64,000 bases of DNA, taken from NCBI GenBank assembly GCA_965153285.1, contig OZ229116.1. One strand, written 5' to 3'. The notes under the pieces are model-generated. The model searched no databases. It saw nothing but the letters and a program-made list of their open reading frames with translations, and was not told the DNA's origin. Below, piece after piece: positions 1 to 64,000 of this stretch. Numbering within the stretch: position 1 is the first letter of the stretch; each line of letters opens with the position of its first letter. A program made the translations under genes and the position numbers. The stretch is from Podarcis tiliguerta (Eukaryota).

Positions 1-982
1 TCTCATCTGAACAAAAGACAAACTCTCAGCTGTAGGGGATACAGAATCATAGTCTCTCTGGCGAACAACTGGTCCGATTTTTCACTTGCAGTGAAAAAGG
101 TATTTGTTACAGTCGAAAAGACGAAAGATAGGGAGAAACTCTCACAGAAAGTGCTTTAGCATTTTGCAACGCAGCTTCAATAAATGCATTTAAAACTCTT
201 AGTCATTACCAAGGCAAAACAGACCCTTTCAGAATGTTCATTTTCAAATGCAGACATGGGAACCTCCACCACACAGTGAAGAATGCACAATCTTCAAAAT
301 TGCTTAAGGCCTCCCAGCTCTATTCATTGGCCTTTCCAAAATTAGAACACCACAATCAATGCAGCAGTATTTCTAAGTAGAACCATTGTAACCCAAAGAC
401 CATGGTGTGGCTTTGAATGTCAGGGACCCACATACCAAGTAATTTTTAAGCTGTGGTGTTAAGGCAATTTCCAATAGTGAGACACCCAAGTACAGATTCA
501 CAGAACTCTGATGGACTCAGTGAGTGGACCATTTTTCTTAAGATGGGGTGCCTCATTCTTGATGCACTCCCGACTTATGATCCTTAGCACTTTTTCTTTC
601 CACCAAGCTTTCAAAAACATCAGAAAAACAAATATTTGACAACCTCCCCTGGAAAATCATTTAACTGCTGGATTTATTTTTCGGTTAGAAACTTTTTGCT
701 GTTTGTTAACCTAAATCTAAGTACCAGTAGTTTAAAAGCATTACTTCTTGCCAAATCTCCACAGGGTGAACAACTGCTAATCTTCCCAAGATTCTTCTAA
801 AATAGCCTATCTCCTTGAAGAATCTCAAATCCAACAAAATGCTTTTTAATTTACAAACTGACCACCTTAACACAAAGGCTGCCTGACATTGTCATCGCAT
901 CTGTGACCTCTATCCCTGGAGATTGTTACAGAATCACAGGGTGCTACACGACATAGTTATAGAACAGTATTTCATGCCTCAC

Positions 983-3433
983 CTCGTTTGGCTCTCGGGA
1001 AAGGCTGCAGGCCAGAAGTGTGCCTGTGCTGTTGATATCCTGCTGAGTGACTGGTGTAGCTATCCTGAAATTCCTCCCTTCTGAAAAGTGGGTCTGGCCA
1101 GGCCTTAGGAGGGTAAAAGGAGAAACAATATCTCCCCCAATGAGGGCTGTAGGGAATTCCATTTTTTCCTCCTGGCTCAAGCGTACTGAGAACGTGTCAA
1201 AGTGTCCTCCCACAGGAATAGAGTTCCTACCCTTCAGGTCGCTGGTCCAGCCCACATCTGAGTGTCTTCCTTTCAATCTTTTAAGACACTTCATAGCTAA
1301 AAACACAAAGGCCAGAGCAGAAAGTCCTGAGATTGTGATTAGAGCAATAATGAGTTGCAAGGTCAGGTGAGACAGCCCTTCTTGTTCCATGCTGGACTCT
1401 CTGAGGTCTGCTGTGCCCAACTCATGCTCATGCTCTAGATTAAGAATCAGAGTGGCTGTGGCAGACAGAGGTGGCTTCCCATTGTCTAAGATCTCAACAA
1501 CCAACTCTTGGGAAGGGGCGTCTTGTTCCAGGAGGGCTCGGACGGTTCGGATCTCTCCTGTGAACGCCGAGACTTGGAAAAGGCTTGGGTCTGTGGCTTG
1601 CTGCAGCTTATAAGAAACCCATGCATTCTGCCCAGAGTCTGCATCCACAGCTGTGACTTTGGTTACCAGGTAACCTCCTTGTGCAGAAAAAGGGACTGGC
1701 TGCTGGGCTAGGACCCCCTTCTTGGTTACAGGGTATACAACAAGAGGAGCATTATCATTCTGGTCTATGATGAAGATGGAGACAGTCACATTGGCACAGA
1801 GTGGAGGAGAACCATTATCCTTAGCTTGAATCTGGAAAACCAGTTGCTGGGTTTGCTCATAGTCAAATAAGCAGCCACTGTAGATAGTACCGTTCTCCAT
1901 AACATAGACATAGGAGGAAATGGGCATTCCATTTATGATATGCTCCACTAACGAATAAGACAGGTGTGAGTTCTGCCCCAGATCAGGGTCAAAGGCAGAT
2001 ATAGAAATGATTGGCAGCCCCAGAGCATTGTTCTCAGTTACAAGGGTCTCATATGCAGGCTGTGAGAAGTGGGGTGGGTTATCGTTCAGGTCAGATATAT
2101 TTATAAGGAAGTTTCTTTGACTGGAGAGAGGTGGAGAACCAGAATCCGTAGCTGTGATCATAACTTTGTACTGTGAGATTTCCTCCCGATCTAGGGGGCC
2201 ACTGGTGATCAAAGAGTAGTGGTTCTTGAAGGAAGGTACAATCTGGAAGGGGACATCTGCAGGGAGATGAAGCTGTACTTCTCCATTTTCCCCAGAATCT
2301 GCATCACTGACTCTGAGGAGCCCTGCTGTGGTACCTGGGGGAGCATCTTCTGGTATAGTGGTGGTGAGGGAAGTGAACCTAATGATAGGCTCATTGTCAT
2401 TCACATCCACTACCTCCACTAAGATGTTGCAGTGTGCATCCATGGAAGGTGACCCTTGGTCTTTGGCCCTCACATCAATTTCATACAATGTGTCATCTTC
2501 ATAATCCACACTTCCCAGGACTCTTATCTCCCCAGTCTCCTCATTAAGGCTGAACATTTTCCGGATTTTCTGTGGAGTGTGGCTGCTGAAGGAGTAGGAA
2601 ATTCTCCCATTTGCCCCCTCATCATTGTCTGTAGCTTGTAAATGTATCACAAGGGCCCCCACTGGGGCATTTTCTAGTAGGCTAACTTTGTACACCGACT
2701 GGTTAAAGACAGGTGGATTGTCATTGGCGTCTATGACTGACACGAGAATCTTTGCTGTCCCGGATTTAGCAGGAACTCCTCCATCCAGGGCTGTAAGCAC
2801 CAGGGGGTAGTGCTGCTGCTGTTCTCTATCCAGTGCCTTCTCTAACACCAGCTCAGGTTTGCTGCCACCTTTATGTGACTTAACACTGAGGCTGAATTGT
2901 CCACGTGGACTCAGCTGGTAGGTGCTGACTGAATTCATGCCAACGTCCAAATCTTCAGCACTTTCCAGGGGGAAGCGGGCCCCTGGCATTGCAGACTCTG
3001 CTATCTCCAAATGGGTGAGACTGGTAAGAAAAACTGGGTCGTTGTCATTCACATCCAAGAGCTCAACTTCCACACGATGGGAGGCTGTTGGGTTTGCAAG
3101 TAGGAGCTCCAGATAGAGCAGGCAGTGTAAGCTGGGCCCACAAAGCTGCTCTCGGTCCAGCCGTGCTTTCACGACCAAGACACCATTTGGCACCTTGGCT
3201 TCGAAGTACTTTTCAGCAGAGCCAGCCATGATCTGCAGCTGTCGGGAGACCACCCGGGCAGCATCTAGACCCAAGTCTTTAGCCACATCCCCAACAAAGG
3301 CCCCAGGAGCTAACTCCTCAGGAATCGAGTAACGGAGCTGGGTCATCTCTCCAGCACTCTGGAGAGAGACAGAAACCAAAAGCAAAGCTCTTACTTGCCA
3401 TGGCAGGAGTAGTCTTTCTTCCAGAGACAGCAT
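983..3433 (-). CDS. Protocadherin gamma C-type variable exon (C4/C5-like): signal peptide, EC1-EC6, TM, variable cytoplasmic domain
   Basis: Within ORF 944..3583. ATG at 3433 (MLSLEERLLLPWQV). Six cadherin repeats (DxNDN, LDRE, AxDxG motifs). TM LTLQLIIALITISGLSALAFVFL. Donor GAG|GTGAGG at 983/982, 817 codons. C4-like motifs (FDYEQTQ, NAWVSY, DLRESS) and C5-like motifs (WQV, QLRYS, RVEVE). Lies downstream of C3. Confidence 0.9.
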
Positions 3434-4149
3434 AATGTCGCCAAAATTTCCTCTTCCTTTGCTGGACCTCTGTCCTCTCTGATTCCAGCACAGCCAAGGA
3501 AACAACACAGAATCCCGGGTTAGATCGCGCAAGGGATGAGAAAGCGGCGCACCATCTGCATCTTTTCTCTGTTTTTCTTCCACAGAAAACAGCGGCGGTG
3601 CCTAGTCCGTATCGGAATCAAGAGGGGAGGAGCTTTGTTGTCCATCAAAGCAGATACAGGGCTCCTGGAATCAAGGAAGCGCCTGGCTGTTTGCAATGGA
3701 CCACCCATTCTCCCCCTCCCCAGCTCCAGCAATGGGGTGGGGGAGGTCTTAAAGCGCCCGTGCAAATGTTGAAGAAGAGCTGGGAGCCCATTCGCCAGCT
3801 GTCAGTGACTGGATTTCCCAAGATAATTATATGAACAATAAATCCTATGTCATTACAAGCTTTTGAATTCATTAATGAATGTCACAAGCATTTAAATTCA
3901 ATAATGAACACTCTTTGTTTGGAATGGTTGGGGTTATAAGCTAAACCAGCAAACTGCATATTTTGCAGATTTTTTAAAAAACAGAATGCAACAAACACCA
4001 GTGGCTGCACAATTAAGTGATATACTGCCATTTGCTGGATATAAGATCACGTTAAAAGACCCATTGATTGTCTGCCTGAATTTCCTTTAAATGAATGGCA
4101 TTCAATAACCGATGCAGGAGAGCTCTTCAAAGCTCATTCCCACTATGGC

Positions 4150-5700
4150 CTTTGTTCTCCAAATGGAGTATACTAAGAGTCTCTCCATATTTCCTTTCCT
4201 AAATTTCAGGAGTTTTGCAGCCAGTGCACAAAACAGAATAAACCATGACATCACAAAGGAAATTTTTAAGCCTTTGGAGTCAAGGGTTAGGAGGAGCAAG
4301 GTTAAAAAGAGTTTTATGAGCAAGAACCTGGTCCCTGATGGTCCCAACAAACAGCTTCCATAGTGGAGACAACTAAGATGTTAGGGAAGGGGTCAGGTCA
4401 AGGAGATTCATGGACTTCCTGGAAAAGATGAAAGAAATCTATGAATAGAAGTATTTTCTCTCCCCTAAAGGTAGGCAATGCCTTCTGAATGTTGTCATGG
4501 TAGACTTCAGTGAAGAGCTAGTTGAGGCACACTGCTGTTGAAAAAGTGGTGTCCTCTGTCTTATGTGCTTGCATTAGAAGCACCTGGATTTGCTCCTAGT
4601 GGCATCATGTGTGGATGAGAAGCTGGGCACCTCCCGTGTGTGAGATTTCACAGTAGAAATGAAACAGACAGAATGTATTTACGGTGATGGTCCTTCTCCA
4701 GGTGTGCAGATAATATAGGGCAATGATCACAGGTTGTTCGTATTGCATTTGTTATTCTGTTAGCTAGATTGATCTTCACTGTCCAGAGGAGTATTTGTGA
4801 CAAAAACCTGGTTTTGAAACATGGCCCATGGCTTTAAATGCAAGCATCTTGGGAATACTGGCAATCACTGCTGCTCCACTGCCTCTGGAGTGAGCTGCTT
4901 GCTATGTGCAGAGACATGCTCTCTGGCACGGACAAAGTTTGTTTTGACCAAGGTACAATCTTTTGGGTATTTGGGGACATAAAAAATGTGCACCACCATA
5001 TATTCCATGGCAAAGACGTCCACCTCATTCTAACATTAAACTTATAGCTTCTATTTTATAGGCAAGCCTCCTTTTCACCACAGCTGTGACTTCCCAATAG
5101 TCACATAATGCTGCATTGGGTGGAGTCCCCCTATATACGGAATTGCCATACTAAGTAAGGTGTTGCTCCCATATAGAGCCTTCAGGACCAAGCAATGCTC
5201 AACTTCCTTAATTCCCGGTCAATGTTTTTCAAAGAAGCAAGTTCAGATCTCTTCATATCAACAGACAAGAAAGTCTTAACAAGTAAGTGATGACGGAACT
5301 GCTGCTTGTTCTACTAACCAAGGAATGTTAATTTCTCTGACTCTAAATATCTCTCTGTGTCACAGGCCCTGGAGAGGATAGGAATCGTCAACACCTGTGT
5401 TTCCCACTTCTGCCTGATACATTTCCATGGATCTTTTTACATCCATTTTGACTCCATGAAGGAGCTTGACTCACATGTACACAGGGACTCACAGTTTACA
5501 GGTTCCTTTCAAAGAAGTAAAAATCTATTTCCACAGTTATCATCTCACTAATCAACTATTATATAGCAGTCGTTTGGGGATGCAATTTCCCCTTCTTTGC
5601 TATGATTTCTATGTAACCTAAACTCACCCTTCTAGTCCACTTGGACTAGTAATGGTCAGGGATTGGCACAGTGCCTGGGCAGAGAGCACAGAACAATTAG
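4150..5700 (-). pseudogene. PCDHGC4: Heavily degraded PCDHGC4-like variable exon relic
   Basis: Manual minus-strand translation gives collinear fragments in shifting frames: KEPVNCESLC, MEMYQAEVGNTGVDDSYP, SSSSVITYLL, KNIDRE, EHCLVLKALYGSN, YKFNVR..AME, LSVPES, EQIQVL..QA.DRG, and a TM-like SFVMSWFILFCALAAKLLK. These resemble recalled human gammaC4 segments (KNPIDREALC, LEMYRAEVEIVDVNDHAP, YEFDVR..AME, QARDRG). Contains stops, frameshifts and large deletions. Ends are approximate. Confidence 0.7.
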
Positions 5701-8700
5701 CAGCACCCACAAAACTGCTGCAGGGTGGAAGCACCTTGAGATTCTGGACTCAGGCTACATCAAGAGCAATTTTCTTCAGCTCAAGAGTTTGTATTTGTAT
5801 ATTACAATACACAAAATCACGATATCAAATACATTCCTTGACTTACTGATTCTGCCTTTTCTAATGCCTGAGGATACACATTAAAAAAACTTAAGGATAC
5901 TATTCTTTATAATGAATGTTCTTAATTTGATAATACCAATGTCTTTATACACTCTTGCTTCTCTTGAATTCACCTGCACATAACATACAACTTTGCAATC
6001 CTATTTATTTTCAGAATCCATTTAGTCGCAAATAGCACGCATACTGTACAGATATTTCTAACTAGTTATATACAGTCTTGGTTCACAGAGCTACGAATGC
6101 TGCATAGCAAGCTAAGTGGCTTTGAAAGATGCAAAGCCACTTGGCTTGGTTTAACTAACACACATGAATTATACTACAGGACACTGTGCTAAACTTCACA
6201 GGAAACAGTATTTGATGAGAAGCATTCAAATCAGTTCCTAATGCACACTTGTGCCATTTAACTTAATGGAATGGAAAAGAAATTCTGTATTCTAAACCCT
6301 TGCCTTTAATGAAATCACAATAAATATTTGGTGCAAAGGAAAACATTTCAACAATAGAAATGGGAGACCTTGTAATTAGGATTTGAGAAGAGTGGGGAGA
6401 CTGATATCTCACTTCAAAATCTGAAATGTGGTTGAGTTTGATTGCTTTAGACTTTTTGGACAGTCAATGACTATTTTCTAGGTTCAAGATTGCAGACAAG
6501 CAAGCAAGAGGGAAATTTTAAATGTTGGGGGTCAACATACAGCAAGTTTCATTACATTCTCCCATCCCCCTACACTAAACTCGTTTGTGAAAGGCAGCAT
6601 AAGATCTTGAGTGGGGTCTCTGGGCAGGGATTGTGTATGTTTATTGCTGTCAAATCTCATCCAGTGGCAGATGGCTAGACAGCATGATGTTAGCCAGCTC
6701 TTTCCACTCTTTGTCTTCCATTATCTTTACAGAAAAACAAATATGGTAACTTTCTTGCATTGCTCTAGATTAGATGCATTTAATCATAAAGTTTCTGATT
6801 CTCCTGTGTTGCTTTGGCTGCATATATGCTCATCTTAATTTTCAAAGTGAGATTTCTTCTTTCCAATCTCAACGTCCTATAATTCAGGGATACTTGTTAC
6901 AAACTAGAAGACCAGTGTGTTTGGCAGCAAACCCCACAGCATATGAAGCTGTCGCTTGCATTTATTTCAGTGCACAAAGCGCAGCAGGTCCTGGCCCCTT
7001 GCAACATATTTTCAAGCACATATGATTTTAATAAGTACAGCCTCCTCAACTGAAAATGTAATGGACACACTAAATGTTCACATTGTTTCAGTAATACGTG
7101 AAGGAGCCCTGATTATATCTGGTGAGAGTCTGCCCTGGTTTTGCATATTTTAGAGCCAGATGGCCTACTAATGAAAAGCCTCTCATTCTAACTTTTGTTA
7201 AAAACACTAAAGAAACTAATGGTTCTGCCTGTACAGATTAAGTGTGGGGTCTGGTGCAGCTTTAAGAGCACATCAGCTTAGGGTCATCGTATTGTGCTGG
7301 AATTGCTAATGCCTATTGACAGGACACACACGGACACACAAACACACCTCTCTTCCGCTGTCTCTTTTGCCCGCCCTATTTTTCTGATCATAGTCATTTT
7401 CTTAACAATCTTCCAGACTATGTAATTTTGGGTAGGAAAACGTAGCTAAAACAATTTCCAAGGATCTCAGGGTTCACGTGTCAACCATTTCAAGCAAAGC
7501 AACATGTATGGCAGTTAAGAAAGCCTAATTATGAATTGGTAAGAGCAATGCAACCCTTTTGGCATCAGAATAGTAATAATAAACAATAATAATTTAAATC
7601 TCAACAACAAATTAAAAGTACAGATGAAATCACTAACCAGCTATCGATGAATTAACATCATCATGAGCATCTTCATTATTACATTTATAAGGCTGCCCTA
7701 TAGCAGTTTTCTGGGTGGCTCACAAACAAAACCAAGCAGAATACAGCATATTAAAAACCTATGATGAATTAATTAAAAGTTGATGCACAATTTACAACTC
7801 AAGGTATAAAATAAAAGCAAGCTACATACAAAATATCAATTACTGTTGTGAATGTGTATATATATTTCCCACACAGCCGAAAGGTTAGGTACCACATTGC
7901 TCTAAAACATGTTCGGATATCAGATGCCAAATACTAAATGCCAAATTAACCAGGTACAAAGACTCAAAACCAGTTCACTGAAATGATGGCCCTGAAAGCT
8001 ATTCAACAAACTATCAGGGGTGAGAACTGGCCTGGAGCCAGACACTTTCTGGCAACCTCTCCTTTATTCTTGCAATCTCTGGGCTTCCTGGTCCTTCTTC
8101 TAGCACCCTCTCCACATAAAGCCGCAGTTTATCACTTTACCCTAAAACAACTTCCTGCCTATAGCATCTAATTGTGTAGCAGAATGCACCCTGAGCATGT
8201 ATCTACACTGCAGATTCAAACTGGTGCAGCAATCATTCCCAAGGAATTATGGGAATTGTGCTTCTGGCTCAGTTCTCAATGAGGTTGTACACCTGAGTCT
8301 GGGCTGTACCACTTCAGACTGCAGGTGGGGACTCAAGATGGCTGTATGCTCCTCCATGCCAGCCACCCCACAGTTAGGATCCATCTTCCTGACATCTAGC
8401 TTTGGCAGAGCTCTGAATTCTTTGTACGCAGGAACGTTCAAAGATGTGGGTTTTATCTGCAATCTGAAATGGTACAGCCTAGAAACAGATTAACCATCTT
8501 GGTGAGAACTGGGCCTCTGTGAGGAAATCTTGCAAACAAGACACACAACGTGCTCTCTTCAGAGTGAAAATGTTCATGAATATTTCAAAGGAAACTAGCA
8601 TGTACATACAATCCCAGCAATTAACATATTCACTGCCAGCCTTCTGCTGTTACACAATAACAAGATAAAATGAGTGTCGCACGAGTGCTACCTAATGTTA

Positions 8701-9434
8701 TCAGTGATCAGAATATGAGAGGAGCCCAGGAATGAAGGGAATTTGATGCCTCCTGGGCAGTTTGCCTATGCCTGGTATTTTAGGGGGGGGGGAAGACTGT
8801 TGGACAGAATGGGGATGGGGTGCAAGACAACAACATTTAAGTCAAGCTGAAAGTAGCCTGCCACTTGTGATTCCCAAAAGAAAGCTGAAGCCTGAAACTT
8901 TAGGTAAAACCTTGAGACTCAGAAACCCTAAAGCACAATAGCTTTGTGCAGCTGGTGGAAGAGTCAGAAAAAAGCTTACCTATGTAGGTGTTGCTTTGTA
9001 GGCATTGTGAGAAAGAACCTGGCTATTGTTGTTGTTATTACTCCTCCTTCTCCTCTCTACACAGTAGCTTTTCTGGATTGCAGGCAAAATCTCTAGTTAA
9101 TATTCACTTTCATACAATAACATATTGCATTGCCTTTTCACTTATTGACTTTTGATATGAACTCTATGATAGGGATGCCTATGTTTTCCTGGACATTCAA
9201 CAGGGAACACATTATCTTAGTATCGTAGCATCTCTACTAGCTCCCACCTGATCAGGGACAACATGGGGGGGGGGGGAGCTGAGCCCCTCCAATTAAGCAG
9301 GGGACTGGGCCCCCTCAATTTTATGCGGCCTGCAAGCCATCAGAAGGCAATCCTGTATAGGGAAGGGAAGTTTTTTATATATGTTGGAAGCTGCCCAGAG
9401 TAGCTGGGGCAACTCAGTAAGATGTGTGGATATA

Positions 9435-9693
9435 CCGTATTTTTCGCTCTATAAGACGCACCAGACCACAAGATGCACCTAGTTTTTGGGGGAGGAAAAC
9501 AAGAAACAAAATATTTTGAATCTCAGAAGCCAGAACAGCAAGAGGGATCGCTGCGCAGTAAAAGCAGCAACCCCTCTTGCTGTTCTGGCTTCTGGGATAG
9601 CTGCGCAGCCTGCACTCACTCCATAAGATGCACACACATTTTCCCTTACTTTTTAGGAGGGAAAAAGTGAGTCTTATAGAGCCAAAAATATGG
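9435..9693. mobile_element. Non-autonomous Tc1/mariner (Tigger-like) MITE
   Basis: Imperfect TIRs CCGTATTTTTCGCTCTATAAGAC / GTCTTATAGAGCCAAAAATATGG, TA on both sides, internal hairpin at about 9521-9598. Confidence 0.8.
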
Positions 9694-11353
9694 TAAATAG
9701 TAAAATTATCATTATGGAATGGGACGTCCCTATTTTCATTGGAGAAATGTTGGTATGACAGAATGCCCAAGCCTCTTTGCATACTTTTCACATTTTGCAC
9801 TTGCTATAGGGTGGGGTATTCTTTAACATCTACCCACACTTATTGTGTAATAATATTTACAGAAAATAACCTATAGTGAGTACCTGATCTTAGACCAACT
9901 CACCACAGGAAAGATGCATCCTGTTTTGTAGAAAGAACAGATTGGCTAAATAACAGAAATTCCAAGGACTAGAAAATGAAACAAGCAGGGCAAAAAAGTG
10001 CACTGGATGGAAGAGGGAAATAGCAGGTCTTTAAGACACCAGTTATAGCCTGGTGTCCAAACAACTTACTCATCAACCACAGCTCAGACGTCACTCATTT
10101 GCTAAAAACACTGAAAGGTGGGGCTAGCTGGGCTGGCTCACTCACTTAGAAGAGTACTCACACATTTTGCTTGATAACTTCATTTCTAGAAGGGCTAGGC
10201 TCTTACATTTTTTAAATGAAAACTCAAAGTCTGGGTCCTCTGACAAGCATAGGCCCCAGAGCAGTATCCGCAACCCCCTCGATTTCCTAAAATAACAAGC
10301 ACAGGGCCCTTCATTGGGAACAGAAGCACCAAACCAAGTGGCAACAGCTGCCACCTTCTCCAACGGTCCCAGGGCCTCTGGGCCTCACTTCAACATAGTG
10401 GTGCTATATTGGGGCCCAGAAGCACTGAGGGGAAATGAAAACGGCATTTCTCAGCATCAGGGCAAGGGAGCACCATCTCTCCTCACCACCCCCATGCTGC
10501 TGCCCATCCTTGCCTCCACCTGCTGCGGCCTCCAGGTAAACTAATTTGGGGGTGCACACCTGGTGGCTGGTCCTGTGTGTAGGCCTCCTTCTGAAAGGCA
10601 TCCATGCTCAGGCTCTTCCCTGGAAGTCTGCTGCCATTGCTTCCATAGAAAGTGCCATTTCCCCCTACCAAATTAGTCTGAATGAGAAGCCATCAGAGCC
10701 CTGTTCTAATGTCTCTTCTTCTGCTACTCCTACTCCTACCCCTACTCCTACTCATGTTTGGCTACATAGAGAATAGGTTCAATTCCACCATACACATAAG
10801 GAAAAGGAATAAGTCTTACATTTCCACCCCATCATAGATGAATATCAAACAGACATACATCAGAGGCTAGGCCCCCAAGGAAATGTTGAAGGTGATCTCC
10901 CTTTAGCGTCTTGAAGAAGCACCCAAGCCAAAAGGCCTCCCAATACATATCCAACCCATTATTTACACAGCATTCCTGTTTCCTTGCGTATGATTTTTCA
11001 TAAAACATAAACTTACTGGGAGCTATCATTCTTCAGAGGCAATGACTATGCAACCCAACAACAGCCGACCACATTGATCTGACCCAGAGCAGAAAGAACA
11101 AACAAACCACCCAACTCCATGTAATGTAGGGAGGAAACAACACATGCACAGGAGTTAAACAGGCGGGGCTCTTAATCATGCTATTAAATGACACAGCACT
11201 AGATGGAGACAGAAAACAGGAAAAAGAATGTGTTCTACAGGAACTACCCTGTTTCCGGGTAGGAAGACATTGAGTGGTCTGCCTTTAAGTCAACTTAAGC
11301 TCAGAGCTGGGATTTCCCAACTTTGCTGGAGAAGGACAACAAGCATACATTAC

Positions 11354-13798
11354 CTCAGAGGGCACCAGAAGCCTCTTATTTGTGCTTATTAGCTGGTTAT
11401 ATATTGCAGGGTCACATCTTGTGATAGTGCTCTGGCGGCTCCCCATAGGGCTGGGAGCAAAGGGCATTTTGTACAGAAGTTCACTCTGGCGAGAGTCCGT
11501 GGTGAGGACCTGCTGGTAGAAGTTTGGAGGAGTAAATCCACTCCGCACAGTGTCTATGTGGTTGAAAGGCCCCGGGGTTCTATAAAGGGAGCTTCTGGAG
11601 GCTTTGAATATATCCTTGGATTGCCTCCACTTGTAAAATTTATAAATCCCCACCCCAACCACGGTGACAAAGAAGGCCACTGAGATCAAGATGACAGCAA
11701 TGATTAAATAGAAAGTCAAGTGCTTCTTTGTTTGGGGTGTAGTGGACACAGCAGTCAAGTCTGTCAGTGTCTCCCTAGATGTCTCTGCTACATCTACAGC
11801 AAGGGTCACTGTGGAGGACAAGGCAGGCTCCCCATTGTCTTTTATTAAGATGAGCAATGTTTGCTTGCGAGAATCTTCCTCTTGCAGAGAACGAGCTGTG
11901 CTTATCTCCCCAGAATGCAGCCCCACAGTGAACAGCCCTGGGTCAGTGACCTGAAGGAAGGAATAGGAGAGCCAGGCATTGTAACCAGAATCTGCATCCC
12001 AGGCCACAATTTTTGTGACCATGTAACCAGGGCTGACTGTGGGTGAGATGACTTCTGAGAGCGAAGAGCTGTTGTTTGAGTTTGGGTATAAGAGCCTGGG
12101 TGCATTGTCATTCTGATCTGTGACAAAAACATTGACAGTGATGTTAGTGGCGAGAGGCGGGAGGCCAGCATCACGAACCTGGACCACTAGCCTGAACTCC
12201 ATGGTGCCCTCATGGTCCAAGGGGACTAGGACATATATGCTGCCATTTTCCCGGTTAATAGAAAAATACCTGCCCGCCAAGTCTCCCGAGGACATGGGAC
12301 TATCCAGGATGGAGTAGGAAAGGTGGGAATTCCGGTTCAGATCCGGGTCAGAGGCACTGATGTTAAAGATCAGGGTCCCTGGAAGGTTGTTTTCCTCCAC
12401 ATACACATCATAGGAGGATTGTGGAAATTTAGGAGGGTTGTCATTTACATCAGATACTTTAACCAGTATTTGCTTTTCTGCCATGAGTGAGGGTGTGCCT
12501 GCATCCTGAGCTGTGATGGTGATGTTGTACTCAGAGACAAGTTCCCTGTCCAAGGGTCCTTTGGTCTGTAAGGTATAATAGTTTTTAAGGGAAGAGCTGA
12601 GGGCAAAAGGGATCCCAGAAGGTATAAAGCAATTTACTAGGCCATTATCACCAGAGTCCTGATCCGTGACACTCAGCAACGCAATCACAGTCCCCGGAGC
12701 CGCGTCTTCTGGTATTGGGCTGTACACCGACGTCACTGTTATTTCTGGGGTGTTGTCGTTCACATCCACAATCTCTACCAGCACTTTGCAATGAGCGACA
12801 CCAGGATTTGAACCCTTATCTTTTGCCTGGATATAAATCTCATAAAATTTGGCTTCTTCAAAATCCAGCAACCCCTTCAGCCTCAGTTCTCCAGTGGCAG
12901 AGTCTAGGGCAAAGAGCTGTCGGATTCTGGCAGGGGTGTGACTGCTGAAAGAGTACACAATCTCCCCATTGGGGCCTTCATCCAGGTCGAAAGCTCTGGT
13001 TTGGACAACCAGGGTGTTCAAGGGTGTGTCTTCTTTCAGGCTGGCTCTGTAGATGGACTGGTTGAAGACAGGGGCGTTGTCATTTGCATCCAGGACGTCA
13101 ACCAGCACCTGCAAGCTGGCCGATCGGGGTGGGGTCCCTCCATCCATCGCCGTGAGAACCAGCTGCACTTCCCGCTGCTGCTCCCGGTCCAGCTCTTTCT
13201 CCAGCACCAGCTCCGCATACTTCGTCCCGTCGCCTCGCGTCTGCACGTCCAGCACGAAGTGCGGGTTGGCGCTGAGCTGGTAGGTCTGCAGAGAGTTGCT
13301 TCCCACGTCGGGGTCCTGCGCGCTCTCCAAGGGGAAACGCGCTCCGGGGGTCACCGACTCGCTGATCTCCAGCTTCATCTGCTTGCTCTGGAAAGCCGGG
13401 TCGTTGTCGTTGACGTCCTGGATCTCCACGGTCACGCCGTACAGCACCAGCGGGCTCTCGGCCACCACCTCCAGGCTCAGCGCGCACGGCGAGAGGGCCC
13501 CGCAAAGTTCCTCGCGGTCGATGCGCTCGCTCACCAGCAACTTCCCGCTGCCCAGGTCCACCTCGAAGTACTTTCGTCCGCCGCCCGACACCACGCGGAG
13601 GTTCCTGGCGGGCAGCTGGGCGAGATCCAGGCCCAGGTCGCCCACCACGTTGCCCACCGAAGAGCCCCTGGGCATCTCCTCGGGGATGGCGTAGCGCGTG
13701 GCGGCGAGCGCCCGCTCCGAGACGCCCAGCCACAGCCAGAAGCCCACGACGGGCAGCCATCGCGCTCTCGGCCGGCTCCTTCCCGCGGCGCCTCTCAT
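11354..13798 (-). CDS. PCDHGC3: Protocadherin gamma C3 variable exon
   Basis: Within ORF 11285..13813. ATG at 13798. Six EC repeats. C3-diagnostic cytoplasmic stretch YKWRQSKDIFKASRSSLYRTPGP...LTTDSR...SRQSTITRCDP. Donor GAG|GTAATG at 11354/11353, 815 codons. Confidence 0.95.
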
Positions 13799-14560
13799 CT
13801 CCCGGCCTCGCAAAGTTTCTCTCTTTTCGCGGGAGCGGCGGGGAGGTCCCTCTAAAAGTTTTCAGCCGTCCCTTCCATGCGGCCGCGACCCTGCCCGGTC
13901 CAGGCTCGCCTCGCGCGGACTTTGGGGGTCGGGCATTGCTCGGCGGCGCGGCGCTCCGGCGGCGGGACTGCGCTCCGTCTGTTGCTGGCGCTCAACTCGC
14001 GGCGGCGGCGGCGGCGGCAGCGTCCCACTTCGCGCTGCTTCGCCGCCAGCATCGCCGGGTCAACAGCGGCGCGCAGAGTCGCGACCATTAACTGCAGGAG
14101 AGGCCGCTCCCGCTCCGCCTCCCCGGCTCGCCGCCGGGACTCCGAGGCACGAGGCGCACGGCTCCATCCAAGCTGGGCCGGCGGGGCCCGCTGACTTCTT
14201 TTTTTTGGGGGGGGCGTGGGTGTTCCTCGGTGAAAGGCTTGTGGAGGCTGCCCCCGGGGCTGCACAGCCCTCCCCGCTCTGCCGCCGCGAGAAGGAGCGA
14301 AGGGAAGCGCGGACCGAGGAGGCAGCAAGGGCGCATTGTTCTCGCTGGGGAGCGTGGAGGAAGCGCTGGACCCCGGACGCTTCCGAGGGATCGGGAGAGA
14401 GATGCCTGCCTGCCTCCGGTGCCTCCGCCTCTGGCTCCCTCGCTTACGCTCTCCCGGCGTGGCGGCTCCGTGGGGCAGCCCAGTGCTCCCCATGCACGGC
14501 ACTGCTCAGGGAGAACCCACAAGCCCCCCAAGGCGGCGTAAGCTTCCCCTCTCCCTCTGC
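13100..14560. promoter_or_regulatory. CpG island over the PCDHGC3 promoter and 5' part of the exon
   Basis: Very high GC and CpG density against AT-rich flanks, with a (GGC)n run at about 13999-14018. Confidence 0.9.
14060..14096 (-). promoter_or_regulatory. CSE / CTCF site of the PCDHGC3 promoter
   Basis: Minus strand TGCAGTTAATGGTCGCGACTCTGCGCGCCGCTGTTGA: TGCAGT upstream module plus CGCT box, same spacing as the other promoters. Confidence 0.8.
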
Positions 14561-15299
14561 TCCCCAATCTGCTGCCCAAAGGGAAAGGGGTGAGCAGGAA
14601 GATGGCAGGTTATTTTATTATGATTTTGTTACAGGAATTTCTATACTAACCTTCATTGTGTGTGCGTGTGCATGGATTAAAGTACAGGCAATATACAGCA
14701 GAACAGTAATAAAAGCCAGGGATCTTATGCAAGCAAGCAAAGAATCCACACAGGGCTAAAATCAGCTCTAAAAGGGCTGGGGAAATGGAAAAGTCTACCT
14801 GGTGCTGGAAGGATGACAAAATAGGTACCAAGTGGACCCCTCTACAGATTGCACTTCACAACGGAGGCACCACCACTGAGAAGGCCCTTTCTTTGGGGAG
14901 CAGCTGACTTGTTTCAGTTTGTGGGGCCGCCCCCAGAAGACGTTCTGTTGAAGTTCTGAATGTCTCGGCTGACACAAAGTATCCTGGGTCCTAAGCTGGA
15001 AAAGGCTTTAAGAGTCAACGCCAGCACTTGGGTTCAGAAATTGGAAGCTAATGCAACTGGCATATAGCACCAATGTTACATTATCCTAATAAGCCTACCT
15101 CAGTTGGTGATCCAGCAGCTGCATTCTGAACTCGCAGCAATTTCCAAGCCATATTTCAGAGGCAGCCCCACAGAGAGTATATCACAGTAGTCTAACCTGG
15201 TACAGCATAATCAGTCACAAGACACACACACACCATTTCAATGACAATGCCTTTGAGGGGCCCAGTCCCCTCAAATATTTTAGGGGAGACTAAGGGACC

Positions 15300-15647
15300 G
15301 CTGTGGGTAAAAGCCTCAGCGCCTAGGGCTTGCCGATCGAAAGGTCGGCGGTTCGAATCCCCGTGGCGGGGTGCGCTCCCGTTGTTCGGTCCCAGCGCCT
15401 GCCAACCTAGCAGTTTGAAAGCACTCCCGGGTGCAAGTAGATAAATAGGGACCGCTTACTAGTGGGAAGGTAAAGGGCGTTCCGTGTGCGGCTCTGGCTC
15501 GCCAGAGCAGCGATGTCACGCTGGCCATGTGACCCGGAAGTGTCTCCAGACAGCGCTGGCCCCCGGCCTCTTGAGTGAGATGGGCGCACAACCCTAGAGT
15601 CTGTCAAGACTGGCCTGTACGGGCAGGGGTACCTTTACCTTTACCTT
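15300..15647 (+). mobile_element. Sauria SINE (5' end clipped)
   Basis: B-box GGTTCGAATCC, Sauria SINE body, (ACCTTT)n tail, TSD TAAGGGACC at 15291-15299 and 15648-15656. Homologous to 32598-32949. Confidence 0.9.
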
Positions 15648-16140
15648 TAAGGGACCTCAGTCCATAGGAGTTGGCTCCTATGAACCTGGAAGTTATCAGA
15701 GTACAGATCATTGATGCTAAGCTAAACTTACAATTGCTGCTTGCTCTCAACTCTCTGCTACACTGGCCAGAGACAGAAGGTGAGGGGACCTGGGGAAGTA
15801 GTGTCTGCTCCTCTCACTTGCCTTTGCTCTCGCCATAGATGGTGGGGTTTGGCTCCACAGGGAGAGCACAGGCAAAGTGCAGAAGCAACCATCACCCTGC
15901 ACCAAAGCTTGCTTAGCTCTCTCTCTCTCTCTCTCTTAGGAGTATGGCAAGAAGGTTTAGGCCAGTGATCATAACAAGGAGAAGCCACTGCTGCTTCAGT
16001 TTGCTCACCTGGAAACCCCACCCTAGAAGAGAATGAGTGGGAGCCAGGGCATGAGACAGTCTAAAGAAGTCACCTCAGGTGGTGGAATCCCTGCAGAGAC
16101 GCCCCCCGCCCCCCCCATTGCCACCAGAGTAGTGAGGAGA

Positions 16141-16382
16141 AGAAGAAGAGTTTGGATTTGATATCCCGCTTTATCACTACCCGAAGAAGTCTCAAAGCGG
16201 CTCACATTCTCCTTTCCCTTCCTCCCCCACAACAAACCCTCTGTGAGGTGAGTGGGGCTGAGAGACTTCAGAGAAGTGTGACTGGCCCAAGGTCACCCAG
16301 CAGCTGCATATGGAGGAGTGGGGAAGCAAACCCGGTTCCCCAGATTGCAAGACTACTGCTCTTAACCACTACACCACACTGT
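16141..16382 (-). mobile_element. tRNA-derived squamate SINE (Squam3/CORE-like)
   Basis: Minus strand starts CAGTGTGGTGTAGTGGTTAAGAGC (A box), followed by a degenerate B box, a CORE-like TGGGTGACCTTGGGCCAGTCAC segment and a (CTT)n tail. Confidence 0.8.
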
Positions 16383-17665
16383 GGCGGCAGTGTCTTCCAA
16401 GTTCCAGTGAGGTATCGCAAGAGCCCACAGAGGCCTCCGGAGGCCTTCTCATGGGGCTCTCTCTAGAGCAATGCCAGATTAGGCAGTGCAAGCAGGTCTC
16501 TTGTACAGGGCTCTGAGCCAAGGGGGTGCAAAATAATAATAATAATAATAATAATACATTTATTTATATGGGTTCCTACTAAGAATATCAGTAAAAAATA
16601 CAAAAAGGAATTATTGTGAAGATAAGAAATATTCTTTTCTTGGGAGTGGGGTGGAGAGACACCCCCCAAATTTTGTACTTGCTCAGGGCACCATATTATC
16701 AAAGTCCACCCCTGGCTGGAACCCAGAAGCCACATCTACACAACCCCATAAGTGAGCCTTGGGTGGGGCAGCAGGTGGCACATATGTAGGGGCAAAATGA
16801 GATGGGCCACCTCTGGTGGAGGCCTGTACTTGCTTGCTTACCCTTCCTCTTGATCTAGATGGCACAATGGGGAGGATTGGCTCCAATCTCCAGCATTGCA
16901 CCATCCCACAGAGTGCAGGGGAGTTAATGAAAGGAAGAGGAGGCTGCTTCTGATATGAGCAACCACTTCCACATTTCTGCTCTGAGTTTGGACACTGTGA
17001 AGACTGGGGCAGCCAAGCTGCACCAGCTAGAGACTGCAAGTAGTCACAGAGTCGTCCTTCTCAGATAAGGGGGATTAGAACAGCCAAGTCTCAGGATGCT
17101 TCCTTTTCTAGCTTTGTGACTATGGGACAGGAATAGTAGTTATTCCAGATGAATGAACCTGAAGTAAAAAGGACGCAAATTTGGTGTTATGTGATACAAG
17201 CCATTAAACAGTGTTGGGAGGTACACTGATGTATGTTTACCAACAATTTCTAGGATGGAGCAGTGCTTAAGCTGAGCCCTTCCCTTCTTCAGCTGCAGCT
17301 AAATCATAGATTTACCCTTCAAGGGGTTGAGCAACAGTCTTGAAGCATTGCTCCTGCCCCTGCTTGCTCCTACCTGCTCACTCCTGCATCTCTACCCACC
17401 CTGTTCAACTGGCCAGCGCTCAAGGCAACTGATCACCTACCTATCCTGCTTCCCTGCCAATGGGAGTTCTTAGCAGCTGGTATTGGAAACATTATACACA
17501 TCCCGTTTATGATCACAGGTAGCTGTTTCCATTATGCAACAGTAGAGTGCCTATCAGTTAAATAATTGCTGGAATATGTAAAACTGGCTGACAGTGTATC
17601 AGACCATTAGCCCATCATTGACTACTCTAACAGGCAGCAAGTCAAAGACCTTGGGAGAACATCTT

Positions 17666-17740
17666 TCATAGAATCAAAGAATTGTAGAGCTGGAAGGGAC
17701 CCAAATGGTCATCTAGTCCAACCCCCTGCAAAGCAGGAGC
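17666..17740 (-). mobile_element. CR1-type 3' end fragment
   Basis: CATAGAATC...GAGCTGGAAGGGACCC...CATCTAGTCCAACCCCCTGC, matching the CR1 3' terminus seen at 44211 and 58711. Confidence 0.7.
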
Positions 17741-19803
17741 CACAATAACCTCTTCAGCTGGCAGTGGGAGGAATAGGAATGGAGGACCTTCCATATAAAA
17801 AGTACCAAAGACTCAATATTTCTTCCTATCCACCAGCAGGAAAACCAGGAAAGTTGGACTTTGGTCAGATGAAATGTCTGTTCAGGGATGCTTTTTTATA
17901 GACTTGAAGAAAGCAAGTTTGTACTGAATCTTAGGCTTAATGTGATACTCTTCCAAATCCCACTTTAACAGAATTTCCCACCAAAGGCCTAGCTTCTAAA
18001 GAACAAAATTAAATGGCCAGAAAATGGCATGGGCGTTAATGCCAATGCTAAATACAGGAATGGAGAAGCTTCTTCATAAACATTAATAGCGCAGAAAATG
18101 GAGCTGAAAGACAGATTATTTGAAGTGCAGCAATTTCATAAGGCACATTGAAGGATGGACAGTTCAAAGATATAAAGTCTGAAAATCAATTGAGGCTGCA
18201 CCATGTTAATGGTGTAAAAGAGGCTGTGTCTGTGGGCATTCCACACCACACTGGACAGTACCAGAATGACTGGTATTTTCACATATTCTCCCTTTTTAAA
18301 CATTCTCTCACTCTCTTCTTCTGCTTTAAACAACAAACAAAAAACTGTCCACCTTCTGACCCAAATAAGAACCCCCAAGGTGGCATACGCTTAAAAGGAT
18401 GAAATGTACACCCAGCATAATACAACAGAGAGAGCACAGAAAGCACGCGAAAAGAACAGAATGGTGCAGCAGGGGGTAAACATTCAGCACAGAGGAAATG
18501 TTAATGCTAACAGCTCGGCTATCCAAGTTCCATGACAAGGCAAAAATGTTACTTTCCCCCCACAAGGCCACTAGATAAGACTTTTTGCAGCGGATGTGCT
18601 TCCATGTACCCCAGCCTGTTGATTCTGAATTGAAGGTCAACAACAATGGAAAAAATTAGCAAGCAATAGTGATAGCATATGGCTAGCCAAACTGAGAATT
18701 CAATGGGAGATCTGTGATTGGATCACCCCATACACTTTGCTTTTCCTAGTTTGGATCAGTGCCACAGAATGGGAGCAAGACCTAAAAATCTTTATTGTGG
18801 CCTTATGGCTCTACTCAAACTTGCCTTCCTGGAACTGCTGTATTATGACAGCATGCTTTCCCCCTCTTTGGCTACTGGCAGCTTGGCTACTGGCCCTGAT
18901 CCAAATGTCCCCACCCCACCCCCGCTGACCTAGGCCAGTAAATTTATTGGTGACAACCAGTCACAGTCCTACCACACTGCGAGCAAACGCTAAGCATCTG
19001 ATTCCCATCACCACTGCAGCGAGGTCTATGCAGGCCTATCCTTAAAGCCACAGCAGAACCATGTGGCTTGTCTCCTGAAAAGGAACAAGGCCCTTCAGTT
19101 CTGTCTCAGTTGCCCTAGGCACTGTTTGCTTGCAAGATAAATGCTAGGTCTTTTCTTTAAAGCACCACTGTGGGGCACCTATACTATTTAACCCCTTACC
19201 AAGGAAGCCCCTTCATGAGTGCCCCATATATATTTGTTCCAAAAGGCCTTTGTTGGCAGCTGGCACTGCAGTTTTGGTTAGCAGCCTTACTGCCACGCAC
19301 ACTCTCTGCTTTTATTGGCCATTGCTCTTACTTTTGCATTGTTTTTATGACTATGCTTATTGCAGGAGCTGTGGCTTATGCTGAGGGGTTTTATTGTCTG
19401 CATTATGACAGGTTGCTGCCGCTGCTGCTGCTGTGACTTGGATTATTTATTCTATTTTTTTGGTGCTGTTTTCATATTGTAAATTACTAATGTAAGAACA
19501 ACAACAATTCCAACCAGTGCTGCTCACAAACCTTTGAACTGAGCCAAATTCTTCATCAGGCTACTTTTTATGTTTCTGAATGAGACGCATAGTGTTGATC
19601 TCTGACTGCAATTTATTTCAGTCTTAATTGAGAAATAGAGGATGTGTGTGTGTGTGTGTTTTACAGTCTTGAATGGACCTTTGCCTTCTGCAAATGTATC
19701 AGGTTGCATAGAAGGCAAAGAAGTAACGGAGGAACACCTACTGAAAATATAACAAGTTGCTAGCCCTGGAGGAAATTTATATCAGGAAAACACCACAGGC
19801 TAA

Positions 19804-20970
19804 AATATCCTTCCATATTCTATGGGTCATTAGACTAAAATCAGTCATGTTAAAAGGTCTGTGTGGGTGTGCAGCAAATATCCTTTGGAAACATATGCTT
19901 GAGGAATATCCCAAATCTGATGCAACCATGCAAATCTATTCATGATTAGCTCTTGACTTCTTACCTAGTCTCTCCGGATTGTGTGAGAGAGAGCCTCCTG
20001 GGTGACAAGCAAGCTTCTACCTACGTACAGCTTCTCCCTGATATATGCAGCTGGTAGCAGGGAGGAGCGCACTATTTTCTGCCCTGCAAGGGATCTTTGC
20101 CTTTGCTTTTTCCTATGGAGACATGAGCCCCACCTCAGCACTCACAAATGACATTTCTTTCACAATTTAAAGTGGGTTTTCATTGTCTTCTTTCTAAAAA
20201 TAGTGTCAATCATATCTATTTTATTAATATTTTTGTGATTTATGAACAGCTTTTTGGCCACACAGAGGCAAATTTTAACAACCTCAAGATTATTTAGAAG
20301 GAAATGATAAAACCAAAATTTCGAACGAATTCTAAAGACACTGTAATATGCAGTAGAATCAGTCTTAGAAAAAATTAAGCACTTTGGATGGGAAAGGTAA
20401 GCGTATGTTTAATCTCTCCGACTGAAGTCAAAATAAGGTTGCCTCTGTAGCCTTATCTGTCAGGTTTTCCTGGATTCTAGACATGCCACCCATTGTCTGC
20501 TTGAATCCTTAACTGGCCATGTTTCCCAAATTCCAATTTAAAATAAAGAAACAAGTCTCTAGTCCTCATTGAATGGGGTTCTGGCTCTGGCGTGGGTGGC
20601 TTAGGCTCTGCGAAGGGGGAGAGGCTATCTGGTTATTGCCCTGAAATGCTCAACAACTTTTTGTGTCCGGATTTTTACCTCTTGAAATATGGCCACCCCA
20701 TTATACAACCTTTAGAAGATATCTGAAGGCAGCCCTGCATAGTGAAGTATTTTTTATGTTGTATATGTTTTTATATATATTGGAAGCCGCCAGAGTTGCT
20801 AGGGCAACCCAGTCAATTGTTGTTGTTGTTTTGTTGTTGTTTTGTTGTTGCATCAGATTTGGGATATTCCTCAAGCATATGTTTCCAAAGGATATTTGCT
20901 GCACACCCACACAGACCTTTTAATATGACTGATTTTAGTCTAATGACCCATAGAATATGGAAAGAATATT
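19804..20970. repeat. About 123 bp near-perfect inverted repeat (19804-19926 vs 20847-20970)
   Basis: Direct reverse-complement match with only a few differences and a spacer of about 920 bp. Confidence 0.95.
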
Positions 20971-21993
20971 AAATAGGACGTCCCTATTTTCATCAGAGGT
21001 ATATTGGAGGGTATGACACTAACTTCTTCCCCCCACCACATGAGACAATAGGGGGAGTGCTGTGGGAGGGGGGCGATTTTGATTACAAAAAGAATTAGAA
21101 GGGAGAATGTTAATCACTCCTTCCTCCTAAGTCTCTTTCCTGCAACCAACTTTTAGTCCTTTGAGCGCATTTCCCTAACAAAACAAAATCTTCAGACCAA
21201 ACCACCATGCATACTTTGAGGCTCAGCACATGGTTAAACGTTGCCTTAAAATGATGCAGTATATATCATTAATCTCACCACTGTCGTGCCCCATCATTTT
21301 CCGCTGATGGTTGGATTGGATTTATAGTCATATACATCCCACACAAAATGCAACTCAGAGCACAGCAAAAGTCAGTCTGGTTAACGGTCCCCTCACATCA
21401 ACTACCAGCCAAAAACCTGTTCATAGGAAGTAGTGTCATCACATCCTTTGCCCTCTTGCCTTTTGTGGGCTAAGACCATAGTTCTTAGGCCCACGATTGA
21501 CAAAACCTCTCTCAATAGCTTATATGTAAAGTGCATTATAGCTAGCTTTAAGTGGTTAACAGCCAAATCCTGCATAGATTCTGCACAGGCTGTATGTAGA
21601 TAAGTACATTGAAATTTACGAAACAGGGCCGTAAGGTTGCAATCCTGTGGACATTTACTGTTGGGAGTAAAATCCGTTGCACTTGTGGAGAGAACGACAA
21701 TGGCCTGTTCATGATTGTTTCTTGTTTTCTAAATAACAAGTATAGGAAAGCCCAATCCAGATCGGGGCTGGGAGAGAGAGAAGATTCAAGCCTTTGCTCC
21801 TGTTGTGGCCTGATCCAGATCACTGCCCCCAGCAGCTGTTTACAAATTGATCACCATTGTGTCTATTTTCACCCTTACTTCCAAGTAAACATGTATAGGA
21901 TTAGGCAATTACCCAACTAAAGACTACAATAGTTTCAGAATTACCCTCACCTGGTGGCTTTTTCAATTTTCTAGTTTATCGCTGACCAAGTTA

Positions 21994-22524
21994 CTGTACT
22001 TTTCTGTCTATAAGACGTCCCCTTGTATAAGACACACACCTCCGTTTAAGAAAACGAGGGGAGATGGCCCAAAGTTGTTCAGCCTCTCCCCCCCCCCCAG
22101 CTGTGGGCAGAAAACACTCCCAAGATCATTTCCCACACACAACGGCATTGGGTGAATTTGCGCTCCCTCTAGCCATCCGGTTTGCAGGAGAGCAACCTCC
22201 CCCACTGCCGCCATGCATGGGAAATGATCCAGGGAAATGATCCTGTGCGCAGCAGCATCAGGTGAATTTGCGCTCCCGTCAAAGAGCTGGCTGGCAGCAC
22301 GCTGCTTCTCCCCACCCTGCAGCTGTGGGCAGTAAACACCCCCCCAGATTGCTCCCCGCTCGCTGCAGCATCCCCGGGGGAAGCCGCTCTCCAGCCCACC
22401 GAATGGCTGGCGGCACACTGCCCTTCTCCCCGCTGCCATGCTACTATCCATGTATTGGATGACCTCAGTTTTCTGAAGTGATTTTTGAGTCAAAAACCCT
22501 CGTCCAATACACGGAAAAATACGG
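21994..22524. mobile_element. Tc1/mariner (Tigger-like) non-autonomous element
   Basis: Imperfect TIRs CTGTACTTTTCTGTCTATAAGACG / CGTCCAATACACGGAAAAATACGG with TA flanks. GC-rich interior with internal repeats (GGTGAATTTGCGCTCCC twice, CAGCTGTGGGCAG twice). Confidence 0.75.
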
Positions 22525-24286
22525 TATCTTGTTTTACACCTGTGTGCATAATAATAATTCATAATAAAAATGTTCATTTCCCTGGAACATTCACAAGTCA
22601 GTTGGGGAACCTAAGATCAAGGGTTGCCTTGCTGAATCAAAGCAAAATCCATCTAGATCAGCATTCTGCTGTTAATATCAGAAAGCAAAAACCTCTGCAA
22701 GCTGTCAAGCAAGGAATAGAAATGAAAGGCACCAGCTGTTCCTTTGAGGTATACTGCCTTCATCTATGTAGGTTCAACCATTTTTCATAAAGCAATCTCA
22801 TCACATCTTAGGATGCTGAGTTAATTATTAACTTTGTACAGAAGTATTTTCTTATGTCTGCCTTGAACCGTATGCAGACCACTTCTTTGAAGACCTTGAA
22901 TTATGAGATGAGAGGTAGGGGGGAATTTGCTCTCTGCCCATGCTTTGCATAGTAATAAGAACATAGCCTCAACTGAAGCAATAAAATACATAACCTGTAT
23001 GCCACAATAAACCTCTAAGGTAGTCATTGTGGGTTTTGCTGCAACACACAAAAACTGCTGACATTCTGGAGTAAGCTAGAGAGCAGAACATTTTCTATGT
23101 GAATTCTCAGCTACATAGAAGAGATAATAACAAATATATCAGGAATCCACTAGTTTGCTTTTCATGCCTTTGGTATCAGATCCCATTATTCTTTGCAGAG
23201 TGCTTTTAATTAAACCAACTTGTGATCTTTCAGATGAAGGGTGGTATACAAATTTTAACAACAACAGGCCATTCAGTAAATGCTAATTTACCATTGTAGA
23301 TATAACTTTAGAAATTGGTTGCCTGCAGTTCCTGCCAAAATCTGAGAAGCATTTTAAAACATGCTCAGTCAGAAAGCATCATCCTGTGTTAAGCTGCCAC
23401 TTCTATTTGTCCACTGTTGCAGCAATGGATGACTCACATTTATCTTAAGATCAACTGAGTAACACCCAAACTTGGCTGCCAAATGTTTCCTTTTGCCTGC
23501 CATTTTTAAGTGGCCTGCCTTTATATCAAAAAGTTGGTCCTGATACAAAATCACACATGTGATTTGATGATTCAAGAGAAGCCCATAAAAAGAACATAAT
23601 GTCTTGTGGCACCTCAAAGACTGAAATTTGTTGCCAGAAAACAACAGAGTCTTTTTAAGCCTAGCAAATTTATTATGGCAAAAGTTTTTGTGGGCTAGCG
23701 TCCACCATGAAAGCTTATTCCGCAATACATATGTTAGCTGCCAAAGAATTCTCTTGTTTTCGTACTATGAAGCAAATCAATTGATTCAGCTGAGCCAGAA
23801 CAGAACAGTATGAAACTTGCTGAGAAATTCTAGTACAGCAACTCCAAGCTGGAACTGCCTGTTTAAGCCTTTTTGCCAGAGTATTGTTAATTTTGGGTCA
23901 CCAGCAGGGGATCCTGCTCTTCCACTGAATGTTGCCATTTTTTATATCAGATTTGTGTTCTTTAGTACAAATGGCCTGTTTATGGGCCAGCCTAATACTT
24001 TTTGGCACCTGAGGCAAACCACAAAATGGCACCCCCTCCCTGCCAGGGAAGAAGGGGTGAGTGAATATCTACACCAGGAAAAAGGGAGGAATGAAGATCT
24101 ATTTTGGGATCTGCTGCCCCTGTAGATCCTGCCACCTGAGGCTGTTGCCTCTCCTTGTCTCATGGGTGATCCAGGCCTATTCAGACAAAGGCATTGTTGG
24201 TAATGGTGTTTTATGGGCAGGTGAATGATCTCTGTTGGCATGGCTGATGTTATTAGGTCCTGTCTCCTGCTTGAAACCTTATTTGA

Positions 24287-24365
24287 TAATGATAATGATA
24301 ATTTATACCCCGCCCATCTGGCTGGGTTTTCCCAGCCACTCTGGGCGGCTTCCAACAAAATATTA
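24287..24365 (-). mobile_element. L2-type LINE/SINE 3' end
   Basis: (ATA/GAT)n tail plus TTTATACCCCGCCCATCTGGCTGGG...CTCTGGGCGGCTTCCAACA. Related fragments at about 9380-9430 and 20780-20815. Confidence 0.6.
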
Positions 24366-25246
24366 AAAATATTTTATCACTGCCTCTCCTTTCTCAGTCA
24401 ATTTCCCTAGCTTACAGATGACTTAGTCCTAACAGATGACAAATATTATCTTTAGCAGAGTCAATCCATTCAAATGAGTCTTATGCCTCTTTACAATTCC
24501 TATAATCCAATTTTTAAAAGGCAGAATCACATTTCAAGATTATTATTTTTAAACAGATGCAGTGTGCAGAAGGGAGTAGTAGACACTGATCAGTCTGTAA
24601 GATCTTCTTGATCACAAGGGGATAGATGGATGCTGGATGCACACATACTAAAAAAAAATGGAGATAGGTGCTGCTTCTTAGTATTTGTCCAACCTTTGTG
24701 GAGGAGACGCTCTCTTGGTGTGGAAGATAGAAACATGCAATATCATATCCTATTTATTGCATGCTTTGATCCAACATCTTCCCTCCATCACCCTTGATAG
24801 CCAGTATCCTTGCAAAACCCTATCACTGATCATAACACTTTAAATTCCGTGTTATACAGTTTCACCTGTGTTACAGAATGTAAGTACCATGTGTGCCATA
24901 TACACCATGTTGGAAAAACGAGGGCAGACCTTTGTTACAATTTCAAAAAATCACAAATGAGTAGTCACACACACACAAGCCTTGAAAAACCTGTTGCCAC
25001 CTGCTTAAACGAGCACAGCCTTTCAGATTTGGAAATATAGCCAAAAGGAAAACAAACAAAACTCATGTACTACTCATATTGCATCTGAAGAACTATGCCC
25101 AGCCCTGGACATCACATATTTAGAAGAATTTAGATAAATTGGAACAGGTTCAGAGGAGGGCAGCGTAGATATGGTCCATGGTATAAAAGGCAAGCCCTAT
25201 GACTGGGTATGTTTAGCCTGAAGAAGAGAAGATTGTGACAGTATTC

Positions 25247-25248
<2 letters not shown>

Positions 25249-25279
<31 letters not shown>
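25249..25279. repeat. (CA)n microsatellite
   Basis: About 15 CA units, next to an old CR1-like fragment (about 25080-25245). Confidence 0.9.
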
Positions 25280-25282
<3 letters not shown>

Positions 25283-25862
25283 GCAACAAATAACACAAGG
25301 TATTTAAAATCAACACAAAGTAAAACTGATTTGTAGCTAAGTATTATGAAGTTGATTGCGCTTGCAATAAAGTCTAGGAACACTATGTTAAACCCAGAAC
25401 TGCAGTATAACATCTGATCAGTAGAGGGCAGACATAACCCAACAAATTTGTACCAAAGAAGAAATTACATTCTTGCGATAGAATGATTGCCCTGTTACCT
25501 TTGAAGAATAAAGGGACAATTCTGACATTGTTAAATGTCTTCTTGGGTCCATTACCCTCAGATCTAAAGGAAAGTTCAAGCTTACCAGGTTCCATGAAAA
25601 TATCTCACTTTATGGAAACATCCATACCTTATAGGTGCGGAAGACTACTGTATATTCTATGCCAAGATACCACCTTTTGCTTATATTGTTCATCAGGGTT
25701 CCTCCCCCCTAAAAAAGAAGGATCTTAACTAAGCAGTGTTCGAAATGCAGGTGAAATCTGAGTGCCACCGAGCTGCTTTTCTTCATTCTGAACAAGCAGG
25801 TTAGAAAACGGAAATATTACAGCCTTGCAGTCTAGGTCTTAAATTGTATCTGTGATTCTCAC

Positions 25863-28304
25863 CTGTACACTGTTATCAGGGATGAGATTTTCACCCAGAG
25901 ATTCATTCCCAATTCCAGAATCGTCCTTCAGAATGGGATCATCTGTGGCCACTGAGGGGTTTGGTTTCAGAAAGGCAAACTCATTCCGGTCTGCCTTAGA
26001 CGCTAAGCACACTTCATATGAATAGGGCAATGTCAATGTCCCATTATTGTAATTGCAGGAAAATTTGTGTCCCAAGCTGGAGTACAAGTCAGTATTGTAA
26101 GATCCAAGCACTGTTGGACTTCTCTGTCTCCGACATTTAAGTATTAAAACTGTTAATACTGTAAAAAGGAATAAGAATGAGACCAAAGCCAAGGCTATAA
26201 CTAAAATGGCATTCATATCAGACTGAGACTTAGAGTCAATGGCTGGTTTGCTCATTTCCGGAAGTGCCTCTTGGAAGTTCTCGGCAACCACGAGGTTGAG
26301 GACCACAGTAGCTGAGAGTGGAGCCTTCCCATTGTCCTTCACCAAGATGACCAGCTTCTGTTTCACAGCATCTTTCTCCAGAAGGGCTCGTGACGTCCTG
26401 ATCTCTCCCGTGTGGGTCCCAATGGTGAAGAGGGCCGGCTCTGTGGCCTGCAGCACTTGGTAGGAGAGCCAGGCATTGTGCCCAGAGTCCGCGTCCACAG
26501 CCACCACTTTGGTCACTAGGTAGCCTGGCTCTGCCGAGTGAGGAACCATCTCAAACAAGGCAGAGCCCTCAGCGCCTAGAACAGGATACAGAACGCGAGG
26601 GCTGTTATCGTTCTGATCCAAAATGTACACCCACACGGTGGCGTTGTTGCTGAGAGAGGGAGAGCCGCCATCTTGGGCCTTCACTTGGATCTGAAACTCC
26701 CTGAATTGCTCATAGTCAAAGGAGCGCTGTGAATAGATAGTTCCCGTCTCAGAGTTGATGGAGACGTAAGAGGAGAGAGGCAGCTCCTCCATGTTGCTGT
26801 TGAGGATGGAGTAAGTGATACGTGAGTTGCGGTCCAGATCCGGGTCCGAGGCTTTGATGGCGAAAATGGAGGCACCTGAGGGATTGTTTTCAGGCACAAA
26901 GACACTGTAGGTTGATTTTTCAAAGGCAGGGGGGTTGTCATTGATATCTGAAATCTGCAAGGAGATGGTTTTGTTGGAGGACAGAGGGGGGCTACCTTTG
27001 TCGGTGGCCGTGATGGTGATGTTGTATCCTGAGGCTTTTTCTCTGTCTAGGGGGCTCTCTGTAAGTAGCTTGTAGTAACTGTTAGATGAAGAAAGAATTT
27101 TAAAAGGCAAATTGTATTGTATGTGGCAAGTAACCTTCCCATTTTCTCCTTCATCTCTATCATCCACATTGATCAAAGCTATCACAGTTCCTGGTAGAGA
27201 GTCTTCAGGAACTGGACTAAACATAGATGTTAGCAAAATCTCTGGAGCGTTGTCATTCTCATCCAGAACATCAATCTCGACTTTACAATGTGCCAGTAGT
27301 CCACCACCATCTTTGGCTTCCACTAACATCATATAGCTTCTGGATTCTTCAAAGTCTAAAGTCTCCCTAACTAGAATTGCTCCACTTTCAGGATCCAGGC
27401 TGAATTTCTGTCTTGCTTTAGCTGGGATATTGCTAAAACTGTATCTTATCTGTGCATAAGGACCTTCATCAGCATCAGAGGCTTTCACCTGGATCACTAA
27501 TGATCCCTTTGGTGCACTCTCTTTTAGGCTCAGTTTATAGACTTCCTCAGTGAAAACAGGTGGGTTGTCATTGGCATCAGTGACATTAATCCATATCTGG
27601 GCTGTTCCAGTTTTTCTTGGTTCTCCACCATCCAGGCCTGTAAGGATCAAGTGGAGGCTGTGCTCACTTTCCCGATCCAGAGGTTTGCTTTGCACTAAAA
27701 TAGGGTATTTATTTCCATCTGGACTTTCTTTAACTTCCAAGGTGAAGTACTGATTACTGCTCAGCTGGTAATTTTGCAGAGAATTTATCCCAACATCAGG
27801 ATCTTCAGCACTTTCAAGGGGGAATATGGCTCCAGTCAAGCTAGATTCGCTTATTTCTAGCTTGATATCATCTTTTAAAAATTGTGGTGCGTTATCATTA
27901 ATATCCTCTATGGTGATGCTTATATGAAAAACATTTAGAGGGTTTTCAACCACAGTTTCAAAGTTAAGGACACAACGTGGTGATTTCCCACAGATTGCTT
28001 CTCGATCTATTTGGTCTCTTACATAGAAGTCTCCCTGTTCCTCATTCACAGTAAAGAACTGAGCATTAGCTGCAGAAACAATACGGAGCTTCCTCTTCAC
28101 CAGGTCTCTCTTACTCAGACCCAAATCCTTGGCCAGATTTCCCACAAGAGAACCCTTCTCCCTTTCCTCAGGAATTGAGTACCAGACCTCTTCCGACATT
28201 GTCAGGCAGAACAAAGAGAATAACAAGGAAAGCTGTACTTGCCGCCGGAGTGGCTCCCTGCTCCCTGTGATCTTCAGCCATTTCCTCGGCTGCTTTGTTT
28301 GCAT
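25863..28304 (-). CDS. Protocadherin gammaB-like variable exon (Z)
   Basis: Within ORF 25839..28409. Likely ATG at 28304 (in-frame ATGs also at 28373 and 28409). Six EC repeats, TM, gammaB-type cytoplasmic [12 protein letters not shown]...EFAFL. Donor CAG|GTGAGA at 25863/25862. Confidence 0.92.
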
Positions 28305-28537
28305 CTTTTCTTTTCTGATTCGGGTCTTCAAGTTTCTTTCATGCTGCAAGAAGTTGTTGTCAGGAGCAGGCATCGTTCCGTGATGCAGTCCCAATGGGGA
28401 GGGATCCATTTTTGGTAGGATGCTATATTGTTGTCCCTCAATTCCAGCTCCTTCAGATTTGCAGAACTTAACTCAGTAATTGTTACAGCACAGGAAAAGT
28501 GAATGGACCCCTGATTTCTATCCTTATCCCGTATTGG

Positions 28538-28575
28538 CCAACAGCGGCACTCTGAGTCTCTGCTGGAAAACTGCA
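28538..28575 (-). promoter_or_regulatory. CSE / CTCF site
   Basis: Minus strand TGCAGTTTTCCAGCAGAGACTCAGAGTGCCGCTGTTGG, followed by CCAAT. Confidence 0.85.
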
Positions 28576-29734
28576 GGAGCGCCTACTGGCACAACGTGCT
28601 GATAAGAGTTCAGTGGCTGACAGGGCAGCAACATTTCTCAAGAGATGTGCACAGGTTTATGAAATTATTTGGTTCTGTGTGCATTTCACAATTCTCTCTA
28701 AGGCAGTATGTGCAAGAGTGAACACACATATGGTGCATACAGGAAACACTCTGAAGTTATTACCTTAACTATCAGTGGGCTTTGTATCAAGAACTTTATG
28801 AACAAAGTTTCTGAGGCAGATATATAGCACTCAGCACTTAATTGAGAGGGTTTCCTTCACAATAGCCTAGCCCCTCACAGCAAAATCTTATATTCTTCAG
28901 GTCTAAAGGCGATGCCCATAGTACCAGCTTTTCTGCCAAACTGCCAACCTCTTTTTTATGATTAGAGGAAGAAACTGAGGCAGAAAGGGGTGGGAGTCAT
29001 TATGAAGAGCTGTCATGTGGGGAACAACTACAAGTGCTGGGCCCTTGCTCCCCACCCGCTAGAATTTCTGAATCCACAATACTTCATTTCATAGGACAGG
29101 AATGGGCAGACATCAAGCTAAAGTATCAGTCAGAACCAGGTGCAAAAGACATAGGGTTGTAGGCAACTAAGTCCTACTCTGAGGTAGACTCAGTGACATA
29201 AGTGAACCTAAGTTTGTCATGTCCATCAACTTCAATAGGTCTGAGTAGGACTAGCATTGAGTACCACCCATAGAATTAAACAACAGGTTTCTTCTGAGCA
29301 CATTCTGAGCCAAGGAATGTGTTTTCAGTACCAGAACAGAACTGTTCTACAATCATTCTACACAAAAGTTCACTCCTGGTTAGTTTTCCTCATTTCAGCA
29401 GCCTAATTTAGGTGAAAAAAAGTTTTTTGTTATTGTTATGCTGGGAGCCAGAAACCCTTGCCATTCTGCTGAAAATCACCCAAAGATCTATCGGTGGATC
29501 CTGACCCACCACCTGCCCATCTCTGTCTAGGATATTGCATGCGATACTTCTGCAATAATTGCAACAATTTTGTTTTTTAATCTTATATCCTATTCAGTCT
29601 ACAGAGACTGATGATAGGCAAGAATATTATATAAACAGACAAGTTGCATACGATAATTGTAGTCATGATGACAAAATCAGAGAGTTTGAAATATGTTCCT
29701 AAAATCAGTATGGGCCATACAGGAAGTATATGTC

Positions 29735-31240
29735 TGAGTCCACATCCATGACCACTACCTTAGTGACCAGGTAGGTAGCCTGGCTCAGAGGAGCGAGGGG
29801 CCAGCTCTATCCCTATGGAACCATCAGTGGGAGGGGAAGGGTAAAGGATTTGGGGAGCACTGTCATTCTGGTCCAGGATGAAGAGAGTCACTGAGACCTT
29901 GGAGCTGAGTGGTGGGGAACCTCCATCCTTGGCTCTCCATGGAACTTAATCTCCTGGAACTTTTCATAAATGAAAGAACATCAGGCATAAATAACCCCAG
30001 ACAGAATTAATAGAGTTATATAGACAAATTACTGATCTCATTTTTAATAAGTTATTCTCAGTCTGGATAAGTTGTTCTTCATGGACCTCACAACCCTGCC
30101 CCAGGACTGGATAGCTGAGATCCTGGCTGGCTCTCAGAATCTTCCTCATCTCTTTGGGGTCCACAGGCTCAGAGAAGAAGGTGAACCAGGCAGGAACATA
30201 AGAGTTGCCGCAGTGCCTGGCTAGCCGCTGCAGAGGCTACTCATGAGAAGGGATCAAATGGAAACAAGTCCTGCCTGAGATCCTGGAAGGGGTGGATCCT
30301 CTAGCTCCTGTATAAGCTCCAAGTCTAAGTTCCTTCACTGCTGAAGCAACAGCTCCCATCTCCTCTTCAGTCTGCCTGACGCACAGAAACAGCCACCACC
30401 TGGCACCAAACTGTAATGATTGCTGATCGATTTCTTCAGTTTGAAAGGGAGACTGTCAGAACTAAACTCAGGATTTCTCCATGGATTCTTTAATCCTGAT
30501 TTTGCATGTTTAGAAGGGCTTCTGTTGTCATCTTGAGAGAGATTTCTTTGGGGGGTTTTCTTTGGCAGTACAATATGTGAGGATATGGCTAATTAAAGAG
30601 CATAGCCATACACAGGTAACAAGGATAACAAATATTAACAATCTCCATATTGAGCCTGGACTCACTGTATAATGGAGGCTTGTTTAAAGCCCAAGGCACT
30701 GTCATTGCATCAAGAAATGTGACTCAGGTTTTTGAAGTTACCAGACCTTTCTGACTCTCCTCCTTAATATACTGTGAGGAGCGGATGGTGAGCAGCTTCC
30801 TCTTTGTGGTTAAGAATTCTTTCTATCACCAGTTCAACATATCTGGCACCTCCAGCTGCTATTTTCATGTCCAGGAAAAAAATATTCTTTTAGCTGATTT
30901 TGTAGTTCTAGAGAGAATTGGTTTCCAAATCAGTGTCTTGTGCCTTATAGATGGCAAATTGGAGTTCTCTTGCTTTATTCTCACCAACTTTTGTTTCTGG
31001 TTCTTCTGATGAGAACCTGGGCCCATTGTCATTAATAGCTATCATTTCAATTTTCATTGACCCCTCCACATATAACCAAAAAATTCATGACACACTTCAT
31101 GGCCACAAATTCCTCTCCATGTATTTTGTCTGTGGTGTGTAAATGACCAGCTTCAGAGTAAAATACTGAGACCTATATTGTGAAAACTATGTACACCTCT
31201 CTCTGAAAGATCTCTTATATCCAGTCTCATCTCATTTGTG
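29735..31240 (-). pseudogene. Degraded protocadherin gammaA-like variable exon
   Basis: EC1 remnant LDIRDLSERGVH..SQYFTL..GHLHTTDKI (about 31230-31100). EC1/2 KIEMIAINDNGPRFSSEE...AQDTDLETNSL*NYKIS* (about 31055-30890). EC5/6 tract at 29756-29960 very similar to 48651-48845, with a 4-bp GTAG duplication. Stops, deletions, and non-cadherin sequence at about 30060-30500. Confidence 0.88.
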
Positions 31241-32597
31241 CAGAAGAAGCATGCACTCTACTACTGAAGCCACAGCTATCCCTTTAATTACTGTTAGAGC
31301 TGACCATGATTTGGCCACAACACCATTTTAAAGAGCCCCAGAATACGAGGAAAGCACTTTTGAGTATGTGTAGACTGCCTGTCTTTTATTGCTAAGTCAC
31401 CGCAATAAACTTTCACGGGTCTGGTGTTGGTGGGAAGTATAACAGGGCACAAGTAAAGTTGGGTTCCAAAATATTGGTTGGGGTAGTACACAAAGAGTTC
31501 TAAAATATGAACAGATTATTTTAAACAGATTTTACGCAAGTGCAGCATTGAAAATGTCTCCTGATACTACCTTCTTCATAGACTCCTATTTCTATGTGGA
31601 GGTTTGTGGCCAACATCAATATACTATTAATTAGCAAGAAGAGATCACTTCCCTATCTCCTGACAGCTAAAAAAAATAGTAACTTTTTAAAAAGCAAAGC
31701 TAATCAAGTAAAATTGCTACCTTATTTAATGAAAGTGGATATAACAAACACGCTTCTCAGATTGTTATGAGCTCCTCTTTGGATGGCAGTACTTGGTTAC
31801 TTCATTCTGCTAAGCATAATTACATGTCAGGAAGTCCAATACATTTTAGCGAAGCATACTTCCAAGTACATATGATCATGAGAGCAGCCAATGAAAATCA
31901 AAGTTATTTCTAGGAAACAAACCTAAACAGAAACAATGCTAAAGTAAATGATTCACAGTGAGCTCAGTGGTCACTCTAGATAAAGAAAAATGAGTCATTG
32001 CAGCAAGAGATGCCCACCTCATTGCCTCTTTCTATGGTTGTTCACTGATTATTCCATCATGTGTAGAATTCATGCACATTCACCAATGTTTGGGCTGTCT
32101 CTGGCCCTGTCCAACATCTGCATATTCAGTGGAGCATTGGGAAGAAGAACCTACACGTTTACAGCTGTATGTGCTTAGGTGTTAACCTGGCTTGGGTGTT
32201 ATGACTGAACAAGGAATTGCGGTATTGTAAGGGTGCTGCATTATCAGGGTTCTCAATTGTGAGGAGGCTTCTAAGAGCTCAGTGCAGTGGATGGAGTCAG
32301 CTGACTGCAGGGCTGGCAAACAGGACCCCATGCTCCTTACTTGTGTTACGATTCTTTTCAGGTATAATAAAAAAACCTCTTTGTACTCAGTTCCTTTTGC
32401 ATGGATTCAGCCTCTCCTGCACTGAAGCCATTATGCCACACCCTAGGCATCTATTTTTTGTTACATCACATCTCCATGGCAGCCACTTTGTGTCAAGACA
32501 CGCCCTTATAGCAGCCATTTGTGGCTGGTGCCCACAACACTCTCTCCAAATTCCAAATGTGCTTACTGGACAAAAAAGCCTGGCTACTCTGCTTTAT

Positions 32598-32949
32598 GGG
32601 ACGCGGGTGGCGCTGTGGGTTAAACCACAGAGCCTAGGACTTGCCGATCAGAAGGTTGGCGGTTCGAATCCCCATAACGGGGTGAGCTCCCGTTGCTCGG
32701 TCCCTGCTCCTGCCAACCTAGCAGTTCGAAAGCACGTCAAAGTGCAAGTAGATAAATAGGTACCGCTCCAGTGGGAAGGCAAATGGCGTTTCCATGCGCT
32801 GCTCTGGTTCGCCAGAAGCAGCTTAGTCATGCTGGCCACATGACCCGGAAGCTGTACGCCGGCTCCCTTGGCCAATAAAGTGAGATGAGTGCCGCAACCC
32901 CAGAGTTGGCCACGACTGGACCTAATGGTAAGAGGTCCCTATACCTTTT
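32598..32949 (+). mobile_element. Full-length Sauria SINE
   Basis: GGGACGCGGGTGGCGCTGTGG head, B box GGTTCGAATCC, ACCTTT tail, 13-bp TSD TACTCTGCTTTAT (32585-32597 and 32950-32962). Confidence 0.93.
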
Positions 32950-34128
32950 TACTCTGCTTTATATTCACTATGCAAGAAAGGTCATTATTTGATTTGAGCA
33001 TTATCAGTTTGGACATTGTCCTGTGCAAATGTCAGAAAAAGTGAATGCATTACCTATCTCTATCTCTATCTCTAATCATCTATATCATTTGTATCTATAT
33101 CTATATCTGTATCATTCTGCAAATTCATCTTGGATGAATGGCAGATTTTTTCAAAAACCTATGTTTATTCTAAGATAGGTTTCCTTTCATTTGGAGCTCA
33201 AAAGTCAAACCTTCCTCAGGTGAAGTACAAAATGCAACATGAAAAGAATCCCAGGCTCACTAGATTTTTACTCCATTCCCATAAAAGGTCGCTGGAATTC
33301 CTCGAACATACTGGGTTGAAATGAAGTTACCTTTTCTCTTATGAAGGTTTTATTCCATATTCTGATTGTAAAACATGCCACAGGAAATGTGAACATGGAT
33401 GGCTCTCTTGCTAAGGAGCATATTTCATAGTCTGTAAGTTCTTTTCCAGGTGCTGTGATCCCAGCACACATATGATCCACACAATATCTGTTGTTGACAC
33501 ATGAGCAGCCCAGACTATTCTCAATCACAGCCATGTGGTTGTGTGAACCAGCAATGTGTGAACCAGCAATAAATGCAACCAAACAAAATGTCCATGATAA
33601 GGGAATATCATAAAATGCTGACTTCTATATTTGTGTATTACTAGTTCACAACATGTAGTTATATTATCCATGTCATCATGGGTGCCTTTGTTGTAAAGCT
33701 TCTGCTAGGATGGCATATGTGTGGGAGAATGCTATTCTATTAGATGCTATTAATTTTCAGGGATAGAAAACCATATGGATAGAATTAATCTACTCAACAG
33801 ATTGGTAAAAACCAAGGGAAATTATTCAATCTATAGCTACATTGATATAGCCAGATCACAACACAGGCAGAAAAATAATATGCTCAGCTTAATTTAGGAA
33901 AGGACTCACTTGTAAGAGTGCCATGAATCTAAGTACCAATTGGATGTGCTAAGTAAGCATGTTCAGAATGCCTCAGTGGCATGCCATTCAGGCAGGTCTA
34001 AGTACTGGTTCTTCCCATATAAAGCATCAGACACTTGAGCAGATAATGATCTAAAAACAGTAGCTCATAATACCTATGAGGAAGAAAGATGTAGTGCCTA
34101 CATCACAGTTTCTGAAAGCAAAGCTTAC

Positions 34129-36545
34129 CTGCTCACCAACCTCCTCTTTGGCACTGGCATCCCCACAGTTGCCATCCACAAGAACCACCTGAGAGCTATC
34201 ATTGCATAGCAGGTTTTCTGCCACCTGGATATGGGGTTTCGGGAAAGAGATCTGCTCTTTCCTCATCTCTGATGATAGGCAGAGTTGGTAGGAATAAGGT
34301 AAAGTTCCTTCTTCATAGTTTGGTGGAAATATGACCTGCGCCTTAGAAAAAGCATTAGGTTCGAAGCATTGGAATAATTTGGGATTTCCTGATTGTCGAA
34401 GTTTCATGACAATGACCAGTATCACCGTCAGGAGGAATAAAAATGAGATCAATGCCAAAGCCAGCACCAAGTAAAACTGGAGGTCAGAATGATGCTCTGT
34501 GTCACTGGATTGCCTAGTCATTTCCGGAAGTGCCTCTTGGAAGTTCTCGGCAACCACGAGGTTGAGGACCACAGTAGCTGAGAGCGGAGCCTTCCCATTG
34601 TCCTTCACCAAGATGACCAGCTTCTGTTTCACAGCATCTTTCTCCAGAAGGGCTCGTGACGTCCTGATCTCTCCCGTGTGGGTCCCAATGGTGAAGAGGG
34701 CCGGCTCCGTGGCCTGCAGCACTTGGTAGGAGAGCCAGGCATTGTGCCCAGAGTCCGCGTCCACAGCCACCACTTTGGTCACTAGGTAGCCTGGCTCTGC
34801 CGAGTGAGGAACCATCTCAAACAAGGCAGAGCCCTCAGCGCCTAGAACAGGATACAGAACGCGAGGGCTGTTATCGTTCTGATCCAAAATGTACACCCAC
34901 ACGGTGGCGTTGTTGCTGAGAGAGGGAGAGCCGCCATCTTGGGCCTTCACTTGGATCTGAAACTCCCGGAATTGCTCATAGTCAAAGGAGCGCTGTGCAT
35001 AGATAGTTCCCGTCTCAGAGTTGATGGAGACGTAAGAGGAGAGAGGCAGCTCCGCCATGTTGCTGTTGAGGATGGAGTAAGTGATACGTGAGTTGCGGTC
35101 CAGATCCGGGTCTGAGGCTTTGATGGAGAAAATGGAGGCACCTGAGGGATTGTTTTCAGGCACAAAGACACTGTAGGTTGATTTTTCAAAGGCAGGGGGG
35201 TTGTCATTGATGTCTGAAATCTGCAGGGAGATGGTTTTGTTGGAGGAGAGAGGGGGGCTACCTTTGTCGGTGGCCGTGATGGTGATGTTGTATCCTGAGG
35301 CTTTTTCTCTGTCCAAAGGACTATCTGTGAGAATTTTGTAAAAATTGTTAGATGAGGATAAGATTTTAAATGGTACATTACCTTGTAGATAGCATGTAAT
35401 TTTTCCATTTTCTTCAGAATCTTTATCCTTTACATTGATAACAGCAATTACTGTCCCAGGAACAGAATCTTCAGGAACTGGACTAGATAAGGAGGCAAGA
35501 ATGACCTTTGGGCATTGTCATTCTCATCCAGAACCTTTATTTCTATCTTACAGTGAGCTACTAACCCTCCTCCATCTCTTGCTTTTATTGCCATAGTGTA
35601 CTTTTCTGTTTCCTCAAAATCAAGATTCTCTGTATTCATAATTATTCCATTTTGTGCATCTATCCTAAATTTCTTGTAGACTTTTTCTGCTACTTTACTG
35701 AAACTATAACTGATCTGACTATTTGAACCTTCATCTCTATCAGAGGCTGCAACCTGAAGTATGGGAGACCCAGCAGGGGAATTTTCCCTCACACTGACCT
35801 CATAGACCTCTTGAATGAAGACCGGTGGGTTGTCATTGGCATCTGTGACATTAATCCATATCTGCGCAGTCCCAGTTTTTCTGGGTTCACCCCCATCCAG
35901 GGCCGTAAGGATCAGCTGAAGGGAGTGCTCACTTTCCCGATCCAAAGGTTTCTGCAGCACCAATTCTGCATATTTATGTCCATCCAGACTATCTTGAACC
36001 TCCAATGTGAAAAATTGATTTTGGCTTAACTGGTAGTCATGAAGGGAATTCTTCCCAATATCAGGATCTTCAGCTTTCTCGAGGGGAAATCTGGCACCTG
36101 GCAATGTGGATTCAATTATTTCAAGCCTTATATTGTCATCCAGGAAATGCGGTACATTGTCATTAATGTCCTGAATTGCTACACTTACATGGAAAACATT
36201 TAATGGATTTTCAACTAAGGCTTCAAAATTAATGAAGCACTGTGTGCTCTCTCTGCACATTCCCTCACGATCTATCCTCTCATTCACATACACATTTCCA
36301 TTTTCTGCATTGATACTGAAATATGGTTTTTTACCTTCAGAAATGATATGCAGGTTTCTAGTCTTCAGTTCTCTGGCATTCAGTCCCAGATCCTTGGCAA
36401 GATTTCCCACAAAGGACCCCTTTGCCATCTCCTCAGGGATGGAATAGTGAATTGACTCTGAGATCTCCCAGCAGAAGGAAGACATTAAGAACAGAAGCAA
36501 TGCCCTGAAGCTTTCTCTAGGAATAACTTCCATCTTCATCTCCAT
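34129..36545 (-). pseudogene. Protocadherin gammaB-like variable exon (Y') with a single 1-bp frameshift (young pseudogene/allele or assembly indel)
   Basis: ORFs 35448..36545 and 34051..35316 join if one C is restored in GAC AAT GCC (C)CA AAG (G run at 35510-35512 on +). This gives 806 open codons. Donor CAG|GTAAGC at 34129/34128. CSE intact. Confidence 0.88.
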
Positions 36546-36766
36546 TCTCCTGCTAATGAGCAGGTGAGCTAATATATTTTTTTGTCCAAAATACAGGTAT
36601 TCAGAAGAACAAGTTGATTCCCTTGATTTCCCTCTCAGTTTGCTTGTATCACATTTGTTTCCTCATCTCAGTAACAGCAGGCAGGTCTTTGTGGTCTGTT
36701 CTTTCTGCAGCTAGTAAGTAGCACTCTGACAGTGGATCCCTAATAGCTCTTTGATTCCCAAATTGG

Positions 36767-36804
36767 CCAACAGCGGCACTGTGAGTTTCAACTGAAGAAC
36801 TGCA
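36767..36804 (-). promoter_or_regulatory. CSE / CTCF site
   Basis: Minus strand TGCAGTTCTTCAGTTGAAACTCACAGTGCCGCTGTTGG, followed by CCAAT. Confidence 0.85.
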
Positions 36805-37261
36805 AGTGAATCAGCTCTAAGAATAAACCAGAAGAACTGAAATATATGCTTTCCCTCTCCATAAAAAAATTTTTTAATACTTTGAAAGCAACATTTAGTG
36901 ACTAAAAGCAATTGTGTTATGTATTACAGTACTAAGTTCTTGACCATATTGATGGATGTGTACGACCCCTTCAGACTTTTAATGTTTTCAACAAAGTATC
37001 ACAGGCCATTTGCAAGAAAATCACCTTATATACATAAAATATTATATTTTAATTAGATGAAAGTTCTGGATTTCATCCCTTATATTCCCTTCTTTTTTGA
37101 AATAACAATTGTTTTTTTAAAAAAATCCACATTTTTAACATTCCTTATTTTTTTTAAAAAAAGTATTTGTAAAAAAAGTATTTTTAAAAAAAAACAGGAA
37201 AGGATCACTTTTTTGTAGATTCAGTCCAGTAAAGATGGTCTGTGTTCATAGGATTCTTGTA

Positions 37262-37503
37262 CAGTGGTACCTCGGGTTACAAACGCTTCAGGTTACATAC
37301 GCTTCAGGTTACAGACTCCGCTAACCCAGAAATAGTACCTAGGGTTGAGAACTTTGCTTCAGGATGAGAACAGAAATTGTGCTCCGGTGACGCGGCAGCA
37401 GCAGGAGGCCCCATTAGCTAAAGTGGTGCTTCAGGTTAAGAACAGTTTCAGGTTAAGAACGGACGTCCAGAACGAATTAAGTACTTAACCCGAGGTATCA
37501 CTG
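37262..37503. mobile_element. Tigger/pogo-like MITE
   Basis: TIRs CAGTGGTACCTCGGGTTA / TAACCCGAGGTATCACTG, TA TSD. Confidence 0.88.
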
Positions 37504-37729
37504 TACCTGAAATGTTTGATGCCAATGGACAGTTTTCTGAAACTCTTCCCTCAAGACCAGTAGGTTTTTTTCACTTTGACTACTCACAACAATGTTTCAG
37601 TACATTTTCCAAATAAGGGAGGAAATGTGCCGCTAACAATTAGGCATGTAGATGTATACGCAGAGGATACAACAGCTTGCCAATATGGCAAGGTTGAAAA
37701 CATTTATACTACATCTATCACCAATGCAG

Positions 37730-37905
37730 ATCCCCACAAACTGTGAGATGGGAGCACCACTGAAATTCACACTCCCCGACTCAACCAGCTGAGAATTTCT
37801 CCATCTGTGCAACCTGATGGCCAGTAACACAAAGAGGAAGATGAGGAACAAGCAGGAGACAAAAGCCACTGCAAGGACCAGGTAGAAGGTGAGGTTAGAC
37901 GGAGG
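37730..37905 (-). pseudogene. Isolated gammaA-type TM/juxtamembrane fragment
   Basis: [61 protein letters not shown] part nearly identical to about 48290-48374. No recognisable cadherin sequence on either side. Confidence 0.88.
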
Positions 37906-38774
37906 AGCAGATGATGGAACTGTCTGTGCTAACTTAGAGAAACATAGAGAGAGGAAACAAAGTCAAATTTCAAAACTATGTTAGAAAAAAAGAAGGTTCA
38001 GCACCAGAAGAGAGATTTATGGTGAACATTTCCAGTTGTAGGAGCAATTCAGACATTGTATAGAACATTGTGCCGTATCATTCTTTGGATATTTTCATGA
38101 AAAAAGTTATAAAACAATCTATTAAGGAGTCTTTAAGTCTGGGGTACATTGTCTTAGATTAGTTTGCTTTCTCTTTCTCTTTCCTACAATATGATATTTT
38201 GATTCAGTGGGGGAACACTGGTGGGAGCAACACTGAAAGAAGAGTGGCCCAGATAAATTGCATGGAATTCATTCTCTTGTTGATCAGGAGGGGTGGAAAT
38301 GTGAGAGGAAAGAGCACCTTCTCAGGCCAAAACACTCCCTTATATACACATCTCCTAAAAACACAGAAACCTATGCTTGCACCATATAACTTGCTGCTTC
38401 TGGTTAGTTAATCAGTTAATCCTACTTCATTACTCATAAGCACTGATAAATTAAGATCCTCACTACAAGTAACACAGAGAAGGATGTATAAGAGAGCATT
38501 TTTAGATTACAATTCTGAAAGTGTGTTTAGGGGCAACACGTTTATGTTAAATGCTCTTAAGTATCTGCTATGAGAGAATGGCCAAGATTGGGATGAGATG
38601 GTGGTTTCATTGGTTTGATGTTGCCTCTGATTCCTGGAATAGGATGGGTGTAGTAATCACGTGATCTGATACTTTGCTGACATAAAAATGCTAAGTTTTG
38701 TCATAGTGCATTCAAGTTGTATGCAAAAATTACTACAGTAAGTCTGGAACGCATCTGGAGAACAATTGCAAATC

Positions 38775-39628
38775 AAGCTAGATGGCTTTCAGGCAAAATT
38801 TTTATGATCTCTGCTGCAGGTACCTAACTGCGTCCCCAACTCCGTACTTCTGTTAGAAGCTGGTGAATGCCCAATTTCAACTAAAGCATGGTGGGCTGCC
38901 CTAAAACATTGGCTCAGGATTTCAGTGCTTAATCTAGGGAAGGGTTTGTACCAACACCTGACCAATGAGTAATTTGTCAGCAAATGGCAGAAAACCATGG
39001 CTAAAAAAGCCACCTCTATTGGTCTGTCTCCCCCCCCCCAACTGTATTACCTGGGTTATGAAGGTGCCCAAAAGATTTTAAAGCGAAGATTATAGGACAA
39101 TGCACACAGTGACTTGCGATCTCGATCACACGCAGTCTGTAGTCCACTGGCAGTAAGAGTTCAATATGGGTATGTCTTTAAGTTAACATCTTACATCAAA
39201 AACCTGACAGTATCTAACTACCGAAGGCTTTTCACCAGACTAAATGTCTTTCCCTCTGCAGTGTTGGATGGTAGGTTGAGAGGAGTTCCTTACCAGGACA
39301 GACTTTGCTCGTGTGCTCAAGACATTGATTCCATAAATCATATTTTGTTGCATTGCGCAAAATATGAGCAGGCCAGGGCTGAACTGATACTACCCTTCCT
39401 GGTACCTTTCCCGGGAAAATCAGAGGCTCACTATGTCAGGTTCCTACTGGAAGTCCGGACAAATGCTAGAACGTTAGCAGTGGCAAAGTTTTTATCGGTG
39501 GTTGCAAGAACAAATGAGCCCTATATTCTAATCAAAATGCTTGATTAACCTGGAGGTAGGCTGTATGAATTGTGTTTTGATTTGTAATGATTTGTTGTGT
39601 CTCTGGACCGTAATAAAGATTGATGATG
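38775..39628 (+). mobile_element. 5'-truncated non-LTR retrotransposon (RTEX/L2-like C-terminal zinc knuckle)
   Basis: ORF 39114..39548 contains GR..GVPYQDRLCSC...HILLHC..Y...R. AATAAA plus (GAT)n tail. 13-bp TSD ACAATTGCAAATC (38762-38774 and 39629-39641). Confidence 0.8.
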
Positions 39629-39760
39629 ACAATTGCAAATCCAACCAAATGACAGGTTTGAGCACGGTTTTAACGACAGGCTTTAAAAGGAAACAGTTGT
39701 AGATGGTCTACACAGAAACCTAGGAGGATGCAACAAAGAAATAAAATTGAATCCATGTCA

Positions 39761-39913
39761 TAGGGTTGCCATATGTCCTCTTTTGCCAGGACATGTCCTC
39801 TTTTTCATGGGAATGTAAAATGAGAGTCATCATTTTACATACATTAAAACATTAGTTAAAAGTAGAGGTTAGTAAATGTGTCCTCTTTTTTCTATTCAAA
39901 ATATGGCAACCCA
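39761..39913. mobile_element. hAT-type MITE
   Basis: TIRs TAGGGTTGCCATAT / ATATGGCAACCC with subterminal TGTCCTCTTTT repeats. Confidence 0.7.
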
Positions 39914-41226
39914 GGAAGATAAAAAAATGGTAAGAGGACCACAAGAAACAAATGAATGGAACAGAGATGGATCAGGTGGACTGAGTATTTCAAGGAGAAG
40001 AATAGCTGACAAAGTGCAAATAGAAGAATGGCAATAGAATGAAAAATTGTAAAACAAAATTATAATTTAATGGCAGTATGCCATAAATAGAACTTCCGGT
40101 ATAGATGAGATGTATCAGAAAATGGAATCACAATGTGTAGTTTTTGTTCTCACTCTTACATTTAGCCTTATTTTGATTTACAGTATTTACAGCACACTCT
40201 TCATTGAATATTTTCAGTCCCAATGACTTGAGTCCCCTAAAGTTTATACCATAACAAATATGTTTGGGTTGCATCCAATGCTTATGTTTCTTCTCCTCTC
40301 CCCTCCCTGCAGTCCTTCCTCTGCTGTGGAGGGTTCCCCAACTGTCCTAATAAACAGTATTTAAGAGATCAGCTTGGCCCTACAACACTGAAAAATGGCA
40401 AAGCCCAACCCCTGCCCCAAATGAGGAAGCAACTGCAAATGAAGAAAGAAATGGCCAGTTTGCAACTAAAGCAGCATGCTGGCCATTACTTTTGATGGGA
40501 ATCCCTGAAAAACTTCCCCTATACTTTTCCATCCCCCAGAGCTCCAGCTTACAACTAGCTGCTCTATAGAGCTTAGCTAATTTGAAGGCTGGGTGATGGG
40601 AGAAGATAGAGGGCAGGAGAAGGCAAAGCCACACATAAAATGATGGCCAGCACATTGCATTTGTGTGCACCTGAGGATATGGCAGGAAAGAGGAGTGGAA
40701 GCAAGTAAGAAGCTTGCAGACAGATGCATCCTAAATATAATTATTCTTAAATCGTTCAGCACTTCTGCACACTACTTCTGGAAACCTCAATAAAGCTACT
40801 CCTTATGGACATCATTACTTTGAAAGTCCAAGACACTGAGACTGCAGTCTTACACATGTTCACTTCACCTGGAGTTCCTTTTGAGTAGACATGCATGGGA
40901 TCCCTCTGTTAACTTCCAATGTCATAAATACCACAGAACTGGTTTAGTAGTCCTACTGAGAAAAGCAAAGCTACTTGGATCCAATGCTTAGATATTTTTG
41001 CCTTGACACTGTAAACCTTACTCTTTTATCATGCATAAATCAGTAGACGGTTCATGAGGGGCCCAATAAATAAGGCTGAGCTACTGCTTTCCAGATTTAA
41101 ATAACTCATTTTTCAGTAAACATATATGTCAGAGAAAATGAATTCTCCTCCATATAATGTTTCAGTGTCAGTTATGGTAAAAGATCATGCAGCGTGCAAT
41201 GAAAAATATTCTGGAATAAACCCTAC

Positions 41227-43647
41227 CTTATCATCACTTGCCATCTCAGAAATTAAATTGCTTCCTCCGTTGCCTGTAAAAGGCACAGCAGGTTTCTCAC
41301 TGCCAAGAATATTGTCTACCATCTGAACATTGGGTGTCAGGAAGGCAAACTCATTCTTCCTGGTCTCAGAAGACAGACACAGCTGGTAGGAATAGGGCAA
41401 AGTCCCATCTTCAAAGTTGGGTGGGAAGATGGCACCATTCTTGGAATGGGGAACAGGACCAAAGCACTGTAGGAACCTGGGATGCCCTGACTGACGGAGC
41501 TTCATTGTAACGGCCAGAATCACGGTCAAGAGGAACAAGAAGGAGATCACAGCTAAGGCCAGCACCAAGTAGAACTGCAGGTCAGACTGATACTCCGAGC
41601 TGATGGGTTGGCTCTTCATTTCCGGAAGGGCCTCCTGAAAGTTCTCAGCAAACACCAGGTTCAGGGTCATGGTGGCCGAGAGAGACGGCTGCCCGTTATC
41701 CTTCACCATAATGACCAGTCTCTGTTTCACAGCGTCTCTCTCCACAAAGGCCCTGGCGGTCCTGATCTCTCCAGTATGAGAACCAACTGTGAAGAGTGCC
41801 GGCTCAGTGGCCTGAGTCAGGTGGTAGGAGAGCCAGGCGTTGTGTCCAGAATCTGCATCCACGGCCACCACCTTGGTGACAAGATAATCTGCCTCGGCCG
41901 AACGAGGCACCATCTCAAACAAGGCTGAGCCCTTGGCTTCTTGTGAGGGGGACAGGATACGAGGGCTGTTATCATTCCTGTCAAGAACAAACACCCTGAC
42001 GGTCACATTGCTGCTGAGAGGGGGAGAACCCCCATCTTGGGCCTTCACTTGCACCCGAAACTCTCTGAATTGTTCATAGTCAAAGGATCTCTGGGCATAG
42101 ATGGTGCCGGTCTCAGAATTAATGGAGATATAGGAGGAGATGGGAAGCTCCTCGATGTTGCTGTTGAGGATGGAGTATGTGATCCGTGAGTTCTGGTCCA
42201 TATCAGGATCAGAGGCTTTGATGGTGAAAATGGAGGCACCTGAAGGATTGTTTTCTGGCACATAGATGTTGTAGGATGGCTTCTGAAAGGTAGGGGCATT
42301 ATCATTGATATCTGAGATCTGTAGTAAGATTGTTTTGTGTGTGGAAAGAGGTGGAGTTCCTTTATCAGTGGCTGTGATTGTAATATTATATGCAGGAGCT
42401 ATTTCTCTGTCCAAAGGACTGTCTGTCTGGAGTTTGAAGTAATTGTTAGATGAGGGAAGAACTTTGAAGGGTAAATCATCGTTTAAGTAGCAAGTAACCT
42501 TCCCATTATCACCACTATCTTTGTCATTCACATTAATCAGAGCAATTACAGTTCCCGGCAGAGAATCTTCAGGAACGGGGCTGAACATGGAGGCTAAAGT
42601 CACCTCTGGGGCATTATCATTCTCATCAAGCACAGTTATTTCAATATTGCAATGTGTCAACAATCCGCCACCATCTTTTGCTGTAACCATCATTGTATAT
42701 TTTTCAGTTTCCTCAAAGTCCAACGGATCTATAAGAGTGATTGTACCGTTGATTGGATCCAGTCTGAATTTCAATTGGACATTTGCTGGTATATTGCTGA
42801 AATGATACCTGATTTGGGCATTTGTACCTTCATCTTTATCTGAGGCTGCAACCTGAACCACAGGAGATCCAAGGGGAGTATTCTCCCTCAAACTGACCTT
42901 GTACACCTCTTGAGTGAAAACGGGTCGGTTGTCATTCACATCAGTAACATTAATCCGTATCTGGGCTGTTCCAGTTTTCCTAGGCTGACCCCCATCCAAG
43001 GCTGTAAGGATTAAGTGAAGGGTCTGTTCATTTTCCCGATCCAGTGGTTTATTTAGCACTAATTCTGCATAACTATTTCCATCTTTTCTCTCTCTAACTT
43101 CCAAAGTGAAGTACTGATTGGAGCTCAGCTGGTAATCCTGGAGAGAGTTCATCCCAATGTCAGGATCTTCCGCCTTCCCAAGGAGAAACTGTGTACCTAG
43201 CAGAGTGGATTCAAGGATCTCTAAACTGATATTGCTATTCAGGAACTGGGGTGCATTATCATTAACATCCTGGATTTCTACTGTGACATGGAAAACATTC
43301 AGCGGATTTTCCACCACAACTTCAAACTGAACAAAGCAATGTGGATTTTTGCCACATACCCCCTCCCTATCAACCCTGTCATTTACATAGAGGTTTCCAT
43401 TCTCTGCATTGATACTGAAATGCTGCATTTTAGCCACAGACACAGTGTGCAGATTGCGATGTCTTAGTTCTTTGGTGCTCAGTCCCAGGTCCTTGGCGAG
43501 GTTCCCCACAACGGAACCCTTTGCCATCTCCTCAGGGGTTGAATAATGAATCTGCTCTGATGCAGCCCAACAGGTAAAAGACAAGAGAGAGAGAAGCAGT
43601 ACTTGCCTTGTGAGCGCCCTGCCATTCCCTCTGTGCCTTCTCTCCAT
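41227..43647 (-). CDS. Protocadherin gammaB-like variable exon (X')
   Basis: ORF 41185..43647. Six EC repeats, [23 protein letters not shown] motif. Donor AAG|GTAGGG at 41227/41226, 807 codons. Confidence 0.94.
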
Positions 43648-43922
43648 CTGGCTGGTTCTCTCAAAAACAGGCTGCTTCCTTTTCTCAGTTTCCTATGCTT
43701 AAGCTCTCACAGTGATGAAGGAAACAACATGAGGTATCACTGAGGAAGAATAAACTGCCCTTGTTCTCATATGTGTGCAAAGCAAAAGAGATTTTTCCTT
43801 CTCTGCAAGAGTTCCCTGTCTCTGTGCTCTTCAGTTGGCCTGATCTGAATAACAGTGATGGGAGTTACTGCAGTCTAGGAAGCATCACTGGATCTCTATC
43901 CTCCCTCTGGCTCTCATACTGG

Positions 43923-43960
43923 CCAACACTGACACTTAGAGGACTACTGAAGGAACTGCA
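43923..43960 (-). promoter_or_regulatory. CSE / CTCF site, variant without the CpG (CAGT instead of CGCT)
   Basis: Minus strand TGCAGTTCCTTCAGTAGTCCTCTAAGTGTCAGTGTTGG, same 38-bp architecture as the other sites. Confidence 0.75.
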
Positions 43961-44210
43961 AGGAAAACCATGTTCACCATAACATAGAAAGATGGAACTG
44001 AAAGAATGTACACGTTTCTACAATGTGAACTTTCTCTTTAGCCAACTGCAAGTGGGGCATTTGAAAAAGCTTTTCCTTGTTTCACCTTTGTTTAGCATAT
44101 TTATTACTTATTACTTTTATTGTCCACACCTTCAGCAACAAAGGCTTCCAGGGTGGAGTACAGGTCCAAAACAGCAATATAAATAAAACAAAAATAAAAT
44201 AAACTACACT

Positions 44211-44394
44211 CATAGAATCATAGAGTTGGAAGAGACCACAAGGGCCATCAAGTCCAACCCCCTGCCCAGCAGGATACACCATCAGAGCACTCCTGACATT
44301 TGGTTGTCAAGCCTCTGCTTAAAGACCTCCAAAGAAGGAGACTCCACCACACTCCTTGGCAGCAAATTCCACTGTTGAACAGCTCTTACTGTCA
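44211..44394 (-). mobile_element. CR1 LINE 3' end
   Basis: Reverse complement nearly matches 52287-52468, with the CATAGAATCATAGA terminal repeat. Confidence 0.9.
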
Positions 44395-44397
44395 TAA

Positions 44398-44571
44398 TAG
44401 AGACCAACTAAGTTTGTTATTGATATGAGCTTTCATGTGCATGCACACTTCTTTGTGTATGCACACAAAAGCTCATACCAATAACAAACTTAGTTGGTCT
44501 CTAAGGTGCTACTGGAAGGAAATTTTTTATTTTGTTCCAACTACGGCAGACCAATACAGCTACCTACCTGT
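44398..44571. mobile_element. Penelope-like element terminal remnant forming a hairpin with ~50 bp arms (44398-44503)
   Basis: Inverted arms TAGAGACCAACTAAGTTTGTTATTG...CAATAACAAACTTAGTTGGTCTCTA, then AGGTGCTACTGG. Contains a GTGCATGCACA..GAAAGCTCATA motif like vertebrate Penelope pLTRs (recalled). Confidence 0.65.
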
Positions 44572-46446
44572 AACTACACTCATAATGTTTGGTTATGAAT
44601 AGATTTCATTTATTTTCTAACTGGCCTCAATCCAGCTCCCTTTCAAAATGGGATTGGTGGCTCTGGCAGATTTTCATTATTCCCCTTACACATACATGCA
44701 AAAGAAGCACAAACTATCCCTTTTTAAATGCAATGGAAGGCCCTTTGAGATACTAGGTGTGGATAAACTTCTGGATAATCCCCCCCCCCCACTTCATTCA
44801 GTTCCCTTCAGCAACAAAGTGAAGAATGGGCTCTCTTTTCCCTGCTACTCTTCTCAGTAACCTCAGTTCATGGTAGATGTGGGCAGAGATGGCAGTTAGA
44901 GTTTTGCAGACATATTCAAAGGAAGATTCCTCTTTTGCCTTCCTTGTCAATAATGGGTGTAGCTTCTTCATGCACTAGGACTTTGACTGAGGAGCTCCCA
45001 GAAGAGGCCAGTGGCGCTCTCCAAGGTCTTCAGCAAAGGAGTCAGAAGACAGCAGAGGAACACAGAGGCTAGAGCTACTTTCAGTGGCTTTCTAGATAGT
45101 ACTGTGAAAATTGAGATTGCATCTGGGACTGTAGTTTCACTTACATGAAGATGATACTCATATCCACTTTTTATTGGTAATATGGTGATATTGTTTTTAT
45201 ATATACTTGTGTACAGTTATAACAAGTATATTTAACGTTCCCCCATCATATTACATTTCTGTGTTGCACAAATGAACTGTGCCATTAATTTGAAGCAGAG
45301 AATTGAATCCTGTCATGGTAAACAGTGTGGGGTGGTTTCATGGTTTGAGAGTTTCTTTATCACCAGTAGTTGCTGATCCTTGGTGATACTTCCAAGTGAA
45401 GAGCCTTCCACCATTTCCTCAGGGAAAAAGTGGCGAATCTTCAAGGAGTGGTAATGAGTTGACAATGTTAACAGATAAAAGAGACAGCGTGTGATAAAAG
45501 ATTTGTCAGTCTAAGGTGTTAGAAGGGAGATCTTTAGATTCTGAGGTATAAATAGGACCAATGTGAGCAATTTTGTTAGCAGGTTTTATTGAAAATATGC
45601 CACCGTGGTCTTTAGGAGGTAGCTTGCTTTGGGTGGTGGGGATAGATTGAGTTGTAACTTCCTGTCAACAGCTAAAACAATCCTGCGTGGCACCCCCATG
45701 CAATTTCAGCGAACAAAGAATCTCTCTTTGCTGCTCCTAAGACAAATCATAGAAATGCAAACGGGCCTTGTGCCATGTTCAGACATATTCAACAAAAGCC
45801 TGACATTCTTTATAAAGTTATCTAACTCCATCCAGAAATGAAAGATTTTCATTGCTCTCATAGCTTCTCTCATTCATATTGCAGAAAGTTTTTTTTTTAA
45901 TCATATAAAATACAAGGATGATAAATATACAATTACATATGGCTTGAGCTAACTGGAGGCAACTATAGGAGGACACACATCAAAACCACACCCCCCCCCC
46001 CCACCGTTGGGACTTTGCAGAGTTATGCGGCCACTGCCAGATCCACAGCCCTGCTGTTCACATTAGCCATAGCAGAATATGGAGATCCAGAATGACCTGG
46101 TCCGAGTCTGTTGCATGACTGCAGCAAGACTGGCTCAGGATACAGCAGTCACTGGGCCAGCTCAGCCATGTCCCTGCCCTCAGAATGCCCCATTTGGGGC
46201 TCTCCATTGGCTCCTGCACATCCAGCAGGTAGAAGGTGATGTCAGCTGAGCTGAGAGAGCCAGGCAGGGGGACCTCTCTGCCTAATCCAACTCTGTTCCC
46301 TGGCTCAGTGGAAATGGGGGTTGAATTGCTTTGTGTATCATCACTGGCTTATTAAAATACCTGTCTGACCTCTTTAGACTATCAGATGATGCCAAATACT
46401 ATTGCTCAAAATGTGAAATAAATTTGCCTTGTTATAATATCCTACT

Positions 46447-46783
46447 TGAGAGTCCCATGGACTGCAAGAAGATCAAACCTATCCATTCTGAAGGAAATCA
46501 GCCCTGAGTGCTCACTGGAAGGACAGATCGTGAAGCTGAGGCTCCAGTACTTTGGCCACCTCATGAGAAGAGAAGATTCCCTGGAAAAGACCCTGATGTT
46601 GGGAAAGATGGAGGGCACAAGGAGAAGGGGACGGCAGAGGACGAGATGGTGGGACAGTGTTCTCAAAGCTACCAGCATGAGTTTGACCAAACTGCAGGAG
46701 GCAGTGGAAGACAGGAGTGCCTGGCGTGCTCTGGTCCATGGGGTCACAAAGAGTCGGACACGACTAAACGACTAAACAACAAC
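46447..46783 (+). mobile_element. BovB (RTE) LINE 3' end
   Basis: RVPWTARRSNLSILKEISPECSLEGQIVKLRLQYFGHLMRREDSLEKTLMLGK C-terminus, (CAA)n tail, 11-bp TSD AATATCCTACT (46436-46446 and 46784-46794). Confidence 0.95.
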
Positions 46784-48011
46784 AATATCCTACTACACTA
46801 ATATTTAACACACCATTGTTTTCTATATGATGAAATTCTGGGAGACTGAACCAAGGGAAGGGAAAGGGCAGGGAGCCATTCCCCACTGGCAGAGACAATA
46901 CTTGGCCATTATATGGCACTTCTGAGTGTTAGGCCAGTGTTATTTATTGCACTGGTATTACAGATTTGCAGCTGAGAATGAGAAAAAGTGACATGCCTAA
47001 TGAGGGCAAAAGTATATGTGGCTTTAAATGTTTTATTACGCTGAATGAGAATGCATTCTTAATGGAAATAGATGTCACTGGGGGAGCAGGATCATGACCA
47101 CGGGTGCAGAGACAGTATCAATGGGACCATTCTTCTTCTCAGTGCAAATAACGAAGTGGGTTAGGATTTTTCTTGCAACCCTGCTCTTGCTGCACCATCA
47201 AGGGATCTATTTCCATTTTTAAATGCAATAAATCATTTAATGTCACCAAAAAGCGCCAAAATTCAAATTACAGATCGCATGCCTTTCAGCTCACATACTT
47301 GGCAAATAAACTAGATGAGTTCTTACTTAGTATACAGGTTTAATTCCTGATATCTCCAGTTTTTTTAAAACATCTAATAAAACTAGGCTGAGAAACACCT
47401 GAGCTGTTACCTACTGCTCATAAGGCTGGATACTACTAATTAGATAGATTATTGACCCTGTTTAGTAAACACACAACTGATCTATCCATATGAGTAAAGA
47501 CATAAACTATTTCAGACACAGAATTAGAGGGCAGTAAATAAAAGTTCAAATATTTTGGGAAGCCTGGATTTTCCACGGATACTATTATTTGAGAACTAAA
47601 TAACCTTTCCAAGAGTCAAGAAGGTCAAGAAAGAAGCTCCGAAAGAAGCATTCAATTTAAACAAGAGAACCATCACAATCATGCAAAAATTGCTGAACAA
47701 GAAAATATATGAATATCTCTAATATTTGTCTCATGGTTGCTCTTTAAGCACTTAAGCTCTTGTGGGACAAGCTGTTTACAATTTTCCTATCTCTACATGC
47801 ATTTGCTTGTAGCAGAAACAACCACATATACAAAAAGTAATCTATGTGAACTCCCAAACCTCATTTTATCTGAAGAGAACAAGTATAAATAAGAGAATAT
47901 GTCTCCAGTTCCATTTCTTCAGAACAAGTGCAAAACAAATAATATAAATGGCATTAACGTCTAACTGAAAATATAAAGTGAAAAACCTTTGATTTGTTAG
48001 CAAGACTTCAC

Positions 48012-50423
48012 CTGTATATTGGCTGAATCCCCATTACTGTTTGCAATCTCTTCAGCTATGAGAAAGGGATCATTTATCTCACAGGGCTGGTGACTGGTCA
48101 TAGTATTGGAAATATTTCCCTTGGGAAATCCGAAATTGCTCTTCCTAGAGTCTGTAGTGAGAGAAACCTCCTGGCAGTAGGAGTGCAGAAATGCTCGGAC
48201 TCCGTCAATCCCCACAAACTGGGAAACTGGAACTCCACTAAACTTCTCAGTTCCAGACTGTGAATATCTCCACCTATGAAGTTTAACTGCCAGTAACACA
48301 AAGAGGAAGATGAAGAACAAGCAGGAGACAAAAGCCACTGCAAGGACCAGGTAGAAGGTGAGGTCAGACGGAGGCTCTACAGGAGCTGAAATGCTGCTCA
48401 GGTCTGAGAGGATTGCAGGGATGGTGTCAGCCAGCACCACAGTCAGAGTGGCTGAAGCAGAGAGAGGTGGCTGCCCATTGTCCTTGACTAAAACCACCAG
48501 GCTTTGCTTGAGGGCATCTTTCTCCAGGAAGAAGCGGGCCGTCCTGATCTCACCCGTGTGGAGCCCCAGAGTGAAGAGCCCTGGCTCGGTGGCCTTCATC
48601 AGCTGGTAGGAGAGCCAGGCATTCTGGCCAGAGTCTGCATCCACGGCCACCACCTTAGTGACCAGGTAGCCTGGCTCTGAGGAGCGAGGGGCCAGCTCTA
48701 TCCCTGTGGAGCCGTCGGTGGGAGGGGAGGGGTACAGGATTTGGGGAGCATTGTCATTCTGGTCCAGGATGAAGAGAGTCACTGAGACGTTGGAGCTGAG
48801 TGGTGGAGAACCTCCATCCTGGGCCTTGACCAGGAACTTAATCTCCCTCATCTCCTCATAATCAAAAGAGATCAGGCCATAGACAATCCCAGTCTCAGAG
48901 TTAATGGAGAGGAAGGAAGATACTGGGGAGTCACTGATGTTGTGCTCAGTGATGGAATAAGTGACTCTGGAGTTCTCTCCACAGTCTGGATCATCAGCCT
49001 TCAGGGAAAATATGGAGGCCCCTCTTGGGTTGTTCTCCATTAAATAAGAAGTATAAACGGATTGCAGGAAGTGTGGAGGGTTGTCATTTGTGTCTAAAAT
49101 CTCAAGTGGAATAACAATCGATGTGGAAAGTGGAGGGGTCCCGTGATCCGTGACTGTGACAGTGATGTTGTAGGCTGCCACCTGCTCTCTGTCCAGGGCT
49201 CTTGCTGTCACCAAACTGTAGTAGTTGCCATAGGCTTTTGTCAGTAGAAATGGGAGGTTACTGGGGATAGAGCACGTGACTTCTGCATTTTCTGCCGAAT
49301 CCTCATCTTGCACATTCAGCAGGGCTATTGCAGTCGCTGGTGGAGAGTTCTCAGGGATGGAGCTGATAAGTGAAGTTATTTCCAGTTTGGGTGCATTGTC
49401 ATTTACATCAGTAACAAATACTATGACAGTTGAAGTGTCAAATAGACCTCCATTATCATGGACTTGGACCTCCATTTCATAAAGAGCAGAGTCTTCGTAG
49501 TCTAAGCTTCCTATGAGAGTTATCTCACCTGTGTGTGTATCTAAGTGAAATATCTGGGAAATCTTTTCCGTGATTTTTGCAAATGAAAATGTCATTTCTT
49601 TGTTGGTCCCTTCATCCAAATCAGTAGCTTTTAATGTAACCACAATGGTTCCTATAGGTAAATCCTCCCTTGCGCTCACTTCATAAATGCGTTGGCTAAA
49701 AATTGGTGCATTGTCATTCACATCCAGGACTGTAATGTGCAGCTGTGCAGTGCCACTCCTGACTGGATCACCACCATCATATGCGGTAATGATAAGATTA
49801 TGAACTGCTTCTTTTTCATGGTCCAGAGGTCTTTCCAACACAATTTTTCCATATTGTTTGCCCTTAACTGATGTTTGGAGAATCAAAGAAAAATGGCTAT
49901 TGTTGCTGAGTTTGTACCCCTGTAGAGAATTGTTTCCTAAGTCAGGATCTTGAGCTTCCAAGAGGGGAAACTGGGACCCCAAAGCTGCATTCTCGCTGAT
50001 ATTTATCACTAATTTCTCTGACGGGAAGGTGGGCGCATGGTCATTGATATCTGTGACTTCCACTTCAACTCCATAAATTTTCATTGAATCTTCAACTATA
50101 ATCTCAAAATTCAAAATACATTTCTCTTCCTGACCACAGATCTCCTCTCTGTCTATTCTCTTTGTGGTGTGCAATTGGCCACTCTTATAATTCAAAGCAA
50201 AATACTGAGTCCTACCTGGGGAAACAATGCGAATTCCACGATCTGAGAGCTCCTTTGCGTCCAGTCCAAGATCCCTTGCAATATTCCCCACCAAAAAGCC
50301 TCTCTCAGTTTCTTCAGGAATGGAGTACTGGATCTGTCTGGTGATGGCTTGGCAGATGTTAGCAAATAGAAATAAAAAGAAGACTCTCCTTTTGCAAGCT
50401 TGAGGATACTTTGCTGTTGCCAT
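48012..50423 (-). CDS. Protocadherin gammaA-like variable exon
   Basis: Within ORF 47997..50516. ATG at 50423 (MATAKYPQ). Six EC repeats. gammaA-diagnostic [14 protein letters not shown] and [23 protein letters not shown]. Donor CAG|GTGAAG at 48012/48011, 804 codons. Confidence 0.94.
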
Positions 50424-50613
50424 TCCTGGTCTGATATGAAGCTGTTGGGGAGATCTGTGATTCAGGATGACGGAGTGTTGCCAGAAAAGGTCTTGCAGCT
50501 GAGATTCCCAACGCAAAAATGTTCACTGAAACTCTGATCTCTCAGCATTTTCTGAGCTGAGCTGCTCATCTGGGAAGGCTGAATTTCTCAGTGCATTTCT
50601 TAGCCTTGGTTGG

Positions 50614-50650
50614 TCAACAGCGACACTCAGAGTCACAGCCAGGAACTGCA
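50614..50650 (-). promoter_or_regulatory. CSE / CTCF site
   Basis: Minus strand TGCAGTTCCTGGCTGTGACTCTGAGTGTCGCTGTTGA(CCAA). Confidence 0.85.
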
Positions 50651-50844
50651 CACACTACATTTTTTGTTTCGATTCTCATTGTATATCCAACTCCGTGTGT
50701 GTGTGTGTATTTAAATATAATGAGAAATATTTAAATACAATGCACAAAATAATTACTAACCTGTTTTATCACTGAATGCCATACTCATGTTTCCTTGCTC
50801 TTTCAATTTAATGCATTTATTTGCATCAATACACAAGACATATA

Positions 50845-50985
50845 ATAGGATCACAGATTTGGAAGGCACCACGAAGGTGATCTAGTCCAATCCCCTGCAA
50901 TTCAGGAATCTTTTTGTCCCACATGGGGCTCAAACCCACATCCCTGAGATTAAAAGTCTCATACTCTACTGGCTGAGCTATCCCA
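50845..50985 (-). mobile_element. tRNA-derived SINE with CR1-type tail (Squam2-like)
   Basis: Minus strand GGGATAGCTCAGCCAGTAGAG...GTGGGTTTGAGCCCCA tRNA-like head plus CR1 3' motif TTGGACTAGATCACC...CCTTCCAAATC. Confidence 0.7.
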
Positions 50986-51966
50986 CATAAGCTGGAATGC
51001 TGCTGATGTGCACACCGTTTCACAGATAAACAAAGCCAAGTGACTATTTATTTTAATTTATCATGAAACACCAAGTTATGCCTTGTAAGCGTAGAAGTGG
51101 ATTCTTATTCTCTAGAAAAGGAGAGAACCCCAATAACTAACAAGTCAGTTAAACCTTTCTTGGTAAGATTAAGTTTTCTACATAGGTATGTAATGCGCAC
51201 AGTTACCGCATAAACAAGTATGGAAATTTGTACACAGGAATCCTCATGTTAGATGAAAATCATGAAAATCTTATGTTTTTATGCATTTTCCCTAGCTCTT
51301 GGAACATTGACTCCTGAATATATATAGTATTTTAAGAACATTTTTACTGGAAATATGTGTGTCTTTTCAAGGCTCAATACATCATAGCATCTACTAGGAA
51401 TTCCTCACAAAACATTATGAGAGCGGGTGAGGGGAGGGAACTTATAAAATAATTTCAAAGTAAAACATTCTAAAACTTTTTTATATGAAAAATGCAAACT
51501 AATGGATGCTTAATTAAACATTTTCTGAAAATTTATTTATTATAATTATTTTCTTCAGCAGAAGGGCTGGAGTAATTCTTTTTTGAATATTTCCTAAGTT
51601 GTTAGCTGTCTATCGATCAGCATTTACGGAATGCATGTGTCCAGAACAGAAGACAAGTTCTTCTTGGTCCCTAGTAGGAATCTGGCTACTCCAAGACTTC
51701 TCCTGTAATTGCAAACTACACATGGTCCAGCTCTTTTGCTCCACAGCATCACAATGCTGACTCGTATAACAGTATTCATCTAGCGTCTGCTCCCTCTGTC
51801 TTTCAGAAGTGTTATTTTCTGTGCTTTTGATTATAGTTTCCTTACACGTCCTTACAGTTGAATCTTTACAATCTGCCAAATTCTGGAGGTAAGGAACATT
51901 TTCAGAGAATCCCATCCCCTCCCTCCCTCCCTCCCTCCCTCCCTCCCTTCCTTCCTTCCTTCCTCA

Positions 51967-52480
51967 CCTGGAGTACTGTGTCCAGTTCTGGGCACCACAG
52001 TTCAAGAAGGACACTGACAAACTGGAACGTGTCCAGAGGAGGGCAACCAAAATGGTCAAAGGCCTGGAAACAATGCCTTATGAGGAACGGCTAAGGGAGC
52101 TGGGCATGTTTAGTCTGGAAAAGAGGAGGTTAAGGGGTGATATGATAGCCATGTTCAAATATATAAAAGGATGTCACATAGAGGAGGGAGAAAGGTTGTT
52201 TTCTGCTGCTCCAGAGAAGCGGACACGGAGCAATGGATCCAAACTACAAGAAAGAAGATTCCACCTAAACATTAGGAAGAACTTCCTGACAGTAAGAGCT
52301 GTTTGACAGTGGAATTTGCTGCCAAGGAGTGTGGTGGAGTCTCCTTCTTTGGAGGTCTTTAAGCAGAGGCTTGACAACCATATGTCAGGAGTGCTCTGAT
52401 GGTGTTTCCTGCTTGGCAGGGGGTTAAACTCGATGGCCCTTGTGGTCTCTTCCAACTCTATGACTCTATTATTCTCTATT
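51967..52480 (+). mobile_element. CR1 LINE 3' end inserted in a (CCCT/CCTT)n microsatellite
   Basis: [32 protein letters not shown]...[10 protein letters not shown]1 ORF2 C-terminus and the CTCTATGA tail. Confidence 0.95.
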
Positions 52481-55400
52481 ATTCCTTCCTTCCTTTCTTT
52501 CTGTTTACTGAGGGTACAATAAACAGCTTCTATTTAGACAGTGCCTGTTTACTGAGGGTACAATAAGCAGCAATGTTAAGATCTCTCCCGCTTCTACTTA
52601 GGCAGTGGTGGGTCATAAAAATCTGTTCACTGGTATTAGTTCCATAGCAGACCCTGCCTCCTGCCTCCTACTTGCTGGTGCCATGCAGAGCTCCTTCTGC
52701 AGCATTTGCTCCCCTGTGGCCAGAGCAGGATCTAACCACCAATGCAGGAACAATTACAGTAATTGCTCTACCAGCGCTTGGCATGGTATTGAATCCAACA
52801 GAGTGAAATAGGTTTGTTGGACACCATAGGCTGTGTACACGTGTAGCCTCTAAAATGCACAAGGGAAATCCTCCCCCTTCACTTTTGTACGTAGTTGTTT
52901 GCAGTGCTTCTTCTTTTCTTTTTTTACAAAGAGATGTGCAGGAACTCCCAAAGTTGTTGAGATTCTTTTTGGGAGCCGTCAAAAACACCACGCCGCATCA
53001 ACTACCTTAAAAAGAGCCCAAAACACTCACCACGCCAAGTCCCAATCCATCCCAGGTCTGCCGGAACGCTCAGGAGAGGTGCTACTGGAAAAAAGACCTG
53101 GTTGTTTGCAATTTCACACACCTTTGTGCAATAACATCATCCAAAGTAGCAGCTACTCTCTGTGCTGTCTATACACAGGTGGGCATGTTTTCAAACTAGT
53201 GTGTAATAAAGTTCTGTGTTCCCCTCCCCATCAGTATTTTCTATTTTCACATACCTTAAAAAAAGCACACATTTTTAAGTCTTTTGGGAGGGGGTTGGAA
53301 ACTGATGTGTTGATATACATATACATATACATATATATATGTTTATGGAGAGAGCTAAGTTGCTGTACTGCTCTGTTTTTTTTGGGGGGGGGTGTTGCCT
53401 ATTTCATTCACAGACAGGTTAAACAAGGTGAGGAGCAGTGGCACAGCCATGCAACATCAGTAGATCTGCTCCAATGGGAGGTGACCTAAGAAAGCATTCT
53501 TGGTCTACACATGCATGCAACAAGTGCTTGAGAAGTACAATCTTGGCACAAAACAGATTATAACCATTCCAGAAGGATACACCTAAAATGACAAATAGTG
53601 TGGGACAGGGCTGACATCGGGATGACGTGTGCTCAGCACCCCCAAAAGGCGTATCTGAATCCGGCACTGAATGCACATTATCATGCAGTTTGTACACACC
53701 ATTACTGGTATATTTGAACTCATATGCTCTAGATGAAGGAGGATGTCAAAGGATTGCTAGATTAGAGACTTTGGCAATTAAGTAGTATATGAAAATACAT
53801 TAAATGAAAAGATAGTGATAATTACATTATGACGGCCAGGAACTGAGAGCAATAGAAAGACAAAGTAAGAGAGTGATACAAGAAATCAAGATATCTAATT
53901 CAGAAGTATTTTATGATACTGTAGAGGTTTCTTTGGAAAATAACAGAAGTAGTTTGTTTTTTATTTGTCCACATTAATGGTAATAGCCCCTATTATTGTT
54001 CTGTATAATAGCCCGCAAGATGCAATTTCCCCCCATTAATTAATTTCATTAAATTTTCATCTTACGGTCTGTCCCACAACACCGCACAGCATGCACAGAA
54101 TTCCATTCCATAAAATCAGACCAATGACCTATCCAGTCAAGCATCCTGTCTCCCAGTGGCTGGCCAGATTCCTCTCAGAAGCTCCAGTTTTGGACCACTG
54201 CAACTAAAATCAGGGACACGATGCCTCTGGGACTAGGGGTAATATTGTCACCATGACTATGGCTTTATCCGCCATAAATTTCTTTATTAAATTTACATCT
54301 TGCCATTTTTCCTGTAGGAGCCCTCATATGATCTAATTCTCCTTAAAGCCACCAAGTTGGGGGTGATCACTGCATCTTGTAGTAGCAAATTCCATAGCTG
54401 AACTATAAGGTGAACTATGACTTACATTGTTATAAAGAACAAAGGAACATAAGAAGAAGCCTGCAATATTGGCCCAAAGGTGGAGCATGTCCAGCACTCA
54501 TGGAGGCCACCCGAAGCCCATGGGAAGCCCCCAAGCAGAACATGAGCACAACAGCACTGCCACCACCTGTGATTCCATGAACCTCATACTCACAGGCATA
54601 CAGCCTCTGGCAGTGGAGGCAGAACCTAGACATCATGGTTAGTAGCCATGGAATTCGTCTAAACCTCTTTTAAAGCCATTCAGGCTGTGGGCTATCACAG
54701 CCTCTTGTTAGTTATGAGACAGAGAGAAAACTTTTCTATTTCTGCATTTTCCACACTATGCTGAAATCTATGCCTCTCAACTATGTCCTTCCTTATATGC
54801 CTTTTCTCCCCTAAACTAAAAAATCCCAAATGTCACAACCTTACCTCATAGGGGAATTACTCCACCCACCTGTCATTGTGCTTGCCCTTTCCTGAACATT
54901 CTTCAGTTTTATTTTTAATTCCTTTCCTAGCATTCTCTACCATGGTTTTCACCTTTTCCACATCTGTTCTACACTGTGTCAATATCTTCATCAAGCTATC
55001 CACTATTACTCCAGGATCTTGTTCCTAGTCAGTCACCACTGATCACAAAATGTGTGAAAAAAGATCTCTTTGCACTTTCTTACATGGGGTCTTACATTGA
55101 ATTGCTGTTACCTTATTACTGATATCTACATCAGTACGGAAAACTCAAATTCACTGCACTCTTTCATTTCATTCATAATTACTAGAAGTTAAACCATAAC
55201 AAGATCAAGACTCACCTGAAGATCATTTTCAGCTACAGCATTGAAGATGTCCCTGCCATTGCAACTTGAAGGCTACTTGTAAAAAATGTTCTCTACATTA
55301 TGAACAGCAGGTTCTAGTAATATAATTTCATGCTTTTTTGGTTCTCTCATTTACTAAATCAGGTAGGTAAGAGGAAGACAAACTAAAAATATTAGTTTTA

Positions 55401-55583
55401 CTCAGTGCAATTTGTCTAGGCAAAGAGGCCCCTACTTTGTTCTCTTATAATGGCAAAGGAGCCTACCTGAGAGGAGCCAGAACTGAGTTCTGGTGCGTTC
55501 TGACTGAAAAAAAAGTCTGGTTTTATTCCTACAAGGAGCAAGGTTGTGGTGCCAACATCACAGTTCCTGAAAGTAAAGCTTAC

Positions 55584-58013
55584 CTGCTCACCAACCTCCT
55601 CTTTGGCACTGGCATCCCCACCGTTGCCATCCACAAGAACCACCTGAGAGCTATCATTGCATAGAAAGTTTTCTGCCACCTGGATATGGGGTTTCGGGAA
55701 AGAGATCTGCTCTTTCCTCATCTCTGATGATAGACAGAGTTGGTAGGAATAAGGTAAAGTTCCTTCTTCATAGTTTGGTGGAAATATGACCTGCGCCTTA
55801 GAAAAAGCATTAGGTTCAAAGCATTGAAATAATTTGGGATTTCCTGATTGTCGAAGTTTCATGACAATGACCAGTATCACCATCAGGAGGAATAAAAATG
55901 AGATCAATGCCAAAGCCAGCACCAAGTAAAACTGGAGGTCAGAATGATGCTCTGTGTCACTGGACTGCCTAGTCATTTCTGGAAGTGCCTCTTGGAAGTT
56001 CTCGGCAACCACAAGGTTGAGGACCACAGTAGCTGAGAGCGGAGCCTTCCCATTGTCCTTCACCAAGATGACCAGCTTCTGTTTCACAGCATCTTTCTCC
56101 AGAAGGGCTCGTGACGTCCTGATCTCTCCCGTGTGGGTCCCAATGGTGAAGAGGGCCGGCTCTGTGGCCTGCAGCACTTGGTAGGAGAGCCAGGCATTGT
56201 GCCCAGAGTCCGCGTCCACAGCCACCACTTTGGTCACTAGGTAGCCTGGCTCTGCCGAGTGAGGAACCATCTCAAACAAGGCAGAGCCCTCAACACCCGG
56301 GACAGGATACAGAACGCGAGGGCTGTTATCGTTCTGATCCAAAATGTACACCCACACGGTGGCGTTGTTGCTGAGAGAGGGAGAGCCGCCATCTTGGGCC
56401 TTCACTTGGATCTTAAACTCCCGGAATTGCTCATAGTCAAAGGAGCGCTGTGCATAGATAGTTCCCGTCTCAGAGTTGATGGAGACATAAGAGGAGAGAG
56501 GCAGTTCCTCCATGTTGCTGTTGAGGATGGAGTAAGTGATACGTGAGTTGCGGTCCAGATCCGGGTCCGAGGCTTTGATGGAGAAAATGGAGGCACCTGA
56601 GGGATTGTTTTCAGGCACAAAGACACTGTAGGTTGCTTTTTCAAAGGCAGGGGGGTTGTCATTGATGTCTGAAATCTGCAGCGAGATGGTTTTGTTGGAG
56701 GAGAGAGGGGGGCTACCTTTGTCGGTGGCCGTGATGGTGATGTTGTATCTCGAGGCTTTTTCTCTGTCCAAAGGACTGTCTGTGAGAATTTTATAGTAGT
56801 TCTTTGAAGTTGACACTATTTTAAATGGTACATTACCTTGTAGATGGCATGTAATTTTTCCATTTTCTCCAGAATCTTTATCCTTTACATTGATGAGAGC
56901 AATTAGTGTTCCAGAAGCAGAGTCTTCAGAAACTGGACTAGATAAGGAGGCCACGGTGATCTCTGGAGCATTGTCATTCTCATCTATTATCTTTATATCA
57001 ACATTACAGTGAGCCACTAATCCTCCTCCATCTCTTGCTTCAACTGTCATAGTGTACTTCTCTGTTTCCTCAAAGTCAAGGGTCTCCTTAATTGTAACTG
57101 TTCCACTTTGTGGATCTAGTTCAAATATTTGGTGGGCTGTTTCTGGGATGTTATTAAAAATATAACTAATATGTGCATTTAGACCTTCATCCCTATCAGA
57201 GGCTTTTACTTGGAGTATGGAGGACCCCACAGGGGAATTTTCCCTCAGGCTAGCTGTATAAACTTCTTGAGTGAAGACTGGTGGGTTGTCATTGGCATCT
57301 GTGACATTAATCCATATCTGGGCAGACCCAGTTTTTCTGGGTTCACCCCCATCCAGGGCCGTAAGGATCAACTGAAGGGAGTGCTCACTTTCCCTATCCA
57401 AATATTTTTGCAGCACCAATTCTGCATATTTATGGCCATCTTCTCTCTGTCGGATCTCTAGAATGAAATAGTGATTTGGACTTAGCTGGTAATTCTGGAG
57501 AGAATTAATCCCAATATCAGGATCTTCAGCTTTCCCAAGGAGAAATCTGGCACCTGGCAATGTGGATTCAATTATTTGAAGCCCAATATAGCCCTTTATG
57601 AATTGTGGGGCGTTATCATTAATGTCCTGAATTGCTACACTTACATGGAAAACGTTCAATGGCTTTTCAACCATTGCTTCAAAATCAATAATGCAGTGTG
57701 TGCTCTCTCTACACATTCCCTCACGATCTATCCTTTCATTCACATACAGGTTTCCATTTTCAGCATTGATAGTGAAATATGGCTTTTTACCTTCAGAAAG
57801 GATATGCAGGTTTCTGCTCTTCAGGTCTCTGGCATTTAGTCCTAGATCCTTGGCAAGATTTCCCACCAAAGACCCCTTTGCCATCTCCTCAGGGATGGAA
57901 TAGTGAACCTCTTCCAAAACTGCTCCACAGAACAAAGATGATAATATCAGAAGTGTTATATACCTTCCTGGTGTTTGAAAGCTCTCTCCATGAAGGATTC
58001 CTCTCATCTTCAT
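55584..58013 (-). CDS. Protocadherin gammaB-like variable exon (Y)
   Basis: Within ORF 55416..58037. ATG at 58013. Six EC repeats, [12 protein letters not shown] motif. Donor CAG|GTAAGC at 55584/55583, 810 codons. Confidence 0.94.
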
Positions 58014-58254
58014 TTTCCTCTTCCCTTTGATGAGCACAGGATTTCAGATTTCCACCAAGACAGGAGATTTCCCCTCAGTAAAAAAAGAACTGGATCCTTT
58101 GGCTTAATTTGTATATGCTGCAGTGTTTTCTGTTTTCCAGCTGAAACGTTTGTTCCAGCGTCTGCTGGTTTTCCCGATGTGCAGTTTGGGACAAAGAGAT
58201 CTCTCTGCAGAAAGCATCAGTGGAACTTCAGCTGCCCATGGATTGCCGCCTTGT

Positions 58255-58292
58255 CCAACAGTGACACTGTGAGTCTGAAGCAGAGAACTGCA
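58255..58292 (-). promoter_or_regulatory. CSE / CTCF site, CpG-deaminated variant (CACT)
   Basis: Minus strand TGCAGTTCTCTGCTTCAGACTCACAGTGTCACTGTTGG. Confidence 0.8.
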
Positions 58293-58710
58293 ATCTTTTC
58301 CCAGTGATTTTTCTTCCCTAATTCATGACATGGCATGGTGGTATTTATATTTAATGACTCAAACTATATTCTGATACAGGATATGTGAACCCTCTTCTGT
58401 TATAAAGCAGAAATATTTGTGTTTTGTTTGTGTTATCTTTTCACTAGTATTACAGGTTAAAAAAAATCAACTTCAAAGGAGTATTTGATGTAAAGAACAA
58501 GCACTAAAAACATAGTATAGATTCATTTCCTCAATTTAAAGCACTTACAATTTTTACCAAGAATATCAATCTGTAAACCTCTCTAAGAGAAAAATTGAAT
58601 TTCTCTAGTGGATTTCTCTATGAAGTGTTACGGTGTATAAAGAAAAAGACGATGGGAGAATTGAGGAAATTATTTTATTCAAGGTTTTAAAAACCTCCAA
58701 GGAAGGAGAG

Positions 58711-58827
58711 ATAGAATGATGGAATCTTAGAGTTGGAAGTGACCCCAGGGGTCATCTAGTCCAACCCCCTGCAATGCAGGAATCTCAGCTAAAGCATCCA
58801 TGGCAGATGGCCATCCAACCTCTGTTT
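58711..58827 (-). mobile_element. CR1 3' end fragment
   Basis: AGAGTTGGAAGTGACCCCAGGGGTCATCTAGTCCAACCCCCTGC...CATCCAACCTCTG. Confidence 0.75.
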
Positions 58828-61259
58828 ATAAATTGAATTAAGTGCAATTCAAGTGTTCAATGTGCTTTAAGTGTCTTCAGCTGGTGTAGTGTAAGAAACA
58901 GAATAGTAATGCATTTTGTGTCTTGCATTTGGCATGAACTCAGCAGGTTCCCTTAAGTAAGCCACACTTCCCTCAAGGCTCTTCCTGCAGTATGGGAATA
59001 ATTGCACTAATACTATATAATATCATACATTGTAAGTATTATAACACGGGAAGTAATGTAGCTGTTCTGACAAATCCTGGATATTTGAGGAACTTTACTC
59101 AGCTTTAGCTCCAGGCTTAGCCTGCAATCTTTTGCACTGCGCTGGTGGTGGTAGGGTTTGGATTGGTTGGAGCTGTTCCTCAGCCAAGCCCTACCAGCCT
59201 CCACTGGCCTCTACCCACAGGGGGTCAGTCTGCTGGGGCAGAATTGCCTGTTCCCTCTGCCAAATGTATGCTTGGTTAGAAGTCATGCCAGTGGGATCTC
59301 CACTCATGGCAGCTGATGAAAAATTCTGAAACGGGACAAGGACAGGGAGAGACAGGAGCCAGTCCCACTACTGTCCCATGGTGGCACTGGGCCTGATGTG
59401 GGTCTAAGTGAGGTGCGACTCCACCTTCTGCCCAGACCAGCAGCAATGCTGCAGATGTGACAGTGGTCTCTTTGCTCTGTTATGCCTCATGACGCCCAAG
59501 CCAGGATTTTGATAACAGCCTTAGTCATGGTTATAGCTGATCCACAAAAATCAATGTGGTTAACTCAGTAATAGCTCACTTGTCAAGTTGATTTCAATGC
59601 TTCGGCGCTATGTATGGCCAAGTCTGGATCCAGCCCACTATATACATAACCCTAAATAATACATATACCTTCCAAGATAGCCACAATTCACATTTCTTCA
59701 ACAAAAGCAGCCTCTAAGCAGTTTACAACTATAAAATAAATATGATCAACTAGTTGTGCATAAAGGGCTTTAATGTATCTCCAGCTAAATAATCAATATC
59801 CATGCTCTACTCTAGAAGACCACTGCCAATTAGTCTTGACCTGGTGGCGGATTTTATATCACACATACTGAAACATGATTGAACAATACAGGTAAAAAGA
59901 AAAGAAAAAAGTGTGGTCTATGTTTGCTTCCACACCCCAGTATGAAGCCAGACACAGTGGATGGATTTGACTATGTGCCACAACTTATTTATTTACAAGT
60001 CTGATCTACATATGATTAAATTATACTACTTCTACAACCTCAGTGATGACATACTTAATGCCAAGATGGAGGCTAGGAACTGTCTTTTCTGCCAGACACA
60101 TTAAACAGTTGTTGCCATTCTGGGTCCAAGTATTGGATCAACATTGAAACTGGTCTTTTCTCTTCAGTGCCCTCCTCCCCAGCTCCACTGAGTGCAAATG
60201 AGGACCTTTAGGTATCATCAGCCCTGAGCCAGTAAGTCAATGAGGTCATCAGTACAGACGAGTAATTGCCATCACCAGATTCCCCCAAAACTAGTAAGAA
60301 TACCATGGAGGTTGGTTTGGGTAACTCTCCTTTCAGGTCTTGGGCTGCTCACTATAGGATCCTTATGTTTTCTAACCTACATAGCACTTGCCAGTTGCGG
60401 CACATTTAAAAAGAATAGCTGGGGTCCAAATACAGCCAGTCTTTAATTATTGACTGCCTAGCAGATGAGAAATCTCCTGTCATTCATCCTCTCATTTGGC
60501 CAATTTAGCAACAAGAACAAAATACTACCATTCAGCCCCAACTTGGAACTGATAGATCCTGCCTTGTTTGAAGCTAGAAGGAGAAGGCCAGATACTGCCA
60601 TGCCAAACAGAGGCCTAGAGAATGGTGCCACCATGCCCACGCCAACTGTCCACAGAGGCAGCGTTGAGAACATGCTGCACAATTTACACCTCCAAAAGAT
60701 TAAAGTAACAGCGTCTTCTGTGGAGTTCAAAGATACACATAAAAAGGTTGCATCCACATTACACATGACCTCCTACATTAAAACAATGGGTTAAGCATTG
60801 CATCCAGTGCTCAATTAAATACCAACAATTTGATCAGTGAAATCCATTCTGCACTGTTAAATGAAACAGGGAAACTCTAGATCCGAACCATGATGTCAAA
60901 GTACTTTGCACAATGTTCTTCAACATGAACCACAAGTAGCCTATCCAGACTTTTGTAAGGACTCTAGTATATCCTAGATTAAAATCATTTTAGACCTAGT
61001 GAAGCCATATCATATTATTTTAAATCCAGGTAGCTACAATGCACTACTGGTGAAAAATCATACATTGTACTCCAATAATTGAATGTTGTAGTTGACCATT
61101 CTTGATTCAAAAGGAAAGAAAGAAGGGGGCTATGATTATAAAGTAGAAGCATCAGCACATTGCTCCCACCCCATGTCATGAAATGATCAGAAAATAATTA
61201 TCTTCCTCATTTACTGTATTATTTAATGTTCAAGCTACTTATGCTGGAAAGCTGGAATA

Positions 61260-61510
61260 CAATTGTACTTTGGATGCCAAACACCCTGGAACTCGGACGT
61301 TTTGGCTCCCGAATGCCGCAAACCCAGAAGTGATTGTTCTGGTTTGCAAACATTCTTTTGGAACCCAAATGTCCGATGGGGGTTCCGAGACCTCTGATTG
61401 GCTGCAGGAGCTTCCTGCATCCAATCAGAAGCAACAATTTGGTTTTCAAACGTTTTGGAAGTCAAACAAACTTCTGGAACGGATTCTGTTCGACTTCCAA
61501 GGTATGACTG
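61260..61510. mobile_element. Tigger-like MITE (degenerate left TIR)
   Basis: CAATTGTACTTTGGATGCCAAAC vs GTTCGACTTCCAAGGTATGACTG, TA flanks, internal palindrome TCTGATTGG...CCAATCAGA. Confidence 0.7.
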
Positions 61511-62023
61511 TACAACCTGGGAGTAAGCACTATTGAACTCAATAGCACAGAACTCTGCCATACAGAAAGAAGTGCACCTCCTCAATGACATAACAAAAAC
61601 GTCGGCACATTCCACACCCATTCATAAGATTAAATGAGCAATATATATATCCATCTAACTTCATTTAATTTCATGTTCCCACTATTCAAATTCCAAAGCT
61701 TAAATCCTAAGTACTCTTACTTGAGAGAAAGTCACACTGAATTCAACAGGACTCACATCTGGGTAGACGTGGTTAGGATTGAACTGGAAATCTCAAAATA
61801 CAATGGAGAAAATAGACTACACCTGCAACAGATAGTTTTGCCTCAGCTGTTTACTATATATAAAGAAGGTGATGATTCATGAATCTAGATGGAAAATTAA
61901 CTAAAGACTGAAAATTTAAAAGGCAGGTACATATGCTGTATAAAAAGGTTGTATTGCAATGTCACTTAATGGTAAAGAACTACAGAGTGTACCACACATG
62001 TAAATACAGAGAACAAATCTTAC

Positions 62024-64000
62024 CTCTTCACCATTAGCCATCTCAGACTGAAAATTGTTTCCACTGTTGCCTGTAAAAGGCACAGCAGGTTTCTCACTGC
62101 CAAGAATATTGTCTACCATCTGAACATTGGGTGTCAGGAAGGCAAACTCATTCTTCCTGGTCTCAGAAGACAAACACAGCTGGTAGGAATAGGGCAAAGT
62201 CCCATCTTCAAAGTTGGGTGGGAAGATGGCACCATTCTTGGAATGGGGAACAGGACCAAAGCACTGTAGGAACCTGGGATGCCCTGATTGACGGAGCTTC
62301 ATTGTAACGGCCAGAATCACAGTCAAGAGGAACAAGAAGGAGATCACAGCTAAGGCCAGCACCAAGTAGAACTGCAGGTCAGACTGATACTCTGAGCTGT
62401 TGGGTTGGCTCTTCATTTCCGGAAGGGCCTCCTGAAAGTTCTCAGCAAACACCAGGTTCAGAGTCATGGTGGCCGAGAGAGACGGCTGCCCGTTATCCTT
62501 CACCATAATGACCAGTCTCTGTTTCACAGCGTCTCTCTCCACAAAGGCCCTGGCGGTCCTGATCTCTCCAGTATGAGAACCAACCGTGAAGAGTGCCGGC
62601 TCAGTGGCCTGAGTCAGGTGGTAGGAGAGCCAGGCGTTGTGTCCAGAATCTGCATCCACGGCCACCACCTTGGTGACAAGATAATCTGCCTCGGCCGAAC
62701 GAGGCACCATCTCAAACAAGGCTGAGCCCTTGGCTTCTTGTGAGGGGGACAGGATACGAGGGCTGTTATCATTCCTGTCAAGAACAAACACCCTGACGCT
62801 CACATTGCTGCTGAGAGGCGGAGAACCCCCATCTTGGGCCTTCACCTGCAGCCGGAACTCTCTGAATTGTTCATAGTCAAAGGATCTCTGGGCATAGATG
62901 GTGCCGGTCTCTGAATTAATGGAGATATAGGAGGAGATGGGAAGCTCCTCAATGTTGCTGTTGAGGATGGAGTATGTGATCCTTGAGTTCTGGTCCACAT
63001 CGGGATCAGAGGCTTTGATGGTGAAAATGGAGGCACCTGAAGGATTGTTTTCTGGCACATAGATGCTGTAGGTTGATCTCTGAAAGGAAGGGGTATTATC
63101 ATTGATATCCGAAACCTGTAGTGAGATCGTTTTGTGTGTAGAAAGAGGCGGAGTCCCTTTGTCAGTGGCTGTGATTGTAATATTATATGCAGGAGTTTTT
63201 TCTCTGTCCAAAGGGCAGTCTGTCAGAAGTTTGTAGAAATTGTTAGATGAGGAAATAATCTTGAAGGGCAAATCACTGTTTAAATAGCAGGTAACTTTTC
63301 CATTATCACCAGCATCTTTGTCATTTACATTGATCAGAGCAATTAAGGTTCCAGATGGTGAATCTTCAGGAACTGGGCTGAACATGGAGGTTAAGGTCAC
63401 ATCTGGGGCATTATCATTCTCATCAAGAACCCTTATCTCAATATTGCAATGAGTCACCAATCCTCCGCCATCTTTTGCTGCAACCGTCAAGGTATATTCA
63501 TCGTTGTCCTCAAAATCCAGTCGCTTCAAGAGGGTGATTACACCACCAATGGGCTCTAGACTGAATTTCTCTTGGGAAGTTGCTGGTATGTTGCTGAAAT
63601 GATACCTGATTTGGGCATTTGTACCTTCATCATCATCAGAGGCTATGACCCGGAGCACCGTGGACCCAATAGGAGCATTTTCACTTAAACTGACCTTGTA
63701 CACCTCTTGAGTGAAAATGGGAGGGTTGTCATTGGCATCGGTGATATTAATCCGTATCTGGGCTGTTCCAGTTTTCCTAGGCTCACCCCCATCGATTGCG
63801 GTAAGTAGTAAGTGAAGGGTCTGCTCTTTTTCCCGATCCAAAGATTTCTGCAGCACCAGTTCTGCATATTTATTTCCATCTTTTCTCTCTCTAACTTCCA
63901 AATTGAAGTACTGATTGGAGCTCAGCTGGTAATCCTGGAGAGAGTTCATCCCAATGTCAGGATCTTCTGCTTTCCCAAGGAGAAATCGAGTGCCTGGCAG
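62024..64000 (-). CDS. Protocadherin gammaB-like variable exon (X), 5' part beyond the window
   Basis: ORF 61916..63949 is open to the window edge (EC2-EC6, TM, cytoplasmic). Donor GAG|GTAAGA at 62024/62023. Paralog of 41227-43647. Confidence 0.93.

What the first reader, a model, noticed from the sequence alone, without database searches (positions are those of the whole stretch)
983..3433. Intact C-type exon with mixed C4 and C5 character: candidate substitute for gammaC4
Seen: the N-terminal half resembles recalled C5 (WQV, QLRYS, RVEVE.LD.NDN, FSLSVK). EC5 to the cytoplasmic region resembles C4 (FDYEQTQ, NAWVSY, DLRESS..EG.S.LTL, VRLSQEEKMEF..GG). It lacks the C5 cytoplasmic motif YMEVTLRPTDSQ. 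It sits immediately downstream of the C4 relic. Inference: an additional C-type paralog without a one-to-one mammalian ortholog may supply the survival function, which in mouse involves the C4 variable cytoplasmic domain.
Basis: partly seen in the sequence, partly recalled or inferred. Interest (0 to 1): 0.7.

Follow-up and report, generated by a model that had tools for sequence, protein, structure and literature searches.

The report
Lizard protocadherin beside a dead gammaC4
This lizard nerve-cell adhesion gene is an already described reptile paralog, not a C4/C5 hybrid, but it sits next to what is likely the decayed remnant of gammaC4, the one family member mice cannot live without, so lizards likely keep their neurons alive by another route.

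Summary
The exon (983-3433, minus strand, 817 codons, phase-0 GT donor) is real, intact and under purifying selection (pN/pS about 0.19). It is not a C4/C5 mosaic. It is the ortholog of anole 'gamma c4' (80% identity), which Jiang 2009 already found to lack a human ortholog; both ectodomain halves group with the same coelacanth protein. No intact lizard exon scores like an ortholog of mouse gammaC4; this one ranks 4th of 5. A badly decayed cadherin exon at 5150-5508, between C3 and this exon, is detectable without using C4 and matches mouse gammaC4 best: likely the true gammaC4, lost in this lineage. Substitution by this exon is not supported. Its tail lacks the cysteine cluster and the core motif that mouse gammaC4 shares with C5 and turtle c7, and no snake, bird or crocodilian ortholog was found. 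The gene is known; the relic and the mislabelling of this gene as gammaC4 were not found in print. EC5-to-TM likeness to C4 and splicing remain untested.

The parts
983..3433 (-). Intact Pcdh-gamma C-type variable exon (signal peptide, EC1-6, TM, 97-aa variable tail); ortholog of anole 'gamma c4' / coelacanth gamma22 lineage
977..982 (-). 5' splice donor GTGAGG, phase 0, compatible with constant exon 1 at G000:C7:84120670
   Evidence: sequence; spliced database models P0001, P0231, P0243; no junction seen
3434..3794 (-). Likely promoter / 5' leader of the exon (CpG o/e 0.51); contigs of run X1 begin at 3794
   Evidence: inferred, the run is only guessed to be RNA
5150..5508 (-). Core of a decayed C-type exon (EC1-EC2, frameshifts, stops, deletions); likely the true gammaC4 pseudogene
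   Evidence: (found without any C4 sequence); residue comparison by eye with mouse gammaC4
4760..4936 (-). Possible EC3-EC4 remains of the same relic (three short in-frame, in-order matches to mouse gammaC4)
   Evidence: by eye; not above shuffles
11354..13798 (-). Intact gammaC3 ortholog, upstream neighbour
   Evidence: 434 bits to mouse gammaC3 against 297-313 for the other four

Best explanation
This exon is an intact, conserved gamma-protocadherin C-type gene orthologous to anole 'gamma c4', a paralog that mammals likely lost, and the decayed exon 1.7 kb upstream is likely the lizard's true gammaC4, so the two lineages likely kept different members of an old C3-C4-X-C5-c6-c7 series. Shown: one ancestry along the whole ectodomain, purifying selection, five intact C-type exons and none that scores as gammaC4. 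[quoted passage not shown] It carries E78 together with R344, the pairing that strengthens the gammaC4 trans dimer in vitro, so it is predicted to bind better than gammaC4. Its tail was likely rebuilt after the split from coelacanth and then conserved in lizards, so it likely recruits its own partner. The survival signal is more likely carried by the ancestral tail motif still present in C5 (and c7), or is not confined to one isoform in lizards.
For: Identity: 80% over 817 aa to DAA06627.1, the anole gamma c4 of Jiang 2009, which that paper calls orthologous to coelacanth gamma22 and without human ortholog. Trees without mammalian C4: 9 lizard and 2-3 turtle sequences form one clade, sister to one Latimeria protein in EC1-3 (95/95) and EC4-6 (SH 87, quick tree). 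EC1-3 bits against mouse C3 / C4 / C5: C3 434/371/325, X 297/368/341, C5 309/390/460, c6 313/374/331, c7 297/356/316; true orthologs lead by about 120 bits, none leads for C4. Cluster scan of 314 kb without N: 49 cadherin ORFs, 5 of them C-type. Selection: 22 synonymous, 13 non-synonymous differences, pN/pS 0.19, p 1e-6. Relic: 30.3 bits against a maximum of 28.3 in 25 shuffles and 22.6 in 17 natural controls, colinear with EC1-EC2, single copy; the gammaC4-type EC1 motif pattern has 2 matches in 1.46 Gb, one in the relic, the other non-cadherin. In four of the five blocks fixed (77 columns; one poor block dropped) my count by eye is 28 identities to mouse gammaC4 against 22-24 for six other C-types. 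Tail: 1 cysteine in the first 35 residues against 3-4 in C5, c6, c7 and Latimeria; the core pattern is in C5, turtle c7, Latimeria and mouse gammaC4 but not in X.
Against: No tree contains mammalian gammaC4, and its EC5-TM was never seen, so a closer tie of X to gammaC4 in that part is open. The 7jgz scores include some signal from its fourth repeat, so only differences between queries count. The relic is weak: phmmer, tblastn, nhmmer (-2.2 bits) and a plain frameshift alignment (within shuffle range) missed it; the first version of the decay model was beaten by GC-rich controls before the null was corrected. The motif pattern was widened to fit the relic. The 28 versus 22-24 margin is small. 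No splice junction was seen, and one contig reads through the donor. Mouse C5 carries the shared tail motif yet does not rescue C4 knockouts, so motif likeness does not predict function.
Confidence: 0.7

Rival explanations
1. This exon took over the gammaC4 survival role after gammaC4 decayed.
For: Adjacent to the relic; tail 64-77% identical across lizards with 35 of 97 positions invariant in 9 sequences; weak register match of its LS..EK.EF core to the mouse gammaC4 core (by eye, 3 of 16 identities against 5 of 16 for C5).
Against: Tail lacks the cysteine cluster and the shared core pattern. No snake, bird or crocodilian ortholog among the listed hits; turtle copies appear only as stitched or broken models while sea-turtle C5, c6, c7 are intact. 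These absences come from capped lists.
Confidence: 0.15
2. This exon and mammalian gammaC4 share ancestry in the 3' half: mammalian gammaC4 arose by an in-frame fusion or conversion joining the 5' part of the relic's lineage to the EC5/6-linker of this exon's lineage.
Against: The mammalian side is recalled only; the tails differ strongly; DLRESS is in 1 of 15 orthologs.
Confidence: 0.1
3. This exon is simply the fast-evolved gammaC4 ortholog, as database names say, and the relic is another lost paralog or chance.
For: It is the first intact exon after C3; NCBI names several orthologs gamma-C4 or gamma-C4-like; 7jgz is its best clustered-Pcdh hit of equal length.
Against: About 50% identity to mouse gammaC4 EC1-4 (by eye), paralog level; ranks 4th of 5 lizard C-types against gammaC4; Jiang 2009 tree; the relic matches gammaC4 best.
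Confidence: 0.05

Closest known systems
Anolis carolinensis protocadherin gamma c4 (Ac-gamma-c4, DAA06627.1; Jiang et al. 2009, PMC2764143)
   Same: 80% identity over 817 aa, same position between c3 and c5 in a five-gene c3-c7 series, same lack of a human ortholog
   Different: Only the species; the text of that paper does not mention a decayed gammaC4 beside it (its figure of 14 pseudogenes could not be seen) and predates the finding that gammaC4 is essential
Mouse/human protocadherin gammaC4 (PDB 7jgz; PMC6957209; PMC12559083)
   Same: C-type gamma exon, next gene after C3, E at position 78
   Different: About 50% identity in EC1-4, no ortholog-level score; R instead of S at 344; tail lacks the cysteine cluster and core motif
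Protocadherin gammaC5
   Same: Same C4/C5/c6/c7-side clade, WQV in the signal peptide, 58-60% identity in EC2 and EC6
   Different: A separate intact C5 lies 1.4 kb downstream of the donor; 341 against 460 bits; tail 17% identical
Latimeria protein XP_014343526.1 (probably gamma22; that label is inferred)
   Same: Sister to this clade in both ectodomain trees; 49-64% identity per repeat
   Different: Keeps the ancestral cysteine cluster and tail core; tail 15% identical

Membership tests
Clustered Pcdh-gamma C-type variable exon | Single 2.4 kb exon coding signal peptide, six cadherin repeats, TM and variable tail | tested here: met
Clustered Pcdh-gamma C-type variable exon | Lies 3' of the A/B array and 5' of three constant exons; groups with C-types | tested here: met
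Clustered Pcdh-gamma C-type variable exon | Spliced to constant exon 1 | tested here: inconclusive
   In-phase GT donor and spliced database models; no junction in 4 runs with very low coverage
Anole gamma c4 / coelacanth gamma22 orthogroup | Reciprocal best match and one clade in both ectodomain halves | tested here: met
gammaC4 ortholog | Ortholog-level EC1-3 score lead, as C3 and C5 show (about 120 bits) | tested here: not met
   368 bits, 4th of 5
gammaC4 ortholog | Tail with cysteine cluster and QL.S...I(K/R)(F/Y).(D/E)V core | tested here: not met
gammaC4 ortholog | E78 without a basic partner at 344 (weak trans dimer) | tested here: not met
   E78 present but R at 344 (alignment; mutant data)
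gammaC4 ortholog | EC5-TM similarity and carrier-dependent EC6 | not testable with these tools
   gammaC4 EC5-TM not seen in any call
gammaC4 ortholog | Tail rescues gammaC4-null neurons | not testable with these tools
   assay described
gammaC5 ortholog | EC1-3 score lead and C5 tail motif | tested here: not met
   341 against 460 bits; real C5
Relic as gammaC4 pseudogene | Cadherin-derived, same strand, colinear repeats, single copy | tested here: met
   modest margin over controls
Relic as gammaC4 pseudogene | Closer to gammaC4 than to any other paralog | tested here: inconclusive
   28 of 77 identities against 22-24 (by eye); motif pattern; no tree

The most novel reading that the evidence does not exclude
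Lizards lost gammaC4, the only gamma-protocadherin essential in mouse and constrained in humans, and this exon, sharing its EC6-linker ancestry with mammalian gammaC4, rebuilt its cytoplasmic tail and took over the neuronal-survival signal with a different motif: a natural swap that would expose the unknown gammaC4 partner.
Probability: 0.15. Interest if true: 0.75.

Novelty: new member of a known kind. Interest (0 to 1): 0.4.

Why it matters
In mouse gammaC4 alone is necessary for neuronal survival and its 102-aa tail is sufficient in vitro, with no known motif or partner. If lizards carry only a fossil of it, that essential role is not an amniote constant. Reptile tails (this exon, C5, c6, c7) then become a ready-made panel for the existing rescue assay, and point to a short core shared by gammaC4, C5 and c7. 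It also means database 'gamma-C4' labels in lizards mark a different gene, which matters for cross-species expression work and for judging conservation of PCDHGC4 patient variants.

Tried and rejected
Obtaining a mammalian or other true gammaC4 protein for trees: three homolog searches, the representative search, cluster members and a metagenome pattern scan (0 matches) gave none; motif scans of the stored proteins were blank; paper supplements showed only the first 400 residues and the tail. Relic detection by tblastn, phmmer, nhmmer and BLOSUM frameshift alignment failed. Atlas search gave only generic protocadherin clusters. Sequencing-run search: no RNA holder listed. Only one read-laying was obtained, so the splice junction stays open. 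No earlier scan notes. Rejected: C4/C5 mosaic; C5 identity; assembly gap hiding gammaC4 (no N in 314 kb); relic as a repeat; second motif match at C7:70.16 Mb as a cadherin. Noonan 2004 (PMC534663) was not held. No structure or complex prediction was run.

Full report
Setting. The window is G000:C7:84134001-84198000, the 3' end of a protocadherin-gamma cluster on the minus strand. The exon's protein is 98% identical to a Podarcis raffonei model, so this is a lacertid lizard. In gene order: 43 A/B-type ORFs (three partial), C3 (13798-11354), a 7.9 kb gap, the exon in question (X, 3433-983), then outside the window intact C5, c6 and c7, and constant exons 1-3. The 314 kb scanned hold no N and no sixth C-type ORF. 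This is the c3-c7 arrangement described for the anole.

The exon. ATG 3433 to donor GAG|GTGAGG at 983 gives 817 codons, in phase with constant exon 1. Against a related organism, the 35 listed differences inside the exon are 22 synonymous and 13 non-synonymous, pN/pS 0.19, p 1e-6 (40 of 86 table rows were shown, and alleles and contig errors are not separated). Full-length orthologs in eight other lizards are 77-83% identical. Expression is not settled. Contigs of run X1 (RNA only by guess) cover 911-3794 at depth 8-10 and little of the flanks. Two true RNA runs gave 8 and 4 reads. No junction appeared, and one contig reads through the donor. Spliced models exist in several lizards, but they are models.

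What it is. The anole ortholog clusters with DAA06627.1, 'protocadherin gamma c4 isoform', 80% identical over 817 aa. Jiang 2009 states that this gene has no direct human ortholog, is orthologous to coelacanth gamma22, and that differential loss shaped the group. My trees agree as far as they go: lizard and turtle X form one clade, sister to one Latimeria protein in EC1-3 (95/95) and EC4-6 (SH 87; quick search; one fragment left out of each tree). There is no switch of partner along the gene, so no mosaic. No mammalian gammaC4 could be included. Instead each lizard C-type EC1-3 was scored against solved mouse chains. Against C3 the lizard C3 scores 434 and the others 297-313. Against C5 (4zpo; the gammaC5 label is recalled, and supported by the lizard C5 match) lizard C5 scores 460 and the others 316-341. 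Against gammaC4 the scores are C5 390, c6 374, C3 371, X 368, c7 356. True orthologs lead by about 120 bits; nothing leads for gammaC4. The N-terminal half is thus not C5-like, and X is not gammaC4 in EC1-3.

All are present, but only WQV is shared with lizard C5. DLRESS is in 1 of 15 and VRLSQEEKMEF in 2 of 15 stored orthologs. NAW[VI]SY and an LR.S-type linker are in 15 of 15 and unique among lizard paralogs. Whether mammalian gammaC4 has these two could not be seen, so a shared EC6-linker ancestry stays open.

The relic. Standard searches miss it. A frameshift-tolerant neutral-decay model built from 27 non-C4 protocadherin sequences puts its best hit in the gap at 5508-5150, minus strand, colinear with EC1-EC2. 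In the first run GC-rich controls scored higher. With a composition-neutral null the relic scores 30.3 bits against at most 28.3 in 25 shuffles and 22.6 in 17 natural stretches. The part 4200-5100 is not above shuffles. In four of the five blocks that model fixed (77 columns; one poor block dropped) I count by eye 28 identities to mouse gammaC4 against 22-24 for X, C3, C5, c6, c7 and Latimeria. MEMYQAEV faces gammaC4 LEMYRAEV. Further in-order matches (KRS in EC2; AVEQQ-stop; FQNQ...PLDSEDQSS-stop) also favour gammaC4 but were picked with it in view. A pattern for the EC1 motif, widened to admit the relic's Q, has 2 matches in 1.46 Gb: the relic and one non-cadherin site. The region is single copy. 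I put about 0.8 on the relic being gammaC4.

Is X the substitute? In mouse the gammaC4 tail is necessary and sufficient for survival in vitro. Its sequence starts with five cysteines and has a QLGSEDPIKFVDV core. A pattern for that core (drawn up with gammaC4, C5 and Latimeria in view) matches lizard C5, turtle c7, the Latimeria sister and many fish or amphibian C-types, 32 stored proteins in all, but not X, c6 or this lizard's c7. X has one cysteine in the first 35 tail residues; C5, c6, c7 and Latimeria have 3-4. So X's tail was likely rebuilt, and it is now conserved (64-77% among lizards; 35 of 97 sites invariant). X has E78 like gammaC4 but R at 344, the change that strengthens the gammaC4 trans dimer from above 500 to 112 uM. 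No snake, bird or crocodilian X was listed, and turtle X appears only in stitched or broken models while sea-turtle C5, c6 and c7 are intact; these lists are capped, so this is a lead. Against my reading: mouse C5 has the shared core and still does not save gammaC4 knockouts, and X's tail is clearly under constraint.

Novelty. The gene and its lack of a human ortholog are published. A gammaC4 pseudogene in lizards, or the point that reptiles may lack the essential isoform, did not turn up in five searches of an open-access library. Papers seen: PMC2764143, parts 1-4 of 5 of the text and the text of its supplement (figures not visible, so a marked pseudogene could have been missed); PMC4978886, PMC7811963, PMC6957209, PMC13096477 and PMC8901172, passages; PMC12559083, passages and two supplements (cells cut at 400 characters); PMC12337331, supplement search only; PMC11975030, no supplement readable; PMC534663, not held.

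Verdict. X is a known, ordinary but misnamed C-type gene. The useful result is the neighbour: likely the fossil of gammaC4. Interest 0.4.

Noticed in passing
window 34051-36545 (-): A gamma-B exon split into two ORFs (365 and 335 aa): young frameshifted pseudogene or assembly slip.
   Followed up: no
window 29736-31226, 37785-37910, 45375-45440 (-): Further decayed gamma variable-exon fragments.
   Followed up: no
window 5277-6038: Contigs of run X1 and a few single-cell reads of X21 cover the relic's 5' end; three reads share a 13-letter loose end at 5671 resembling a template-switch tag (recalled). Possible residual or antisense transcription.
   Followed up: no
window 850-983: One contig reads through the donor to about 885, and an ATTAAA lies at 850: a short form without constant domain is possible.
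   Followed up: partly
G000:C7:84124061-84129968 (L001): c6 and c7 are highly conserved in birds and turtles (c6 EC1 90% to a crow protein) yet have no mammalian counterpart; good candidates for the survival role.
   Followed up: partly
P0031, P0048, P0029, P0102: Turtle orthologs of X occur only in stitched or gapped models; the Caretta one has degenerate calcium-binding motifs, suggesting decay in turtles.
   Followed up: partly
L007 (G000:C7:84809633-84812473): Intact delta-subcluster variable exon, the best-scoring paralog of X in this genome.
   Followed up: partly
G000:C7:84221740: A truncated gamma-B ORF of 506 aa upstream of the window.
   Followed up: no

Follow-up and report, generated by a model that had tools for sequence, protein, structure and literature searches.

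Within a fast-turning gene cluster, C-type protocadherins stand out as stable members with broad expression, and their gene order in the mammalian gamma cluster is C3-C4-C5. Neuronal survival in the mouse requires gamma-C4 as the sole gamma isoform (PMC6957209). For the anole, Jiang et al. (2009, PMC2764143) describe five gamma-c exons, c3 to c7, together with 14 pseudogenes in the cluster. According to the same paper, anole c3 and c5 are orthologous to human genes, and Ac-gamma-c4 has its ortholog in coelacanth Lm-gamma22 and lacks a direct human ortholog. Direct orthologs were not found there for anole c6, for coelacanth Lm-gamma21 and for a human gene printed as 'Hs-gamma-c2', which is apparently human gamma-c4. 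The lack of a direct gamma-C4 ortholog in a lizard has been on record since 2009. Differential loss is proposed there as the main evolutionary mode of gamma-c genes, and the text of the paper is silent on any pseudogene in the slot after gamma-c3 (PMC2764143).

The window (the whole stretch of 64,000 nucleotides analyzed here) covers the 3' part of the protocadherin-gamma cluster of a lacertid lizard. The cluster lies on the minus strand, as do all eight large cadherin ORFs in the ORF listing, and a scan of the window revealed no runs of N. Its last exon (983-3433) shares 98% identity with a protein of Podarcis raffonei. The exon at 11285-13813 was assigned by similarity to gamma-C3: over EC1-3 it scored 431.6 bits against mouse Pcdhgc3, far above any other EC1-3 chain, and its identity amounts to 64-66% with cow gamma-C3 and to 71-76% with bird gamma-C3. 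In the interval between the gamma-C3 exon and exon 983-3433, a search for interspersed repeats gave a single 47-base match and a search for tandem repeats only a trivial hexamer run, and no Rfam families were found in positions 1-14500.

Table 1. Coordinates of the features between and including the last two intact variable exons of the window
Feature	Position	Strand	Remarks
Gamma-C3 ortholog exon (assigned by similarity)	11285-13813	minus	upstream of the relic; surrounding G+C ~0.57
Robust part of the putative relic (EC1 end and EC2)	5162-5517	minus	3 frameshifts, 1 stop, 5 gaps
KEPVNCESLC	5479-5508	minus	literal fragment
MEMYQAEV	5405-5428	minus	literal fragment
SSVITYLL	5277-5300	minus	literal fragment
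LVLKALYGSN	5162-5191	minus	literal fragment
YKFNVR	5029-5046	minus	literal fragment
YKFNVR piece (~EC3)	5023-5055	minus	collinear, profile positions 313-323; score 23.6, null level alone
EC4-like part	4621-4971	minus	suggestive, collinear; core 4677-4883, profile positions 380-444
Possible EC6-like trace	4482-4654	minus	collinear, profile positions 620-676; 33.2 vs null mean 33.7
Probable 5' UTR of exon 983-3433	3434-3794	minus	contig coverage
Next intact C-type variable exon	983-3433	minus	817 codons, GT donor at 982

Between these two exons, in the orientation of the genes, lies what is most probably a real remnant of a further clustered-protocadherin variable exon, a remnant and no gene, of which EC1-EC2 can be recovered; we put the probability of this reading at about 0.8. 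The earlier note had read cadherin fragments by hand in this region, and its literal fragments are present on the minus strand in mixed frames, with no long ORF at 4150-5700 (Table 1). We used a custom local alignment of DNA against position-specific profiles, in which frameshifts are allowed and scores are given in half-bits. The first profile aligned with 5517->5168 on the minus strand at profile positions 84-217 (64.4 half-bits), and a balanced profile of six clades aligned with 5517->5162 at profile positions ~82-217 (70.5 half-bits), where 42 of the 117 residues (36%) were identical to its consensus; the plus strand of the region scored 37 in the same alignment. Five of the hand-read fragments fall inside this segment. 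The maximum was 55.7 among 800 dinucleotide shuffles (mean 35.7, s.d. 4.0) and 49.9 among 168 real-DNA nulls, which consisted of the plus strand and reversed intergenic stretches of the same window; all of them fell short of the relic. The frameshift-aware profile alignment of this segment is significant. Seven different profiles gave z values of 3.5-9 for the segment, and single proteins gave higher scores, namely 87.3 for turtle gamma-C5 (z=14, 40/118 identical) and 85.6 for a C-type protein of the skate. The matches fall at conserved EC1-EC2 motifs (K-E..E-LC, DRE and LVL.AL.G), and Y.AEV..VDD..P of the relic was aligned with Y.VEV.DVNDNAP. Known relics in the same window, taken as positive controls, scored 80-450 with this method. 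Minus-strand stretches scanned at ~5800-11100 never exceeded a score of 50, which bears out the claim that this is the first cadherin-like sequence downstream of C3.

Beyond EC1-EC2, the evidence becomes weaker. The EC4-like core (4883->4677) scored 46.6 with the first profile, a value reached by none of 200 nulls, and 36.0 with the balanced profile, reached by 56 of 300. With exon 983-3433 as the query, residues 346-460 aligned with 4971->4621 (32/108 identical, score 53.8, z ~1.7). The piece contains G.G..., PLD.E and D..P.LS and appeared in the same collinear place from three queries, with one of which it was significant; its similarity makes it suggestive that it belongs to the relic. The collinear series of fragments that had been proposed holds firmly for EC1-EC2 and suggestively for the EC4-like part, whereas the EC3-like YKFNVR and the EC6-like trace are at null level, and a proposed transmembrane-like end also stayed at null level in the profile search and found no support. 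The signal peptide and EC1 start were sought upstream of 5517 (profile positions 1-83) and were likewise at null level (92 of 200 nulls reached the score). The full set expected of a variable exon (signal peptide, EC1-EC6, TM segment and splice donor) is absent from the relic. The proposed compression by deletions agrees with the space available: ~1.37 kb lie between 5162 and 3794 where an exon would need ~1.8 kb, so deletions are required.

The relic would thus be what little survives of a dead clustered-protocadherin variable exon, situated between gamma-C3 and exon 983-3433, now non-coding and lying ~1.7-2.1 kb upstream of the start codon of the latter, with the remainder of the exon beyond EC1-EC2 presumably deleted or decayed. 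It could be seen as the physical trace of gene loss or turnover inside an otherwise conservative C-type block. Against an old dead exon, it should be considered that the solid part comprises only ~120 codons, that the frame path through its middle takes one of two forms according to the query, and that a duplicate which was only ever a fragment would look alike. In a decay simulation, the score of the relic fitted ~0.4-0.55 substitutions per site, under a simple model with substitutions, block deletions and indels ten times rarer than substitutions. Neutral rates in squamates lie around 1-2.5e-9 per site and year. The age is most likely a few hundred million years, a rough figure that depends on the simple decay model and on the neutral rate assumed. 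At ~0.5 substitutions per site, a promoter conserved sequence element of ~20 bases would be unrecognisable. A dead protocadherin exon by itself is ordinary; located in the C-type block, the relic offers a fixed anchor for reconstructing the C-type genes of the amniote ancestor and the losses in each lineage.

The intact exon downstream of the relic defines its setting. Orthologs of exon 983-3433 are 80-85% identical in seven named squamates and ~76-77% identical over EC1-3 in two turtles; among the homolog matches listed, there was no mammalian or bird ortholog, and snakes were absent from the named orthologs. Its variable cytoplasmic domain as a query matched squamate orthologs only and therefore provided no link to any mammalian isoform. 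Over EC1-3, the exon is about equally far from the structures of human gamma-C4, mouse gamma-C5 and alpha-C2 (~330-370 bits), reference ortholog scores being 432 bits for C3 and 497 bits for turtle C5 against mouse gamma-C5, and in the tree it fell in a clade with the coelacanth protein P0118 (support 0.96). On these similarities, we assign it to the Ac-gamma-c4 type of squamates, turtles and coelacanth, neither gamma-C5 nor a clear gamma-C4 ortholog. The identity with gamma-C5 implied by Ensembl and NCBI names was rejected (340 bits to mouse gamma-C5 over EC1-3 vs 497 for true turtle gamma-C5); true gamma-C5 is a separate exon in the rattlesnake and turtle models, followed by c6- and c7-type exons. 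Public names for the orthologs conflict, being gamma-C4-like in Podarcis and Tiliqua and gamma-C5-like in five other squamates, and Ensembl names the anole ortholog 'subfamily C, 5'. A separate observation concerns the last C-type unit of the turtle (c7-type, residues 342-842 of model P0105), whose best matches are the non-clustered delta-protocadherin structures 6vg1 and 6vg4; both outscored any clustered protocadherin chain.

With regard to expression, contigs of run X1 (regarded as RNA by guess only) covered 911-3794 at a depth of ~9, with none at 3855-5233 and thin patches at 5277-5855. Two raw RNA-seq runs contributed a few reads, all on exon 983-3433, in an orientation that fits minus-strand RNA in most stranded libraries. 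These data suggest that exon 983-3433 is expressed and that its 5' UTR measures 360 bases or more; given this probable 5' UTR, the relic would lie upstream of the transcribed unit of its neighbour, inside the intron of the upstream isoforms. An X1 contig extends into the intron for 72 bases beyond the splice donor at 983 (to 911) and continues with 28 letters unlike the window, which may reflect RNA that had not been spliced, the presence of DNA in the run or a sequence difference of the related species.

We then considered which isoform the relic had been. When the alignment path was fixed, non-C-type exons never came out best in 2000 bootstrap replicates of the solid segment, and did so in 0.1% once the EC4-like piece was included. 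The replicates were divided among the C-type clades. When the path was re-optimised for each sequence, the median scores were 62 for fish C-type, 57 for the C5 group, 55 for c6, 49 for the 983-3433 type, 48 for C3 and 47 for non-C sequences. Clade profiles aligned with the relic gave z 7.8 for the C5 group and z 7.9 for non-C exons. In a FastTree phylogeny, the reconstructed relic formed a branch 1.8 long, sister to all others after midpoint rooting, a placement that is uninformative, and the residues kept by the relic are mainly family-wide. Overall, the relic leans towards the C-type in these alignments; the lean is weak, because the non-C profile scores as well as the C5 group and the tree placement is uninformative, and it may partly reflect the sequences that built the path. 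Among the sequences compared, the best matches were turtle gamma-C5 and C-type proteins of skate and shark. Turtle true gamma-C5 stood at 87.3 vs 41-55 for the other turtle paralogs, a lead that relies on an alternative frame path through the central part of the segment, whereas snake gamma-C5 (59.7) was level with the other snake paralogs. Since the skate and shark proteins score as high as turtle gamma-C5, the signal may simply favour slowly evolving, consensus-like sequences.

In the best surviving alternative, although one we regard as rather unlikely, the relic would come from a duplicate, either lineage-specific or fragmentary, that has since died. At no time would it have been an ancient single-copy C-type gene, and it would represent ordinary turnover of the cluster. 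Fragmentary relics are common in the window (e.g. 45512->45376 at profile positions 1-51 and 37979->37789 at 661-723), only EC1-EC2 is solid, the space is too small for a full exon and the non-C profile scores well, all of which speak for such a duplicate. However, the neighbouring exons are the worst matches of all (37.7 for exon 983-3433 and 46.1 for lizard C3, both at null level), and the relic is therefore no recent copy of either, an origin that was tried and rejected. In addition, with its collinear EC4-like trace the relic seems to extend beyond a 5' fragment, and the decay goes far beyond that of the other relics in the window (40-91% amino-acid identity).

Several of these other relics were located on the minus strand. 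A large protocadherin pseudogene occupies 29735-31241 (profile positions 48-600, score 452), within which tblastn aligned two pieces with exon 47997-50516, 29772-29936 at 91% identity and 30680-31081 at 40%. The fragmentary EC6/TM relic at 37789-37979 matches residues 715-770 of the same exon at 78% identity, and a weak exon-start relic at 45376-45512 (signal peptide and EC1 start) scored 64.2, as high as the relic at 5162-5517. The variable exon at 34051-36545, also on the minus strand, consists of two long ORFs with a single frame change near 35451-35517 and is either a young pseudogene or the result of an assembly error.

A more specific proposal is that the relic is the dead ortholog of mammalian gamma-C4, which is essential in mouse and human and whose survival function would be covered by another C-type exon in squamates; we consider this improbable. 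The slot directly following gamma-C3, taken by gamma-C4 in mammals, is here taken by the relic, and in the coelacanth the same slot contains an additional gene, Lm-gamma21; in Jiang et al. (PMC2764143), Lm-gamma21 and apparently human gamma-c4 are both left without a direct ortholog. The best tetrapod match of the relic is turtle true gamma-C5 by the wide lead given above, and C4 and C5 cluster together in published trees. It is also in favour of this proposal that all sauropsid C-type exons tested fell below ortholog-level similarity to human gamma-C4: C3, the 983-3433 type and C5 gave ~1.1-1.2 bits per residue against the human structure 7jgz, compared with 1.4-1.5 for true C3 and C5 ortholog pairs, and the c6- and c7-type units, taken from fused models, yielded no outstanding match to 7jgz.

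On the other hand, the preference of the earlier note for gamma-C4 over other isoforms is conjectural, the residues kept by the relic being mainly family-wide, the advantage of gamma-C5 needs the alternative frame path and disappears with the snake protein, and skate and shark match equally well. The comparison also covers the cluster within the window, and gamma-C5 itself lies outside it. Moreover, exon 983-3433 also lies between C3 and C5 and could be the diverged ortholog of mammalian gamma-C4. The description of the locus in the earlier note as the canonical gamma-C4 position is not supported: the mammalian C3-C4-C5 order fails here, with an intact C-type exon following the relic, true gamma-C5 being a different exon in snake and turtle, and five gamma-c exons in the anole (PMC2764143). 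It could equally be that mammalian gamma-C4 came from the slot of the relic, which would make the relic its dead ortholog, or that gamma-C4 is the diverged 983-3433 ortholog and the relic another lost gene. It is possible that the squamate lineage lost its gamma-C4 ortholog; present evidence does not tie that loss to the relic. An ancestral amniote array of C3, C4, the 983-3433 type, C5, c6 and c7, from which squamates lost C4 (the relic being its corpse) and mammals lost the 983-3433 type, c6 and c7, is a doubtful scenario on the similarities at hand. If it were true, lizards would do without the one isoform on which neuronal survival in the mouse depends, or would have replaced it by another C-type isoform.

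Several standard searches gave no signal. With the window's own exons as queries, tblastn against 3600-11280 reached a best E of 0.48 (2.2 inside 4150-5700), and the same search readily detected true relics elsewhere in the window. A protocadherin HMM searched with hmmsearch on all stop-to-stop pieces gave a best E of 17, Pfam returned zero families at E<=10 on ten pieces carrying the hand-read fragments, and BLOSUM-based alignments that tolerate frameshifts, both local and chained, remained at chance level in 4150-5700 when the exons of the lizard itself served as queries. We attribute these blanks to low sensitivity, since the lizard exons perform worst as queries for the relic and slowly evolving proteins match it far better; in simulated decay, relics at >=0.5 substitutions per site were mostly missed by paralog queries. 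The idea that the similarity arose by chance and that there is no relic, to which the blank searches would lend themselves, is very improbable in view of the shuffles and real-DNA nulls (Gumbel estimate from the shuffles ~1e-4), the significance reached with seven profiles and with numerous individual sequences, confined to the gene strand and placed at conserved motifs, and the sensitivity that accounts for the blanks.

The probable remnant of a variable exon can finally be compared with the described systems. Like mammalian PCDHGC4, it takes the first slot after gamma-C3 and shows a weak C-type, C5-like lean; unlike it, an extra intact exon lies between this slot and gamma-C5 in sauropsids. 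It occupies the same relative slot as coelacanth Lm-gamma21, which sits between the gamma-C3 ortholog Lm-gamma20 and Lm-gamma22, if the coelacanth genes are numbered in genomic order; the putative link to the relic is one by gene order. The neighbouring exon 983-3433 groups with coelacanth P0118, just as Ac-gamma-c4 does with Lm-gamma22 (PMC2764143). In comparison with the anole pseudogenes described by Jiang et al. (PMC2764143), half of which have a single-base indel, the relic is far more decayed, and it differs from them in lying inside the C-type block, right after gamma-c3. It resembles them in being a dead variable exon in tandem and in gene orientation, and in this respect it would fit the differential-loss model proposed there.
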